Shown here: piece after piece, positions 1 through 64,000 of the stretch | Position numbering within the stretch: position 1 is the stretch's first letter | How the letters are laid out: each line of letters begins with the position of its first letter | Assembly: GCA_951406725.2 (NCBI GenBank) | Contig: OX597832.1 | Span: forward strand, 53,196,001-53,260,000 | Direction: 5' to 3' | DNA from: Octopus vulgaris | Taxonomy: Eukaryota | Length of the DNA stretch: 64,000 nt | The notes under the pieces: model-generated | What the model was told of the DNA's origin: nothing | Databases searched by the model: none | The model's input: only the letters and a program-made list of their open reading frames with translations | Made by a program: the position numbers and the translations under genes

Positions 1-698
1 GATTTATTGCAACTTTTGTGTGTTTTGGCTGCTGTTGTTGGATATTGGACAAGGAAGATGTATTGCAAGATGGTTTCCTTGACATATGTGTGTGTGTGTG
101 TATTAAAACATGTTTTTGAGGTCTTCAAAGAAGCAATGCGTATCTGGCATAAGATGTCAGGGTTACTTTGTGGGGTGACAGATTGATTAGGGATGGATTG
201 ATGAGTGAACAGTGGCATTGTATGTGTGAGTATATGGTCAGAAGTCAGAGCAAATAAGGTATAATTATACAAAACAGAAAGTACAGGAGACCTAACCTAA
301 ACCTTGGAGTACAATAGAGTTGATAAAATGTGGGTCAGATACGGAGATCTTGCAGTATGTTGTGGTGTAACAGGAGTGGTTTAACAGGAAATATTTGATC
401 TAAAAGATAAGAGGCAGTGGAGTCTACAAGTGGACAGCTTTGTGAAGAAATTCTTTTATAATAGACACTTTTGTTAAAGATGGCTGGTTAGCAAATAACA
501 TTAGTGTTGAGAACCCACAAATGTGAGTTGAAGGAAAAGAGCACATGTCTTGTAGATTTGGCCACCACCCCCTGCCAGAGCCTCGTGGAGCTTTAGGTGT
601 TTTCTCTCAATAAACACTCACAATGCCTGGTCTGGGAATCAAAACTGCGATCTTACAACCGCGAGTCCGCTGCCATAACCACTAGGCCATTTAGCCTC

Positions 699-731
<33 letters not shown>

Positions 732-840
732 TGGCCTGCTCGCTTAGCCAGCGGGGTGGCGTCATTCGAAGGCTAAAACAATGCGAACGCATTGTGACCA
801 GCGATGTGTAACAACATCTGATGGTCTGGTCAGTCATGTG

Positions 841-876
<36 letters not shown>

Positions 877-877
877 G

Positions 878-1212
878 TGAAGGCGCATGGCTCAGTGGTT
901 AGAGCGTCGAAGCTTACGATCGTGAGGTTCTGATCTCGAATCCCAGACCAGGCTGTGTGTTGTGTTCTTGAGCAAGACACTTTATTTCACGTTGCTCCAG
1001 TTAACTCAGCTATAGAAATGAGTTGTGACGTCACAGGTGCCAAGCTGTATCGGCTGTTGCCTTTTCCTTGGATAACACTGGTGGTGTGGAGAGGGGAGGC
1101 CATTATGCATGGGCGATTGCTGGTCTTCCATAAACCACCTTGCCCAGACTTGTGACTAGGAAGGTAACTTTCTAGGTGCAAGCCCATGGTCAGTGCCATG
1201 ACCAAAGGGGAT
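878..1212 (+). mobile_element. tRNA(Val-like)-derived SINE family C
   Basis: Head GGCTCAGTGGTTAGAGCG...TTACGA...TCGAATCCC, core TGTTGTGTTCTTGAGCAAGACACTTTA; copies at 29637 and 52547. Confidence 0.85.
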
Positions 1213-1228
1213 CCCAGGCCATACACAC

Positions 1229-1260
<32 letters not shown>

Positions 1261-1261
1261 T

Positions 1262-1620
1262 AATTCGAGACAAAACCACTATTTTGCAAATCAAACAAGG
1301 AAAGACTTAATCAATACATAAAAAATTTTAATATAAAGTAAATAAACCGCCACTACAATTGTTTCATGTCTTCAAATGACATTCGTCAGGTGGATTTCCG
1401 ATCTAAAAATATCAATATTTTAAAATATAAGTTTAAAATAATAAAATTATCAATGAAAGAATATAAATATATATAATCTATATATAATCTATATATAATC
1501 AATATATAATCTAAAATAAATCCTATAAACAATTGAATATAAAGAAACCTATTATTAAAGTTCTCATATTTAAAGATGTACAAAAAACAAAAAACAAACA
1601 ACAAAAAAAAAATCCCTAAT
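1262..1620 (-). mobile_element. Penelope-like/retrozyme fragment carrying the hammerhead, inserted among (TA)n microsatellites
   Basis: AT-rich segment around the ribozyme bounded by (TA)n runs; minimal hammerheads are a known feature of Penelope-like element pLTRs; boundaries approximate. Confidence 0.5.
1350..1393 (-). ncRNA. Minimal type I hammerhead ribozyme, intact core
   Basis: CCAC-CUGACGA-AUGUC(auuugaa)GACAU-GAA-AC(aauu)GU-A-GUGG: stem I 4 bp, stem II 5 bp, palindromic stem III, GUA triplet; predicted cleavage between 1354 and 1353. Confidence 0.85.
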
Positions 1621-1622
1621 AT

Positions 1623-1674
<52 letters not shown>

Positions 1675-1711
1675 CATCATCATCATCGTTTAACGTCCGC
1701 TTTCCATGCTA

Positions 1712-1755
<44 letters not shown>

Positions 1756-3539
1756 GCAAATCAAAAGTAAAAAACAAGAAAAAAAAACAAAACCAATCAA
1801 ACATATGCAGTGAATGTATTAGACTAACGCTCTGTGAAAGTTTTCGATGGGAAAATGTGAGTGGAGATGATATTGCAAGTATGGTTACTCTCTGTTAAGT
1901 AACACTACATCTTGCGAATGTATTGTTCAGTTGCAGGAGATATGAAGTCCTGATACTGGAGTTTAGTTTTTATCCATTTGTTTGTTGCACTTTTCTGATT
2001 CATTAATTATAATGAAACATTCTTATTTGCAAAAATAATCAAAATCAATGTTTTCACTCCCCTTTTCCACCTCGTATCAATATTGTTAATAAAAACCACA
2101 AATCACTTCTGTCGTAACTGATGACATTTTTATGGTCATGCAACAAAACTCCAACGTTTTGTTCGTTAACAGTAGCTTTTATTGTATTTCCCACTTGTTA
2201 ACATACTGTATCTGCTGTAGATCAATAAAACCAAATATTGATCTGCAATACATGGACAATAAAGATGCTTTAAACTTCATTTTTGATGTGAATTTGTGTT
2301 GGTTGTGAAATGAGAATTATCTGAGATAAAAAAATATTCATTATTATTTTTTTTTTTTACGTTTGTATTTTTTTCAGGAATTAGTTGAGCCAGCAATGGA
2401 GCCAACATTCCTGCATGTCTCCATCCTGTGTCCATCTTGTTTGTAAGACTCAACACTGACACCTTCATCTTTGTTTTTCATCTACCAAAATATTTGGCTA
2501 ATTTCCACCACTAATTTATGTCAGTTTTCACACCAAGCAACAACGTCGTTACTTTTATTTTTAGGCTTTTCCATGCTTGTATGGCTTGGACGAGTCTTTT
2601 CTCACACAACATCTCACTATTTGTTGTGTTCTTTTGTAAGCCCCTTTGTGAAGTTCAACCCCCTGAAATTGTCCTTTACTAATTTTACCTATGTCTACTT
2701 TGATCTTCCCCTTGGATGTCCTGCTATTTCTTCATCCATACACATCACATACTGCTATCATCGTTGCCGTCTCTCACCCCTACAACAGATTACTTTTGGA
2801 CCCAATTTCTCCCATTTAATCTCTACCACATCACTCAAACACACTGACCTTACATACCTGGCAGAACATTCTTGTTTCATTCCTCCCTAGTCTTAGCACA
2901 TCTTCTGCATTCAGTACCCATGTCTCACAACCACACAGCATCACCCTTTCTATACAAACAATTTACAATCTGCCCTTTGTTTGAAGAAATGATCCCTTCA
3001 TTACCAATAGGGACAACTCAACAAATCATTTGTTTACTTTGTGTCTTTGAAGATCTCTAATAAAAGATCCCCTATTTGAACATCAGGTAAGGGTTAGCAA
3101 CTGGTTTCCGTAATGTCCTTATCATAGCTATCTTCTCCTCTACCGCTTGTTTGGTTGCCTAGGGAACAGAAGCCATCTACTACTTCTATGGAAGTAGTTA
3201 AGCACTGAAAAGAATCTATTTTACTCATGCTTTCACTACTGTGTTTACTCCTGTATATCTGCCACACACTATCTTTATTCACTTTAACCCTGCTTCTGAT
3301 TCCAGAAACCCCTTGTCCACACCATATATGTTGTATGGAATTCCTATCGATTTTTCTTTTCTCCGAGTGACCATTCTTCTGATAACATCAATTTGAACAG
3401 CCTTTCTTCCCTTCTTTATAAAACTTCAGCCTTCACCAAATTTACTCTGTAGCTCCTTGATTCTGGCCTCTATGCTCTAGCACACTCTTAGCCTCTAGCC
3501 TTCATCTCCATCTTAGCATGTACCCAACACCCCTATATT

Positions 3540-3895
3540 CTTTACTCTTTTACTTGTTTCAGTCATTTGACTGTGGCCATGCTAGAGCACCACCTTTAAT
3601 CGAGCAACTCGACCCCAGGACTTATTCTTTTTGTAAGCCCAGTACTTATTCTATCGGTCTCTTTTGCCCAACCGCTAAGTAACGGGGACATAAACACACA
3701 CATGCATATATATATATATATACATATATACGACGGGCTTCTTCCAGTTTCCATCTACCAAATCCACTCACAAGGCTTTGGTTGGCCCGAGGCTATAGTA
3801 GAAGACATTTGCCCAAGGTTCCACGCAGTGGGACTGAACCCGGATCCATGTGGTTGGTAAACAAGCTACTTACCACACAGCCACTTCTGCACCTA
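3540..3895 (-). mobile_element. SINE family A
   Basis: Homologous to 10963-11345. Confidence 0.85.
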
Positions 3896-4391
3896 TCATA
3901 GCAAATACCTTTCACTACTGTTTCAGTCTCTAATTCTCAGATCTGTCTTGGCCCCCGAGCCTTTATCTCTATCTTAGTCTCTATGCTTCACTTCTATGTC
4001 AGACTCTAAACCTTCATCTCTCTCTTACTTTCTCAGTTTCCCTTCTGCTTTAGCTTCTAGTCTTCACTTCTGTCTTAAACCACAAACCAACAGCCCTCGA
4101 CAGTCTTCAATGTTCATTTGGTTTCCGTGTCACACCCTGCTCTTTCTGCCTCTACACTGTTTGACTGTTTGTTCCACTGTGCAAATATCTTAATGTTTCT
4201 CATTGGGTTTCTTAAAGCTAAAATGTTGGATATATTTTCTCGTGTGTTTTTAATGAATTTTAAAAAGTAGAAACCAAGATATTCTTGATTGTACCCTCTT
4301 TTGACATTTGAATGTTTATATTTTTTTTTGTAATAAGAAATAATTTTATTTTTGTGGAAAAAATGTTATTTTCCATGCTGTTATACCATAA

Positions 4392-4611
4392 CCCTTTAGC
4401 ATTTAAACCATCGATATCTGGCCAAAATATCCTACCTGTTTTCTGTTCAAACCGACCAGATTCAGCATCTCAAACCTACCCTGCAATGTCACTCTAAAAA
4501 TAAACAACCGCATTTTTCAAATCTCTTGTCTACAAGATAATATGTGATTAATTTTTTAAAATGTGGATAAATAAGCAATATATTTGACAGAATAATCTGA
4601 ATGCTAAAGGG
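4392..4611. mobile_element. piggyBac-type MITE, family 1
   Basis: TIR CCCTTTAGCATT...AATGCTAAAGGG with ATAA/TTAA flanks; homologous copies at 21214, 24528, about 11362 and about 60105. Confidence 0.85.
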
Positions 4612-4677
4612 TTAATTTTGTTTCTAAAATCAGAGAAATTAAGAAATGTTTAATTTGTTTTGTTTGTTTGTTTGTAG

Positions 4678-4840
4678 TGGGTCAAATAAAAGAAGCTTTA
4701 CTCATGGCTGATGATCTGTTTTTAAACACATATGGTGTTGTGAAACCTTCACTGCAAGATACTAACATCGTTTTTGTTGGTTTGGGTCCCATCAAAAGCA
4801 GTGCTGCTCTGGAAATAGCTCACAAAGCTGGATTCAAAAA
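4678..4840 (+). CDS. Rhodanese-domain (TSTD3/Hsp67B-like) protein, penultimate exon; active-site Cys replaced by Gly
   Basis: tttgtag|TG GGT...AAA AA|gtaagc; 163 nt; GQIKEALLMADDLFLNTYGVVKPSLQDTNIVFVGLGPIKSSAALEIAHKAGFK fits the single-domain rhodanese pattern (EAL....F...YG..KP....IVF.C..G.RS..A...A...GF); not in the ORF track. Confidence 0.85.
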
Positions 4841-5047
4841 GTAAGCTTAAAAGAATTGAACCTTTTTTTAAAATTTTTTTCTCCTTAACATCCAGTTCTC
4901 TGTTCACGTGGGGTCAGATGGAATTTGTTGAGGGCAGGGATGTGGCTATGAGGTTAAGAAGTTTGTTTCCCAACCATCTGGAGGTCTTGGGTTCAATCCC
5001 ATTTGTTTGCCTCCTTAAGTATCTTCCACTATAGCCCAACAGTTTTA

Positions 5048-5609
5048 ATCTTTTCAGTTGCTCTCATAGATTTGGATATTTTAAAATTGAGTGAAAAATT
5101 TTCAAATTTGGTATGTTGATGTAACTTTTTATGCTGAATCTGAATTTTGGATTCATTTGTTCCTAGAAAAATTTAGGAAAATGTTACAGGGGTTCAAAGC
5201 TTGATAATTTTTAGTCAAATCAGAAAACAAGAATTGCAATGTGGCTATTTTTCTGCATGATAGCTGTCTGTCTTTAAATTATTCTTATCAAAACTTGTGG
5301 TGGTGGTGAAAGTGTCACGGTTGCACTGGTACAACATCCTTGTTACAATGAAAACAAGGCAGACTTCAGCTTTGCTTATTACTATGGAAACAGACACCAA
5401 TGTGTGATTTATGGTCATGTGTATAATGCTGGCTTTCGATTGGCTAAAATTACCCAAAAATTTGCAAAATTTAAAAGCTGATAACTTTTTATTTATTAAT
5501 TTATGGCAAAAATGGATTTCATTTTCATAATTAGCAAACAAAACTCAGTCTGTATACTAAATTTGAAAACAATTGAAAAATTCTGAAATCTGACAGCAAC
5601 TGAAAAGAT
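5048..5609. mobile_element. Fold-back DNA element with long imperfect TIRs (about 160 bp)
   Basis: ATCTTTTCAGTTGCT (5048-5062) / AGCAACTGAAAAGAT (5595-5609), with further complementary blocks inward. Confidence 0.65.
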
Positions 5610-5997
5610 CCAACAATTTTCTGTCCTTTTACTCATTGGACTGTGGCTGTGCTGGAGCAAGTTGATTGTTTTCATATTCCCCATTGCAAGTGATAACTAC
5701 TTCCAATTCCAACAGGGTCGAGTTTATAGGAAAATATGTCTTTTGGTTTGAGTCAGTGCTGTGTAGTCACAAATATTGGTGCTAAGATAGAACCATATTT
5801 CTGTTGGAATTCAGTGCCTTGTTTCAATTAATTTTGAAAATAATGAAGAAATTGGTAAAATAACTGCCATTTTAAAATTGATGTTTCGTACATGAATTAT
5901 TGTAAAATTTTGACAGATTTTAATTTAGCAATTTGCAACATGGAAGATACAAGGCAGCCATTCAGAAACACACAAAGACTGTCAACCTCACTCTTCT

Positions 5998-6512
5998 GCT
6001 CATTTCAGTCGTTTGACTGCAGCCATGCTGGAGCACCACCATAAGGGGTTTTAGTTGAACAAATCTACTCCCAAACTTATTCTTTGTAAGCCTAGTATTT
6101 ATTCTATTGGTTCTTTTGCTGAACAGCTAAGTTATGGAGATATAAACACACCAACATCGGTTGTCAAGTGATGGTGGTGGGGGGACAAACAGACACACAT
6201 AAATATCATCATCATCATCGTCGTTTAACGTCCGTTCTCCATGCTAGCATGGGTTGGACGGTTCGACCGGGGTTCTGGGAAGCCAGAAGGCTGCACCAGG
6301 CTCCAGTCTAATCTGGCAATGTTTCTACAGCTGGATGCCCTTCCTAACGCCAACCACTCCGTGAGTGTAGTATATGTATATGACGGGCTTCTTTCAGTTT
6401 CCATCTACCAAATCCACTCACAAGGCTTTGGGTTGGCTCGAGGCTATAGTAGAAGACACTTGCCCAAGGTGCCACATGGTGTGACTGAACCCGGAACCAT
6501 GTAGTTTGGGAG
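5998..6512 (-). mobile_element. SINE family A with nested family B fragment (6205-6371)
   Basis: Family A halves flank a (CAT)n-starting insert in the central microsatellite. Confidence 0.8.
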
Positions 6513-6740
6513 GCATTAAAATTTTTGTCACTTGAAATTGAATGGTTAACATACATCTTCCAAGCTGCATTTGTCTTAGTTTCAGATTGAAACACTTGCT
6601 ATGTAAGTATATTTTCTTATAATTTAGATAATTCATAAACAAGAAGTTTGAATCCTAGATTTAGCAGTTTTAGGAGGGTTGATATCAAAAGGGATTAACT
6701 ACATTATGAGAACTTATTTTATTGTATGAACGATGTCTTT

Positions 6741-7012
6741 TGTGGAAGGTGTTTGTAAGCCATTTAAGAAACACACAAAAGCCGTTCGATTCACTTCAAC
6801 ATTTAAGTTTAATTTGTCAAAATATTTTCGTTGCTTTAAGACAGTGACTTGTTCACTGACAAAAATCGTGCTGCATGAATGAAATGTTGAAGTGAATCGA
6901 ACAGCTTTTGTGTGTTCTTAAATGGCTTACAAACACCTTCCACGCAGCAATTATTTTTGTTTCAGCACACGATCTCAGATCAAATCACTTGCTATGCAAG
7001 TACATCTCCGTA
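6741..7012 (-). mobile_element. Fold-back (Penelope-like) insertion with ~62-bp inverted arms and 12-bp flanking direct repeat
   Basis: 6742-6803 is the near-perfect reverse complement of 6882-6943; AACGATGTCTTT at 6729-6740 and 7013-7024. Confidence 0.7.
6813..6863 (-). ncRNA. Variant minimal type I hammerhead ribozyme with G3-C8 core (GUGAACA)
   Basis: UUUGUCA-GUGAACA-A-GUCACU(gucuuaa)AGCAAC-GAA-AAUAUU-U-UGACAAA: 7-bp stem I, palindromic stem III; two stem II mismatches explained by CpG decay of GUCGCU/AGCGAC. Confidence 0.6.
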
Positions 7013-7050
7013 AACGATGTCTTTAAAATATTGTTGTTGTTGCTTTGCAG

Positions 7051-7123
7051 AGCTCGCCATTACTATGGAGGTTACAAAGAATGGTTGACGAAAACTCAAA
7101 CAACAGAATCACCACCCGCCTAA
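7051..7123 (+). CDS. Rhodanese-domain protein, last coding exon
   Basis: ttgctttgcag|A GCT CGC...; (K)ARHYYGGYKEWLTKTQTTESPPA-TAA; GG..EW is the rhodanese C-terminal signature; phase matches the previous exon. Confidence 0.88.
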
Positions 7124-8702
7124 TAACATCTGTGACCTCAACATAACAAATAACAACCTTTTTACTTATTGTGGCCAGAAGATGAAAACTGAAATGACAC
7201 ATTGTCCTCTTCTATGGAAGCCATCTCTACAGCATTGGACACAAGGGGTGGGGGGAAGAAAACGGACAAGAACATTGCTTTGATTCTTGGGTGTAAGATC
7301 TGATAAAAGCATCACAGTTCAATACTTTAATACTTTCTTACAAAACCATTTTCTTTCTTTTTTTTTTAAATTCAGTAAATATTTAAATGAAGAGACACTC
7401 TCTGGGTTTGTAGAGATTCTGCTGTTATTATTCAAATATATTTATACACATGTTTAAACACTTCCTCGGAGACACAAAGATATTAAATGTCGATATTATT
7501 TTTGTTGTCACAGAAACTCTTCCTGTTATCTCTGTGCATTATTCAAATTACTTTGACCCTTTAAACCTTGAAATTCCTGAAGACTGTTTGCCATTTTGTT
7601 TCGAATAGTTCCAGTGACACTTCTCAAGATGTTTATTGGAAAAATATTGGGTGGGATACAGTAATACGACATGAATATTTATTTCAGTTGGTGGTTTGGA
7701 GAACATTCGGCATTAGTTTTCTTTCTTCTGTAAGCTTCCTATGTTTTTATATCAACCTTTTCTTGAAAGGAGCTGGAAAACTGTTTAAAGGGCAAAAAAA
7801 GAAAATCAAAACCTTCAAATGAACTTCCTTCAGTGTTATGTCTAAACCTTCTGTTAAACTGTAACTCTTCGAAACAGTATCTACTGACATGCTTTTTTCT
7901 TTTACGATATAAAAAAAAAAAAAAATCAAGTTTGGGCTTTCTTAGATCATTAATTATTCCAGAGAAGTGTCAACAAAACACCAGTTTCATATTTACTGGC
8001 AAATCCCTTGCAGTTTGTGAAATTCATATAGGAAGCAAGCCAAGCTTGCTTCTCTCTGCTACATGAAAAATAATATATTGAAGTGAACAAAACTTTGGGA
8101 AAATTTGGAGTGGTTTTGTGCCTTGTTAAATCTTTTGATATCAAAATTTTTCAATATTATTGAAGTTCTTAGGACACCTACCTTGAGTATTAAAGTATAT
8201 AGCATTTAATTGCTAGATTTTAAAGTGCATGGAGATATGGATATTACAAGCACAAATTTAAGACGAAACAGTAACTGGTCCACTGTTGGAACTTAAAGCA
8301 TGCAGTCTATGATCCTACAGAATGTCCGGGTACTTTTAAATTTTCATGGGAGGGAAAAATTTGTAAGTCACTTAATGTCCAACATATCAAAGTTGTGAAT
8401 TAGAATGTAAACGATAGTTTTTAAAAGAGGGATACTGGGAAAGTGATTAGAGCTCTGTGTTTGGAGACCCCTTCAGTGGTTCTTGTATTCTTTCCCCTCT
8501 CTCAAATTGGGGCTTCTAATGTCTACATCAGTTTGATGTCTTGTCTGAAATTTTTGAAGATTCATATTTCAGCTATTGCAGGTGGGTGGGGTGGGGCAAA
8601 AAAGTTGAAGTCGGGCGGGGGAGGGGTGATTTTAAATACAGGGTACCTTTCAACTTTTTACTGTTGCTTGCTAATAATAATTTGATCCATGTACAAACTG
8701 AA

Positions 8703-8708
8703 AATAAA
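8703..8708 (+). terminator. Candidate polyadenylation signal of the rhodanese gene (about 1.6 kb 3'UTR)
   Basis: AATAAA followed by TTTTGTTGT; 7124-8900 is free of SINEs. Confidence 0.4.
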
Positions 8709-10100
8709 ATTTGTCCATTTGAAAATTTTGTTGTAAACAAAATTTTATTCTTTGTTTTTCCGTGAGATTTTAAACCTTCACTCCATATTATAAAATTTTT
8801 TTCTTGTCTGAAGAGAAAAATAAAAGGAAACTTCAAGTTTACTGCCGTTCTTTTTCGATAATCCTCCTTATTCCAATTAGTATCACATGTAAATTGTCTT
8901 AAAACAACTTCAAGTAATTCCACCATCTAAGCGTGATTTCTGGCTGGCTGGCTTCTGAGCCAGTGGCACATAAAAAGCACCATTCAAACGTGATTGTTAC
9001 CAGTGTCACCTTACCAGCACGTGAAAAACATTCGAGGGAGGTCGTTGTCAGTGCCACTGGATTGGCTCCTGTGCATGTGGCACGTAAAAAACACCACCTG
9101 AGCATGGCTGTTGCCAGTACCTCATGCCGGTGGCATGTAAAAGCACCCACTACACTCTCGGAGTGGTTGGCATTAGGAAGGGCACCCAGCTGTAGAAACT
9201 CTGTCAGATCAGATTGGAGCCTGGTGCAGCATCCTGGTTTGCCAGTCCTCAGTCAAATCGTCCAACTCAAGCTAGCATGGAAAGCAGACGTTAAACGATG
9301 ATAATTAGTGCAGGTGTAGCTGTATGGCAAGAAGTTTGCTCTCCACGACATTGTTCTGGGTTCAATCCCATTGCAGGACACCATGGGCATGTGTCTTCTG
9401 TTATTGCCTTGTGGTGATCAGATGGAAACTGAAAGGTGTTTGTGTGGGTGCATCACCTTCTCCTTGTCCGACATTGTGTGAGAGTTGTAAATAAATGTTA
9501 GTGTTAATTGGTGACAGGGCATCTTAGCTGTAAAAAAATATTCTCCACAAAATTCCGTCTGACTCATGTGAGCATAGGAAAAAGTCGATGCTAAAATGCT
9601 GATGTTTTCTTATTGTCTTTTCCCTCCTCAAAGAATGAAAAGCAGCTTAGTGGCATTGATTGGAATGGTAGACAGCCAACCGAGGTAATAAGGAATTTTT
9701 GCTTCACACTAGCACAAAAAAAAAAAAAAAAAAAAAAAAAAGAGGCCAGAACTGGATGATTGGTTTTTAGCAATATCCACTAATAGTCCTTGCAGTACAC
9801 AGAATTGTCATGATGAAAGAATTCACAACTTAGGAATAAATGGAGGATTCAGTTCTCATTGCAGAATCAGAATAGGACTAAAGTGATAAGGCGATACATT
9901 CAAAGGAGCAGAAACTGCTGTGCAGGGCTAGGAAAATGACACCAGCTTGTGTCTTTGTGTCAGAATACTGCTAAGTCTACCAACAGACTGGAGTCAGAGA
10001 TATATCCATATGCATCAAACATAAGAATGTGGGTGATTCAATTTGTAAGAAGGTCAGCAAGTAATAAGAACTGAAATTATTTTCTGGCTATCTTTTATCA

Positions 10101-10461
10101 TTTCACTTGTTTGTAATTTGACCTCAGCCATGATGAGGCACCATGTTAAAGGGATTTAGTTGAACAAATCAACCCCAGGACTTGCCTTTTTTTTTTTTTT
10201 TTTTTTTATAAAGCACAGTACCTATTCTATCAGTCTTTTTTGCCAAACTGCTAAGTTACAGGGATGTACACACACACCAACACTGGTTGTCAAGCGGTGG
10301 GACACACACACACAATGGACTTAGTTTCTGTCTACCAAATCCATTCACAAGGCTTTGATCGCCCTGCGGATATAGTAGAAGACACTCGCCCAAGGTACCA
10401 TGCAGTGGAACTGAACCTAAAACCATGTGGTTGGTAAGCAAGCTTCTTACAACACAGCCAT
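10101..10461 (-). mobile_element. SINE family A (older)
   Basis: Diverged homology to the other family A copies. Confidence 0.75.
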
Positions 10462-10962
10462 GGCTAACTCAAAAAACAACTTCCTATTGAAGTCTGAGTC
10501 AAGCCAGAGTTTTTGAATAAGCTACTCAGCCAATAAAAGTAATGACATATTTGTAGGAACGACATTCCATAACTTAAATTTGTAAGAAAACTGATGCCAA
10601 TTGAGTAATACAGTTCAAAATCACACACTAGCAATTGAAATAGGGTTAGTCATACATTATTAAGATACTTTATAAGAGTGCAACGTCTCATATTTCATGA
10701 AATTATCTTGTTGGAAATTGGAGACAACTCGCCATCAATAGCTGACCCACATTGATAAGGAACTGGAGGGAAAAAGAAAAAAAAAAGGCCAAGACAAAAG
10801 GTACTGTAGGAGAAAAATTGTTTGACATTAAATTTTCACTTTGATTTGGGCAGTTTCAGATAAAATATCGTCCAAGTAACCAAAGTGACATTATTTTGTA
10901 TCAGCTCCAAGGATATGCTGTGTTTTATGGTACCAACACAATTCGGGTCTAGTTAATAATCA

Positions 10963-11345
10963 CTCTCTTTTACTTGTTTCAGTCATTTGACAGTGGCCAT
11001 GCTGGAGCACCACCTTTAGTCGAGCAAATCGACCCCAGGACTTATTCTTTGTAAGCCTAGTACGTATTCGATCGGTCTCTTTTGTCAAACAGCTAAGTTA
11101 CGAGGATGTAAACACACCAGCATCAGTTATCAAGCAATGTTGGGGGACAAACACACATATATATATATATATACATATATATGACGGGCTTCTTTCAGTT
11201 TCTGTCTACCAAATCCACTCACAAGGCTTTGGTTGGCCCGAGGCTATAGTAGAAGACACTTGCCCAAGGTGCCACACAGTGGGACTGAACCCGGAACTAT
11301 GTGGTTGGTAAGCAAGCTACTTACCACACAGCCACTCCTGCGCCT
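10963..11345 (-). mobile_element. SINE family A
   Basis: Reverse complement of 11817-12256. Confidence 0.85.
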
Positions 11346-11361
11346 ATAATAAAGTGATCAT

Positions 11362-11697
11362 ATTTAAACCAGCCATATTTGGTCCAGATATTTCAACTGC
11401 TTTGTGTTCAAGTTGACCAGATCCAGCCTCTCATACCTACACTATCATCATCATCATCATCGTTTAACGTCCGTTCTCCATGCTAGCATGGGTTGGACGG
11501 TTCGACCGGGGTTCTGGGAAGCCAGAAGGCTGCACCAGGCTCCAGTCTAATCTGGCAATGTTTCTACAGCTGGATGCCCTTCCACACAATCACAGTACCG
11601 AAATCTCAAAGCTACAAGATGATGCATGATTAATTCAAAACAATGTGAATAGATAAGTGTTATATTTGACAGAGCAATCTGAATGCTAAAGGATTAA
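11362..11697. mobile_element. piggyBac-type MITE, family 1, interrupted by a SINE tail fragment (11445-11583)
   Basis: Internal similarity to the 4392 copy; right end AATGCTAAAGGA-TTAA. Confidence 0.7.
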
Positions 11698-11816
11698 ATT
11701 AAAACACGTCATTGAAATTTGTGCTTGCACTTATTGTTATGTTTCAAACTATTATCAAAATTAATATATTTCTTTAGAAACATGGTCTAAGAAAGAGTTA
11801 ATGGATGAAGTGAAAC

Positions 11817-12006
11817 ACAGGAGTGGCTGTGTGGTAAGTAGCTATGCGCAGGAGTGGCTGTGCGGTAAGTAGCTCACTTACCAACCACATGGTTCCGGGT
11901 TCAGTCCCACTGCGTGGAATCTTGGGCAAGTGTCTTCTGCTATAGCCTCAGGCCGACCAATGCCTTGTGAGTGGATTTGGTAGAAAGAAACTGAAAGAAG
12001 CCTATC

Positions 12007-12038
<32 letters not shown>

Positions 12039-12256
12039 GTGTATGTGTGTGTGTGTCTGTGTTTGTCCCTCTAGCATTGCTTGACAACCGATGCTGGCGT
12101 GTTTACGTCCCGGTCACTTAGCGATTCGGCAAAAGAGACCAATAGAATAAGTACTGGGCTTACAAAGAATAAATCATGGGGTCGATTTGCTCGACTAAAG
12201 GCGGTGCTCCAGCATGGCCACAGTCAACTGACTGAAACAAGTAAAAGAGTAAGAGT
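11817..12256 (+). mobile_element. tRNA-derived SINE family A (full length, duplicated 5' start)
   Basis: A/B-box head TGGCTGTGCGGTAAG...GGTTCAGTCCC, CTTGGGCAAG core, internal (TA/TG)n, tail GAAACAAGTAAAAGAGT. Confidence 0.85.
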
Positions 12257-12289
12257 ACAAGTTATCAACTTCCCCAAGCTATGCCTTAA

Positions 12290-12475
12290 CCCTTCTGTTA
12301 TATTTCTGCTGGAATTGCTTTCGATTAATTTTGAAAATAACGAAGAATTTAATTAAAATAACTCATTACCAAGCTGCTGCTTGGAACATAAACCAACACA
12401 AAATTTCGATGGGTCTTAATTTAGATTGCAGGAAGTTTGTATCAGAGAACCAGGCCGAGTTTGGTATTGAAAGGG
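12290..12475. mobile_element. piggyBac-type MITE, family 2
   Basis: TTAA-CCCTT...AAGGG-TTAA; internal TTAATTTTGAAAATAA.GAAGAATT shared with about 5800-5940 and 44341-44615. Confidence 0.7.
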
Positions 12476-12686
12476 TTAATCTGATTATTTCCAAAGCAAC
12501 TTACACAGCTGTCACATCAACAAAGCTACTCCCAAAACATTAGATTAGTCTTTAAATGAGAAACCAAAGCACACAGCAGCACTACTCATTTCATACAGTG
12601 AGACTGCTACACACACGATTCCCGTATTCTAATCGTCCAAGTCTCATTTCCCAACATGCTACAACTACCGGCAGCTCAATATCCTG

Positions 12687-13233
12687 TACCTATTTCTTTA
12701 TTGCCCACAGGGGGCTAAACACAGAGAGGACAAACAAACGGATTAAGTCGATTAGATCGACCCCAGTGCGTAACTGGTACTTAATTTATTGACCCCGAAA
12801 GGAGGAAAGGCAAAGTCAACCTCGGTGGAATTTGAACTCAGAACGTAACAGTGGACGAAATACCTATTTCTTTACTACTCACAAGGGGCTAAACACAGAG
12901 AGGACTAACAAACGGATTAAGTCGATTAGATCGACCCCAGTGCGTAACTGGTACTTAATTTATTGACCCCGAAAGGAGGAAAGGCAAAGTCAACCTCGGT
13001 GGAATTTGAACTCAGAACGTAACAGTGGACGAAATACCTATTTCTTTACTACCCACAAGGGGCTAAACACAGAGAGGACAAACGGATTAAGTCGATCCCA
13101 ATCTGTAACTGGTACTTATTTAATCGACCATGAAAGGCTAAGTCGACCTTGGCGGAATTTGAACTGAGAACGTAGCAGCAGACGAAATACAACTATACAA
13201 TTCGTCCGGCGTGCTAACAATTCTGCCAGCTCG
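12687..13233 (-). repeat. SINE family D (Nin-domain-like core) with its body tandemly triplicated, period 174 bp
   Basis: Units start at 12687, 12861 and 13035 (TACCTATTTCTTTA); core CCTTTC.TCCTTTCGGGGTC..TAAA..AGTACC on the minus strand; single copies at about 15922-16100, 28940-29131, 41403-41612, 52331-52533 and split 55208-55274/56735-56856. Confidence 0.8.
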
Positions 13234-13634
13234 ATATACTGTACCCTGACCCTTTTTTCTTCTCCTGCAACAATCCTTGGTCATCTGAACTAGCAAGCAA
13301 TGTTCTACACTTAACCTGCCGTACATCATTATCCAGATTGATTCACAACTTGGTTTGTACCCAAAATGTTCTGAAATAGTCAAGATTTAGCAACAAGTCC
13401 TTGTATTATTTAACCTACAGAGACTCATAGTTAGCATACAACTGTAATAACAACCCACCCACCCACCAGTTGAGAACCTTGCTCAAGCTATGGGCAGACA
13501 CACACTCATACTAAATGGTAATTAAAAATCAAAAACAAAAGTCACCACACACACATACAAACATTGAATAAAATTGTGATAAGTGCCTGCCGATAGCAAG
13601 ACCTAATTTTGGTAGAATATAAAGACAAACAAGA

Positions 13635-16167
13635 GCAATGGCAACACTTTTGTTTTATTAGAAACAGTAGTCAGCCAACTGACAATGTATTCTAAATGGA
13701 AAAAATGTTGGACATGTTTAATGAAAATAAATAATGTGGAAAAGAATTTGTCAGTTCTCCACTACTTCACAGAAGATCTGAGACTATGTGACAAGGATTG
13801 GGAGAAAAAAAAAAAAAAAAAAAAGAACCTGCAATTCAAAGAGCAGACATCTACTTTGTCACATATGTACAGGCAGGTTTGCAGAATCTGAGCTGAATAC
13901 TTACCGACTTGTGTAGAACATGGATTTAGAGGGGAAACAACTGCCTGACCATTAAACAAGCTGAGGGGTTGTGGTGGAAGGGGACAACTTGTGTTAGCAG
14001 ACACAACATCCTTTGTTAAGTCTTTAACTGATGGAAGAAGGAAGGTGAGGCAGCCACAAATACATAGACTTTATTAAACTATGTTCTGAGCCATTCCAAG
14101 AATTTGGTACAAAAATAACTTTCTCCATAAACATCTTTTATTAAAAGATTAATGAAAGGAAGAATACAGGAGTGTGCTTAGAGCACACTACACCAATTTC
14201 CTCAAGCTGAAAGAATTGTACCAAATAATTTGATAGTTCTGACTAATGGCTACTTACTGATTGGCCACATCAGATCCAGATAGTTTTCTAATATTAATTG
14301 CTGTAAGGCAGGTTAGTAGTTTTACTTTCACATTTTTTTTTTATTCTTTTCATTACTATATTTCACTAAATATAGAAAAAGACAGTGTTTTCATGTATCA
14401 GTTTGTCTTTGTCGCCAAAGGCATTCAGTATGATAACTAATGCATGGCTAAAGAACAAGTACAGGTAGTGAGTCCCTAGTAGGAAGGGACAGGATTGTCA
14501 ACTCAAATTTTATGTTCTGTTTGGTTAGGTAGGGAGGAGAAAGTCTTGCAATTTATTTGCCATATATTTCTGGGTTGAAAGAAGTCAAAGATATTAAGCA
14601 AATATAGGAAAGGGGAGATAAAAAAAGTAATGTTGTATTATAACCCCTTGTCGCTTTCCCTTCGACGACAGCCAGTTTCATAACCAGTCACAGTGATTTT
14701 CACACCTATTGCCATGGTAACTTTGGTCTGTTGATTGGGTCAGTGATAGTTGATGTTGCTAAGTAAACAGGTAAATTTACTGGAGTTCACTATCACAGAA
14801 CACAATCAGTGAGTTTTAGGTATATCTGAAAGCCACAACAAATATATAACCAAGATATAAGAAGTTGGTTGAAGAACAAGTCGAAGGCTTCAAAAGGATA
14901 CACCAGGAGATAATAAGTGTTGTAGAGTAGTTAATTATGTTAGTAATAGAATTAAAGGCAGCAATTGTTTTTCTTTTTTGGGGACAAAAAGTTATAAGCG
15001 GACCATTCGTAAGAAGGAAAAAAAGTAACATTTAAATAGGTTTTGTAAATATATGTACAAAGTAAGTGAAGAATAAAAACTGTGATTCCTCAGAGTGAAA
15101 GGCAAACTTCTAAACAGAAAAGTTGAAGATGAAAGCATTTCTAGAGACTATTAGATATTTTACTTGGACTTAAGTTTTAGGCAAGCAATTTGTAGATGCA
15201 TAGAAATACATCAGAGAAAATTGAACCAAACTGTCTTATAGGTTAAAATAATACAATATTGATGAAGGAAACTGATTAAAAGATGAGACTATTGAAAATA
15301 TTGAAGATTTGCAATGTCTAATTTAGGAAACAAAAATTTTATTTTGTCTTTTAAGAAGACTTAAAATACTAGGAAAAGAAAGATATGCTTTAAAAAAAAA
15401 AATTTTTGGTTAAAAGGAATTGCCATGGATTAATATTGTAATAATCTCTCTGCAAGTAAATATTTCTGCATTTAAGTAGAAGAGATGTAGTAGAAACAGG
15501 ATTAGCTGCATTAAAAATGTTACCTTTCGCTTCCAGAATGGCTTCTACAAAGTGTAAATAGGACAAATCAAAGCCAATGTGAAACAGTTTGAAAGTTTTG
15601 TCTTTGAAATTGATGATCTCTTGCTACAAGGATATAAATAGACGTTTTCAGAAAGGAACGCTGGAAGTCTTTCAAGACAACAATACCAAGCTGTTCATTA
15701 GGAAACCATTGTTTTTAATGTTAAATGATCATAAGAGCTAAACGAAGGCCAGAATTAGAAGTGGAAAATGGTGGTAGTGGTGGGGAAGATAATAGTTTCT
15801 AGGTGTTAGTAGTATATGTGTTCAGAAGTGGAAGGTCTTTGTTGTCAACTGACAATTTACTAGATTCAGAACCAACATATAATAATTATAATTATAATAA
15901 TAATATTAAATAAACTTCTCAGATAGGCCTCAAGGCCACATTTGTATGGGGTTTAGTCAATTGAACCAATCCCAGGTACGTGCTTGGTATTTTATGCACC
16001 CTAGAGGGATGAAAGGGAAAGTCAACTGTGGTGAAGTTTGAACTCAGCACATAGCAAGAGAAACAAAATATATATTCTACCATTTCTGCCATCCCACTGC
16101 CAACAATAATTAAAATAATTAACAGTAGAAAATAATATATATATATTATTAAGTTACTACGATGGTT

Positions 16168-16199
<32 letters not shown>

Positions 16200-19100
16200 G
16201 AAAAATAAGGTTGTGTAGAATAGAGTCTGAAACAATAAAATGTAGTCTAATTGAAATAAAAGATACATGCATTGAAAGTTTTAATATGAACTGTTGTTAA
16301 TTCAAGGAAATGTAGATATTGATATGAAATATGTCAAGACGTAATTACTATTGTGTGCATGTGTGAGTGTATATATACATATATATATATATATGGATAT
16401 ATATGTATGTATATATATCTGCACATGTACAAATTGTTTATACAGTCTCCTCTAGTATATCAAAGGCAACCTTTAAGGAAACTCCACATCTGCAATCATC
16501 TTCTGACTGATTCTGGCTAACTTCAGAAAAAGCTAGCTAAGAGGCAGCAGCAGATGTTTAAAATCGACGGTTTATGATTATGCACACTTCTTTGTATTAA
16601 CAAGGCAAGTCAGATAGGGATGAAAACAGATCTAAGAATAAAAGAAAACGGTATATAAGGTATATATATATATATGTTTTCGAGAAGACATAGCGTCAGT
16701 GGTTGTATGCTATTGTGACAAGGCTGTGTTACATAGGTATTTGTTAGTAGATATTTAGGTTTCACAAGCCAATCGATGTAGTAATAATAACATTTAAACT
16801 GCTTAGAAAAGATAAACCAAAGCAGCTCCAGAAAGGCTTTATTGAGGTTTTACTTCATCTTGACTCACCGAATCAAGGTTTGAGAGTATTTTTTTTTATT
16901 TTTAAAGTTTCAGTTTATATTAGTAGAGCATAATTCCTAAATTATAGCAAAAATACCATTTATTCATTTTCTAAATAAGGAAAAAAAAAAAAAAAATTAG
17001 CAAAAGAAACAAAATAAAATCTCCAGAAAAAGAGAAAATGCTTGGATTAGAAAGACTTTAAAACTGTTTAGTGTAAATTCTTAATCTATGACTTGGAACG
17101 AAAAAAATAAAGGATGTCAATAGGTGTAGGGTAGGACTGCATCTAGCAATGGCCTGGTAATCAATCACTAATACTAGGATTTAAAAAAAAAAAAACAAAC
17201 AAAAAATCAATTTGGTCATAGTTTGAAAATGCTTGGAAAAATAGTTTCAATAAAAACAAAAACTGATCAGTCCTTAGAAAAAAAAAAAAAAAAATGAAAC
17301 AATGGTGCATAAGAGAAGAGTTTTAACCTATGTCATTGATGGCATTTATTGTTTACTAATTGTCAACTTTAATTGTTAAAGGACAACGGCAAAGTAAAGG
17401 TTTAACGACTTGTTTTTTTAGCATCAAAATGAAAACTTGCTGTTCAAAGTTAAAAGTAAAATTAAAAACACTGTTAGATGATTCTGTTGTGACAAAAGCA
17501 GAGCAATTCTATCAAAAAAAAGCCATCATTTTTTTTTTAGCTCCAAATACCAGATACATCATCATGGAATGACAATTACACAACAAAATAAGCACTAAGT
17601 AGCTTCTTTTTTTTTAAAAAACAAACACTATCTACATTTAAACCGATATTAGTAGGTCACAAACCAAAATTTAAATCAATTAGATTTAGTCTGTTAGTAA
17701 AAATAATTATATTTTCTATGTTTAATAACTTGTTTTTAGATAAAGCAAAATAATTTCAGCAATTATATATGAATTTTAGACACTTCTAATAAATCTGTTG
17801 TGGTACATTATGCTATTTTTATAAACAGCATCACATAGACTATCTGGAAAGTTAGACCACCCAGAAGCAATGTTATCCATGTGTTGTAGTTTTTATTTTA
17901 TTTTTTTTTCCATTAAAATGGGGGACGGGTGGGTTTGAATCAGGAAAGAAAATGAAACCAGTAGAAATATCTCTCGTCAAACAATGGAAAGAAAATAAAG
18001 GTGATTAAACTCACCTCAATGAAACCTATTTGAGAACAGGTATATTTAACATTAACTAAGTCTGTGCACTGTAAATTGAAACCTAAAGAATCACTTAAAA
18101 ATCAAACAGCACAAAACAAAATAACAGCAAATAACAAAAAATACTTTTTTTTTTTTTTAGAAAAACCTACAATTTTCTTTTGTTACTGTTGTCAATATAG
18201 TCCAGGTTAATGCAAAATAGTGAAACTAACTGAAGAAAAGACACTAAGCATATTGAAGGAAAAAAAAAAAATACTATCAAAGAGTATTAACAACTAGAAC
18301 AAATAGATTTTAAATCGATATAGAATACATTGGGATATATAAAAAAAAAAAAAAACGAAAAAAAGCACCAGCATTAATATTCTGTTTTGACAAAAAAAAA
18401 CAAAAAAAACTCCATCATAAAAATAATTTAAACACTCCCATAACGAAAAGCAATGAGAGTAGCAAAAACAGATGAAATAAACAGCAGTAAAAAGCTAAAT
18501 GGTAAAGTAAGCTAGCAGAAAAGGTAGCAACACGTTATCTTAGGAGCAAATAATTAGCTAATACTGTTAATATGTTGACCATAAAAAAAAAAAAAAAAAA
18601 AAAAGTTTAACAATCAAAATGCTATATGCACATATTGCTAATAACTATTTTTTCTTTTTTAAATCTTTTAAGCAGGGGGGTAAGTCTGTAGATAGGTGGG
18701 GGGGTGGCAAGAAATTAGCAATTAGAGAGAAATACGTTTGGCCCAGATTGGAATTTCTTTGTAGATATATTTGGGTTTGAAAAATGTTGCACATAAAACT
18801 GTTTGTTAAATGTATCAGATTATATTTTCAATGGAACAAATCAAGACGACAATAATTACGTAAGGTAACTAACCAAGAGGCCTATGTTAAATGCTTTTAA
18901 TTATTGAAGAAAATAACTGAACCAATGTCTTGATTTTTTGGAGAATTTTCAATTTTATGTGGTCATATTATTCCATATATTATAGAAATAAACCGTAGAT
19001 AGAATCAATTGAAAGAAATTGTAATACTTGTGGAGTTCAGTATGTAAAGCTCCTTTTAGCTACATTGCAACTTTGCTTATTTAAACCATTTCATAGGTAA

Positions 19101-20114
19101 CAAATGAATACTACATGGAAATTAGAAGTTATAGCACTACTAATTTAATTTAATGTACTTTCAAGTAAAACTGTTAATGGGAAGACAATTACACTTAGCT
19201 TTCAATTTAAGATTGACGACATATTCTCATCTATAGCAGTCCTCCGCCCTAAACTTACTACTGTGTGCAGTGTTTTACAACTGCATTAACTTTACAGCTT
19301 AAATAGATGTTCAAATACCTGTAGTGAAATGAAATGAAATAAATAAGATGCCAAAATGATAAGTTTAAAAAAAAAAAAAAACAAAAAAAAAAAAACAACC
19401 AAAATTAACGGATTACAGACTGCAAGTAAATTGAAATGAAAACAAAAGCAATCAAACCGAATGAGGTTAGGTGGCAGCATTGATAGTAGAAAGGTTGCTG
19501 TTAATCATCTTACCATGAAAAAATTTTACTCAATTAGGCCAACACGGATTGAAGGAATACATTCTGCTACCAGCAGCTTCAATATCTCTATTGTAGACCC
19601 TGCTACCAACATTGTACCTCTTAGCAGAACTTAATTGTACCAGAATATTTAACAACATTGTTACCTTCACAGTGCATGCCAACTTTCCCCCCAAACTGTC
19701 TAGGCCAAATATACCATGCACTCTGAGACAATGCAACAGTCAAAGCAAACTAATTGCTTGACAATATATGCATAGATTGAGCTCAGTCCAGAATTGAAAA
19801 CAAAATAGACTAATGTCTAGGCAATTCAGGGTAGTAAGTCATCCTAAACACACAGGAATACATTTTTTTTTTTTTAAAGAAACTTTTAAAAAAATTTACT
19901 CATGTTTTTTTTTTTCTCTAAAAACATTTTTTTTTTCATGTAATTAATCATGTTTTGGAGCAGCAACAGCATTTTTCCAGCTGTGTAGTCCATTCAATAA
20001 GCGTTGATCAGTGGTTACTGATTTCAATGTCTGCCTTGCCTGCAAACCTGACTTCAAGTCGATTCTTTCAACAAGTCAGGGAAAGGGAGGGGAATTCAAA
20101 ACCTGCAATCCTAC
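13635..20114 (-). other. Probable long FMR1 3'UTR (about 6.5 kb)
   Basis: Nearly free of the SINEs that saturate the rest of the window; many long U tracts on the transcript strand; AATAAA (minus) at 13654-13659 followed by GU-rich sequence; further AATAAA at 14070-14075, 14137-14142 and 17345-17350. Confidence 0.55.
13654..13659 (-). terminator. Candidate distal polyadenylation signal of FMR1
   Basis: AATAAA on the minus strand followed by GUGUUGCCAUUGCUCUUGUUUGUCUUU, at the edge of the repeat-poor block. Confidence 0.45.
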
Positions 20115-20638
20115 TCATTGTTCTCCATTAACAAGCTGTTCCTTTGATTTGCAGAAATGAGTAGTAGTAGCAGTAGGAGAAGTTGCAGAGTTGCTCGACT
20201 TGCTCTTTATATTTTTACTGTCGGATTCACTGCTACTGAGTTGCTGACGGGTTTGTTTGCGAGCATCTCGTTGTTGCTTGGGTGTAGAATCATTTTCTGT
20301 TTTCACAATAATTTCTTTTTCATTTGCCACCATACTATTGTTGTTGTTATAAGTAGGCCGGTTGCCTCCCAGTTGCAGATGCATTTGTGAGGAGTGAGGT
20401 GGGGGAGATTGAGAATGGTGGTTATTATGGACAGACGTAACAGACACAGAGAAATCTTCTGGCTTATGCATGTTGTTATTGTAACTTGGGCTCCTCATCA
20501 TAGAACCGGCCCGTGACGGTGGTGCCGAGTAGCGGCCCCTGTAATTAGATACACTTGTGTCTGTCTCAGTACCAGAAGCTGCACTACCATTACCACGCAA
20601 TCTTCTTCTGCGCCTCCTTCTTTTATCCCGTCTACGAT
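20115..20638 (-). CDS. FMR1: FMR1 terminal coding exon (poly-Arg NLS/NoLS-like tract, S/N/Q/H-rich tail)
   Basis: ctctttcag|AT CGT...; same frame as ORF 20115..20669; ends EQLVNGEQ-TGA; summed exon length 1932 nt = 644 codons including the stop. Confidence 0.92.
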
Positions 20639-21213
20639 CTGAAAGAGTGTCAAAACAAAAATTAAGCATTCAATTAATTAAAAGATAAGTCGTAGTGCAA
20701 ATACCATTAGCTAATAACCAATTCGTTTTTATTGTTCTTTTAAGTTGTCAAACTTAACAAACAGTCTTAGATAACTCAATCTCTTAAAATTACATTTCTT
20801 CTCAATATCCTTAATAATCATCATCATCATCATCGTTTAGCGTCCGCTTTCCATGCTAGCATGGGTTGGACGGTTCAACTGGGGTCTGGGAAGCCAGAAG
20901 GCTGCACCAGGCCCAGTCTGATCTGGCAATGTTTCTACGGCTGGATGCCCTTCCTAACGCCAACCACTCCGTGAGTGTAGTAGATCAGTTCTTGCAAATA
21001 TTTAATTAGTCATTACTCTCATGTTCTGCTTGAACAAACAAAGAAATCTACACTGACAAAGCAAACTGAAGCAACAGAGTGAATGAGAAATTGTCTAGCA
21101 AAGCAAAGACAGAACTGGCGTCTAAGTTCTTGGTCCTCTCATTGAAATTTTCCAAAGACATGTCTAAATGTCTTGGAATTTAACATCCTTATGTTTTAAA
21201 GATGAAACTTTAA

Positions 21214-21429
21214 CCCTTTAGTGTTCAGATTATTCTGACAAATGTGATGTTTATTTAAAATGGTTTGAATTAATCATGCATTATCTTGTAGTTTAGAGAT
21301 TCCAGTGATGTGATTTTTTAGTTTTAGAATGACATGGTAGGGCTGAGGTGAAAGGCGAGATCTGGTCAGTTTCAATATAAAACAGGCTAAATATTTTGGC
21401 CAGATATGGCTGGTTTGAATGCTAAAGGG
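21214..21429. mobile_element. piggyBac-type MITE, family 1
   Basis: TTAA-CCCTTTAG...CTAAAGGG-TTAA; opposite orientation to the 4392 copy. Confidence 0.85.
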
Positions 21430-22059
21430 TTAAATACGTTTACATCTGTACCACCATAGTCTCTGCTGTTTGCCATGTAATTCAGTTTTCAGGAATATTC
21501 TTTTCTTCATTCCTTTCTCATCACCCCACCCCACACCTCCTTTCCTAATTTTTCCCCCATCATACTCCTAGTGTAAAAGGTAATGACATCACAGACACTG
21601 TCAATTACTCCTTCATTGTAAGTTATTACTCTCCAATCAGCTGTTATTCACAAGTACCTGCTGATAACTCCCTTTCTACATCACCGCCCCTCCAGTCAGC
21701 TTCCACCACTCCTTCCTTCCAAACTTCTCCCATCACATTTCTTTACCATCTCCTTAACTAGCACTATATATCCCTCTCCACCTTCTAGATCATTTTTAAA
21801 CTTCCAGATTAATTGTCTCCAGAATCTGTGCAAGAGATTGCCATTTGCTGTTTCTAACTATGATATTGACATTTTTGGATGATAAATATCATAAAAATAT
21901 TGGACCACTGAAAGAATGTTTACACAAGTAACCCAAAGGTAGTGAAGTAAAAACCTTCAGCCTTTGAAACATCAACCACCCTCTTAGATAATCCCAATAT
22001 TCTGCATAATGAACAATATAAATACATACACACATAGAGGAGGTCTCAAAAAATATAGA

Positions 22060-23472
22060 CACTATCAGCTGATAATTCAACAGTAAGTTCTTTTTAGATT
22101 TAACTCATTATTTCAAATGGGAAGCAGACTAAAAGTGTCCTGAAGTGCTTCAAGAAGTTTGTAAATACAGTCAAATTGTAAAGACAGTTCAGGAGAGAGG
22201 TTCAAACAGATCCACTTATGTGACCTTATGCGAAGTGGAGTTATGTTTGAAGCAGATGAAACTGGTCAGAATGTCCCCTAATGTTCCAGAAGACTTCAGA
22301 CATTGATGAATCCCAACAAAGCATGAAAGGGTACTAGGAATTTCAAAATCAAGCCTCTATCATATTTTGACATGCTGTCATTGGAGAAGTTACATGTGAA
22401 GAATGGGCATCTCCATGTTCCCAATGAGGACGATCCTGGCTAAAGAGCGGAATTTAGCAAGATGTGTAGAAGATGCACATTTCAACAAAAATCAGAGTTA
22501 TGAGGCTACATTTAAATTAAATGGCTTAAATGGCTCAGTTAACTTCCACACCTGCATCTACTGGTAACCTGATAATCCACGTATTATGGAGGAACACGAT
22601 GTTAATTTATCAGGGGTTACAATATGGTGCAGCTTTATCATCAAAAGGATTGATTGGACTGTTCTTTTTTTGATGGCATTGTGACTGATCCAATTCACTT
22701 GAACTTGCTGTGGAAATCTGTTATGCCAAGTATCAAGAGAACTTTGAAGATGTGAAGCTTTATTTCAAGCAAGATGGGGTACTTTCATACCAACATAGTA
22801 ATGTAAGGGCTTCACTTGATGAGATTTTGCCAAACAGGTTCTGTAGCATGCCTACCACATTCACCAGACCTCTCATCATAAAACTTTTTTTTTTTGAGGA
22901 TACTTAAAAGGTCCAAGTTTACACTACAAAACCAGTAATGGTTGATGAAGTGAGGGCAGTCATTGAATGAAAATGCACACAAACAAAATATTTCTTGATA
23001 TTTGTGATCCCAATGCCTCTCATATTAAACAGTGCCTGGATCAGAACAGTTTGAAAACAAATGTTCATAAGAAAATAAAATTCTGTCTGCAGATTTTTTA
23101 AAATTTTGAAAACGAGATGTCATTATCATCATCATCATTTAACGTCCGCTTTCCATGCTAGCATGGGTTGGACGATTTTGACTGAGGGCTGGCGAATCAG
23201 ATGGTTGCACCGGGCTCCAATCTTGATCTGGCAGAGTTTCTACAGCTGGATGCCATTCCTAACGCCAACCACTCCGAGAGTGTAGTGGGTGCTTTTTATG
23301 TGCCACCGGCACGGGAGCCAGTCAGGCGGTACTGGCAATGACCTCGCTCGAATCTTTTTACACGTGCCAGTGAAGCAACGTTGATAACGATCACACTCGA
23401 ATGGTGCCCTATTTCAATTAAAATGATTTTATAATCATTCAATTTGAGTATACATCTTTTTAGGACACCCTA
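22060..23472 (+). pseudogene. Decayed Tc1/mariner-superfamily transposon (DD37D/maT-like transposase remnants), interrupted by a SINE
   Basis: Frameshifted fragments resembling SDEATFKLNG, VNLPGVTVW, GLIGxFFFDG, YFKQDG (FQQDG) and SPDL...GYLK; TIR-like TTTTAGGACACCCT at the right end; left boundary approximate. Confidence 0.7.
23120..23410 (-). mobile_element. Retroposon family B (reverse orientation)
   Basis: Starts (CAT)n TTAACGTCCGCTTTCCATGCTAGC; other reverse copies at 6205-6371, 11445-11583, 20817-20981, 46177-46312, 57971-58079 and 59506-59781. Confidence 0.8.
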
Positions 23473-23507
23473 TGGAGGGATGTGAGAAGATTGTGTATTG
23501 ACAGTTA

Positions 23508-23673
23508 CTGTATTTTAATGTGTATAAGGACCCCCCCCTCTAATTTTGGGGGCTTAAAATTTGGAAAAAAGGTTTTATAAGGGACTGTAATACTATCCAT
23601 GTATAAGAAACTCCCATATATTTTTAACCTAATTTTTGACAAAAAAGGGTTTCTTATACACATTAAAATATGG
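23508..23673. mobile_element. Tc2/pogo-type MITE
   Basis: TA-CTGTATTTTAATGTGTATAAG...CTTATACACATTAAAATATGG-TA. Confidence 0.75.
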
Positions 23674-23800
23674 TAAATGGGTTCTTAAGCTTATGGGGTT
23701 TCAAAGTGATAGTTCAGTTACTTAAAGAGCAGCAAACAAAATCAATAGAATAACCATACCAACCAACATAAGACATTAAATATTTAGATGAATTGCTAAC

Positions 23801-23905
23801 CTTGATCTTGGCTGTTTACACTTGCATTATCCAGTACTGTGTCTTCGTCATCTGTTGTTCGACGACGTGATCTTTGATCTTGGATATCATCATCATCATA
23901 GGCAC
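23801..23905 (-). CDS. FMR1: FMR1 exon (FXR-like RSRRRxxDED motif)
   Basis: tag|GT GCC...CAA G|gttagc; 105 nt; AYDDDDIQDQRSRRRTTDDEDTVLDNASVNSQDQ resembles FXR1 RSRRRRTDED...ASVN; phase 1-1. Confidence 0.9.
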
Positions 23906-24527
23906 CTAAATAACGGTAAAATAAAAGTTCGTTAAAATTCCACAATATATTAATTGTAAAATGAGGAGTTAATCAATCGCTATCAATTTTTTTTGAGCAT
24001 TTGATTTCTAGTCTTTCATTTCTTCAGAATAAGTTCTATATATAAGGAAGAAAATCATTCCATGAGAATTGAAGCAGTGTCACACCTACCTTCGTTAGTT
24101 CCCGTAGTTTCTGGTCAGCAGATACTGCTGCATACCATCAATCACCACTACCACCACTACCTTTTCAACACAATCACACACAATCATTTCCCAGTCCATC
24201 CAAGCCAGTCTCTTCTGTTTTTGCTTTCTACCAAAGTTAACTCTTAAATTTTTGTTGCATTCTCAATACAATTCTAATGGTTATTATTTCTTCACAAATA
24301 AGAAACGGTTCCTCCAAACGGTGAAGACTTAACTCAAGGCTGATTGATACAACTCTTCTTGGACTGAATCTTCTTTCTTAATCTGTTAGAGACAGCCTAA
24401 ACTTTAGTTAGCTAATAACTTTTGTAGACCTTGCAAAACAGATATTTGCCTGGGACAGCTATTGATGGGTGTCAACAGGAAAACCTTCGACAGGTGAGGG
24501 AAATTCAGAGGAATTTAATAACATTAA

Positions 24528-24748
24528 CCCTTTAGTGTTCGCATTATTCTACCAAAATTAATGCTTTTTCATCCACTTTGTTTTGAACTAATCATGCATT
24601 ATCTTGTAGCTATGAGAATTTGATGAGGCAGCTGTTAATTTTTAAAACAATATTGTAGGGTTGGTGTGAGAAATTAGATCTGGCCAGTTTGAACATAAAA
24701 CAGGCAGAATACTTTTGGCCGGATATGGCCGGTTTAAAAGCTAAAGGG
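24528..24748. mobile_element. piggyBac-type MITE, family 1
   Basis: TTAA-CCCTTTAG...CTAAAGGG-TTAA. Confidence 0.85.
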
Positions 24749-25401
24749 TTAAGGGTCAAGGAGTGGAATTATTGTGGAGCTGAAACTATTATAGAGATAT
24801 TAAAACTAGTTGCATTAACTAAAGTTATTCTGCCAAAGTTAAGCTTAGTTCATTCAAATTTAACTGTATGAATAAGAGTTAAATTTATAGCCCACATGAA
24901 CTCCCTAAATGTTTTTAATGGGGGCCCAATATTCTTATATTTTCTATAAAAAAACAAGTCTAATAACTCTAACATATATACAAATAGACAGGTGTCATAT
25001 ATTCCGAGTTTTTCTTCTTCTTAAACTAAATTTATTTCTAGAAATTCAGCAGACTATTCTACTTAAGAATGTCACTGAAATTGGTTCCAATAGTTTTGGT
25101 ATCCATTTGTGAGAAACTCTAGTTTCTTAGACAAGGTTACACGTGATTTGAAAGTTCTAACACTGATGAGGTCTCAATGTGAAATATAAAGTTTATTGTA
25201 ATACAACCACTAAAGCATTCTGTGTAGTTATAATCATTGTTGTTTTATATTGTAGACATAATCTGGCTATTAATTTACATAATTATAATCATTATTACTT
25301 TATATTGAAGGACATGATATGACTATTATTTGTTTCACATAGAAAAATGTGAAATAAATTTAATATAACAAGTATCAAGTAAATGAAGAGGTGTTACATA
25401 C

Positions 25402-25428
25402 CTTGATGTGGGTCGTGAGATAACCAGC
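25402..25428 (-). CDS. FMR1: FMR1 27-nt microexon (GWLSHDPHQ), symmetric phase 1-1
   Basis: tatttttttattgtag|GC TGG TTA TCT CAC GAC CCA CAT CAA G|gtatgt; strong splice sites, frame-preserving, GC island in very AT-rich flanks. Confidence 0.75.
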
Positions 25429-26488
25429 CTACAATAAAAAATATAAGATTAATGTGAGATATATAATTCATTCTTCAATGTGTAATATAAAACAAGAAAT
25501 ATTTATAGTTGTATTGACAATAGAATAAGGTCTGCCTCAATGCAGCAATCAGAGGATATCGTTTGGCAATGAATACAGAGGAGGATCTAGTGTGATTGGA
25601 GAGAATTAATTTAATTATGGCTTGTTGGAAATTAAAAGTTAATTGTAAATGGATGAAAGCAACTGACTTATTTAAAACAATGGTTAATGAGTTAAGACTA
25701 AACTAGAATGAAGAAGCCATGAAAACAAATTACATAGGCTAGCTAAGTGGAGAAATGTTATGTAAATGGTGAAAACACGAGGAAAACTAGGAAAGATTGT
25801 GTCAGAGCTGAGAAGATGAGAATGTGTTGTTTGACATCCTATTTCAACAAATACCCCTCCACCTCTATGTCTCTTCATCAACCTGGGGTGAGTGAGTTGC
25901 AAATAATATACTGTATTAAAGTGAGTTTAATATAAGAAGTGACACCACATATTTTCTTACAGGCTTTGTAGAATTGCATAATTTCAACTCTATAAAGGCT
26001 GGAGAGAAAATGCGTCATATATGAATCCAAAGACCAAGTCATTAGCAACTTAATTTACACACCCATTCTTGCATATGAATGAGATGGCCTTTTTATATAA
26101 GAGCAATAGTCTTTCAGTTGCTGCCCACTCAACTAGCAATCAAGAGAGGAACCCAAGTCCTCATGCATTAATTCAAAGACAACATCTGTGTATAAAAATC
26201 AAAAAATGCAAAACACTTCACAGTATCTTATCTTTGTTTTTAATTAGACTTAAAAAAAAATTTTTTTTTTAAATAATTCTCCAGGCATTAAATATGTTAA
26301 TGCAAATTACAACAGTTTTTAAGGAGTGAAATCAATTGGAGCAAGAAATCAGAGGGACAACACAATGGTTGAAATAGGATTCAGGACTAACTGTCAGCCT
26401 AAATAATGTTGAGGTCGATAGATTTGATGACACTGCTCCTTTCTGAAATTGCCTTTATGCTGCCTAAATAATAATAAATCAGTCTATA

Positions 26489-26892
26489 GGTGCAGGAGTC
26501 GCTGTGTGGTAAGTAGCTTGCTCACCAACCACATGGTTCCAGGTTCAGTCCCACTGCGTAGCACCTTGGGCAAGTGTCTTCTACTATAGCCTCGGGCCGA
26601 CCAAAGCCTTGAGTGGATTTGGTAGATGGAAACTGAAAGAAGCCTGTCGTATATATGTATATATATATATATATGTATGTGTGTGTATGTGTTTGTGTGT
26701 CTGTGTTTGTCCCCCGAGCATTGCTTGACAACCGATGCTGGTGTGTTTACGTCCCCGCAACTTAGCGGTTCGGCAAAAGAGACCGATAGAATAAGTACTG
26801 GACTTACAAAGAATAAGTCCCGGGGTCGATTTGCTCGACTAAAGGCGGTGCTCCAGCATGGCCACAGTCAAATGACTGAAACAAGTAAAAGA
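26489..26892 (+). mobile_element. SINE family A
   Basis: High identity to 11817-12256. Confidence 0.85.
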
Positions 26893-26929
26893 GATATATA
26901 TATCATCATCATCCAAATCAAAATGAAAT

Positions 26930-27442
26930 TCGATGATGGGCATGAGCACCATGCGAGCGTGATCGCTGACAGAGCGGCTAACCGGCTTCTGTGCCAGTGG
27001 CACATAAAAGGCACCATTCGAGTGTGATCGTTGCCAGCTGTGCCTTACTAGCACTTGTGCCCCATGCTAGAAAGGTGCTAAAAGCACCATCCGAGCATGA
27101 TCATTGCCAGAGCGGCTAACTGGCTTCTGTGCCGGTGGCATGTAGGAGGCACCATTCGAGCAGGATCGTTACCAGCATCGCCTTACTGGCACCTGTGCTG
27201 TTGGCATGTGAAAAAAATTTGAGCAAGGTCGTTGCCTGTACCGCCTGACTGGCCCCCATGCATGTGGCATGTAAAAGCACCCACTACACTCTAGGAGTGG
27301 TTGGCGTTAGGAAGGGCATCCAGCTGTAGAAACTCTGTCTGGAGCCCGGTGCAGCCATCTGGTTCGCCAGGCCACAATCAAACCGTCCAACTCATGCTAG
27401 CATGGAAAGCAGACGTTAAATGACGACGATGATGATGATGAT
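26930..27442 (+). mobile_element. Retroposon family B with (GAT)n tail and internal ~60-bp tandem subunits
   Basis: Repeated GTGGCA..TAAAA.GCACCATTCGAG units, then ...GCATGGAAAGCAGACGTTAAATGACGACGATGATG; same-orientation copies at 8945-9303, 36830-37123, 54875-55102 and 62440-62750. Confidence 0.8.
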
Positions 27443-27481
27443 CCAGCGTTTTAAATCCGGGTTTTGTCCCCGTTGACTTAC

Positions 27482-27655
27482 CTGAATCCCTTGCAGAATT
27501 ACTGTTTCCCCCACGTCCTCGACCCCTTCCTCGCTTGAAGCCGCGTCCTCGACCACTTAATACGCTATCTGTTAAATACCCAGCTTGCCGACGTTCTTCT
27601 TCCACTACCTCTGCTGACCAGTCGGAAATAGGACGAGGAGATAACGGGTCATCAC
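27482..27655 (-). CDS. FMR1: FMR1 exon (SDWS motif and RGG box)
   Basis: aag|GT GAT...TCA G|gtaagt; 174 nt; DDPLSPRPISDWSAEVVEEERRQAGYLTDSVLSGRGRGFKRGRGRGRGGNSNSARDS; phase 1-1. Confidence 0.92.
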
Positions 27656-29636
27656 CTTTAAAAGAGAACAACGTACATGGTAACACAGACAAAGACAATG
27701 GCAGAAGAATCTGCAGCTTTTTAAAAATTCGTTTATAATGGAGAGAAAGAAGTGAAGGATTTCATAGAAAAAATTATGGCAACTTTTTTTTTTTTTTTTA
27801 TTAAAGTTCTTTCAACATTATTATTGAAGCAATGTTTTGGAAAACTGAAAATACATAAATTTATTTCCTCCTTTTTACAAACTTTTTTTTCACAATGAAA
27901 CACCAGTGAAACACACGAGGTGCCTGAGAAGAAAATACTAAAAGTAAAAGTTTTGATATTTTAAAGATGAAATATTCTATGTTACCAATTTTGTAGGTGA
28001 CTAAGATTCAAAACTGAATGCTATGGAACTATCTACCAATTGACCAACAGTTCTAGTTTGCAATATTTGTTCCCTTCACCTTTCTAGACATTCTTATTTT
28101 TAGATTATGTTTGTACTGAACTTTCAGACGAGCCAATTTTTATCTTTCTACAATACCAAAGGGTCCCCAATTACACAGCAGCTTCAGGACAAGCCCAGAA
28201 AGGGGCCACACTAAAATAAGTTCTTAACAGGAATTGATAACCAGATATTATTTACTACATCTACAGATTTTGGAGTCAAACATTCTGTGTATAAATGCTG
28301 ACCAAAGACCTGTAAAAGTTAAAGAAATAATAGTCTTGAGTTTTCAAGAAGGACATAGAGCAGGGGTTCTCAAGTGGCATCCATATATGATTTTTGGGGG
28401 GCTCAAGCAACAAAATAGTAAACTGGGGATTCACAATAGTATTTTAAGGGCCCTTGAAAAGATTTTCCTTTAGATGTATGTATTCCAAGAAACAGCTAGG
28501 TTTCTTTCTCTAACATTTTACAAAGTTCGACTTCCATAAAATGTGTGAAAAGCAAATAAAATTTTGAGAGAAGTTTGTAAACATTGAATGGCAATGGGGA
28601 TCCACCAGAATAAAATAGATAATCACTTAAAATTCAATGAGATTAGAAATAAGACATGTCAATAATAGTTCCTTTCACAAGTTTTGTAGTTTGGATAAAT
28701 ATTTTTACAAGGTTTTATTTGTAAATCATCTTGAAGTTTAAAATCTTAAGGTGATTAACTGATCAACATCTCACAGGCCAATATTGTTCCTTGCATCATT
28801 TATGAAAAGGCCCAACAGCAAAGACAGTTGAGGGGGTCTTGTCTTGCAAGTAACCTGGTGACCCTGTTGGTGCTGGTGCCATGCAAAAAGCACTCAATAT
28901 ACACTTTCAAGTGGTTGGCATCAGGCCAGCCATAGAAGCTAGGCCTGCAATTTTGAGGAAAGGGATAAATTAATTGACCCAAGTGCTCAACTGGTGCTTA
29001 TTTTATCAACCCCATAAGGGATGAAAGGCCAAGTTGAACTTGGTGGAATTTGAACTCTGAACATAAAGACGGATGAAATGCCACTAAGTATTTTGCTTGG
29101 CATGATGATGATTCCACCAGCTTGCTGCCTTAAATAACAATAATAATGATGATTTTGCACGAAACAAACAAAAATATGTTGGAAAATAAGAATGCACAAA
29201 CTTCAGAATAATGTGTCATCATAAGTTACATACAGACTAAAAAAAAAGCTGACACAGTAACTTGCAAATAGTAATAATACAAGAAAACTCAGTTGACAAA
29301 CAGAAAATATAACAGAAGAGAAAAACTCAGTAAAATGATCAATATTAATCTACAGTACAAATACACCAGAATATATACAACTGAAATGGTTAACAAAATA
29401 AATGAATAAAGGAAATAAGATTTATCTTTCATAAACAATTCCAAGAATGAATAACAAACCTGTCTGCTAGAAACTGGCTTAAAAATTCACATCTGAAAAG
29501 TGAGACAAGTCCTAATAACTATAGTTTTGAACCAGCGTCTCCCAGTTAGAAACTCTTCAAAAAATACAGTAAAAGAAAGCATATAGATGTGAATCTAATT
29601 TTACGTCAATGGTATTTTGAAGAGCCTATAACAGTC

Positions 29637-29969
29637 TGAGGCACGTGGCTCAGTGGTTAGAGCGTCGAGCTTACGATCGTGAGGTTGTGAGCTCAAATCC
29701 CGGACCGGGCTGCGTGTTGTGTTCTTGAGCAAGACACTTTATTTCACGTTGCTCCAATTCACTCAGCTGTAGAAATGAGTTGCGACGTCACAGATGCCAA
29801 GCTGTATCGGCCCTTGCCTTTCCCTAGGACAACATCGGTGACGTGGAGAGGGGAGGCCGGTATGCATGGGCGACTGCTGGTCTTCCATAAAACAACCTTG
29901 CCCAGACTTGTGCCTTAGAGGGTAACTCTAGGTGCAAACCCATGGTCAGTGTCTGACCGAAGGGGGTCT
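29637..29969 (+). mobile_element. SINE family C
   Basis: Homologous to 878-1212. Confidence 0.85.
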
Positions 29970-31131
29970 TCTTCAATAACAGTCTGAGATAGAACCTTGT
30001 TGTGGTTCATCATTTACAAGTTTGAAATACCAAATCTTTCCATGTGCCACAATCTGTTTGTTCTGAGATTTTGGCTTGATAGTTTATGACTAGAAACCAT
30101 TACTAATTATACTGAAGTAGATGTTATCATGACACTGTTTCAACCACTAAACATGGAAAGGTCTAGATATGTTTACGGTACACAGAAATTCAAGATTGGT
30201 ACATGCGTTATATTTCCGGATACCACAATCTGAGAGAAAAATGACTAAGTGAGGTTGAAGAGGAAAAGAGTTTGCAGTTTATAGTTAGGACAATGGATTA
30301 TCAGACACTGGTTATCAATGACCAAAATGCTTTCATGTAAATTTATGTCACCCATACACTGACTAATTGTTTATGGTTAAATATGTTGCCTTTCATTGCA
30401 TGTAAACAACACAGATGTTAGTGAAAGTAGGACAATAAGAAATCTCAATTCTTAGATTGACATTTAGAGAAAGCTATTTTGGAGACACGAGGCTAGATGA
30501 GAATGTGAGAATGGTATCTATGTCATCTGTGAGACAGACTATGCAATAAATCATATACAACCAATTTATTTGACACAAAGCTTAATGAGCGATAATATTA
30601 TAAGACTAACAAAAAAAAAAAAAAAAAAAGAAAGGAAAGGAAGGACTGCAAGTGTAATGGCTATCTTCAGTTTCTAATGACCATACCTAACAAACCACAA
30701 TAACAAGGTGTGAAACAATATATGACAAGAATGAACAAAAATATCTTGTGGTTGACAAACTTGGAATAGACTAAGTTTGAGGTAGAATATAGCAATGTAT
30801 CCTTTAACATTGGATTAAAGAAAATATTAAAATGAAAAAGGCTGATTGAAAACAGAAATTTAAGAAGCAATAACAGAAACTTATTTCAACTATTTTATAC
30901 ATAAGTGGTTTTCCACACAAATATTTGCCTTTATTAAATTGTTCTAAGAATAAGGGTACTTGATACTCATCAATGCAGTAACAAAGAAGTGAGAAAAAAA
31001 AAAAAGCCCTTTGAAATATTTAAATATAATTGAAATTAAAAACTAGCAAGAAATGTTATATTTAAATACCCAATACAAACATCATACGAGTAAAAACCAA
31101 AATGTTCAAACAAATTCAATGTCCAACTTAC

Positions 31132-31253
31132 CTTGATTATTTCCACTATGTCGTTCATTAGCCCAGCGTCTACCTACTCGGCTCATGCCCCTGACTCCAC
31201 GCATCGGTGGTCCGCGGCCCCTTCTTTCATCATTATATGGGTCATTACTGCCC
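31132..31253 (-). CDS. FMR1: FMR1 exon (R/G-rich disordered region)
   Basis: cag|G GGC...CAA G|gtaagt; 122 nt; GSNDPYNDERRGRGPPMRGVRGMSRVGRRWANERHSGNNQ; phase 2 to 1. Confidence 0.9.
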
Positions 31254-31535
31254 CTGGGAGGATAAACAGGAAAACCCATCATAGTAATAACTGAAATGTG
31301 ATCATAATGTCTTATCCATAACAACATAGATTGGATACAATCCTTCCACATATGCCTTACTCTCTTGAAGATTCTCACAACTAGGAGGCCTTATGCCAAC
31401 ATATCTGGACTTTCAGACAACAATAGCAGGACAACTATTCTGATCTCAAAATTAGAAAAAGCTCTTTTACTGAGCTAAGGGCTTTATCTTTGACACATCT
31501 GTGACTTAAGCCTTACTAATAAGAACCAAATATTC

Positions 31536-31836
31536 ATACTGTTCTATATTTTAGAGATGAAGAATTCTGTACATTATTTACATTAGACAGATATGTGTCC
31601 TCATCTTGTTTGTTGTTACCACGTTTTGGCTGATTTACTCTCCAGCCTTCATCAGGTGTCCTGGTAGAATTTTGAACCCAACCCTGGGTTCTCATTCCTA
31701 AGGTATTTTTTGCTGATGTTATTAATTATTCAAGGCACTGCTTGGTACTAAACCCGGAATCTTGGGGTTAGTAGCCCATGCTTTTTATTACTAACCCCAA
31801 GATTCCGAGTTCAATTTCAGGCAGTGCCTTGAATAA
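31536..31836 (-). mobile_element. tRNA-headed SINE-like element with a degenerate hammerhead (31615-31660) and an inverted duplicate of its head
   Basis: Minus strand GACAC-CUGAUGA-A-GGCUG(gagaguaaau)CAGCC-AAAACGU (G12 to A); tRNA-like ACUAACCCCAAGAUUCCGGGUU; 31726-31773 inverted relative to 31789-31836. Confidence 0.6.
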
Positions 31837-32860
31837 ATAAAATGATTCAGTTGACTCAAGCTTTATGGTTGATTAACCACAACAGGATCACAAATCAACC
31901 TGAATTGATGCCAATTCAAAATCGTTATTCCTGTGGTTAATACAGTCATGATAAATAGCCACTTTTGTTAGTACTCTTTCATGTCACTTGAGGTTTGCAT
32001 CACAAACTAGTTTTAAATACAGAAACCTGTGTTACTGAACAATTTATTTGTAGTGCAGCTAGTCCTTGCTTGCCGTCTCCCTGTGAGACCTTTTCAAGTC
32101 TATTTTCACACTGAGCATTTCTTTTGATGTCAAACTAAGTAGGTCATGTAGAGAGAGAGACATTCTTTTGGTAATCAAAATAGGTTACTGGTGGCAAGAC
32201 AAAATATTCTTGTGCTACTCAAATGCCACAATAAATATGTATTCTAACGGAGTTGACACTACCTTCAAAGCTCAGGGGTGCAGGGTGTGACTTTAAACTC
32301 CATTTGGTAGTGAAACTCTGATTCAGGACCTCTAGGTTTTGATGAATGTGGAGCTATCTCTTAGCCATTATTGTTCCAAATTCTACTCTAATTCGGAGTA
32401 ATAGCACATTGGGGCTTACCTACCTATGCATGTGAAGAGTGGATTCGGTGCATTCTGCAAGAGAAACCTCATGGTTCAGTGGCTGCAACAATGCATTGTG
32501 GAGAACGAAGAACAAGATGAAGCAAGTAAGACATCTTGGTCATCCTTCTCCACCCTCAGTCGTCCTGACCTGGTCTAACCACTGGATTGAAGATGGTCAC
32601 CAATGGGAGAGTGTGGTTGCACAACTCCACACAAGTTATCAGTCCTCCTTGGATAACTAGATAGTCCTTGTTGCTCTGATGGATGAACATGAGCTTAGGG
32701 GTCAATATCAGTAATATACAGTGCCAATATATAACCACACCTATACTATAATTGCCCTCAAATCTCATCAATGGAAATCTACTTGTCATTAAAATAATGA
32801 AGGTAATATTTAGTGTTACAACATCAATGCAAACATGAAATACAATTTTTACGAACCCAC

Positions 32861-32964
32861 CTTCTCTCTCTTGATGGTGGATAGTAGGGGCTCTGTTGGG
32901 GACCTGATAAATTCTTCAGCTGTTGATCAATTTCTAATTTTTCTTGCCGTAACTGTTCCACTTC
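32861..32964 (-). CDS. FMR1: FMR1 exon (nuclear export signal region)
   Basis: tag|GAA...AGA AG|gtgggt; 104 nt; EVEQLRQEKLEIDQQLKNLSGPQQSPYYPPSRER, like human EVDQLRLERLQIDEQLRQI. Confidence 0.95.
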
Positions 32965-33625
32965 CTAAAATGAAAATATAAATTACCATTAACTGAGATG
33001 GCATCACTTCAAGAATCAAAACTCTGAATGGTTTACAATTAACAATATTTTTCAATTTGAAGACGTGTTCTTCTAGTTAATGATTTGCTTCATTGCAGTT
33101 ATTTCTCCAACAAAATTTACACATTCTAGAATTTATTTTATGTGTTACAATTTTCTAAAACTTAAAAAAGTAATTATATTTAGTCCAAGAGCCTCACCTA
33201 GTTTAAGAACACCAAGCTTTGGATTCTTTTAGCAGAGTTTACTCTATTGCAAGCGTTCAGAAGAAGTCTCTGAATAACTTCTTCCCACCAGCCTAAGCAA
33301 CCCCAACACCCTCAAAGGGCTATGAACACTGCCCTTTCATCTTTAACTAAGCAATTAAAAAAAATGTAGTTAGTCTTTTTCTTTCACATTCAATTTTCTA
33401 TAATTCTAAATGTAATAATTTCCATACTGTAGAATTCCCAAAAAAGAAAATACTGGTCTTTTGTTTCAGTCAGTCCTTGGACCAAAAGATTTATTCGACA
33501 GTCCAACAACCGTTAGAGACCAAGATTCATGCTGAGAAATGATTTCTTATCCTATCTCAAACGACAAAATCTTGAGTTTTAAAATAACACAACACTGTAG
33601 TAATAGTATTAACAAATATACTTAC

Positions 33626-33712
33626 CCTTAAATGCGATAAATGAAATTCTAATAGAAGCTTTGCATTGCTTATGCTTTCTACAGTTCCTACAAAAATGAA
33701 AGGCACCTGACC
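33626..33712 (-). CDS. FMR1: FMR1 exon (KH2 C-terminal half)
   Basis: cag|GGT...AGG|gtaagt; 87 nt; [29 protein letters not shown]; a second in-frame CAG acceptor lies 6 nt inside. Confidence 0.96.
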
Positions 33713-34588
33713 CTGAAGAATAAAAAAAAAAAAAAATTATTTCTTAAAGACAAAAACCTGTTAATCGGCATACAGTAACTATTGCATTTATTCTTGTAAC
33801 ATTTTAAAACAAAGCAATACCTCTAAAGCAGATAACCTACCAATAACGACAAAAATAGCAGCCCTCACTATCACTAAATGGTATGTATTTTTCTATAGGT
33901 TAAAATAAATCATCTAAAGTATCAACTCTTCTCGATTAGGTGCAACTTTCATCCAGCCCAACTACATTGGCAATATTGTGTTCTTATAAACAAAATAAAA
34001 TACTGACTCCAATAGAAAGGGACCAAGTACTCATGTCTACGATTAACTGACAAAGGAAAAACCTGAAGACTGGAAATTGCTGCAGTGCATATTGAAATCT
34101 TCAAGTTAAATGTTTGTAAATAAAGATGTACCCCATTATTATTGTCTGGAATTATTTCTGCATCCATGAAGTTAGAGCTGTCCTTTCACAATCTCAGCAA
34201 GCTTTTTTGTGGGTCAATTTTCTCATCAGCACAAATGTCTCAGATGTACGTGAACTATTCATCAACTGGAAAACTGATGACAACGTTCAGTTTACAACTA
34301 AACATTAATAGTCCTTCATTTCATTATTGATGAATTTAATTCAAGAGTTCAAAGTTCCAGCGTTATATTTTCTGAAATTCCTCAACCAATTCTTCATCCA
34401 TCCTTGTTGAAATTGTATTTTCCAAAATAATGCTTCAATAACAAAGCCCTTCTGATATATCTGGGAATTAAGTTTGCATCAAATTCGAACCCACCACCTC
34501 AAGTACAGAAGTAAATGCTTCATTAATAAATTTGCATGCTATCCCACAAATGATAATTCTTTCCATATACTACAAAAACAATAGTAGC

Positions 34589-34964
34589 ATCCCCAAAGTC
34601 CATCCCCTCCTCATCGTGGTGGAGACGCTGGCAACGGGTAGTGTCAGAGCTATGCCGTCAGGAACTTTGGTTCCTGGTAGGGCCACCCAAGGCGGATTGG
34701 TCTGACACCGAGTGGTATTAGGTCCACAACCTGGCAGACGGGGCTCTGGTGAAAATCCTCGGAGTGACTGCTTCGGCAACTGGTGGCTCCTTGGTCGTTC
34801 TGTCCTTACGTCTGCGGACAATCTGCGGCAAACAGGATGTCTCCACATGAGGGATTGTTGGGGACCACTTGTGAAATCCACATATTCCCATGAAACTTCT
34901 TCCATGAGTAGAAGCCGACTCAACTCACCCAGGGTGAATGTCGCCACAAGTACAAGTAAGTAAG
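34589..34964 (+). mobile_element. Bipartite RTE-derived non-autonomous retroelement, copy 1
   Basis: GAGCTATGCCG...AGGGCCACCCAAGGCGGA..GGTC resembles the RTE/BovB 5'UTR; (AAGT)n tail; degenerate 12-bp TSD AACAATAGTAGC / AACATTAGTGGC. Confidence 0.75.
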
Positions 34965-37214
34965 AACATTAGTGGCTTTACTATGTGGAACACAGTTTGG
35001 TAGAAGCTGCTTCAACAAAATTTCCTGTCAAACGATCAAATAGGATTCCAAGAGTCAGTACAAATATTTCATTAATAATAACCATACTTTTCTCAAGCTG
35101 CTATCATCAGCAACTATAAACTTTTAATTTTAAAAAAGTTATTGATTTTCCAAATGGTCTATTTATCGTTTGTTGATTCTTGATTCTTGTCATCGTCATT
35201 GTCTGTGCCCAGTGCAGTGATAAAATACAACAATGACCAAAAGGGTTTTAACCATCAACACGATCCAGTTGAAGCAAAGTTTAACGCTAAGTTAAAGGAG
35301 CCAATAATATTTCTATTGAAGATGGCTAGAAAACCAAACAATTCTTGGAACAAAACTTGGAATTACAATGTTTAACGCTCAAGTATGATGACAGTATTGA
35401 TTGTCAACATCATCTGCTGGATCATTCTTCAATGGCATTATTTCAAAGGATTCTTTACTGCTGCTGCCTGGTCTAAAAATATATCTCTATACAGCAGCAA
35501 TTTCTGGCGTCCATTTTGCTAAGCTTTCACATTAATGGCAAACAACTAATTATTAATTTGCCAGTGCATTATGTGTTGCTATAAGAGATTAGCTTGTTCT
35601 GTCTAAATGTTTATGTCCAAGTTTGGTTTAATATTTCCATTAGAATTTACCATCATCATCATCATCTTCTTCAGCATCATGCTTAATAGGTATGAGCAGC
35701 ACTGGTGGTGTTTGCTCAGTCTTCACTATTCACAGTAAATGAATTACTTGCAATAAGCAGCATGGATTAAATGGTTTGACAGGATCCAACAGGTCTGTGA
35801 ATTGCATCATGCTTCAATGTCTGCTTTGGTGGTGTTTCAACTGTTAGATGTCCTTTCTAACACCAACCACTTTATTGGGTACATTTTCTATAGCATCACC
35901 ACTAGCGAAGTCCATGCAGCTTCAAAACTAAGATCCTCTTCGATGGGTGGGGCTACAGTAAGGAGGGGAAGTGGCTTTATGCTACGAGATGAGAGGTTAA
36001 AATGCGAGAGAAGAGGCAAGAGCAGAACAGGTTTCTTCCAGTAGAGCAGCTAGAAAGAGATGAAAATAGTGGTTGGCAAGGTTTCAGAGTGGATCCTCAA
36101 GGTATGTGATGAATAAAAGTGAGTGGGACAGAACAGGGTGTGTGGGCAGGTAGGGGTTGCATAATTGTATGGGAGAATAAAAGACGGTGAGAGATGGAGA
36201 AAAGCTAAGGGGGTAAATATAAAGAATGAAGAACAAGTAGGGAAGAGTAGGTGACAACTGTAAAAAAATGGGTAGGACTGAGGGGTGTATGTAGTGAATG
36301 TTTGATAAGGGTGACGAATCATACATGAGATGGGGAGACGGAGAGAGAATGATGTGGTGGTGGTGGGTAGGTTGCAAATTTTTGATGGAATGAGAGGCAA
36401 GTGTAGTACATGGGGAGGGTGAGAGATGTATTGTGGTGGGGAAGGATGATCAATATAAAATGTGAGTGGAGAGAATAGTATGAAGAATGATCAATGGATA
36501 TAAAGTGAAATGGTTCCAGGAGGTGAGAAAGATAAGTGGTATAAGGGAAAAGTAGGTGAAGTATGTGGTTCTGCTCACAATTACAACAGCAAAATACTGC
36601 AGTTAGACAAAGATGAAAGATGAAGGTGTTTTGAAGAGGAAACTGAGCAAGGCAACCCAGTTTGCATTTATATACCCTGTCACCATCTCTCTCCATCCAA
36701 TTTGGGTAACCAGGTATCTCTTCTACAGCAAAACACCTGTTTCTCTCCCTCTGTCATACTCTAATCTCTCATCACCTGGTACAAAGCCACCTTCTCCAAT
36801 ATCATTGGGATCTTTGTCTTGCAAGTTACTTGGTGACTTTGCTGGTGCTGGCGTCACATAAAAAGCATTCAGTTCACTCTATAAAGTGATTGGCATTTGG
36901 AAGGGCATCCAGCTGTAAAAACCATGCTAAAACAGACCTCACCAGCACTGGTATCACATAAAAAAAAGCACCCAGGCCATTCTGTAAAGTGGTTGGCGCT
37001 AGGAACAGTATCCAGCTGTAAAACCATACCATAACAGTGGAGCTTGGTGCAGTCCTCTGGCTTGTCAATTCCTGTCAAAGTGTCCAACCCATGCCAACAT
37101 GCAAAACAGATGTTAAATGACGATACATATTGTGCTTCCAAAGTCTCAGTTTCACCAAAAGTGGCGGGTCTTCTTGAGAAATGTAAACCATCAATCATCC
37201 TGATCCTTTGTCAT

Positions 37215-37760
37215 TTCTTCCATTAGGTTCAAGGTCTTGAGATCAGCCTTCACCAGTTTACCTCATGTCTTCCTGGGTCTCCCTTTTCTGCAAGCTCCAT
37301 CCAAATTAAGTGATCAGCACTTCTTTATACAGCTCTCCTCATTTATACACATCACATGTCCATACCAGCTGGTTCTTTTTTTGCACATTGCACCTGATAC
37401 CACTTATGCACAGTTTTTCTATCAACACACTTGTACTTGAATGTTTATGTAAACTTATGTTGCACATCCAACAGACCAAGTTAGCTTCATTTCTTTCCAG
37501 TCTTCTACCCACAGTATTCAAAACCCGTATCTCACTACCATGCAGCATCACAATTCTAACACAAGTATCATACAATTTGTCCTTCAGTCTGAGGAAAAAA
37601 GACCTTCATTGTCAGCAGGTCTGAGTACTTTCCATCCTGCTTTTATCCTGGCTACTATAACGTTCAGAGCAACCACCTCCCCTGCAAAAAATATCTAGAT
37701 AAGAAAAACTATCAACTACGTCTAGTGAGCCATTTAGGTATTTAGGAGAATTTTATAGTC
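37215..37760 (-). pseudogene. RTE-clade LINE reverse transcriptase C-terminal remnant
   Basis: ORF 37339..37575 (YDTCVRIVMLHGSE...RRLERNEANLVCWMCNIS) matches the RTE ORF C-terminus; frameshifted; fainter related remnants at about 2600-3050, 48330-48600 and 63800-64000. Confidence 0.75.
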
Positions 37761-38173
37761 TATTTTAATTTTTTTTCTATGATGACAATGATGTGGTTCA
37801 ATATATCGAGAGAAAAATGAACAGGTAGATGAACCTAACACGCAGTGGATAGTATATAAATTAATTCTATGTAAGAAAGTATTTCACACTTTGTTAGGTT
37901 GTAGATGTAATCCTTTTGTTGTCAGACTTGCAAGGTCTCAGTAGTGGTGGTGGTGGGGGGCTATTGTTGCCCCCAAATTGCATTAGAACAAAATCAAATA
38001 TAATTTTGTAAAATAGTAATATTATAAATCAATTTAAAATAGTAAATATCTATTTGATATTATTTTGGTTTAAATGTTAGTGTCTTCACCAATTTGATGT
38101 GACACTCATGAAATGAAAAAGTAGTCTTCAAGTCATGGCAATTTAAACACTAAACTGACTAAAAAAAGATATA

Positions 38174-38379
38174 CAGTAATCCCTTGACTATTGTGGGTGC
38201 TACGTTCCAAAATCCCCCATAGAAATAATTAAAATCTAAAAAAATATAAATACCACCTATCAGCCGCAGAAACCCAGATAAACTGAGGAGCCCGCAATAT
38301 AAATTTACAGATTAGCCAGAAAAATCTGCGGTGCACTGAGTGCGCGGTAGGTGAACCGCGACATGGCCAGGGATTACTG
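38174..38379. mobile_element. Tigger/pogo-type MITE
   Basis: TA-CAGTAATCCCT...AGGGATTACTG-TA. Confidence 0.8.
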
Positions 38380-41300
38380 TAAGTCTATTCTGCAGAAAGC
38401 AGTTTTTGCAACATCTACCATCGTTATTTTTCAAGGGAAATGGGTGTTTGCAAAAGTAATTTTAAGAGTAACACCACAACAGAAGTAAAGTTTTGTTAGT
38501 GCTTATACACAGCTATTACTTAAACTTTTAAAATTAAACAAGATAACATGAGTTAAAGGCTGAAAGAAAGACAGTGCAAAACAAACTTTGGAATAAACAT
38601 TTTAAGATCCCTCCCTTAACTAGTAACATTCTATATCAGTTCTTTTAAGGTTCCCTTCCCTACACTGGTTAAGTATTAGAAAGTAGAAAATGAAAGTGGT
38701 TTGGTCATATAACACAACACCATATAACTTCTACTGAATAGTCATGCATGGACAAACTGATGCAGGAAGACTACAAATGGGGTGGTTGAACAACACCAAA
38801 ACAACAGACAAGGAGGATGGCAAGAAACAGGACTGGGTAAGATGGAGATGCTAGTTGCGTCTCCTGCTGTGCAGCCTAGGCTATCTATTTTGGGTTAGGG
38901 TTAATAATGCATTTGCATAAAAACCCATATTTTAAAGCACTACAAGTGTACATTGGTCAACTTCTATTGCACTTAAGAACCCTTGTGTAGCCGGGAATCT
39001 TTTACAAATGATCAACTAATGCCATCACTGCTACCTTTGTCAGACAAAACTTGTTTAAAATTTTCCCAATTATTATATAACCTAAACAGCTTTCTAAAAT
39101 AAATATGGCTATAAATTTAATCCCTCTTTTTATCTGAGGTGTTCTTAATTTGGAATTATTTGGATATCTATCAGCTGGCATTATAAATCAATGGTTTACA
39201 TGACGAGGGCAAAGAGAATTTCTGCGTATGTAAATTCTCTTAAAAAATGCCAGCATAAAATGGTTAACCAAGAAATAATGAAAGTTCTATAGAGATTAAA
39301 TTGACAAATATTGCACCATCTTTTTATTAAAAGCCAAAAATAACAGCCACTAGTCATCAATTACTCATGAATAAAAGCCCCCTCCATCTTCATAACCATT
39401 GCAACTTAGAAAAAAAAAAAAAAAAGGGTTTTATTTACATCTATTTCCCCTCTATTAGCACTAGCCTAATTTCCCAATATGACAGAATTTCCCATTTTAG
39501 ACCATTTATACTTTTAATTTATAGAATTCTCAAAATTTCGCTTCTTTCTCCTTTGGTAGTTCTTTACCAAGTTAACATATTCTCATTATCTAAATCAATG
39601 CAACCAAGATTTTACATGTAAAGTTCGAGTGTAAAAACCTGACCACCACAACATCAGGTTCTAAAATTCATCCCAGTTCAAACCACTTATGATAATTTGA
39701 CTCATTCACCTGTTCATAAGTATTCTATATCAGTATCAATAATATGTAATAAACTCTGAGGTTGAGCACATATACAGACCAATAATATTGTTGAATACAA
39801 AAGTTAACAACAAAACAAGGTTGAAATTTAAGGTACACTTCATGTACATATGAAAATCATAAAATAATAATAATAATAATGATAAAAAGGTCTATGAAAG
39901 CCATTAAAGTCCACCAAATAAAATAAATGGAAGACCAAAGACAAGCACAAAACAATTCATACATCATTATCAACTCAGAAAACACTTTCACTCTGAAATT
40001 AATTAGATTGAGTGTATCTGACTTATCTAGAAATTGAGAATTTGCCTAGGAGATCTTATAAAGACTTCCAATCCAAGCTCATTTCTATTGATAATTCATA
40101 GTAACTACTGTATTTTCCAGCAGACAGATTTGGAATTTTTGCAGACAAAAATTTACAGCTCCAAAAGAGGAAGGTCAACTTATACAAGAGGACTTTGGAG
40201 AGATAGCGACGATGCTTGAATGTTTACATGATATATATGTCAACTTGTGTGCCAGAAAATATGGTACTTTTGTGTTCTCTCTTGTTTGTTTAGCTGATGT
40301 GTCATTAGTCCCGCAGGAGATAAAAGTGTGGTAGTAGACCTGATTAATTTAGGTAACTTTATTCAGAAAAATCTCCGAAACAGAAGCCAACTTCGACAGG
40401 TTCATTGTATCTGAACTATTTGCATGTAAGAAAACCACATTGCTATGAAGAAACATGAAATATTTGTACTAAAATCCTAATTTACAATATTGACCAAGTT
40501 GATATTCTTTATTGTAAATCACATGTAATTTGTTGAATGCCGCAATAAACTTAGAAGTTTGTATCACTGAAGGTCATTCTTTTTCAACAAACTTCAAACT
40601 TGATTTTAATTAATGATTATATTTACATTAAAATTAGGTTTCACAAGTAGACAGACCTTTGTCTGATAACATATCTGTGCTCTAATTGCTCACACAGTAG
40701 CTGCGACTCAGTATACACACAATCTCTTTTTATACATTGGATCGTTAACCTCCTCTTGACAATGTATATTCACAATATTTACACGTGTACAACATGTGGT
40801 ATCATGGATAGAATGTTATTACACTTAGTTTAGAAATGAAATTCATAGCTAGACACCAGTTAGCGTGTTATATACACATCCAAGAATGACACACCTGATG
40901 ACAAATGAAGATCAAACTAATGAAAACCAATAGTAGATATCAATCAATACAAGGTTAACAGAACAGAAAATTATAATTATTATTAACAAGTCATCTCATA
41001 CATAAGAAATAATCATTAAATCATCAGCCTTTTCTAATTTTTAATCCTGCCTTTCTCAACTGCGAATCCCAGATCTACTTCACCTAGTATTTCCAGCCTA
41101 GTCTCAAATCCATGTTTATCTTCTCTATCATCAACAATTGCAATCTCTTCAGTTAACTATCAAGAAAAATATGTAATCTTCCTACAGTCACTACTAACCT
41201 TCCTTATTTTACCTCTCTCACATTCATATTCAACATACAATATACACTATTTTTCGCTAACAGCTGCTATCCACGACCAGACACCAACTACATCTCATCC

Positions 41301-42686
41301 TGCATATCATCACACATCACATGAGAATACAAGAGTATTATTTCCTATATGTCTTCTACCCGAGGTCTGCATTATCACAAGCTCCTGTTTTCCAACTCAC
41401 TATTTCTACTATAGACACAAGACCCGAAATTTTGGGGGTAGGGGATGCTAGTCAATTACATTGACCCCAGTGCTCAACTGGTACTTTATTTCATCAATCC
41501 CGAAAGGATGAAAGACAAAGTTAACCTGGGTGGAATTTATACTCAGAACACAAAGCCAGAAGAAATGCATTTTGTCTGGTGCAGTAGCAATTTTGAGCAG
41601 CTTACTGCCTTAACTTTCCGTCTAATAACGATGCCATAAAGAATAATTTGAATAACGATGTCCAAGAAAGAAACAAGCCACAATGGTTAATTATCCATAT
41701 TCAGTCCTAACACAACTTCTTAAGTTGTAGTGAAAGTTTCAATTTATCAATTTTGCGGTCTAATTTCTTTTAGATGGCAACTGTTGGCTACAAGTTACAA
41801 ACAGACCAATTACTGTTTCACATGGTAAGAATAGCAAAATAGAGTCTGTAACTTGAAGCACAGCAAATCCTTGCTGTATGTATTCACATTTTTAGCTTTA
41901 TTTTACTTTATTTCTAGGCTGTATGATAGTTTACAAACAACTTTACAGTATATTAATAAGTTATAATCTAAATACTTTGCAGTGTATTTATGTTACATTA
42001 TATTTTCTTAAGTGTATAAATTCCGTAAAGAATATTGAATCTAAGTTATATTCTTTTCTACATTGTGCTTTCAGTAAAAAGTCTGTGGCCATGACATGGT
42101 ACTGCCAAAAAACACAAAAAGTTATTTTTACATCCGTTTTATCAGCAGTAATATTTATTACTGAAAATTATGTAAAAGTTCATAAAGTATTAGAAAGTTC
42201 TTTTTTTCTATTTAACAAATGTGTTTCAAATCTGTTTTGAGCTGAAGGACAGGTAGCCAGCTTATTCTATCAGTTGGTCATATGGAGTTTCAAAAAAAAA
42301 CCCCAAAGAGGTGTTAAAGAATGTATGGAATATTTCATCATTAGAAATTACATTTTTTGTGGCTGCATCAACATTTTATAATATTGTGCACTCAATAAGG
42401 ATGATTTAACATTAAAACTGCTAGAATGAATATTAAGCTGGGGAGAAGGTAGAAAAGTCTGTTTTGGATTTTGTCTTCCTTGAGGGGACAGGGTAAGAAA
42501 GATACATACACTTTTAAAACCAAGATTGCAATTGTTTTAGATGAGATATTTAGTTGCCAGAAAAATTTCTTTTATTATTGGCCACTCAAAAAATATTTTA
42601 CGAATATAATTAATAACTTCTGGCAGGCAATTTTAGAGATGTAGTGCAACAATGTTGTCAGTGATGAGGTTGCAGTTTAGAGTGAC

Positions 42687-43024
42687 TACCCTAAAGTTCA
42701 ACCCCTCCTCAAAGCGGTAGGGTGGTGTAAATGGGCAGTGTCAGAGCTATGCCGTCGGGAACTTTGGTTCTTGGTAGGGCCACCCAAGGCGGATTGGTCA
42801 GGCACTGAGCGGTATTAGAACTGCAGCCTGGCCAATGGGGCTCTGGTGAAAATTCCAAGAGGCGTCTGATCGGCAACCGGCGGCTTCGAGGTCGTTCTGT
42901 CACTCGGGATATGCATGCGGGATGTCGGGGACCGCTTGTGAATTCAATATTCCCACGAAACTTCTCAGATAAGAAGCCGGCTCAACCTGCCCTGGGTGAA
43001 TGCCGTCACAAGTACAAGTAAGTA
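42687..43024 (+). mobile_element. Bipartite RTE-derived non-autonomous retroelement, copy 2
   Basis: Homologous to 34589-34964; 13-bp TSD AGTTTAGAGTGAC / AGTTTAGGGTGAC. Confidence 0.8.
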
Positions 43025-43503
43025 AGTTTAGGGTGACAAAAATTTTGGCATCATATTACAAACAATGAATGTTTATGCAAAGTTAACAGTGTATATTTCT
43101 GAATGACTGACTTATGCCTTCCATGCTGCTATTGTTGTCATTTAAAAGATTTTGGCAATTTCGAAAAAACATGAGTCTCTCTCTTTCTTAAGGACATGTG
43201 TTCAAGACACACGGCTTTGCTTCTTCTTCATGGCATACCATTTATTCCAACAGTAAACTTCACTAAGTGTGATTAGTGTTAAGAACAGAGCTAAACTCTA
43301 GAGAAGGTAATTCTATGGAGGAAGCCATAAAAGTTATACAATAATATTCCCCATTTTTCTGAACCTATGTGTTCTGTGTCAGAGAAATTATTCTCAAAAT
43401 ATACCAATTTCATACATAAGCACAAAGTTTAAGATTTCCAAAGAACGAAATGAGAACATATGATGCATTTTGGTGGTGATAGCTGGGATTCGAAACAGTT
43501 TAC

Positions 43504-43545
43504 CTGAAACTTATGTTGTACGACAATGTGTACATTGTAATTTTT
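43504..43545 (-). CDS. FMR1: Candidate 42-nt cassette exon in the KH2 variable loop (KNYNVHIVVQHKFQ)
   Basis: cattttattttaccag|AAA...CAG|gtaaac; phase 0-0, no stop codon. Confidence 0.4.
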
Positions 43546-44014
43546 CTGGTAAAATAAAATGATGCAATTAATTAATGTGGAGTTCATTTTAAAATATAAA
43601 ACAATATTTTATGAATGCTAAGTAAAATAAAATACTTATTTAAGAATGATATATTTGTATTTTTAACACATCAACCAAAATACATTTATATGATTTACTT
43701 TTAAAAAAAATAACAGCCAAAAAATATAAAACTTGCCATCATAAATTTTTTTTTTTAATCTTTGTACAGTATCTTATGTATGATATTGCAAATAACTTAG
43801 TAATACATTTAAAAAAGGTGGTAGACCCAAGTGGCTCCTAACCCAAATATAAACCCACTATTTCTAGTCATGCTCAATACCCTACAATTTGAATGATAGC
43901 CAATAATTTTTTCAGCCATACACTACAACCTCTGGATCAAATCCCCCGTCCCATCTCATTTTTCTACAACTATAGCAATGATAGCATCAACACCTTTGTA
44001 CTGCTCAAAATTAC

Positions 44015-44290
44015 CTTTAACCCACATTTAACCAATACATGTCATCTCTTATGTTTCACCCCAGCCCATAAATTAAACAGATGGTTGAGTTAAACGGGTC
44101 ACTTTTCCCAATACTTCCTTCACAGACTATTACTGCCCCCACTCCACTCCACCCCTGGAATTCCTTCCCAACCAAATTTTTTCCTGCAGATGATGGCTTA
44201 CAGACATTAAAGTTAGTTGACCAGATATCGATCTCACCAGTCTCAGAAGGCTGGCAAATATCATGGCTACTGTCCCACATCTTCATTAAA
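44015..44290 (-). other. Candidate stop-containing (poison or truncating) cassette exon in the KH2 intron
   Basis: Strong acceptor ttttatttttatattctttgtag and donor AAG|gtaatt; 276 nt; in phase 0 it reads FNEDVGQ-stop (TAG at 44267-44269). Confidence 0.35.
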
Positions 44291-44340
44291 CTACAAAGAA
44301 TATAAAAATAAAAGCTCCCTATAGTATAATAATATATACT

Positions 44341-44615
44341 TAAACCCTTTCATCATTTTTATAACATGAATTGACTGCTTTAATGTTTAAATTAATTTTC
44401 AAAATAAATCAAGAATTGAGTGAAATTTAACAAAATAATTATATAACCTGTTGGTTGTATAACTGGCATGTGGAACATAAAAGTGTTCAGCTACGCATAT
44501 TATTAAATAATAAGATGTGATCTTAATTGAAATATGTACATTTATGAGGGAATTTTAGACAGATTGGTAACAAGGGAGAAGGAGCAGTGTCTGATAGGTT
44601 GGTATCAAAACGGTT
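44341..44615. mobile_element. Degraded piggyBac-type MITE, family 2
   Basis: CCCTTTC left end, GGTATCAAAACGGTTA right end, similarity to the 12290 copy. Confidence 0.55.
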
Positions 44616-44813
44616 AGACACTAATTACTTTAAATGTTGTGTTACTGCATTGAAGTTAATATAAGCTTGAAGAATAAAGAGTCTGCATGGACTATAATAT
44701 GAACATAGTAAATATTGAGGGCAAGATACCAGATTTAACTCACAACAGACTCTTAGAAAGAAGACAAGCAAAAGGAATATTGTTGATAAAATACATGTAT
44801 TAAAGTTTCTGAC

Positions 44814-44879
44814 CTGACTCATATCGTTAGGTGCGGACAGAGGGACGCTAGCAACATCCAGGCTATGCATTCCTAGGAG
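44814..44879 (-). CDS. FMR1: Candidate 66-nt cassette exon in the KH2 variable loop (LLGMHSLDVASVPLSAPNDMSQ)
   Basis: atattttcag|CTC...CAG|gtcaga; phase 0-0, no stop codon, GC-richer than flanks. Confidence 0.65.
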
Positions 44880-44979
44880 CTGAAAATATTGACCGAGTAT
44901 GAGACTGGGATCAAAGATTAGAACAAAAACCCCACCGAAAAACTAAGTCATATGCTCCTTACTGAAGAGAAGATAGAAT

Positions 44980-45215
44980 TATACATACATATATATATTT
45001 AATACACACATCCATACATATATAATACATATTGCACGCATACATATGATACACACATAATTATACACATATATAATACACACACAAATAAATAAATAAT
45101 ACACACAAATATGTAATACACGCAAATATAATACACACATAAATATATAAAACACAAATAAATAAAACACATACATAAGTATAATACACACATACATGCA
45201 CAAATTCATACAGTA
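44980..45215. repeat. Low-complexity CA/TA-rich tract (UG/UA-rich on the FMR1 transcript)
   Basis: Degenerate ATACAC/ATAA repeats just upstream (transcript sense) of the 66-nt candidate exon. Confidence 0.8.
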
Positions 45216-46111
45216 ATATGCAAATATTGCCCTAAAGAAAATAAACGATAAAACATTACATCAATTCTTCGTTAAAAAAAGCTACAACATTAAACAGTTC
45301 TAGTTTTGGGTTTAATTATGGCAAATAAAAATTAAAGTTGAAGTAATTTAAGAGAGGGATGTACGTTAAATTTTTTATGCTGTGACAGCTATACCTTAAC
45401 CAACTAACTCATTAATCATAATTAGGCCTTAATGAAAATTCCTCTCTCCATAAACTGACATAGACAATGGAATAATTGTTAATCTAAGACACGTTCTGAA
45501 AATGCAAAAGAAATAATTACAGAAATCATTTCAAATTAACAAAAGCTAAGTCAATATTTATACGAATTTAATACACATATTAATTGAAAATTGATTACAG
45601 ATGCACTCATTTGTGCATCTGCAACCACAAACTAGTTTTTGCATTTTTGTAAATGTGTAAATGTAAGACCACGATAAAAAAAATTGCACACACACACAAA
45701 CATACATACAATGTGTGTTTAATTACACAAATACAGTTGTATTGATCCTTAAGCTAGATGGGTTCAGCTCTAGATAATATGGAAATGTACTTTGGTTAGA
45801 ATAAGGTCACTTAAGAGAATGTACTCTATCTCCAACCTTCCACTCTAAATTCAGGAATGGGTTTTACCTTAAACTGCCAGCCAAAAAGCATTCCTCATGA
45901 TTGTTATACTGCTAAATGTTCTGTGGTAGGTTGTAGTCTTCCATAACTTTTACAGATGGCTGGGTTAGACATATCAAAGTTCTATCTCGGTGGATTTATA
46001 GACAAAGGAAACTCAATTGACAATCTTTCAACCAGAAAGCCATCACCATCAACTCAACCAACTGTAGGAATCACACACACACACACACACAATGCTCTTG
46101 ATCCCACTAGA

Positions 46112-46591
46112 CAAGTAGTTCCCAACTGAGGTCCATATGACCACTGGGGGAAGGGAATAAGATTTTTGGGGGCACATCATCATCATCATTTAGCGTCCGC
46201 TTTCCATGCTAGCATGGGTTGGACGGTTCAACTGGGGTCTGGGAAGCCAGAAGGCTGCACCAGGCCCAGTCTGATCTGGCAATGTTTCTACGGCTGGATG
46301 CCCTTCCTAACGCATGTGCTAGCAAAATATTAAATTGGGGACCCACACTAGTAATATTAAGGGTCCTTGAAAGAATTTTGCTTAAGATGTATATATTACA
46401 AGGAACGGCTAAATTTCTTTCTCTAACATTTTACATTGCTCAACCTCTACAATGTGTGACCAACAACATAGGATTTTTGAAAGTATCCATGAAACTAGTT
46501 TTTAACCATCAAATAGTTATAGGGGTCCACCAGAGTAAAATAGTAATCAAAGGGATCCATAGGTAAAAAAAAAAATGGTTGAAAACCACTG
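46112..46591. mobile_element. hAT/Charlie-like MITE with nested SINE tail (46177-46312); partial sister copy at about 28360-28620
   Basis: Ends CAAGTAGTTCCCAAC...GTTGAAAACCACTG; internal similarity between the two copies. Confidence 0.6.
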
Positions 46592-49500
46592 CATGAGACA
46601 GTCAGTGCACTCTACAAAGCTATATTCTTCACCATTGTTGGTGTCCTTTGCTGTTATCCACTAGCTCACATTATTACTATTTGAGAGCTATGAATCCAGA
46701 TTCAAGGCATGAAAACAGACTTCTAAAATAAAAACTCTACAAGACAGAAAAACTTTGGCTGGTATGACCTCCAATATACTCCGTAGTCGAGAGCATCCAC
46801 TGTAAAAACTATCAACAACATGGCTAGGAGTTGTTATGTTGAAGTTGTGCACAACAGGAATGGTATCGAGTATAAGTATCCCTAGCCCCTTTCAACTAAT
46901 TTGTCTGCAGTTAGCTATAAATATGAGAACAAAAAAATAGAACTAGGGAAATATGACAAAACTACAATATTCAAGCTATAAAAAAAAAAAACGTAAAGAC
47001 AAAGACTTTTCAGTAAATGCTTCACAACAAAGAACAACTTGGATAATGTTAACCTTTGCATGACCAATCTGTTTGAGACTCTGGCTGGTTCTAAGATACA
47101 AACTTCTTGTTTTAAGAAATCTTAAAACCTTTCATCAAAATCTCATAATTCATGTTCTAAACACTTTCTTAATGACTAAGTTCTAGCCATGAATTTTATT
47201 GCTAAACTAAGGGTAATAACATTCTAACCATGATCCCACATGTTGTACATGTATAAATATTTCTAGGGTTAAAGGAAACAACCTCAAGGGGACAGACAAC
47301 ACAAATATTAGGGAAAAATAACTGGTCATAAGTGGTCTTCATTGCCATGGCACAAAATTGATATTTCTTCCAAGAGTGAAACCATTATTTATGACAACTT
47401 TCAGGAAGCTAGCCAAGTAATGAGTATATATCCCAGCCAGATAGGACAAGTTTCCCTATTTATGCAATACACCATCCAACACAGATTAGGGGCTAGTGAA
47501 AACCCACCAAACTGAAAATCCTGTCCACTTTTCCTTTGTGATATAGGTTGAATGGGCACTGAATGCAACTGAAGGGCCTTTCTTTGATAATCAATTTTGG
47601 TTAATGCCAAGAAAGACAAAAACATCAACAAAAACGGTGACACGAGACATTCCACTGACAATTGGTTTAGTGTCAAAAGGACTTGGAAAGATGAATTACA
47701 TCTTGAAATTAGACAAGAAACCTCGATAAGAAAGAGGGTAGGGTTGGGGTTAAGGGAGCAGGTGATGCATTGAAAGGGACACTGGCACATCTACATTCCC
47801 TATAAAAGGTTGCCGAATAATAATTATAAAATTGAAACCAACAGGGAGAGTGAATTGAGCAAGGGCCATTCACTTTTTAGTTAATTTATGCAGGGAAACA
47901 GGAAACTGCTCTGACAATTTCCTTTGCATTTATAGAGATGGAAGATTCAGATGTCTTTCAGTTCTTGAATTTTTGTTTACATATTCCATCATCAATAGTA
48001 ATTAAACCATATCTTTGTAGATTTCACTTAAAAGGGTAGCAAGTCGTAGCCTTTGGAATATTAAATAGTCTTGATGTAGGGTCTAGGGTGAAGGTAGTTT
48101 TATTAGCGTTCAATTATTGAATCATTCAATAATGGAGTGTAGCATAGTCTAGTTCTCTTTACAACTTTGTTAGTAGGATTCCTAATCTTGGTGATGAATA
48201 AGGTGAATCCAAAAGAGAATGGGCCATAGATCACTCCCTACCAGCAATCAGTCCACCCTCTTTACCTATGTAAATAGCATGAGCTAAGTTTTCATCACTG
48301 AATAAACAGCGTTCAATAACTACAAATCATTGCAATATTTTCCCAATACAGTATCTAGCCATTGATTCTTGTCTTTGAAACCCAACGTCTTCAGATCTGA
48401 CCTCACCACTTCTTCCCAGAAAAAACACTTCCCATTGTCAGCACAACATGACATTTTCACACGACGTGTGTAATAAATATTAAATGTGTCCATGTAAACA
48501 GAACTACCGTTGTATAGCTTGGACAATGCCTCTTAATGCCATGTTATTACATGTGCTTGGTGTTTCATGACAGCTCATGTTGCACATCTAATGAATCTAT
48601 ATTTAGTGAAGTCTAGCTTTCACAAAGCATCTTATGTCTGCCTCCTTTGGTATGGAGAGAAATATTTTGTTTTCAACAAAAGTAACAACTCCTTCTGACA
48701 TTAGTTCCCAAACTTTCATTGCGACCAATTACATTACTTTAAGTCTAGCTTCATCCATCTCTATATTTTGCTTACAGAATACTGTTTTTTTAAAAACTTT
48801 TTTTATAAATCTTCCTACTTAAACAAAACCATTTCTTGAACAGGACTTGCAAGAATTGTAGACCATCTAGATTTGTAATTTCTTCTCTAGCCTGCAGACA
48901 CATCAGACTAGCACCACATAAAAGTTCCAAGATCCATTTAACTTGAACTCTTGTTGTAGAATCCCAGGCAACACTAAAAACGGTGAATGCCTAACTATAC
49001 ATTAAATTCTTCAGAGGCTATTACTAACCATTATACATAAGTTGGATTATTTACTCCTAATATTTTCAACACCCATCAAGAATATAGTGTGCAAATCTAT
49101 CAAAGCCTATTTCAGGGGTGAAGAAAACCCGAGACAAAATTATTGCCGTCATTTCAATAAAGACAGTGTCTGTAGTTCTAATTCTGATAAAAGTTGCATT
49201 ATCTAAACTAACAATATCCTGTAGTATGGAATAAGTTTACCAATTTCATTTTATGCTTTGGTCCACCAGTTTGAGGCTTTGAAGCAATTTAGCATCACCT
49301 GGGAAGTTGCAGAGGAATATGCTTAAAACTGGGATGATTGGAGACATCTTGCTGCCCGGCATACAGGCCAATTGTCTGAGAGGAACTAAGTACTTAAAAC
49401 AGATCCCTCAATGAAGAAAACAACATAGCCTGCAACTTAATACCTAACTTACACAATCTGGTACATATCTACACAGGGCCACGTCATACTGAAGCCGAAT

Positions 49501-49887
49501 AGGATCCAACTCTGGCAAGTGTTAGAAATTAAAAACAAAACTTTTGTGTAAGTTGAAGTATATATTCATTAAATTCAGTTAAACCACTTCCTCTATGATG
49601 TCTAGTGTAATGCATGCTATTTTACATGCTACAGTTACTAACATAGTTTGTACATATTTCTACGACATTTGCAGGTTGTTTTACAGATGGATGCCCTGGT
49701 TTAATAGGAGAGGTACCACTTTGCTATTATGATATGAAGTAGGTTTATATTTATAAACTACAACTCAAATCTCTTAATGGAAATCAAACCATGCGTCTCG
49801 AACACCCTGAGCCAAATTATCTAACCACTACGTTACGGGCATCCTTTCTAGCTCTCTAAGACATTAATAGCAATAACAAGCACTTAC

Positions 49888-49899
49888 CTTTAATACTAA
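49888..49899 (-). CDS. FMR1: Candidate 12-nt microexon in the KH2 variable loop (LVLK)
   Basis: tagtgcag|TTA GTA TTA AAG|gtaagt; perfect donor, phase 0-0; no transcript evidence. Confidence 0.4.
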
Positions 49900-51318
49900 C
49901 TGCACTATTTGATACAACAGATAAAATATATATATATATATATGTGCTTAATTTGAAAAGAAAAGATAACGAGGCAAATGGGGAGTAGTAAGGAAAATCT
50001 TCTAAACAGAAGAGATGCTATTTTTGTTCTCTTGAATTTATTCATAGAAAATATATTTAATACTGTTCACATGGGAAACTTGTGCTAATATATGTATTTA
50101 TAAATTGCACACATATAGAGCAACAAATATACACACTCATACACAGACACAAATATGTAATACACACAAGAATAAAAACATGTTACACACACACACACGT
50201 ACATACACACATATGTGTACGTTAAAATAACTTGAATAAGCTAATGAAAAGTAAAAATAAAAAAAAGGTGTTTTCAAAGATTAAAAAGACTAACATTAGA
50301 AACTGCTAGAATCAATGAAAAGTACTTGACATGGATCAGATACTCTGAACTTTTAAAGAAAAGGAGTAACATGGTTGAAAAGTTACTAATATACATTCAC
50401 CAATTTACCGAGTTCAAAGTATGTTCTAGTACATTTTTAATTTCTCCTAAACAAGTCATTAATTACAGTGGTTATAATGAAATAATTTTTTATATAATGA
50501 TTGTTTTATTATAGTTAATTAAACTAAAACTAAGGTAAATTTCTGGCAGCTGTGAAAAAGCTGCCAGTCTTGAGAGAACACTAGAAATATAAACAGTCTT
50601 ATGAACAACCTTCGATGTGATGGAAATAAACTTAGTACATCACCCAAGTAAGATTAACAACAAAATTCACACAAGACGTAAGGTTTAGTAAATTATTCGG
50701 AGATAAGGCTATAGATTTCACAAATACAACTAAGCTATCAATCACTAAAATATTTAGATAGGTTCAAAATAAATCCCACAGCAAGCAATTGAAATGCAAG
50801 ATTGTTTCTTCCTTTTTTTTTCTTCTTTCACAATGAACAATACACTACAACAGAAATAAAACCACATCAACATACTAGTAGACAGCAGACCAAGCTACGT
50901 ATAATTTAAAGCAATATTTAAATTAAGATCTTATTGAGATGTACTAGAGCTGTTATATTTTCCATCTACATTTCACTAAAGTACACTTATGTTAAGTGAA
51001 GGAAACCAAGGAAAAAAAAAAAAAAGCCATAACCTAAAACGGATTCTGTTCCAAGCTATAAACTACAAATCATTTATCCTAATAAGGCTACTTAGATCTC
51101 CTGTACATCTATACTAATATCTGTAGAGAATTTAATGCTTAATGACTATTTAACGAAATTAAAATTGAGAAATCAGGGCAATTTAACGAAAATACAAACA
51201 AAATGATATACACATCTCTAGCTTAAAACTAAATTGTTACTGAAGAGTATGAATGCTGAAGCCATGCCAAGTAATTTCACTTCAGAGCAGGTACAAATAG
51301 TGAAGAGTTCACACATAC

Positions 51319-51428
51319 CTCTTCTCTAGGAGCCTCATGTTCATTATCACCTTCAATTTTAACTCTAACAACACCAGATTTATCAACAATATCTTGAATA
51401 TTTCTGCCATTTTTACCAATAACCTTAG
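51319..51428 (-). CDS. FMR1: FMR1 exon (KH2 N-terminal half, GxxG = GKNG)
   Basis: cag|CT AAG...GAG|gtatgt; 110 nt; (A)[36 protein letters not shown]; the Ile equivalent to human I304 is conserved; ends in phase 0 at the KH2 variable loop. Confidence 0.97.
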
Positions 51429-51789
51429 CTGAAAATTCAAAAGCAAATAATATTTTTTTGTTATGATGAGATATAATCAATCACAATACTTAACATTCAG
51501 CATTTTACAAATTTGAAATTAATTAAGTTTTGTAAAATTCATTAGTTAAATTGCTTCAATCTTCACAAAGTTAGTTATAATGAACTGTTTCATGTTAATA
51601 TGTTGAACGGTTCTAAAAGGTTTAGAAATTTGTATTTTATAACAAATAGTTCTCCTTGTAATTCCTTATTTCTTAACACGGTGGACAGTTTGATGGCAAC
51701 ATTCTCAAAAACTGCAAATACTGTTGTCAGAGGATGGGTGTGGTGATGACAGGTGTACATGTTAAGTTTGAAGTCACTGAACTATAGCG

Positions 51790-52040
51790 ACTGAAGGATT
51801 TAGTCAAACAAATCGACCCCAGCATTTCTATTTTGAAGCCTGGCTCTTATTTTACTGGACTTTTTTTTGCCAAACTGCTAAGTTACACAAACACACAGGG
51901 GTTCTTTCACGTTCCAAATCCACTCACAAGGCTTTGGTTGGCCCACGGCTATAGTAGAAGACACTTGCACAAGGTGCCATGCAGTGGGACTGAACCCAAT
52001 GCCACATGGTTGGGAAGCAAACTACTTAACCATACAACCA
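51790..52040 (-). mobile_element. SINE family A (internally deleted)
   Basis: Homology to family A head and body. Confidence 0.7.
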
Positions 52041-52546
52041 CGTCTGAATCTATATAGCAAAAGATTTAATAAAATTCAGCTGTGGTTGCTCTGGGATTGA
52101 AACACTTTCTCTCCTCATGCAGACAAAACTGCATCCAACACAAAAATGCAGATTCCTAACCAACAACTGCCGACCACTCTATTAAATTTCCTACATTATC
52201 AGGATGGTGCTTCACCTTTGAACAATATGGAGTAGACAACTTAGAAACCATAAGTAGAATTTGAAGAACATTTAAAAGAAAAGCTTATTTTCTAAAGGAC
52301 ATACATTCTCCAGAGAACTACAGTTATTAATCCTTTCTACTATAGACACAAAGCCTGAAATATGGAGGAGGGGGATAGTTGACTACATGGACCCCAGTAG
52401 TCAACTGGTACTTATTTTATCGACTTCAAAAGGATGACAGGTAAAGTCGATTGTGGCAGAATTTGAACTCAGAACGTAAGGATGGATAAAATGCCACTAA
52501 GTATACCACCCAGCACGCTAATGATTCTGCCTTAACTACAATTAAT

Positions 52547-52869
52547 TGAGACCCCCTTTGGTCATGAGTGACCGTGGGATTGCACCTAGAACGTTACTCT
52601 CCCAGGCACAAGTCCGAGCAAGGTTGTTTATGGAAGACCAGCAGTCGCCCATGTATACCGGCCTCCCCTCTCCACGCCACCAGTGTTATTCAAGGGAAAA
52701 GCAACAGCAGATACAGCTTGGCACCTGTGACGTTACAACTCATTTCTACAGCTGAGTGAAATAAAGTGTCTTGCTCAAGAACACAACACGCAGCCCGGTC
52801 CAGGATTCAAACTCACAACCTCACGATCATAAGCTCGACGCTCTAACCACTGAGCCATGCGCCTTCACT
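52547..52869 (-). mobile_element. SINE family C
   Basis: Reverse complement of 878-1212. Confidence 0.85.
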
Positions 52870-54401
52870 ACAGTTAATAACGAAATGAAAATATAGTGGG
52901 ATATCTATCTCATAACCAATTCTGCCATGTATAAAGAAGAAAAAAAAAAAGCCCAACTGTTGATTAGCTGTACATATGTCATGATGACATCTATTAATGA
53001 CAGCCGTAAACATGTTTTTGTCGATCAGAAATTGGCAGTCTTCTTCAAGAAACAAGCCACAGAAGACATGACTCATCATCTGGCAGGACACATTACTAAA
53101 AAATTCAAAAGGTAATTTTCCATTAGGTATACCATTCAGAAAGTCCCATGGGCCACAGGTTGCCCGAGACTGGTGTAGACAAAGTTATTCGGCACACCTC
53201 TTTGTCATATTGAAAAAGATTAAGGACAAACTGCTGAGAAAATTCATAGCTCTGTAACAAAGTAAAAATCACTTAGGTAGCAGCCATAAAGTTTCAAAAC
53301 CGGCTCGGTGAACATAATATTAAACTCTGAAACATGGCCAATAAATAAGGAGGAATCAATAATGAACTGAAAAACCTGTCAGTGATTCCTACAATACAGT
53401 TAACAGCTTTATCACCGTGCCTAACCAACAACACTTAGGTATAAATATGAACCGAGTGAAATGTACCAACTAAATGCTGTTTTCAGGTTTTCCCATGAGA
53501 CAAGAGGTGACTGCTGCGAAGAAGAATTAAACAGTTATCAAAAACAGAATTATTATCTTTCTAGGTTCACATACTGAAAGTCAGTAGCACTGCCTCTCAG
53601 AGAACAAGTCTGTTGAATTGATAAACATTTTTATAGATATATCCTTGGTTCTGAGACCTAGAGCAGTAGAGATCACAATTCTGTAACTGGTTTTCAGTGA
53701 AGGTAAATAAATCATGAGCCAAACTTAGCCATTTTTAGTTACTAAAACCATAAAACCCTTAAGTAAATGATAACCTTTAGATAATACCATAATTAAAAAA
53801 GAGAGACCATTTCTAAATACCATTCAGTCCAACAATTTGGCAATTCACTTACTTCAATAACACATCTCACAAATTTATCAGCATGGGATTGATTTGTTTA
53901 TTGGTTTTGTAAACAAAGTTAACCATAAAGTTATGTTTATTTTAAAAAAAGATATTATTAACTGATAAGAAAAACTGTTGTAAATGCTAATAGAGTATTC
54001 AGTTTGCTAGTCTTGTCCAGAAATGATCTTGGAATTGTTGCACGAGAGTTTAACAAAATAAATACTCTTTATTGGGTTGCACTTGACATATCTGTATATC
54101 CGTGATATTTAATCTGTTTTAATAATGATTTTTGTTTTGACTAGAAAAAATAGGAATTTATGCAGGAGAAACTATAGCTGACTGAACTAACTGCTGTTAA
54201 AATTTATTTTTAGCAGCTTAAAAGAAAAAAAAAACCTCATCACAACCAAGAGAAATTGCAATTTAATTAGTCTTGGAATTCTCCTCTTATATTAAATTGC
54301 AGCTCCAACAATGTGTAAATACTCAAACTTCGAGAAGCCATTCATCTTACAACATTCAGGTTCTACAGAAGTCCTTTATCAGAGAATATAGGTATTCTTA
54401 C

Positions 54402-54480
54402 CAACTAAATCGCGTGGAACTTGAAAGGTCTCCTCAGCGTATTCAAGCATATTTCTAGCTTCTCGGACAGCATCTTCAGT
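54402..54480 (-). CDS. FMR1: FMR1 exon (KH1 end / KH2 start)
   Basis: tag|ACT...GTT G|gtaaga; 79 nt; TEDAVREARNMLEYAEETFQVPRDLV. Confidence 0.95.
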
Positions 54481-54679
54481 CTAAAATAGAAAGAATAAGA
54501 AAATAAAATCTTGACATGAGCTTTTTTTATAACTAAGATACATCTCTGTTTCAACTGAATTCTAAAATAACTGAAAACTAAGATTGGCTTTGTAAAGAAA
54601 TAAGAAAACAATATTTTTCTGTTACTTTCACGATATAGGAATGACATGTTTGGAACACAGATTCCTTAAGTTTTCATGC

Positions 54680-54878
54680 AAAGGCGGACTGAAAAGTCCA
54701 TAGGCTGACTATGACGGAATGATGTTAAGAGTTGTGAAGTCTTGCATGCATTAATTTCAACTCCTTTTATTAATAACTGCATCATTTCTTTCCAGGTAAA
54801 CTGACGTCTGATTATTCAAAAGACTTTGAAAATGGACAAAATTTGGCATTGTAGTCTTATCAAGTACCTGCAGAAAAA
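54680..54878 (+). mobile_element. mariner 5' fragment
   Basis: TIR-like GGCGGACTGAAAAGTCCATAGGCTGAC; ATG at 54832 gives MDKIWHCSLIKYLQKK, resembling a mariner transposase N-terminus; truncated by a SINE. Confidence 0.6.
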
Positions 54879-55274
54879 GCACCATTCAAGTGTGGTCGAT
54901 GCCAGTACTGCCTGACTGGCCCTCGTGCTTGTGGCACATAAAAAGCACCCACTATAGTCTTGGAGTGGTTGGCATTAGGAAGGGCATCCAGATGTAGAAA
55001 CTTTGCCAGATCGGATTGGAACTTGGTGCAACCTTCTGGCTTGCCAGCCCTCAGTCAAACCGTCCAACCCATGCCAGCATGGAAAGCGGACTTAAACAAT
55101 GACCTTACATTACCACAAACATATCCAACCTTTATATGCCAATATCTCTTCCCAATCTCTAACTCTAAAGCCTGATTCTATTGTTCATGATTCAGATTTT
55201 TTCATAATCCTTTCTACTACAGGCCTAAATACAGAAGGAGGGAGCTAGTTGATTACATTGACCCTAGTACTTAA

Positions 55275-56730
55275 CCCTTTCGTTACTAACCCGGCCGAAA
55301 AATTTTTTGGTTCAAAGTACCAACCCGGCCGTTAGAACCCATTGTTATTTAAATGTAAATTTGAACCCAAATCTCGTTGGTACATTCGTTAAAGCATGTG
55401 ATTTCACATTGTAAATAGTTAAGTTATAGTATCCGACATTGCTTGAAGTGATATCTCAACTCAGTGAATTTTGGGAGATTTTTTTCCACATGTTTTTCGG
55501 CATCGATTTTTCTTCAACTTTGAAAATGGATAGGAGTTTCATGTTATCAAGCATTGATTCCGAATTTAAAGCTTTGTCAATGGATAATAGGGAGATATCG
55601 AGAAAAAGAATGAAATAGGTACTAAAGCACGTGGTGTACAATAATGAATAGGATATTTTTTTATCCGAAAATGAAAGCAGCGCCTTCCGAAGAAACAAAG
55701 CGGCGAAGGCGACAGCGAAGACGATTTTACATCGGAATGAAGTAAAAAAACTTTTAAAATGTTTTTATTAGCAATTTTTCTGAGGAGATAAAGTTTATCT
55801 ATAGCCTTTCTTAGGAAGTGAAACTATTAGACTTTTATTTTTTTCAGTATGCTAGTTTGAAGCGATCACTTCGGAAACAAACCTACGCAGATTGTAAACA
55901 AACCCAAAATCGGGGTTCAAAGTTTGGGAAATTTGTGAAGCAAATATTGGGTACTGTTGTGGATTTAGTTTTTATACAGGGAAACTAATGTTAGTCAGCA
56001 TGGCTTAGGGTACGATGTGGTCTGGAAGTTATTGTTTGAAGGGATCAATGTGGAAACACACTTACGCAAATTGTAAACAAACCCAAAATCGGGGTTCAAA
56101 GTTTGGGAAATTTGTGAAGCAAATACTGGGTACTGCGTGGATTTAGTTTTTATACAGGGAAAATAATGTTAGTCAGCATGGCCTAGGGAACGATGTGGTC
56201 TGGAATTTATCACTTCCATTCCATAACCAGGGCCGTATATTATTTTTTGACCGATTTCTTTAGTTCGGTCAAACTTACGGTGGATTCCAATATTTCAGTT
56301 TATTCCACCTTTATGGTACACCTGTTGTGCATTAAATTCAACTGATGATCTAGTGATGTGCACAATTCTTCTTTATCAAAATTTTGTTGCATACCCATTT
56401 GAATATTAGCTGATGATTCATTTTCTATAGTGATGTTTAAACAAAATTTTACTATTTTTACCTTTTGCTCAATTTAAAATTTTAATATTTTTACCTTTTG
56501 CTTAATTTACCTGGATTTACCTGTAATTAAAGTCACTTTGAGACAAAAGTTATGCAATAGAATTGATTAAGAACCCTTCCTTTAATTATGTTCCAAATAT
56601 CACATTAAAATGTTGATAAGTAAAAAAGTTACAGTTATTTAATGAAACAAGCCTAAATTCATGATTATTTTAGAATTTAATTGAAACTCATGTGGGGTGT
56701 ATTTTGGTCAGGAATATAGTAACGAAAGGG
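55275..56730. mobile_element. Non-autonomous piggyBac element (1456 bp) inserted in a SINE
   Basis: TTAA TSDs at 55271-55274 and 56731-56734; perfect 14-bp TIR CCCTTTCGTTACTA; internal ~180-bp direct duplication (about 55885 and 56065); no intact transposase. Confidence 0.9.
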
Positions 56731-57350
56731 TTAAGAACCTGAAAGGATGAAAGACAAAGTCAACCTTGGCGGAATTTAAAATCAGAACATAAAGATGGAC
56801 AAAATACAACTAAGCAGTTTGCTCTGATGTGCTAACAGTTCTGCCATCTTGCCACCCTTTTCTTCTTCATGATAATAAAGCCTAACCTATGCAAAGTAAG
56901 AATTTTTAGTTATTTGTAGGTGTTTAACAACCAGTGCTTGAGAACAGTACAAGTTCACATGAGTGACAGTGTGCACCAGCATTTAACAGCCATGTTTCAT
57001 GCTGGTATGGGTTGAATAGTTCAACAGGGTATGATGAGCTCAAGGACTGCACTGTGCTCAAGTGTATTTTGGAATGGTTTGTACAACTGGATGCCATCTC
57101 CAAGAATTTATGCAACCAGGCAAAAAGCAAGACCACAGAAGATAACTTTTGAGCAAATTTTTTTTCAGTTTCAATGTATGAGAAACATGTGTAAAGTGGG
57201 GTTCGGCAGTGATTAGGAGAGAAAACATATCCTGATAACACTGATTTACAGAACTGTTAAAGATTTTTGTTTAAAATATGAAATCATTGTCCTGCAGCAT
57301 AATTTAGACTTGCAATTTTCATGAGAGCATAGATGTTTCAATTTAAAATA

Positions 57351-57713
57351 TCTCTATATATAAACGGCAAAATGTCTGCATGTATGTCCTTTATACAAAT
57401 CCACAATTTTTCAGTTCGAGGGCTCGCACTTTCTATGGTCAATCAAAACCATCCAAGGGTGGTCGTGCACATCTTTACATTTGTCCAGTCACCCCACAAA
57501 ACCATTAAAAAAATCAATAGAAGTGACTTTTTTGTGAATTTTCTATCCAAAATTCAATCAAAATGCCTGAAACTTGATATGCCAATTGAATGCCAGCTAG
57601 CTGTATGTGATTCGTCGGAGATTTGGACAGTACTCGCTTGTATGTGCACACGCACGCAGCTGTATATGCATGCACTAGCACTATGACCCGGCATTGCTGG
57701 GTCATAGTGCTAG
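57351..57713 (+). mobile_element. Non-autonomous Helitron (363 bp)
   Basis: 5' TC(TCTATATATAAA), 3' hairpin followed by CTAG, inserted between A (57350) and T (57714), no TSD. Confidence 0.8.
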
Positions 57714-58183
57714 TTTTAATTTTAAAAAGATGATAAATCTAAATCTTATTGTAGTTCAATTTCATTATAATTAAATTTGACATTATCTAAAACATCTAAT
57801 GCGTAACTATGTTACTTACGCAGCAATAACTTACTTTAATGGAATTCTCATTAAATATTTTTTTAATATTCATGGGATATATGGATGTGTTAATTCTGGT
57901 TAAGAAGCACCTAAATACATTTTAGCCACTTGTTTTTTAATGGGTGTGTCAGTAAAAGTTATGATGGTTACATCATCACCATCATCTAACGTCCATTTTC
58001 CATGCTAGCATGGGTTGGACGGTTCGACTGGGATCTGGGAAGCCAGGAGGCTGTGCCAGGCTCCAGTCTGATCTGGCAGGAAAAATTAAATGCTTAACAG
58101 TTATATAAGTATAGTTTTGACATTAAAAACATCTAAATATTACCAGATGAAAAAAATAACAGTAGATAAATGAAATTTCTTAC

Positions 58184-58351
58184 CTCACCATAAACCTTAA
58201 ATGTGCAGGATTCTTCATCTAAATCAATTCCTGTAATACCTTGTACTTTTCTAGCTTGTTGAATGTTACTGCCATGAGTACCTATAGATAAGCCCATCAA
58301 ATCTTCTCGAACAGAAAATTCTTCCATGTAACCAGACCGAATTTTAGCACT
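58184..58351 (-). CDS. FMR1: FMR1 exon (KH1, GxxG = GTHG)
   Basis: tag|AGT...GAG|gtaaga; 168 nt; [56 protein letters not shown], near-identical to FMRP KH1. Confidence 0.97.
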
Positions 58352-58539
58352 CTAAAAGAAAAAGATTCAAAACAGAAAAAATAAATTAGATAAAATGCCT
58401 TGATGAAAAGAGAACTTTACTGGAAAAAGTAAATGTGAAGTAGATTAAATAAATATAGGAACGGATTTAGTAACAAACTGCCACATCATACATAAAACAA
58501 AGAAAAAAATTAAAACGATGATTATCAAAATCTCCTTAC

Positions 58540-58656
58540 CTGTAATTTTTTAACAGCTTCCTCAGTTCTTTGTTTTAATAAAACTTTCTGGCGTAAGTTC
58601 CTCAGAAACATATCTCCCATCAATGAAGCTTTCTTTATCACAGAGAAATTAGTGGA
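58540..58656 (-). CDS. FMR1: FMR1 exon (KH0 helix)
   Basis: tag|TCC...CAG|gtaagg; 117 nt; STNFSVIKKASLMGDMFLRNLRQKVLLKQRTEEAVKKLQ. Confidence 0.94.
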
Positions 58657-58739
58657 CTAAAATTAAAAGAAGAAATAGATTTTTAATAGATACATGCAAA
58701 ACAAAAGGGAATAACAACAGTACAAAAACAGATACTAAC

Positions 58740-58833
58740 CACAACAACTAATGCATTATCATCTGAATTATATATAACAACGGCTGCACCACAATGCTTC
58801 TTGAACTCTGCTAATGTACTTTCTTCTCTGCAA
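58740..58833 (-). CDS. FMR1: FMR1 exon (KH0)
   Basis: cag|T TGC...GTG|gttagt; 94 nt; CREESTLAEFKKHCGAAVVIYNSDDNALVVV. Confidence 0.93.
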
Positions 58834-58983
58834 CTGAAGAAGAATGCGAGAGATTTTGTGAGACTTATTGGATTGCTTTTGATTGAGAACAACACTTAAG
58901 AACAGAAATAGAATGTACAAATTAATTATTAACAAAAATGACACATACACACACACAAAAAGTGAGAAAAGGGAAAAACTTAC

Positions 58984-59049
58984 ACTTCTCTTAAGTCAGA
59001 TGGCACTTCAAGAATCGCTTTCCGAAAACTATCTTTTGAAATACAGGGA
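58984..59049 (-). CDS. FMR1: FMR1 exon (Agenet-KH0 linker)
   Basis: tag|T CCC...GAA GT|gtaagt; 66 nt; (N)PCISKDSFRKAILEVPSDLRE(V), like human [21 protein letters not shown]; phases match neighbours; not in the ORF track. Confidence 0.93.
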
Positions 59050-60104
59050 CTACACAAATAGAAAAAGAAAAAGAATTGTTACAGGACATTCAGGTCGACA
59101 ATTACAAAAATAAAATTGGAAGCTATGTTGGATGACTTTTGGCTCTGAATCTACAATAAAGATTAATCCTAAGCCATCATTTCAAGCCGACCAAACAGCA
59201 TAGCAAGCTTTCAGAGCGGACAACTAAGTCTCACCAAACATTTGGCAGGGTCTAAGAATGACTTATTTTCACAGGTTAGATGTCAACAAAGCATTGCTGC
59301 ATTTCAGTGAAAGCTTCAACCGCTTTTAAAGAGACAACTTTAATGTCTCTCTCTCTAGTTTACATTCAAAGAAAGACATTTTATCTCATTCATCAACAAA
59401 CCTGCACCAGAATTCACTTTTATTTCAGGCACCTCCATAAACTTCCTTGATTTCTTTTTGCTATTGACAGTAGCAACCTTTCAACCTTCTTTTTCTCCAT
59501 ATAAACATCATCATCATTGTTTAACGTCCGTTTTCCGTGCTAGCATGGGTTGGACGGTTCAACCAGGATCTGGGAAGCCAGGAGGCTGCACCAGGCTCCA
59601 GTCTGATCTGGCAGCGTTTCTACAGCTGGATGCCCTTCCTAACGCCAACCACTCCGTGAGTGTAGTGGGTGCATTTTATGTGCCACTGGCACAGGTGCCA
59701 GGGAAGGCTGGCAGCGACCACGATCGGTTGGTGCTTTTTACGTGCCACCGGCACAGAAGCCAGTCAAGGTGGTGCTGGCATCGGTTCCTACCTGGATTCA
59801 TTTTCTTCTAACCCCAAACAAAGCTCATAACTTTCAACTCCACTTATAACAAAGATGAAGAAATGTGCTGTATCTTTACATAAGGTTACCCTTCTTCTGA
59901 GAATACAATTGTGATATGCAGCTATCAACAAGAATTATTCTGACAGGAGTTTTGTTGTCAGGGTTCCAAACTATGTCATAACATATCTGGTTATTTGGAA
60001 TTAAAGATTAAAAGGCCACTGCAAGTCAGTTATTGCAATCTTTCTGGCAATTAATGCCACTTCTCTACATGAGTGGTTGGATTTAAACCCATGATTTTTA
60101 TTTA

Positions 60105-60309
60105 AGCCCTTTAGCACTGAAACCAGCCATATCTAGCACAAATATTCTAGCTGTTTTATGTTCAAACTCACTCATACCTATCCTATTAATGTCTTTCTAA
60201 AAAGAAACAATCATCAAAATCTCAAAGGTGCAAGGTAAGTTAAGATCAATTCAGAACAATATGGATAAATAAGCATTACATTGAACAAATTTGATTGCTA
60301 AAGTGTTAA
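60105..60309. mobile_element. piggyBac-type MITE, family 1 (degraded)
   Basis: CCCTTTAGCA...GCTAAAGTG-TTAA; internal similarity to the 4392 copy. Confidence 0.7.
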
Positions 60310-60568
60310 TAATCAGCAATTACTTCAAATCATCACCATCATTATCATCATTGTTTAATGTATGTCATCCATGCTGGTATGGGTCGGATGGTGTGATAGG
60401 AGCGGTTAAGTAGACGACATGTGGCACCAGAGCAGGTGAGGCCAGTTTTGGCAAATAACTCATTAAATAATGCACAATTTATAAGTGACAAAAAAAAAAA
60501 AAAAAGCAATATGAAAAACTTACAAAAGGGAAAAAAATAATCTTTTACAAACAAAATTTTCTACTCAC

Positions 60569-60723
60569 TTTTCATTTAAAGGCCGAATCCTTTCCAAAGG
60601 AAGAATGTCTGTGTTTGAAGACTCAAAACCTGAATATTCAACTACAACAAAATCACCTTTCAACATTTTGATTTTGGACGGCCACCAACCTACCATGTCA
60701 TCAGCCGCTGATCTACTAAGTGC
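60569..60723 (-). CDS. FMR1: FMR1/FXR ortholog exon (second Agenet/Tudor domain); first exon visible in the window, upstream exons lie beyond 64000
   Basis: cag|GCA...GAA AA|gtgagt; 155 nt; ALSRSAADDMVGWWPSKIKMLKGDFVVVEYSGFESSNTDILPLERIRPLNE matches the FMRP Agenet2 pattern (WW..K.RM.KG.F.V.EY); phase 0 to 2. Confidence 0.95.
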
Positions 60724-63700
60724 CTGAAAGCATAAAGAAATGGTAAACAGAATTTCAAGAGTGTGAGCATGAATGTAGAAGTCAGCAGGCAACAGACAAG
60801 GATACACTAACAAATATGTGTTTATGTGTATACATATAGCATACACACAAAAAAAAAAAAATTTGTGAATGAACATCTGTGCCAAGATGTACAAAACAAA
60901 CATCCCCAAAACATATCACCACACAGACACAAGAATATGCATTGTCTCACAACAATACCATTTTATTTAAATTTTAAAATGCCTCTGATAAAAACAGGTA
61001 CTATTTATGAATATTTTATAAGTCAACACTTCAAATTATTACCATGTAACTTTAACAGTCACACAATTCTGCCAATATCTGTGCATACATTTCTACACAC
61101 ACATCAAGATAGATAAACACTTGTGTATCTATGCACATATTCACAAGATTGTATATAGACACACACAGCTAGGCAGACAAACATTCTCTCACTCTCACAT
61201 AGACCTTGGAAGATAGAAATAATTTGTTAGTTTAATACCACCAACACAACCACCTGACCAGTAAGTGCCTTTAGTGGCATAACACATCTGGAAGTAGTCA
61301 GGGCAGGTCTTTCATAGGAGAATAACTTCCATTCTTCCTATGATGAAGATTATATACTATATTCACACACACATGAATAAATGATGCATATACGTGTATA
61401 CCAGGCATGACTATGTGATTAAGAATTTTGCTTCCTACCTATAAGATTTTAGGTTCATTCTCATAGCATGGCACCTTGGGCTGAACAAAGCTTAAGTGAT
61501 TTGGTAGATATAAACTGAAAGAAGCCTGTCATATGTGTGAGTTCATATTCCCATTTCATCATGTGTTTGCTGGTTGTAAACAGTGGCCTTGCTGTTCATG
61601 CAAGATGGTGCTAATTGCTGGCAGCCCACGGTGAAAGCATGTTTGGGTTTTTTGATAGGCCTTGACATGCTGAGTGGTCTTCGCAAACAAAAAGCTCACT
61701 CAAACGGTGTAAATTGTTTCCCATTCTCTAAGTAACCCTGCTTGGATTGTTTGTTGCTTGTGAGACTGAAAGATTATTACCTCACTAAAAAACAGAATGG
61801 GTTTGGCACTAGGAAAGGCATCTGACCATAAAACCTGCTCATATTAGACATTAAAATGATGTTGATTATATATAATATATATATATATAATAATTATTTG
61901 AGGGAATATATATATATATATATATAGTGGGTAGATGGATAGATAGATGCATGGCATGGTAGATGGATGGAGAGAGTTCAATATGTATGGATATATACAT
62001 GCAACCCATCTTCTAACACCACCCCCCACTTGAGTTCACCACTTGCTGTATTCTACTCCCTTCTAGCTCCCAACTTTCCCTTTGCACCCTTGCAAACAAT
62101 GTGTGTCTGTTGGATCTCTTCTCCGCAACATGGCTTCTTAACACCCCTTCTCTCAATTTATGTCCACTTACCATGCCCCCTCCCATTCTCTTCCTGCAAT
62201 CTTGAAGTTGCCCACACACACACACACTTTATCCAGTCCTTGGTCCCACTACACTTAGATATACCTCCCTGCAATTTCACTGTACTCACCCGTCCATCAC
62301 ATCATCCTCTCTCCTCTGAGGTAGCCACATATCTCCTTTACTGCAAGATACCCCATTTCTGTCTCTCCATACTCTGACCTCTCATCACTTGGTACAAAGC
62401 CACCTCCTTCAAAACTACTGCCCTGTTCCAGTTGAGTGGGGGCCTTGCAAGTTATTTGGTGATTTCGTTCCTGCTGGTGTCACAAAAAGCACCCAGTCCA
62501 CTCTGTAAAGTGGTTGGTGTTAGGAAGGACATCCAGCCATAGAAACCATGCCAAATTAGACCTCACCGGTGCTGCTGCTACATAAAAAGCACCCTGTCTA
62601 TTTGTAAAGTGGTTTCTGTTAGGAAGGGCATTCAATTGTAAAAACCCTGCCAAAACAGGCAAAAGAGCTTGATGCAGTCTTCAGGTTTGTCAACTCCTGT
62701 CAAATCATCTAATCCATGCCAGTATGAAAAATAGACATTAAATGAAGGTGATATACACATTGTGAAGGTCAAGTTGACTGGGAATTCAAGTTGGCTTATT
62801 TGACTAGTGAAAGGAACTTTACCTACTTGCGTAAAATTTTCACCAAAAGTGTACCATATGATATGGGTTTAACTATTTAAGAATTTCAATGGAACGAATT
62901 CCATTCACAGGAGTGGTATCTGGCAGTACAGAAATGGTAATATGGTATTTAGGAACAGGTTCTGCTTTTATTTCTTAAACAGTGGAAAAATACAGTAGAC
63001 AGAGGAGTGACAGAGGAATGTGTATATGCATGTGTTTGATAAAGAGGTTCACTTCTCAACCATGTGGTTTTGGGTTCAGTTCCACTGCACATCACCATGG
63101 ACAAATATCTATTGTAGTTCTGGGTCAACCAATCCCTTGTTATAAGTGCAAACTCTATACATGTGTGTGTGTGTGTGTGTGTGTGAATGCCCCTCACTTC
63201 AAAAGTGTAGAGCTACAAATGTCAAAGTTTGTTAAAAATTTTCCTGTTGATGATACACTTTTAAAGATTTGTAGAATATAAAACAATATCTGAAAAACAT
63301 GTAATGGTTAGCAACAGGATGAGCACCCAGCTGTGTAACAAGGTTACAATATGTATGTTGAAACTATGGCAAAACAGGCATAAAACCAATGAAAACATGC
63401 AAACCGATACACACACACACACACACACACACATATAAGGAGACAGAAACATTACATACACATTTTCATATAAATGTATTTTTAAAGATATTTAGAGGTG
63501 TATACCTAATGACACCGATGTCAGTAATTAAACAAAATTGACAGCATGAAATATATTCCAAGTGGATACAACATACAGGTATTATATAAATTCCTCAAAC
63601 TTCTGCAAGAAACCAACAAAATTAGCAAAAATTCCCACCTGGACACCGAAAGTTTTCAATATCCCAGTAACAGAAGCTCTAAATTTAACACTGGATAATG

Positions 63701-64000
63701 TGCACATGTCATGCTATAAAACTAAATTCTTTGCCATGAAAGAAGAATCTATATATATATCTACACAGCTGGCCAACTTGCTTGGACTAATGTAATTTCT
63801 TCCATGCAAGATGATCTGGTCTTTCATAGCAGTCTTCATATCCTCCTTAACCTGATATCCAGTGTCTTTCACAAGTTGGTTGATAATATCTCTTCTTGGT
63901 ATGCTGATACCTGTATGTCATATGCAGATTTCCAGAGATAATTGGATATCTTATCCTTCCTTCTTCAACAGTGTCCAGCGTAACTTTAGGTTTTTTTGGG

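What the first reader, a model, noticed from the sequence alone, without database searches (positions are those of the whole stretch)
43504..49899. Cluster of hidden cassette exons that could rebuild the FMRP KH2 variable loop combinatorially
Seen: the largest intron (33713-51318, 17.6 kb, phase 0) splits KH2 exactly at its variable loop (...APREE|GQVPF...). It holds three frame-preserving AG...GT candidates: 12 nt (LVLK, 49888-49899), 66 nt (LLGMHSLDVASVPLSAPNDMSQ, 44814-44879) and 42 nt (KNYNVHIVVQHKFQ, 43504-43545), all in SINE-poor sub-blocks. Established: mammalian FMR1 has an extended KH2 variable loop encoded by exons 11-12, exon 12 (63 nt) is alternatively spliced and alters KH2 RNA binding, and FXR1/2 and Drosophila Fmr1 have a short loop. 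Inference: this lineage may have independently evolved a modular spliced loop extension at the same position, giving up to 8 in-frame loop isoforms. Short AG...GT pairs can arise by chance in a long intron, so each needs testing.
Basis: partly seen in the sequence, partly recalled or inferred. Interest (0 to 1): 0.85.

Follow-up and report, generated by a model that had tools for sequence, protein, structure and literature searches.

The report
Octopus FMRP's optional KH2 loop exon
An optional 66-base exon lengthens a loop in the RNA-binding KH2 domain of the octopus fragile X protein, at the junction where mammals carry their own, dissimilar loop exons, and likely tunes RNA binding by convergence; the two other proposed exons found no support.

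Summary
One of the three candidates is real. The 66-nt segment (44814-44879, minus strand) is a true Fmr1 cassette exon. A young processed retrocopy in the same genome joins it with exact ends. Contigs of 4 of 4 runs laid include it, and one also skips it. Public octopus annotations already hold both forms. The peptide is 21/22 identical in cuttlefish. It sits at the junction of human exons 11-12, in a predicted disordered KH2 loop, and has no detectable likeness to a mammal-type exon-11 insert. The 12-nt and 42-nt candidates appear in 0 of 1 retrocopies, 0 of 4 runs and 0 of 15 cephalopod proteins, and their splice signals are within chance. So the supported count is two loop isoforms, not eight. 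Wider point: isoform-level length changes map to this loop in 25 of 45 species sets of molluscs, a brachiopod, an annelid, nemerteans, chelicerates and a fish. That makes it a recurrent splicing hotspot, not a mammal or octopus speciality. Function is untested.

The parts
44814..44879 (-). Fmr1 cassette exon, 66 nt, phase 0/0, LLGMHSLDVASVPLSAPNDMSQ (residues 331-352 of P0121), weak acceptor and weak donor (CAG|GTCAGA)
   Evidence: retrocopy junctions; contigs of 4 of 4 runs include it, 1 also skips it; 11 of 15 cephalopod proteins include and 4 skip; 21/22 in Sepia, 13/22 in Argonauta
51319..51428 (-). Upstream constitutive exon: KH2 GKNG loop, helix 2, strand 2, start of the variable loop (ends APREE)
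33626..33712 (-). Downstream constitutive exon: KH2 strand 3 and helix 3 (starts GQVPF)
44880..51318 (-). Intron upstream of the cassette, 6,439 nt
33713..44813 (-). Intron downstream of the cassette, 11,101 nt
49888..49899 (-). 12-nt candidate (LVLK): perfect donor, poor acceptor; unsupported, likely a chance pair
   Evidence: not in the retrocopy, 0 of 4 runs, 0 of 488 stored proteins; 0.36 such donors expected
43504..43545 (-). 42-nt candidate (KNYNVHIVVQHKFQ): unsupported, likely a chance pair
   Evidence: only self-match in the genome; 0 of 4 runs; 0 of 488 proteins; rank 53 of 1003
20248..60723 (-). Part of the Fmr1 gene mirrored by the retrocopy L001:3457-5320 (15 exon blocks); the gene extends beyond both ends of this range
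   Evidence: Pfam Tudor_FRX1, Agenet, KH_9, KH_1 on P0121, FXMRP1_C_core just below its cut-off

Best explanation
The 17.6-kb Fmr1 intron holds one real cassette exon of 66 nt that is included in some mRNAs and skipped in others, adding 22 residues to the predicted disordered loop between strands 2 and 3 of KH2, where it likely tunes RNA binding or domain stability as mammalian exon 12 does. Shown: exon ends, inclusion and skipping, position at the human exon 10/13 junction, conservation between octopus and cuttlefish. Predicted: the insert is unstructured and leaves the KH2 fold intact. Inferred: weak splice sites make inclusion partial; the exon arose on the coleoid line separately from mammalian exons 11-12, at a phase-0 intron in a loop that tolerates length; purifying selection keeps it because the long form binds RNA or partners differently. 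The 12-nt and 42-nt segments are likely chance AG..GT pairs. My odds: exon real 0.98, alternatively spliced 0.95, sole substantial cassette 0.8, effect through KH2 binding or stability 0.5.
For: Retrocopy C4:98494457-98496320 joins 51319 to 44879 and 44814 to 33712 with no extra bases, and the exon is identical over 66 nt. Contigs: 4 of 4 runs from 4 studies include it; X10 also has a joint skipping 66 nt. They span the exon junctions and lack the 4 retrocopy-private letters, so they are read as parent-gene mRNA. Annotations named O. sinensis, O. bimaculoides and O. vulgaris each hold an isoform pair that differs by exactly these 22 aa. Sepia 21/22, against 108/125 for the Agenet domains and 111/172 for the C-terminal tail. 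PDB 2QND, human KH1-KH2 with the loop cut out, aligns PQEE|GMVPF to PREE|GQVPF. Human exons 11 and 12 give 45 and 21 aa, and exon 12 raises the Kd for kissing-complex RNA from 110 to 310 nM and destabilises KH2 in vitro (PMC2722981, passages). AlphaFold2: strand 315-318, pLDDT below 50 at 323-350, strand 354-362. No similarity to a mammal-type 45-aa insert (P0360, shuffle p 0.29). Splice scores 4.1 and 5.5 bits lie at the bottom of the gene's own range.
Against: No functional test. In humans the loop is dispensable for kissing-complex RNA binding, so the effect may be small. Argonauta, an octopod, keeps only 13/22 while its flanks are 49/50 and 29/29, which argues that exact sequence can be lost. 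The runs were found with an inclusion-form query, are contigs that drop rare forms, are not on record as RNA, and come from an organism differing from the window at 14 of 895 positions. They cannot exclude rare or species-specific 12- or 42-nt inclusion, nor give inclusion levels or tissues. Human exon 12 itself was not retrieved, so only exon 11 was compared. No Nautilus, squid or cuttlefish DNA was available.
Confidence: 0.75

Rival explanations
1. One reading: two or three cassettes, with the 12-nt one a neural microexon, combine into 4-8 loop isoforms.
For: The 12-nt segment has the intron's only AG|GTAAGT donor, ranks 7 of 1003, and has TGC before its AG (a UGC cue for neural microexons is recalled, the paper was not held). 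Mya arenaria has four annotated loop forms (none, VDTS, DPLQ, both), so combinatorial loops exist elsewhere. Contigs drop rare variants.
Against: 0 of 1 retrocopies, 0 of 4 runs and 0 of 15 cephalopod proteins carry either segment. Public pipelines did catch 2-6 aa loop variants in other molluscs. 0.36 perfect donors are expected by chance. 52 segments in the intron outscore the 42-nt one.
Confidence: 0.12
2. The exon is real but the peptide is a tolerated passenger: the loop accepts any in-frame insert, and conservation reflects splicing signals or RNA structure rather than protein function.
For: 11 of 15 non-coleoid loop inserts begin with Val or end in Gln/Lys/Glu, as read-through of a neighbouring GT or AG at a phase-0 intron would give (sequences; inference). 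The loop is dispensable for one human RNA ligand. Argonauta drifted to 13/22.
Against: 21/22 identity between Octopus and Sepia exceeds that of the folded Agenet domains. The inclusion form is in 4 of 4 runs and in the retrocopy. Exon 12 inclusion changes with development in mouse brain (PMC3591412, passages).
Confidence: 0.25
3. Origin rival: the exon descends from an old molluscan or lophotrochozoan alternative exon that diverged beyond recognition, so it is not a coleoid invention.
For: Scallops, Mercenaria, an ark clam and Elysia have inserts that cannot be plain GT or AG read-through and so are likely cassettes. Short likenesses exist: VPLS/VPLT with scallop (shuffle p 0.08); S[LF] in 6 of 16 inserts (post hoc p 0.008).
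Against: Overall similarity among 16 lineage inserts is not above shuffles (p 0.16). S[LF]Q endings are what a translated polypyrimidine tract gives. Lengths run from 4 to 24 aa.
Confidence: 0.25

Closest known systems
Mammalian FMR1 exons 11 and 12 (KH2 variable loop, residues 331-396)
   Same: Same junction (EE|G[MQ]VPF), frame-preserving, optional exon of near-equal size (22 vs 21 aa), disordered loop beside the RNA-binding cleft.
   Different: No constitutive exon-11 equivalent, so skipping gives the short FXR/dFMRP-type loop. No detectable similarity to a mammal-type exon-11 insert; exon 12 not compared. Skipping dominates adult mammalian brain, whereas inclusion is the form seen in all 4 runs here (a biased sample).
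Fgfr IgIII hotspot of recurrent alternative splicing across Bilateria (Burguera et al. 2017, PMC5703972)
   Same: One intron in a ligand-binding region with unrelated alternative events in many lineages (passages; here).
   Different: Here it is an RNA-binding domain loop; event types outside octopus are inferred from proteins only; no regulator is known.
RefSeq isoforms X1/X2 versus X3 of Octopus sinensis and O. bimaculoides FMR1/FXR1 (XP_029648132-4, XP_014769061-3)
   Same: The very exon: X1 and X2 include it, X3 skips it.
   Different: Automatic annotation only; no paper on it was found.
Processed retrocopies, including those captured by LTR retrotransposons (the latter recalled)
   Same: L001:3457-5320 is intronless, about 99% identical to the parent, cut at both ends, with no poly(A), beside RT-RNase H remnants.
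   Different: Used here only as a record of splicing; capture mechanism not tested.

Membership tests
FMR1/FXR family | Tandem Agenet/Tudor, KH0, KH1, KH2, C-core and RGG-rich tail | tested here: met
   Pfam on P0121 (C-core 29.1 bits vs cut-off 29.6); PDB hits 2QND and 4QVZ; exons map to the window
Cassette exon (66 nt) | Joined to both flanking exons at AG/GT ends in a processed transcript | tested here: met
   retrocopy; contigs
Cassette exon (66 nt) | Skipped form also exists | tested here: met
   X10 joint skips 66 nt (1 of 4 runs); P0122, P0123, P0124, P0129
Cassette exon (12 nt, 42 nt) | Present in any processed transcript or protein | tested here: inconclusive
   0 of 1 retrocopies, 0 of 4 runs, 0 of 488 proteins; contigs cannot show absence
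Cassette exon (12 nt, 42 nt) | Splice signals above the intron's chance background | tested here: not met
Cassette exon (12 nt, 42 nt) | Conserved island in other cephalopod genomes | not testable with these tools
   no second cephalopod genome is held; the metagenome scan for the 66-nt exon end gave 2 unrelated loci
Mammalian exon 11/12 type loop extension | Insertion at the KH2 strand 2-3 junction | tested here: met
Mammalian exon 11/12 type loop extension | Sequence homology to exon 11 or 12 | tested here: inconclusive
   not met for the exon-11-type insert (P0360, p 0.29); exon 12 not retrieved
Mammalian exon 11/12 type loop extension | Inclusion changes KH2 RNA affinity or stability | not testable with these tools
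   needs biochemistry
Neural microexon (SRRM4/eMIC type; features recalled) | 3-27 nt and neural-biased inclusion | tested here: not met
   the real exon is 66 nt and is in a heritable retrocopy; tissue data unavailable
Recurrent splicing hotspot (Fgfr IgIII type) | Alternative events at one position in many lineages, more than elsewhere in the folded region | tested here: met
   25 of 45 isoform sets vs 9 of 45 at the next site; sets are related and partly chosen after loops were seen
Recurrent splicing hotspot (Fgfr IgIII type) | Events non-homologous at DNA level | tested here: inconclusive
   peptides only; no genomic DNA for other lineages

The most novel reading that the evidence does not exclude
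The KH2 variable loop is a splicing-controlled dial on FMRP that animals have rebuilt again and again at one phase-0 intron. Coleoid cephalopods evolved and kept a functional analogue of human exon 12, giving large-brained molluscs and mammals a convergent switch on FMRP RNA targeting, and a natural panel of loops with which to settle what exon 12 does.
Probability: 0.4. Interest if true: 0.65.

Novelty: new member of a known kind. Interest (0 to 1): 0.45.

Why it matters
The papers read describe the extended KH2 loop as a mammalian acquisition, absent from FXR1/2, fly, chicken and frog, and say the role of exon 12 is undefined. A conserved optional exon at the same junction in coleoids, and length variants there in many other phyla, turn a mammalian oddity into a repeated experiment. 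Comparing KH2 with and without each natural insert could show whether loop length alone or loop sequence sets RNA choice, stability or condensation. The exon itself is already in databases, and the eight-isoform idea is not supported, which keeps the score moderate.

Tried and rejected
(1) Eight isoforms: no support for the 12- or 42-nt segments. (2) The run search listed no holder on record as RNA; this is not used as evidence. (3) A-to-I edits frozen in the retrocopy: five G-to-A rows suggested it, but four are changes private to the sequenced organism, and retrocopy-versus-window differences show no A-to-G excess (3 of 17). Rejected. (4) A shared ancient microexon from the S[LF]Q motif: more simply a translated polypyrimidine tract; overall similarity is not above shuffles. 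(5) Mya as two microexons: VDTS begins with Val and DPLQ ends in Gln, so alternative donor plus alternative acceptor explains it as well. (6) A relic of the Sepia HFSLSQ insert in the 188-nt intron 58352-58539: the look-alike at 58399-58419 has an in-frame stop and no GT, and the Sepia insert looks like an acceptor shift. Rejected. (7) Metagenome scan for the exon end: 2 chance loci. (8) Search of proteins under 402 aa: no cephalopod loop among the 120 listed of 195. (9) The long-read annotation of PMC9699675 could not be read; it may bear directly on the 12- and 42-nt candidates. (10) Paper searches with no relevant hit. (11) Earlier findings: none. (12) The best-scoring segment of the intron by weight matrix, 45196-45231, has no support in the retrocopy, runs or proteins, which shows how weak such scores are.
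Full report
Observation. The gene is an octopus Fmr1 on the minus strand; its exons match P0121, which the sources name O. vulgaris and O. sinensis. That alone means little. The intron has 1003 such segments of 3-150 nt. With a weight matrix from the gene's own splice sites the candidates rank 7, 23 and 53; the antisense strand has 2, 7 and 17 as good, and shuffles give 1.2, 6.9 and 21.9 (one of 13 training donors was mis-placed). The 12-nt donor is the only AG|GTAAGT in the intron, against 0.36 expected.

A natural cDNA. Searching the genome with the upstream exon gave 2 matches: the window and C4. The 66-nt stretch also matched C4, directly behind that exon. The 42-nt and 12-nt stretches matched only themselves (12 nt is too short for such a search to count). 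C4 (L001:3457-5320) is an intronless copy of 15 exon blocks, with 17 substitutions in about 1,860 nt and an open frame reading APREE-LLGMHSLDVASVPLSAPNDMSQ-GQVPF. The exon ends are thus exact, and neither other candidate was in that mRNA. Since the copy is inherited, the mRNA was in germline or early embryo (inference), so inclusion is unlikely to be neuron-only.

Transcripts. The run search listed 18 holders in 5 studies among 24 rows, none on record as RNA, all as contigs. I laid 4 of them, from 4 studies, on L001:3900-4800. All 4 include the exon. X10 also has a joint that skips exactly 66 nt (depth 8.3, against 21.1 and 23.4 for the two inclusion contigs; depth is no inclusion level) and a contig running from the exon into the next intron. 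No 12- or 42-nt insertion, loose end or in-between letters were listed. The contigs lack the 4 retrocopy-private letters and differ from the window at 14 of 895 positions, so they are read as spliced mRNA of a close relative. They were found with an inclusion-form query and drop rare forms.

Annotation and conservation. Of 15 cephalopod proteins retrieved, 11 include the 22 aa (one of them is the retrocopy's product) and 4 skip it; O. sinensis, O. bimaculoides and O. vulgaris each have a pair. None of 488 stored proteins has the 12- or 42-nt peptide at the loop, though only those 15 could be expected to. Against P0121 the insert is 22/22 in O. bimaculoides, 21/22 in Sepia pharaonis and 13/22 in Argonauta. 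For Sepia the Agenet domains are 108/125 and the tail 111/172. The octopus-cuttlefish split of about 270 My is recalled.

Position and structure. Human KH1-KH2 with its loop removed (2QND) aligns PQEE|GMVPF to PREE|GQVPF; the removed part is residues 331-396 (PMC13669641, passages), exons 11 and 12 of 45 and 21 aa (PMC2722981, passages). The AlphaFold2 model from 64 sequences puts the insert (331-352) between strand 315-318 and strand 354-362, with pLDDT below 50 at 323-350 and the rest of KH2 confident. A mammal-type protein with a 45-aa insert at this junction (P0360, unnamed) is no more like the octopus insert than its shuffles (p 0.29). Exon 12 was not retrieved.

The wider pattern. I compared isoforms within 45 same-species sets, leaving out single records, fragments, the retrocopy protein and a second Saccostrea echinata locus. 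In the folded region (1-362), 25 sets vary at this loop (one by a single Gln), 9 at the KH0-KH1 linker, 5 insect sets at residue 313, and at most 3 anywhere else; 0 of 9 insect sets vary at the loop junction. The 15 sets from clusters chosen before the loops were displayed give 12 against 3. The sets are related and share annotation pipelines, so these are not independent events. Variants occur in bivalves, gastropods, Lingula, Owenia, nemerteans, horseshoe crabs, a spider and a pipefish fxr2. Of 15 non-coleoid inserts, 11 start with Val or end in Gln/Lys/Glu and may be donor or acceptor shifts, while 4 (scallop, Mercenaria, ark clam, Elysia) cannot be and are likely cassettes; this is inferred from peptides and assumes the same intron. 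Together the inserts are not more alike than shuffles (p 0.16). [quoted passage not shown]

Mechanism. Shown: one optional exon giving a short and a long KH2 loop. Predicted: a disordered insert on an intact fold. Inferred: weak sites (4.1 and 5.5 bits; leave-one-out ranges 3.6-17.7 and 5.7-12.3 without the mis-placed donor) make inclusion partial, and the long loop, lying beside the RNA cleft, lowers or shifts RNA binding or stability as exon 12 does (Kd 110 to 310 nM; developmental shift in mouse brain, PMC3591412, passages). Against this: the human loop is dispensable for that ligand, Argonauta has drifted, and nothing was assayed.

Novelty. The exon is already in RefSeq. I found no paper on it or on an FMRP loop hotspot (the library lacks most subscription journals). 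PMC9699675 (passages) does not mention FMR1 in its main text, and its long-read annotation could not be opened. Verdict: a real, conserved, likely convergent counterpart of mammalian exon 12; two isoforms, not eight; a new member of a known kind; interest 0.45.

Noticed in passing
L001:3399-5320 (G000:C4): Young Fmr1 retrocopy with a still-open frame of 640 codons and 4 amino-acid changes against P0001, lacking the first 47 residues, the last codons and a poly(A); a matching 523-aa protein (P0125) is in a public annotation.
   Followed up: partly
L001:104-3346 and 5318-6089: The retrocopy is flanked by duplicated blocks (213 nt, 94%; 338 nt, 98%) and lies beside broken RT-RNase H reading frames, which suggests capture by an LTR retrotransposon. 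Observed only.
   Followed up: partly
window 27510-27543 and 31160-31214: Seven positions where the window differs from both the retrocopy and the sequenced relative cluster in two exons, hinting at a divergent allele or at changes after retroposition.
   Followed up: no
window 31247/31253: Alternative acceptor 6 nt apart (with or without Arg-Gly): 3 of 4 runs have the long form, the retrocopy and X4 the short; both are annotated.
   Followed up: yes
window 44813 downwards: An X10 contig (754 nt, depth 3.4) runs from the cassette into the downstream intron: pre-mRNA, or an intronic 3' end that would cut KH2 before strand 3.
   Followed up: no
window 25402-25428: A 27-nt exon in the RGG-tail region, present in the retrocopy and in P0121.
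   Followed up: no
P0126 (Argonauta hians), residues matching 329-352: The loop exon changed at 9 of 22 residues plus the adjacent Glu to Gly, while the rest of KH0-KH2 is unchanged: a lineage-specific burst.
   Followed up: no
window 58352-58539 (KH0-KH1 linker intron): A second, weaker site of isoform length variation (9 of 45 sets, including Sepia); nothing convincing in octopus.
   Followed up: partly
P0060-P0099 (insect isoform sets), octopus residue 313: Five insect sets vary inside KH2 just before strand 2, not at the variable-loop junction.
   Followed up: no
window 45035-45194: Degenerate AT/AC microsatellite about 150 nt upstream of the cassette acceptor; the best-scoring decoy exon 45196-45231 abuts it.
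   Followed up: no
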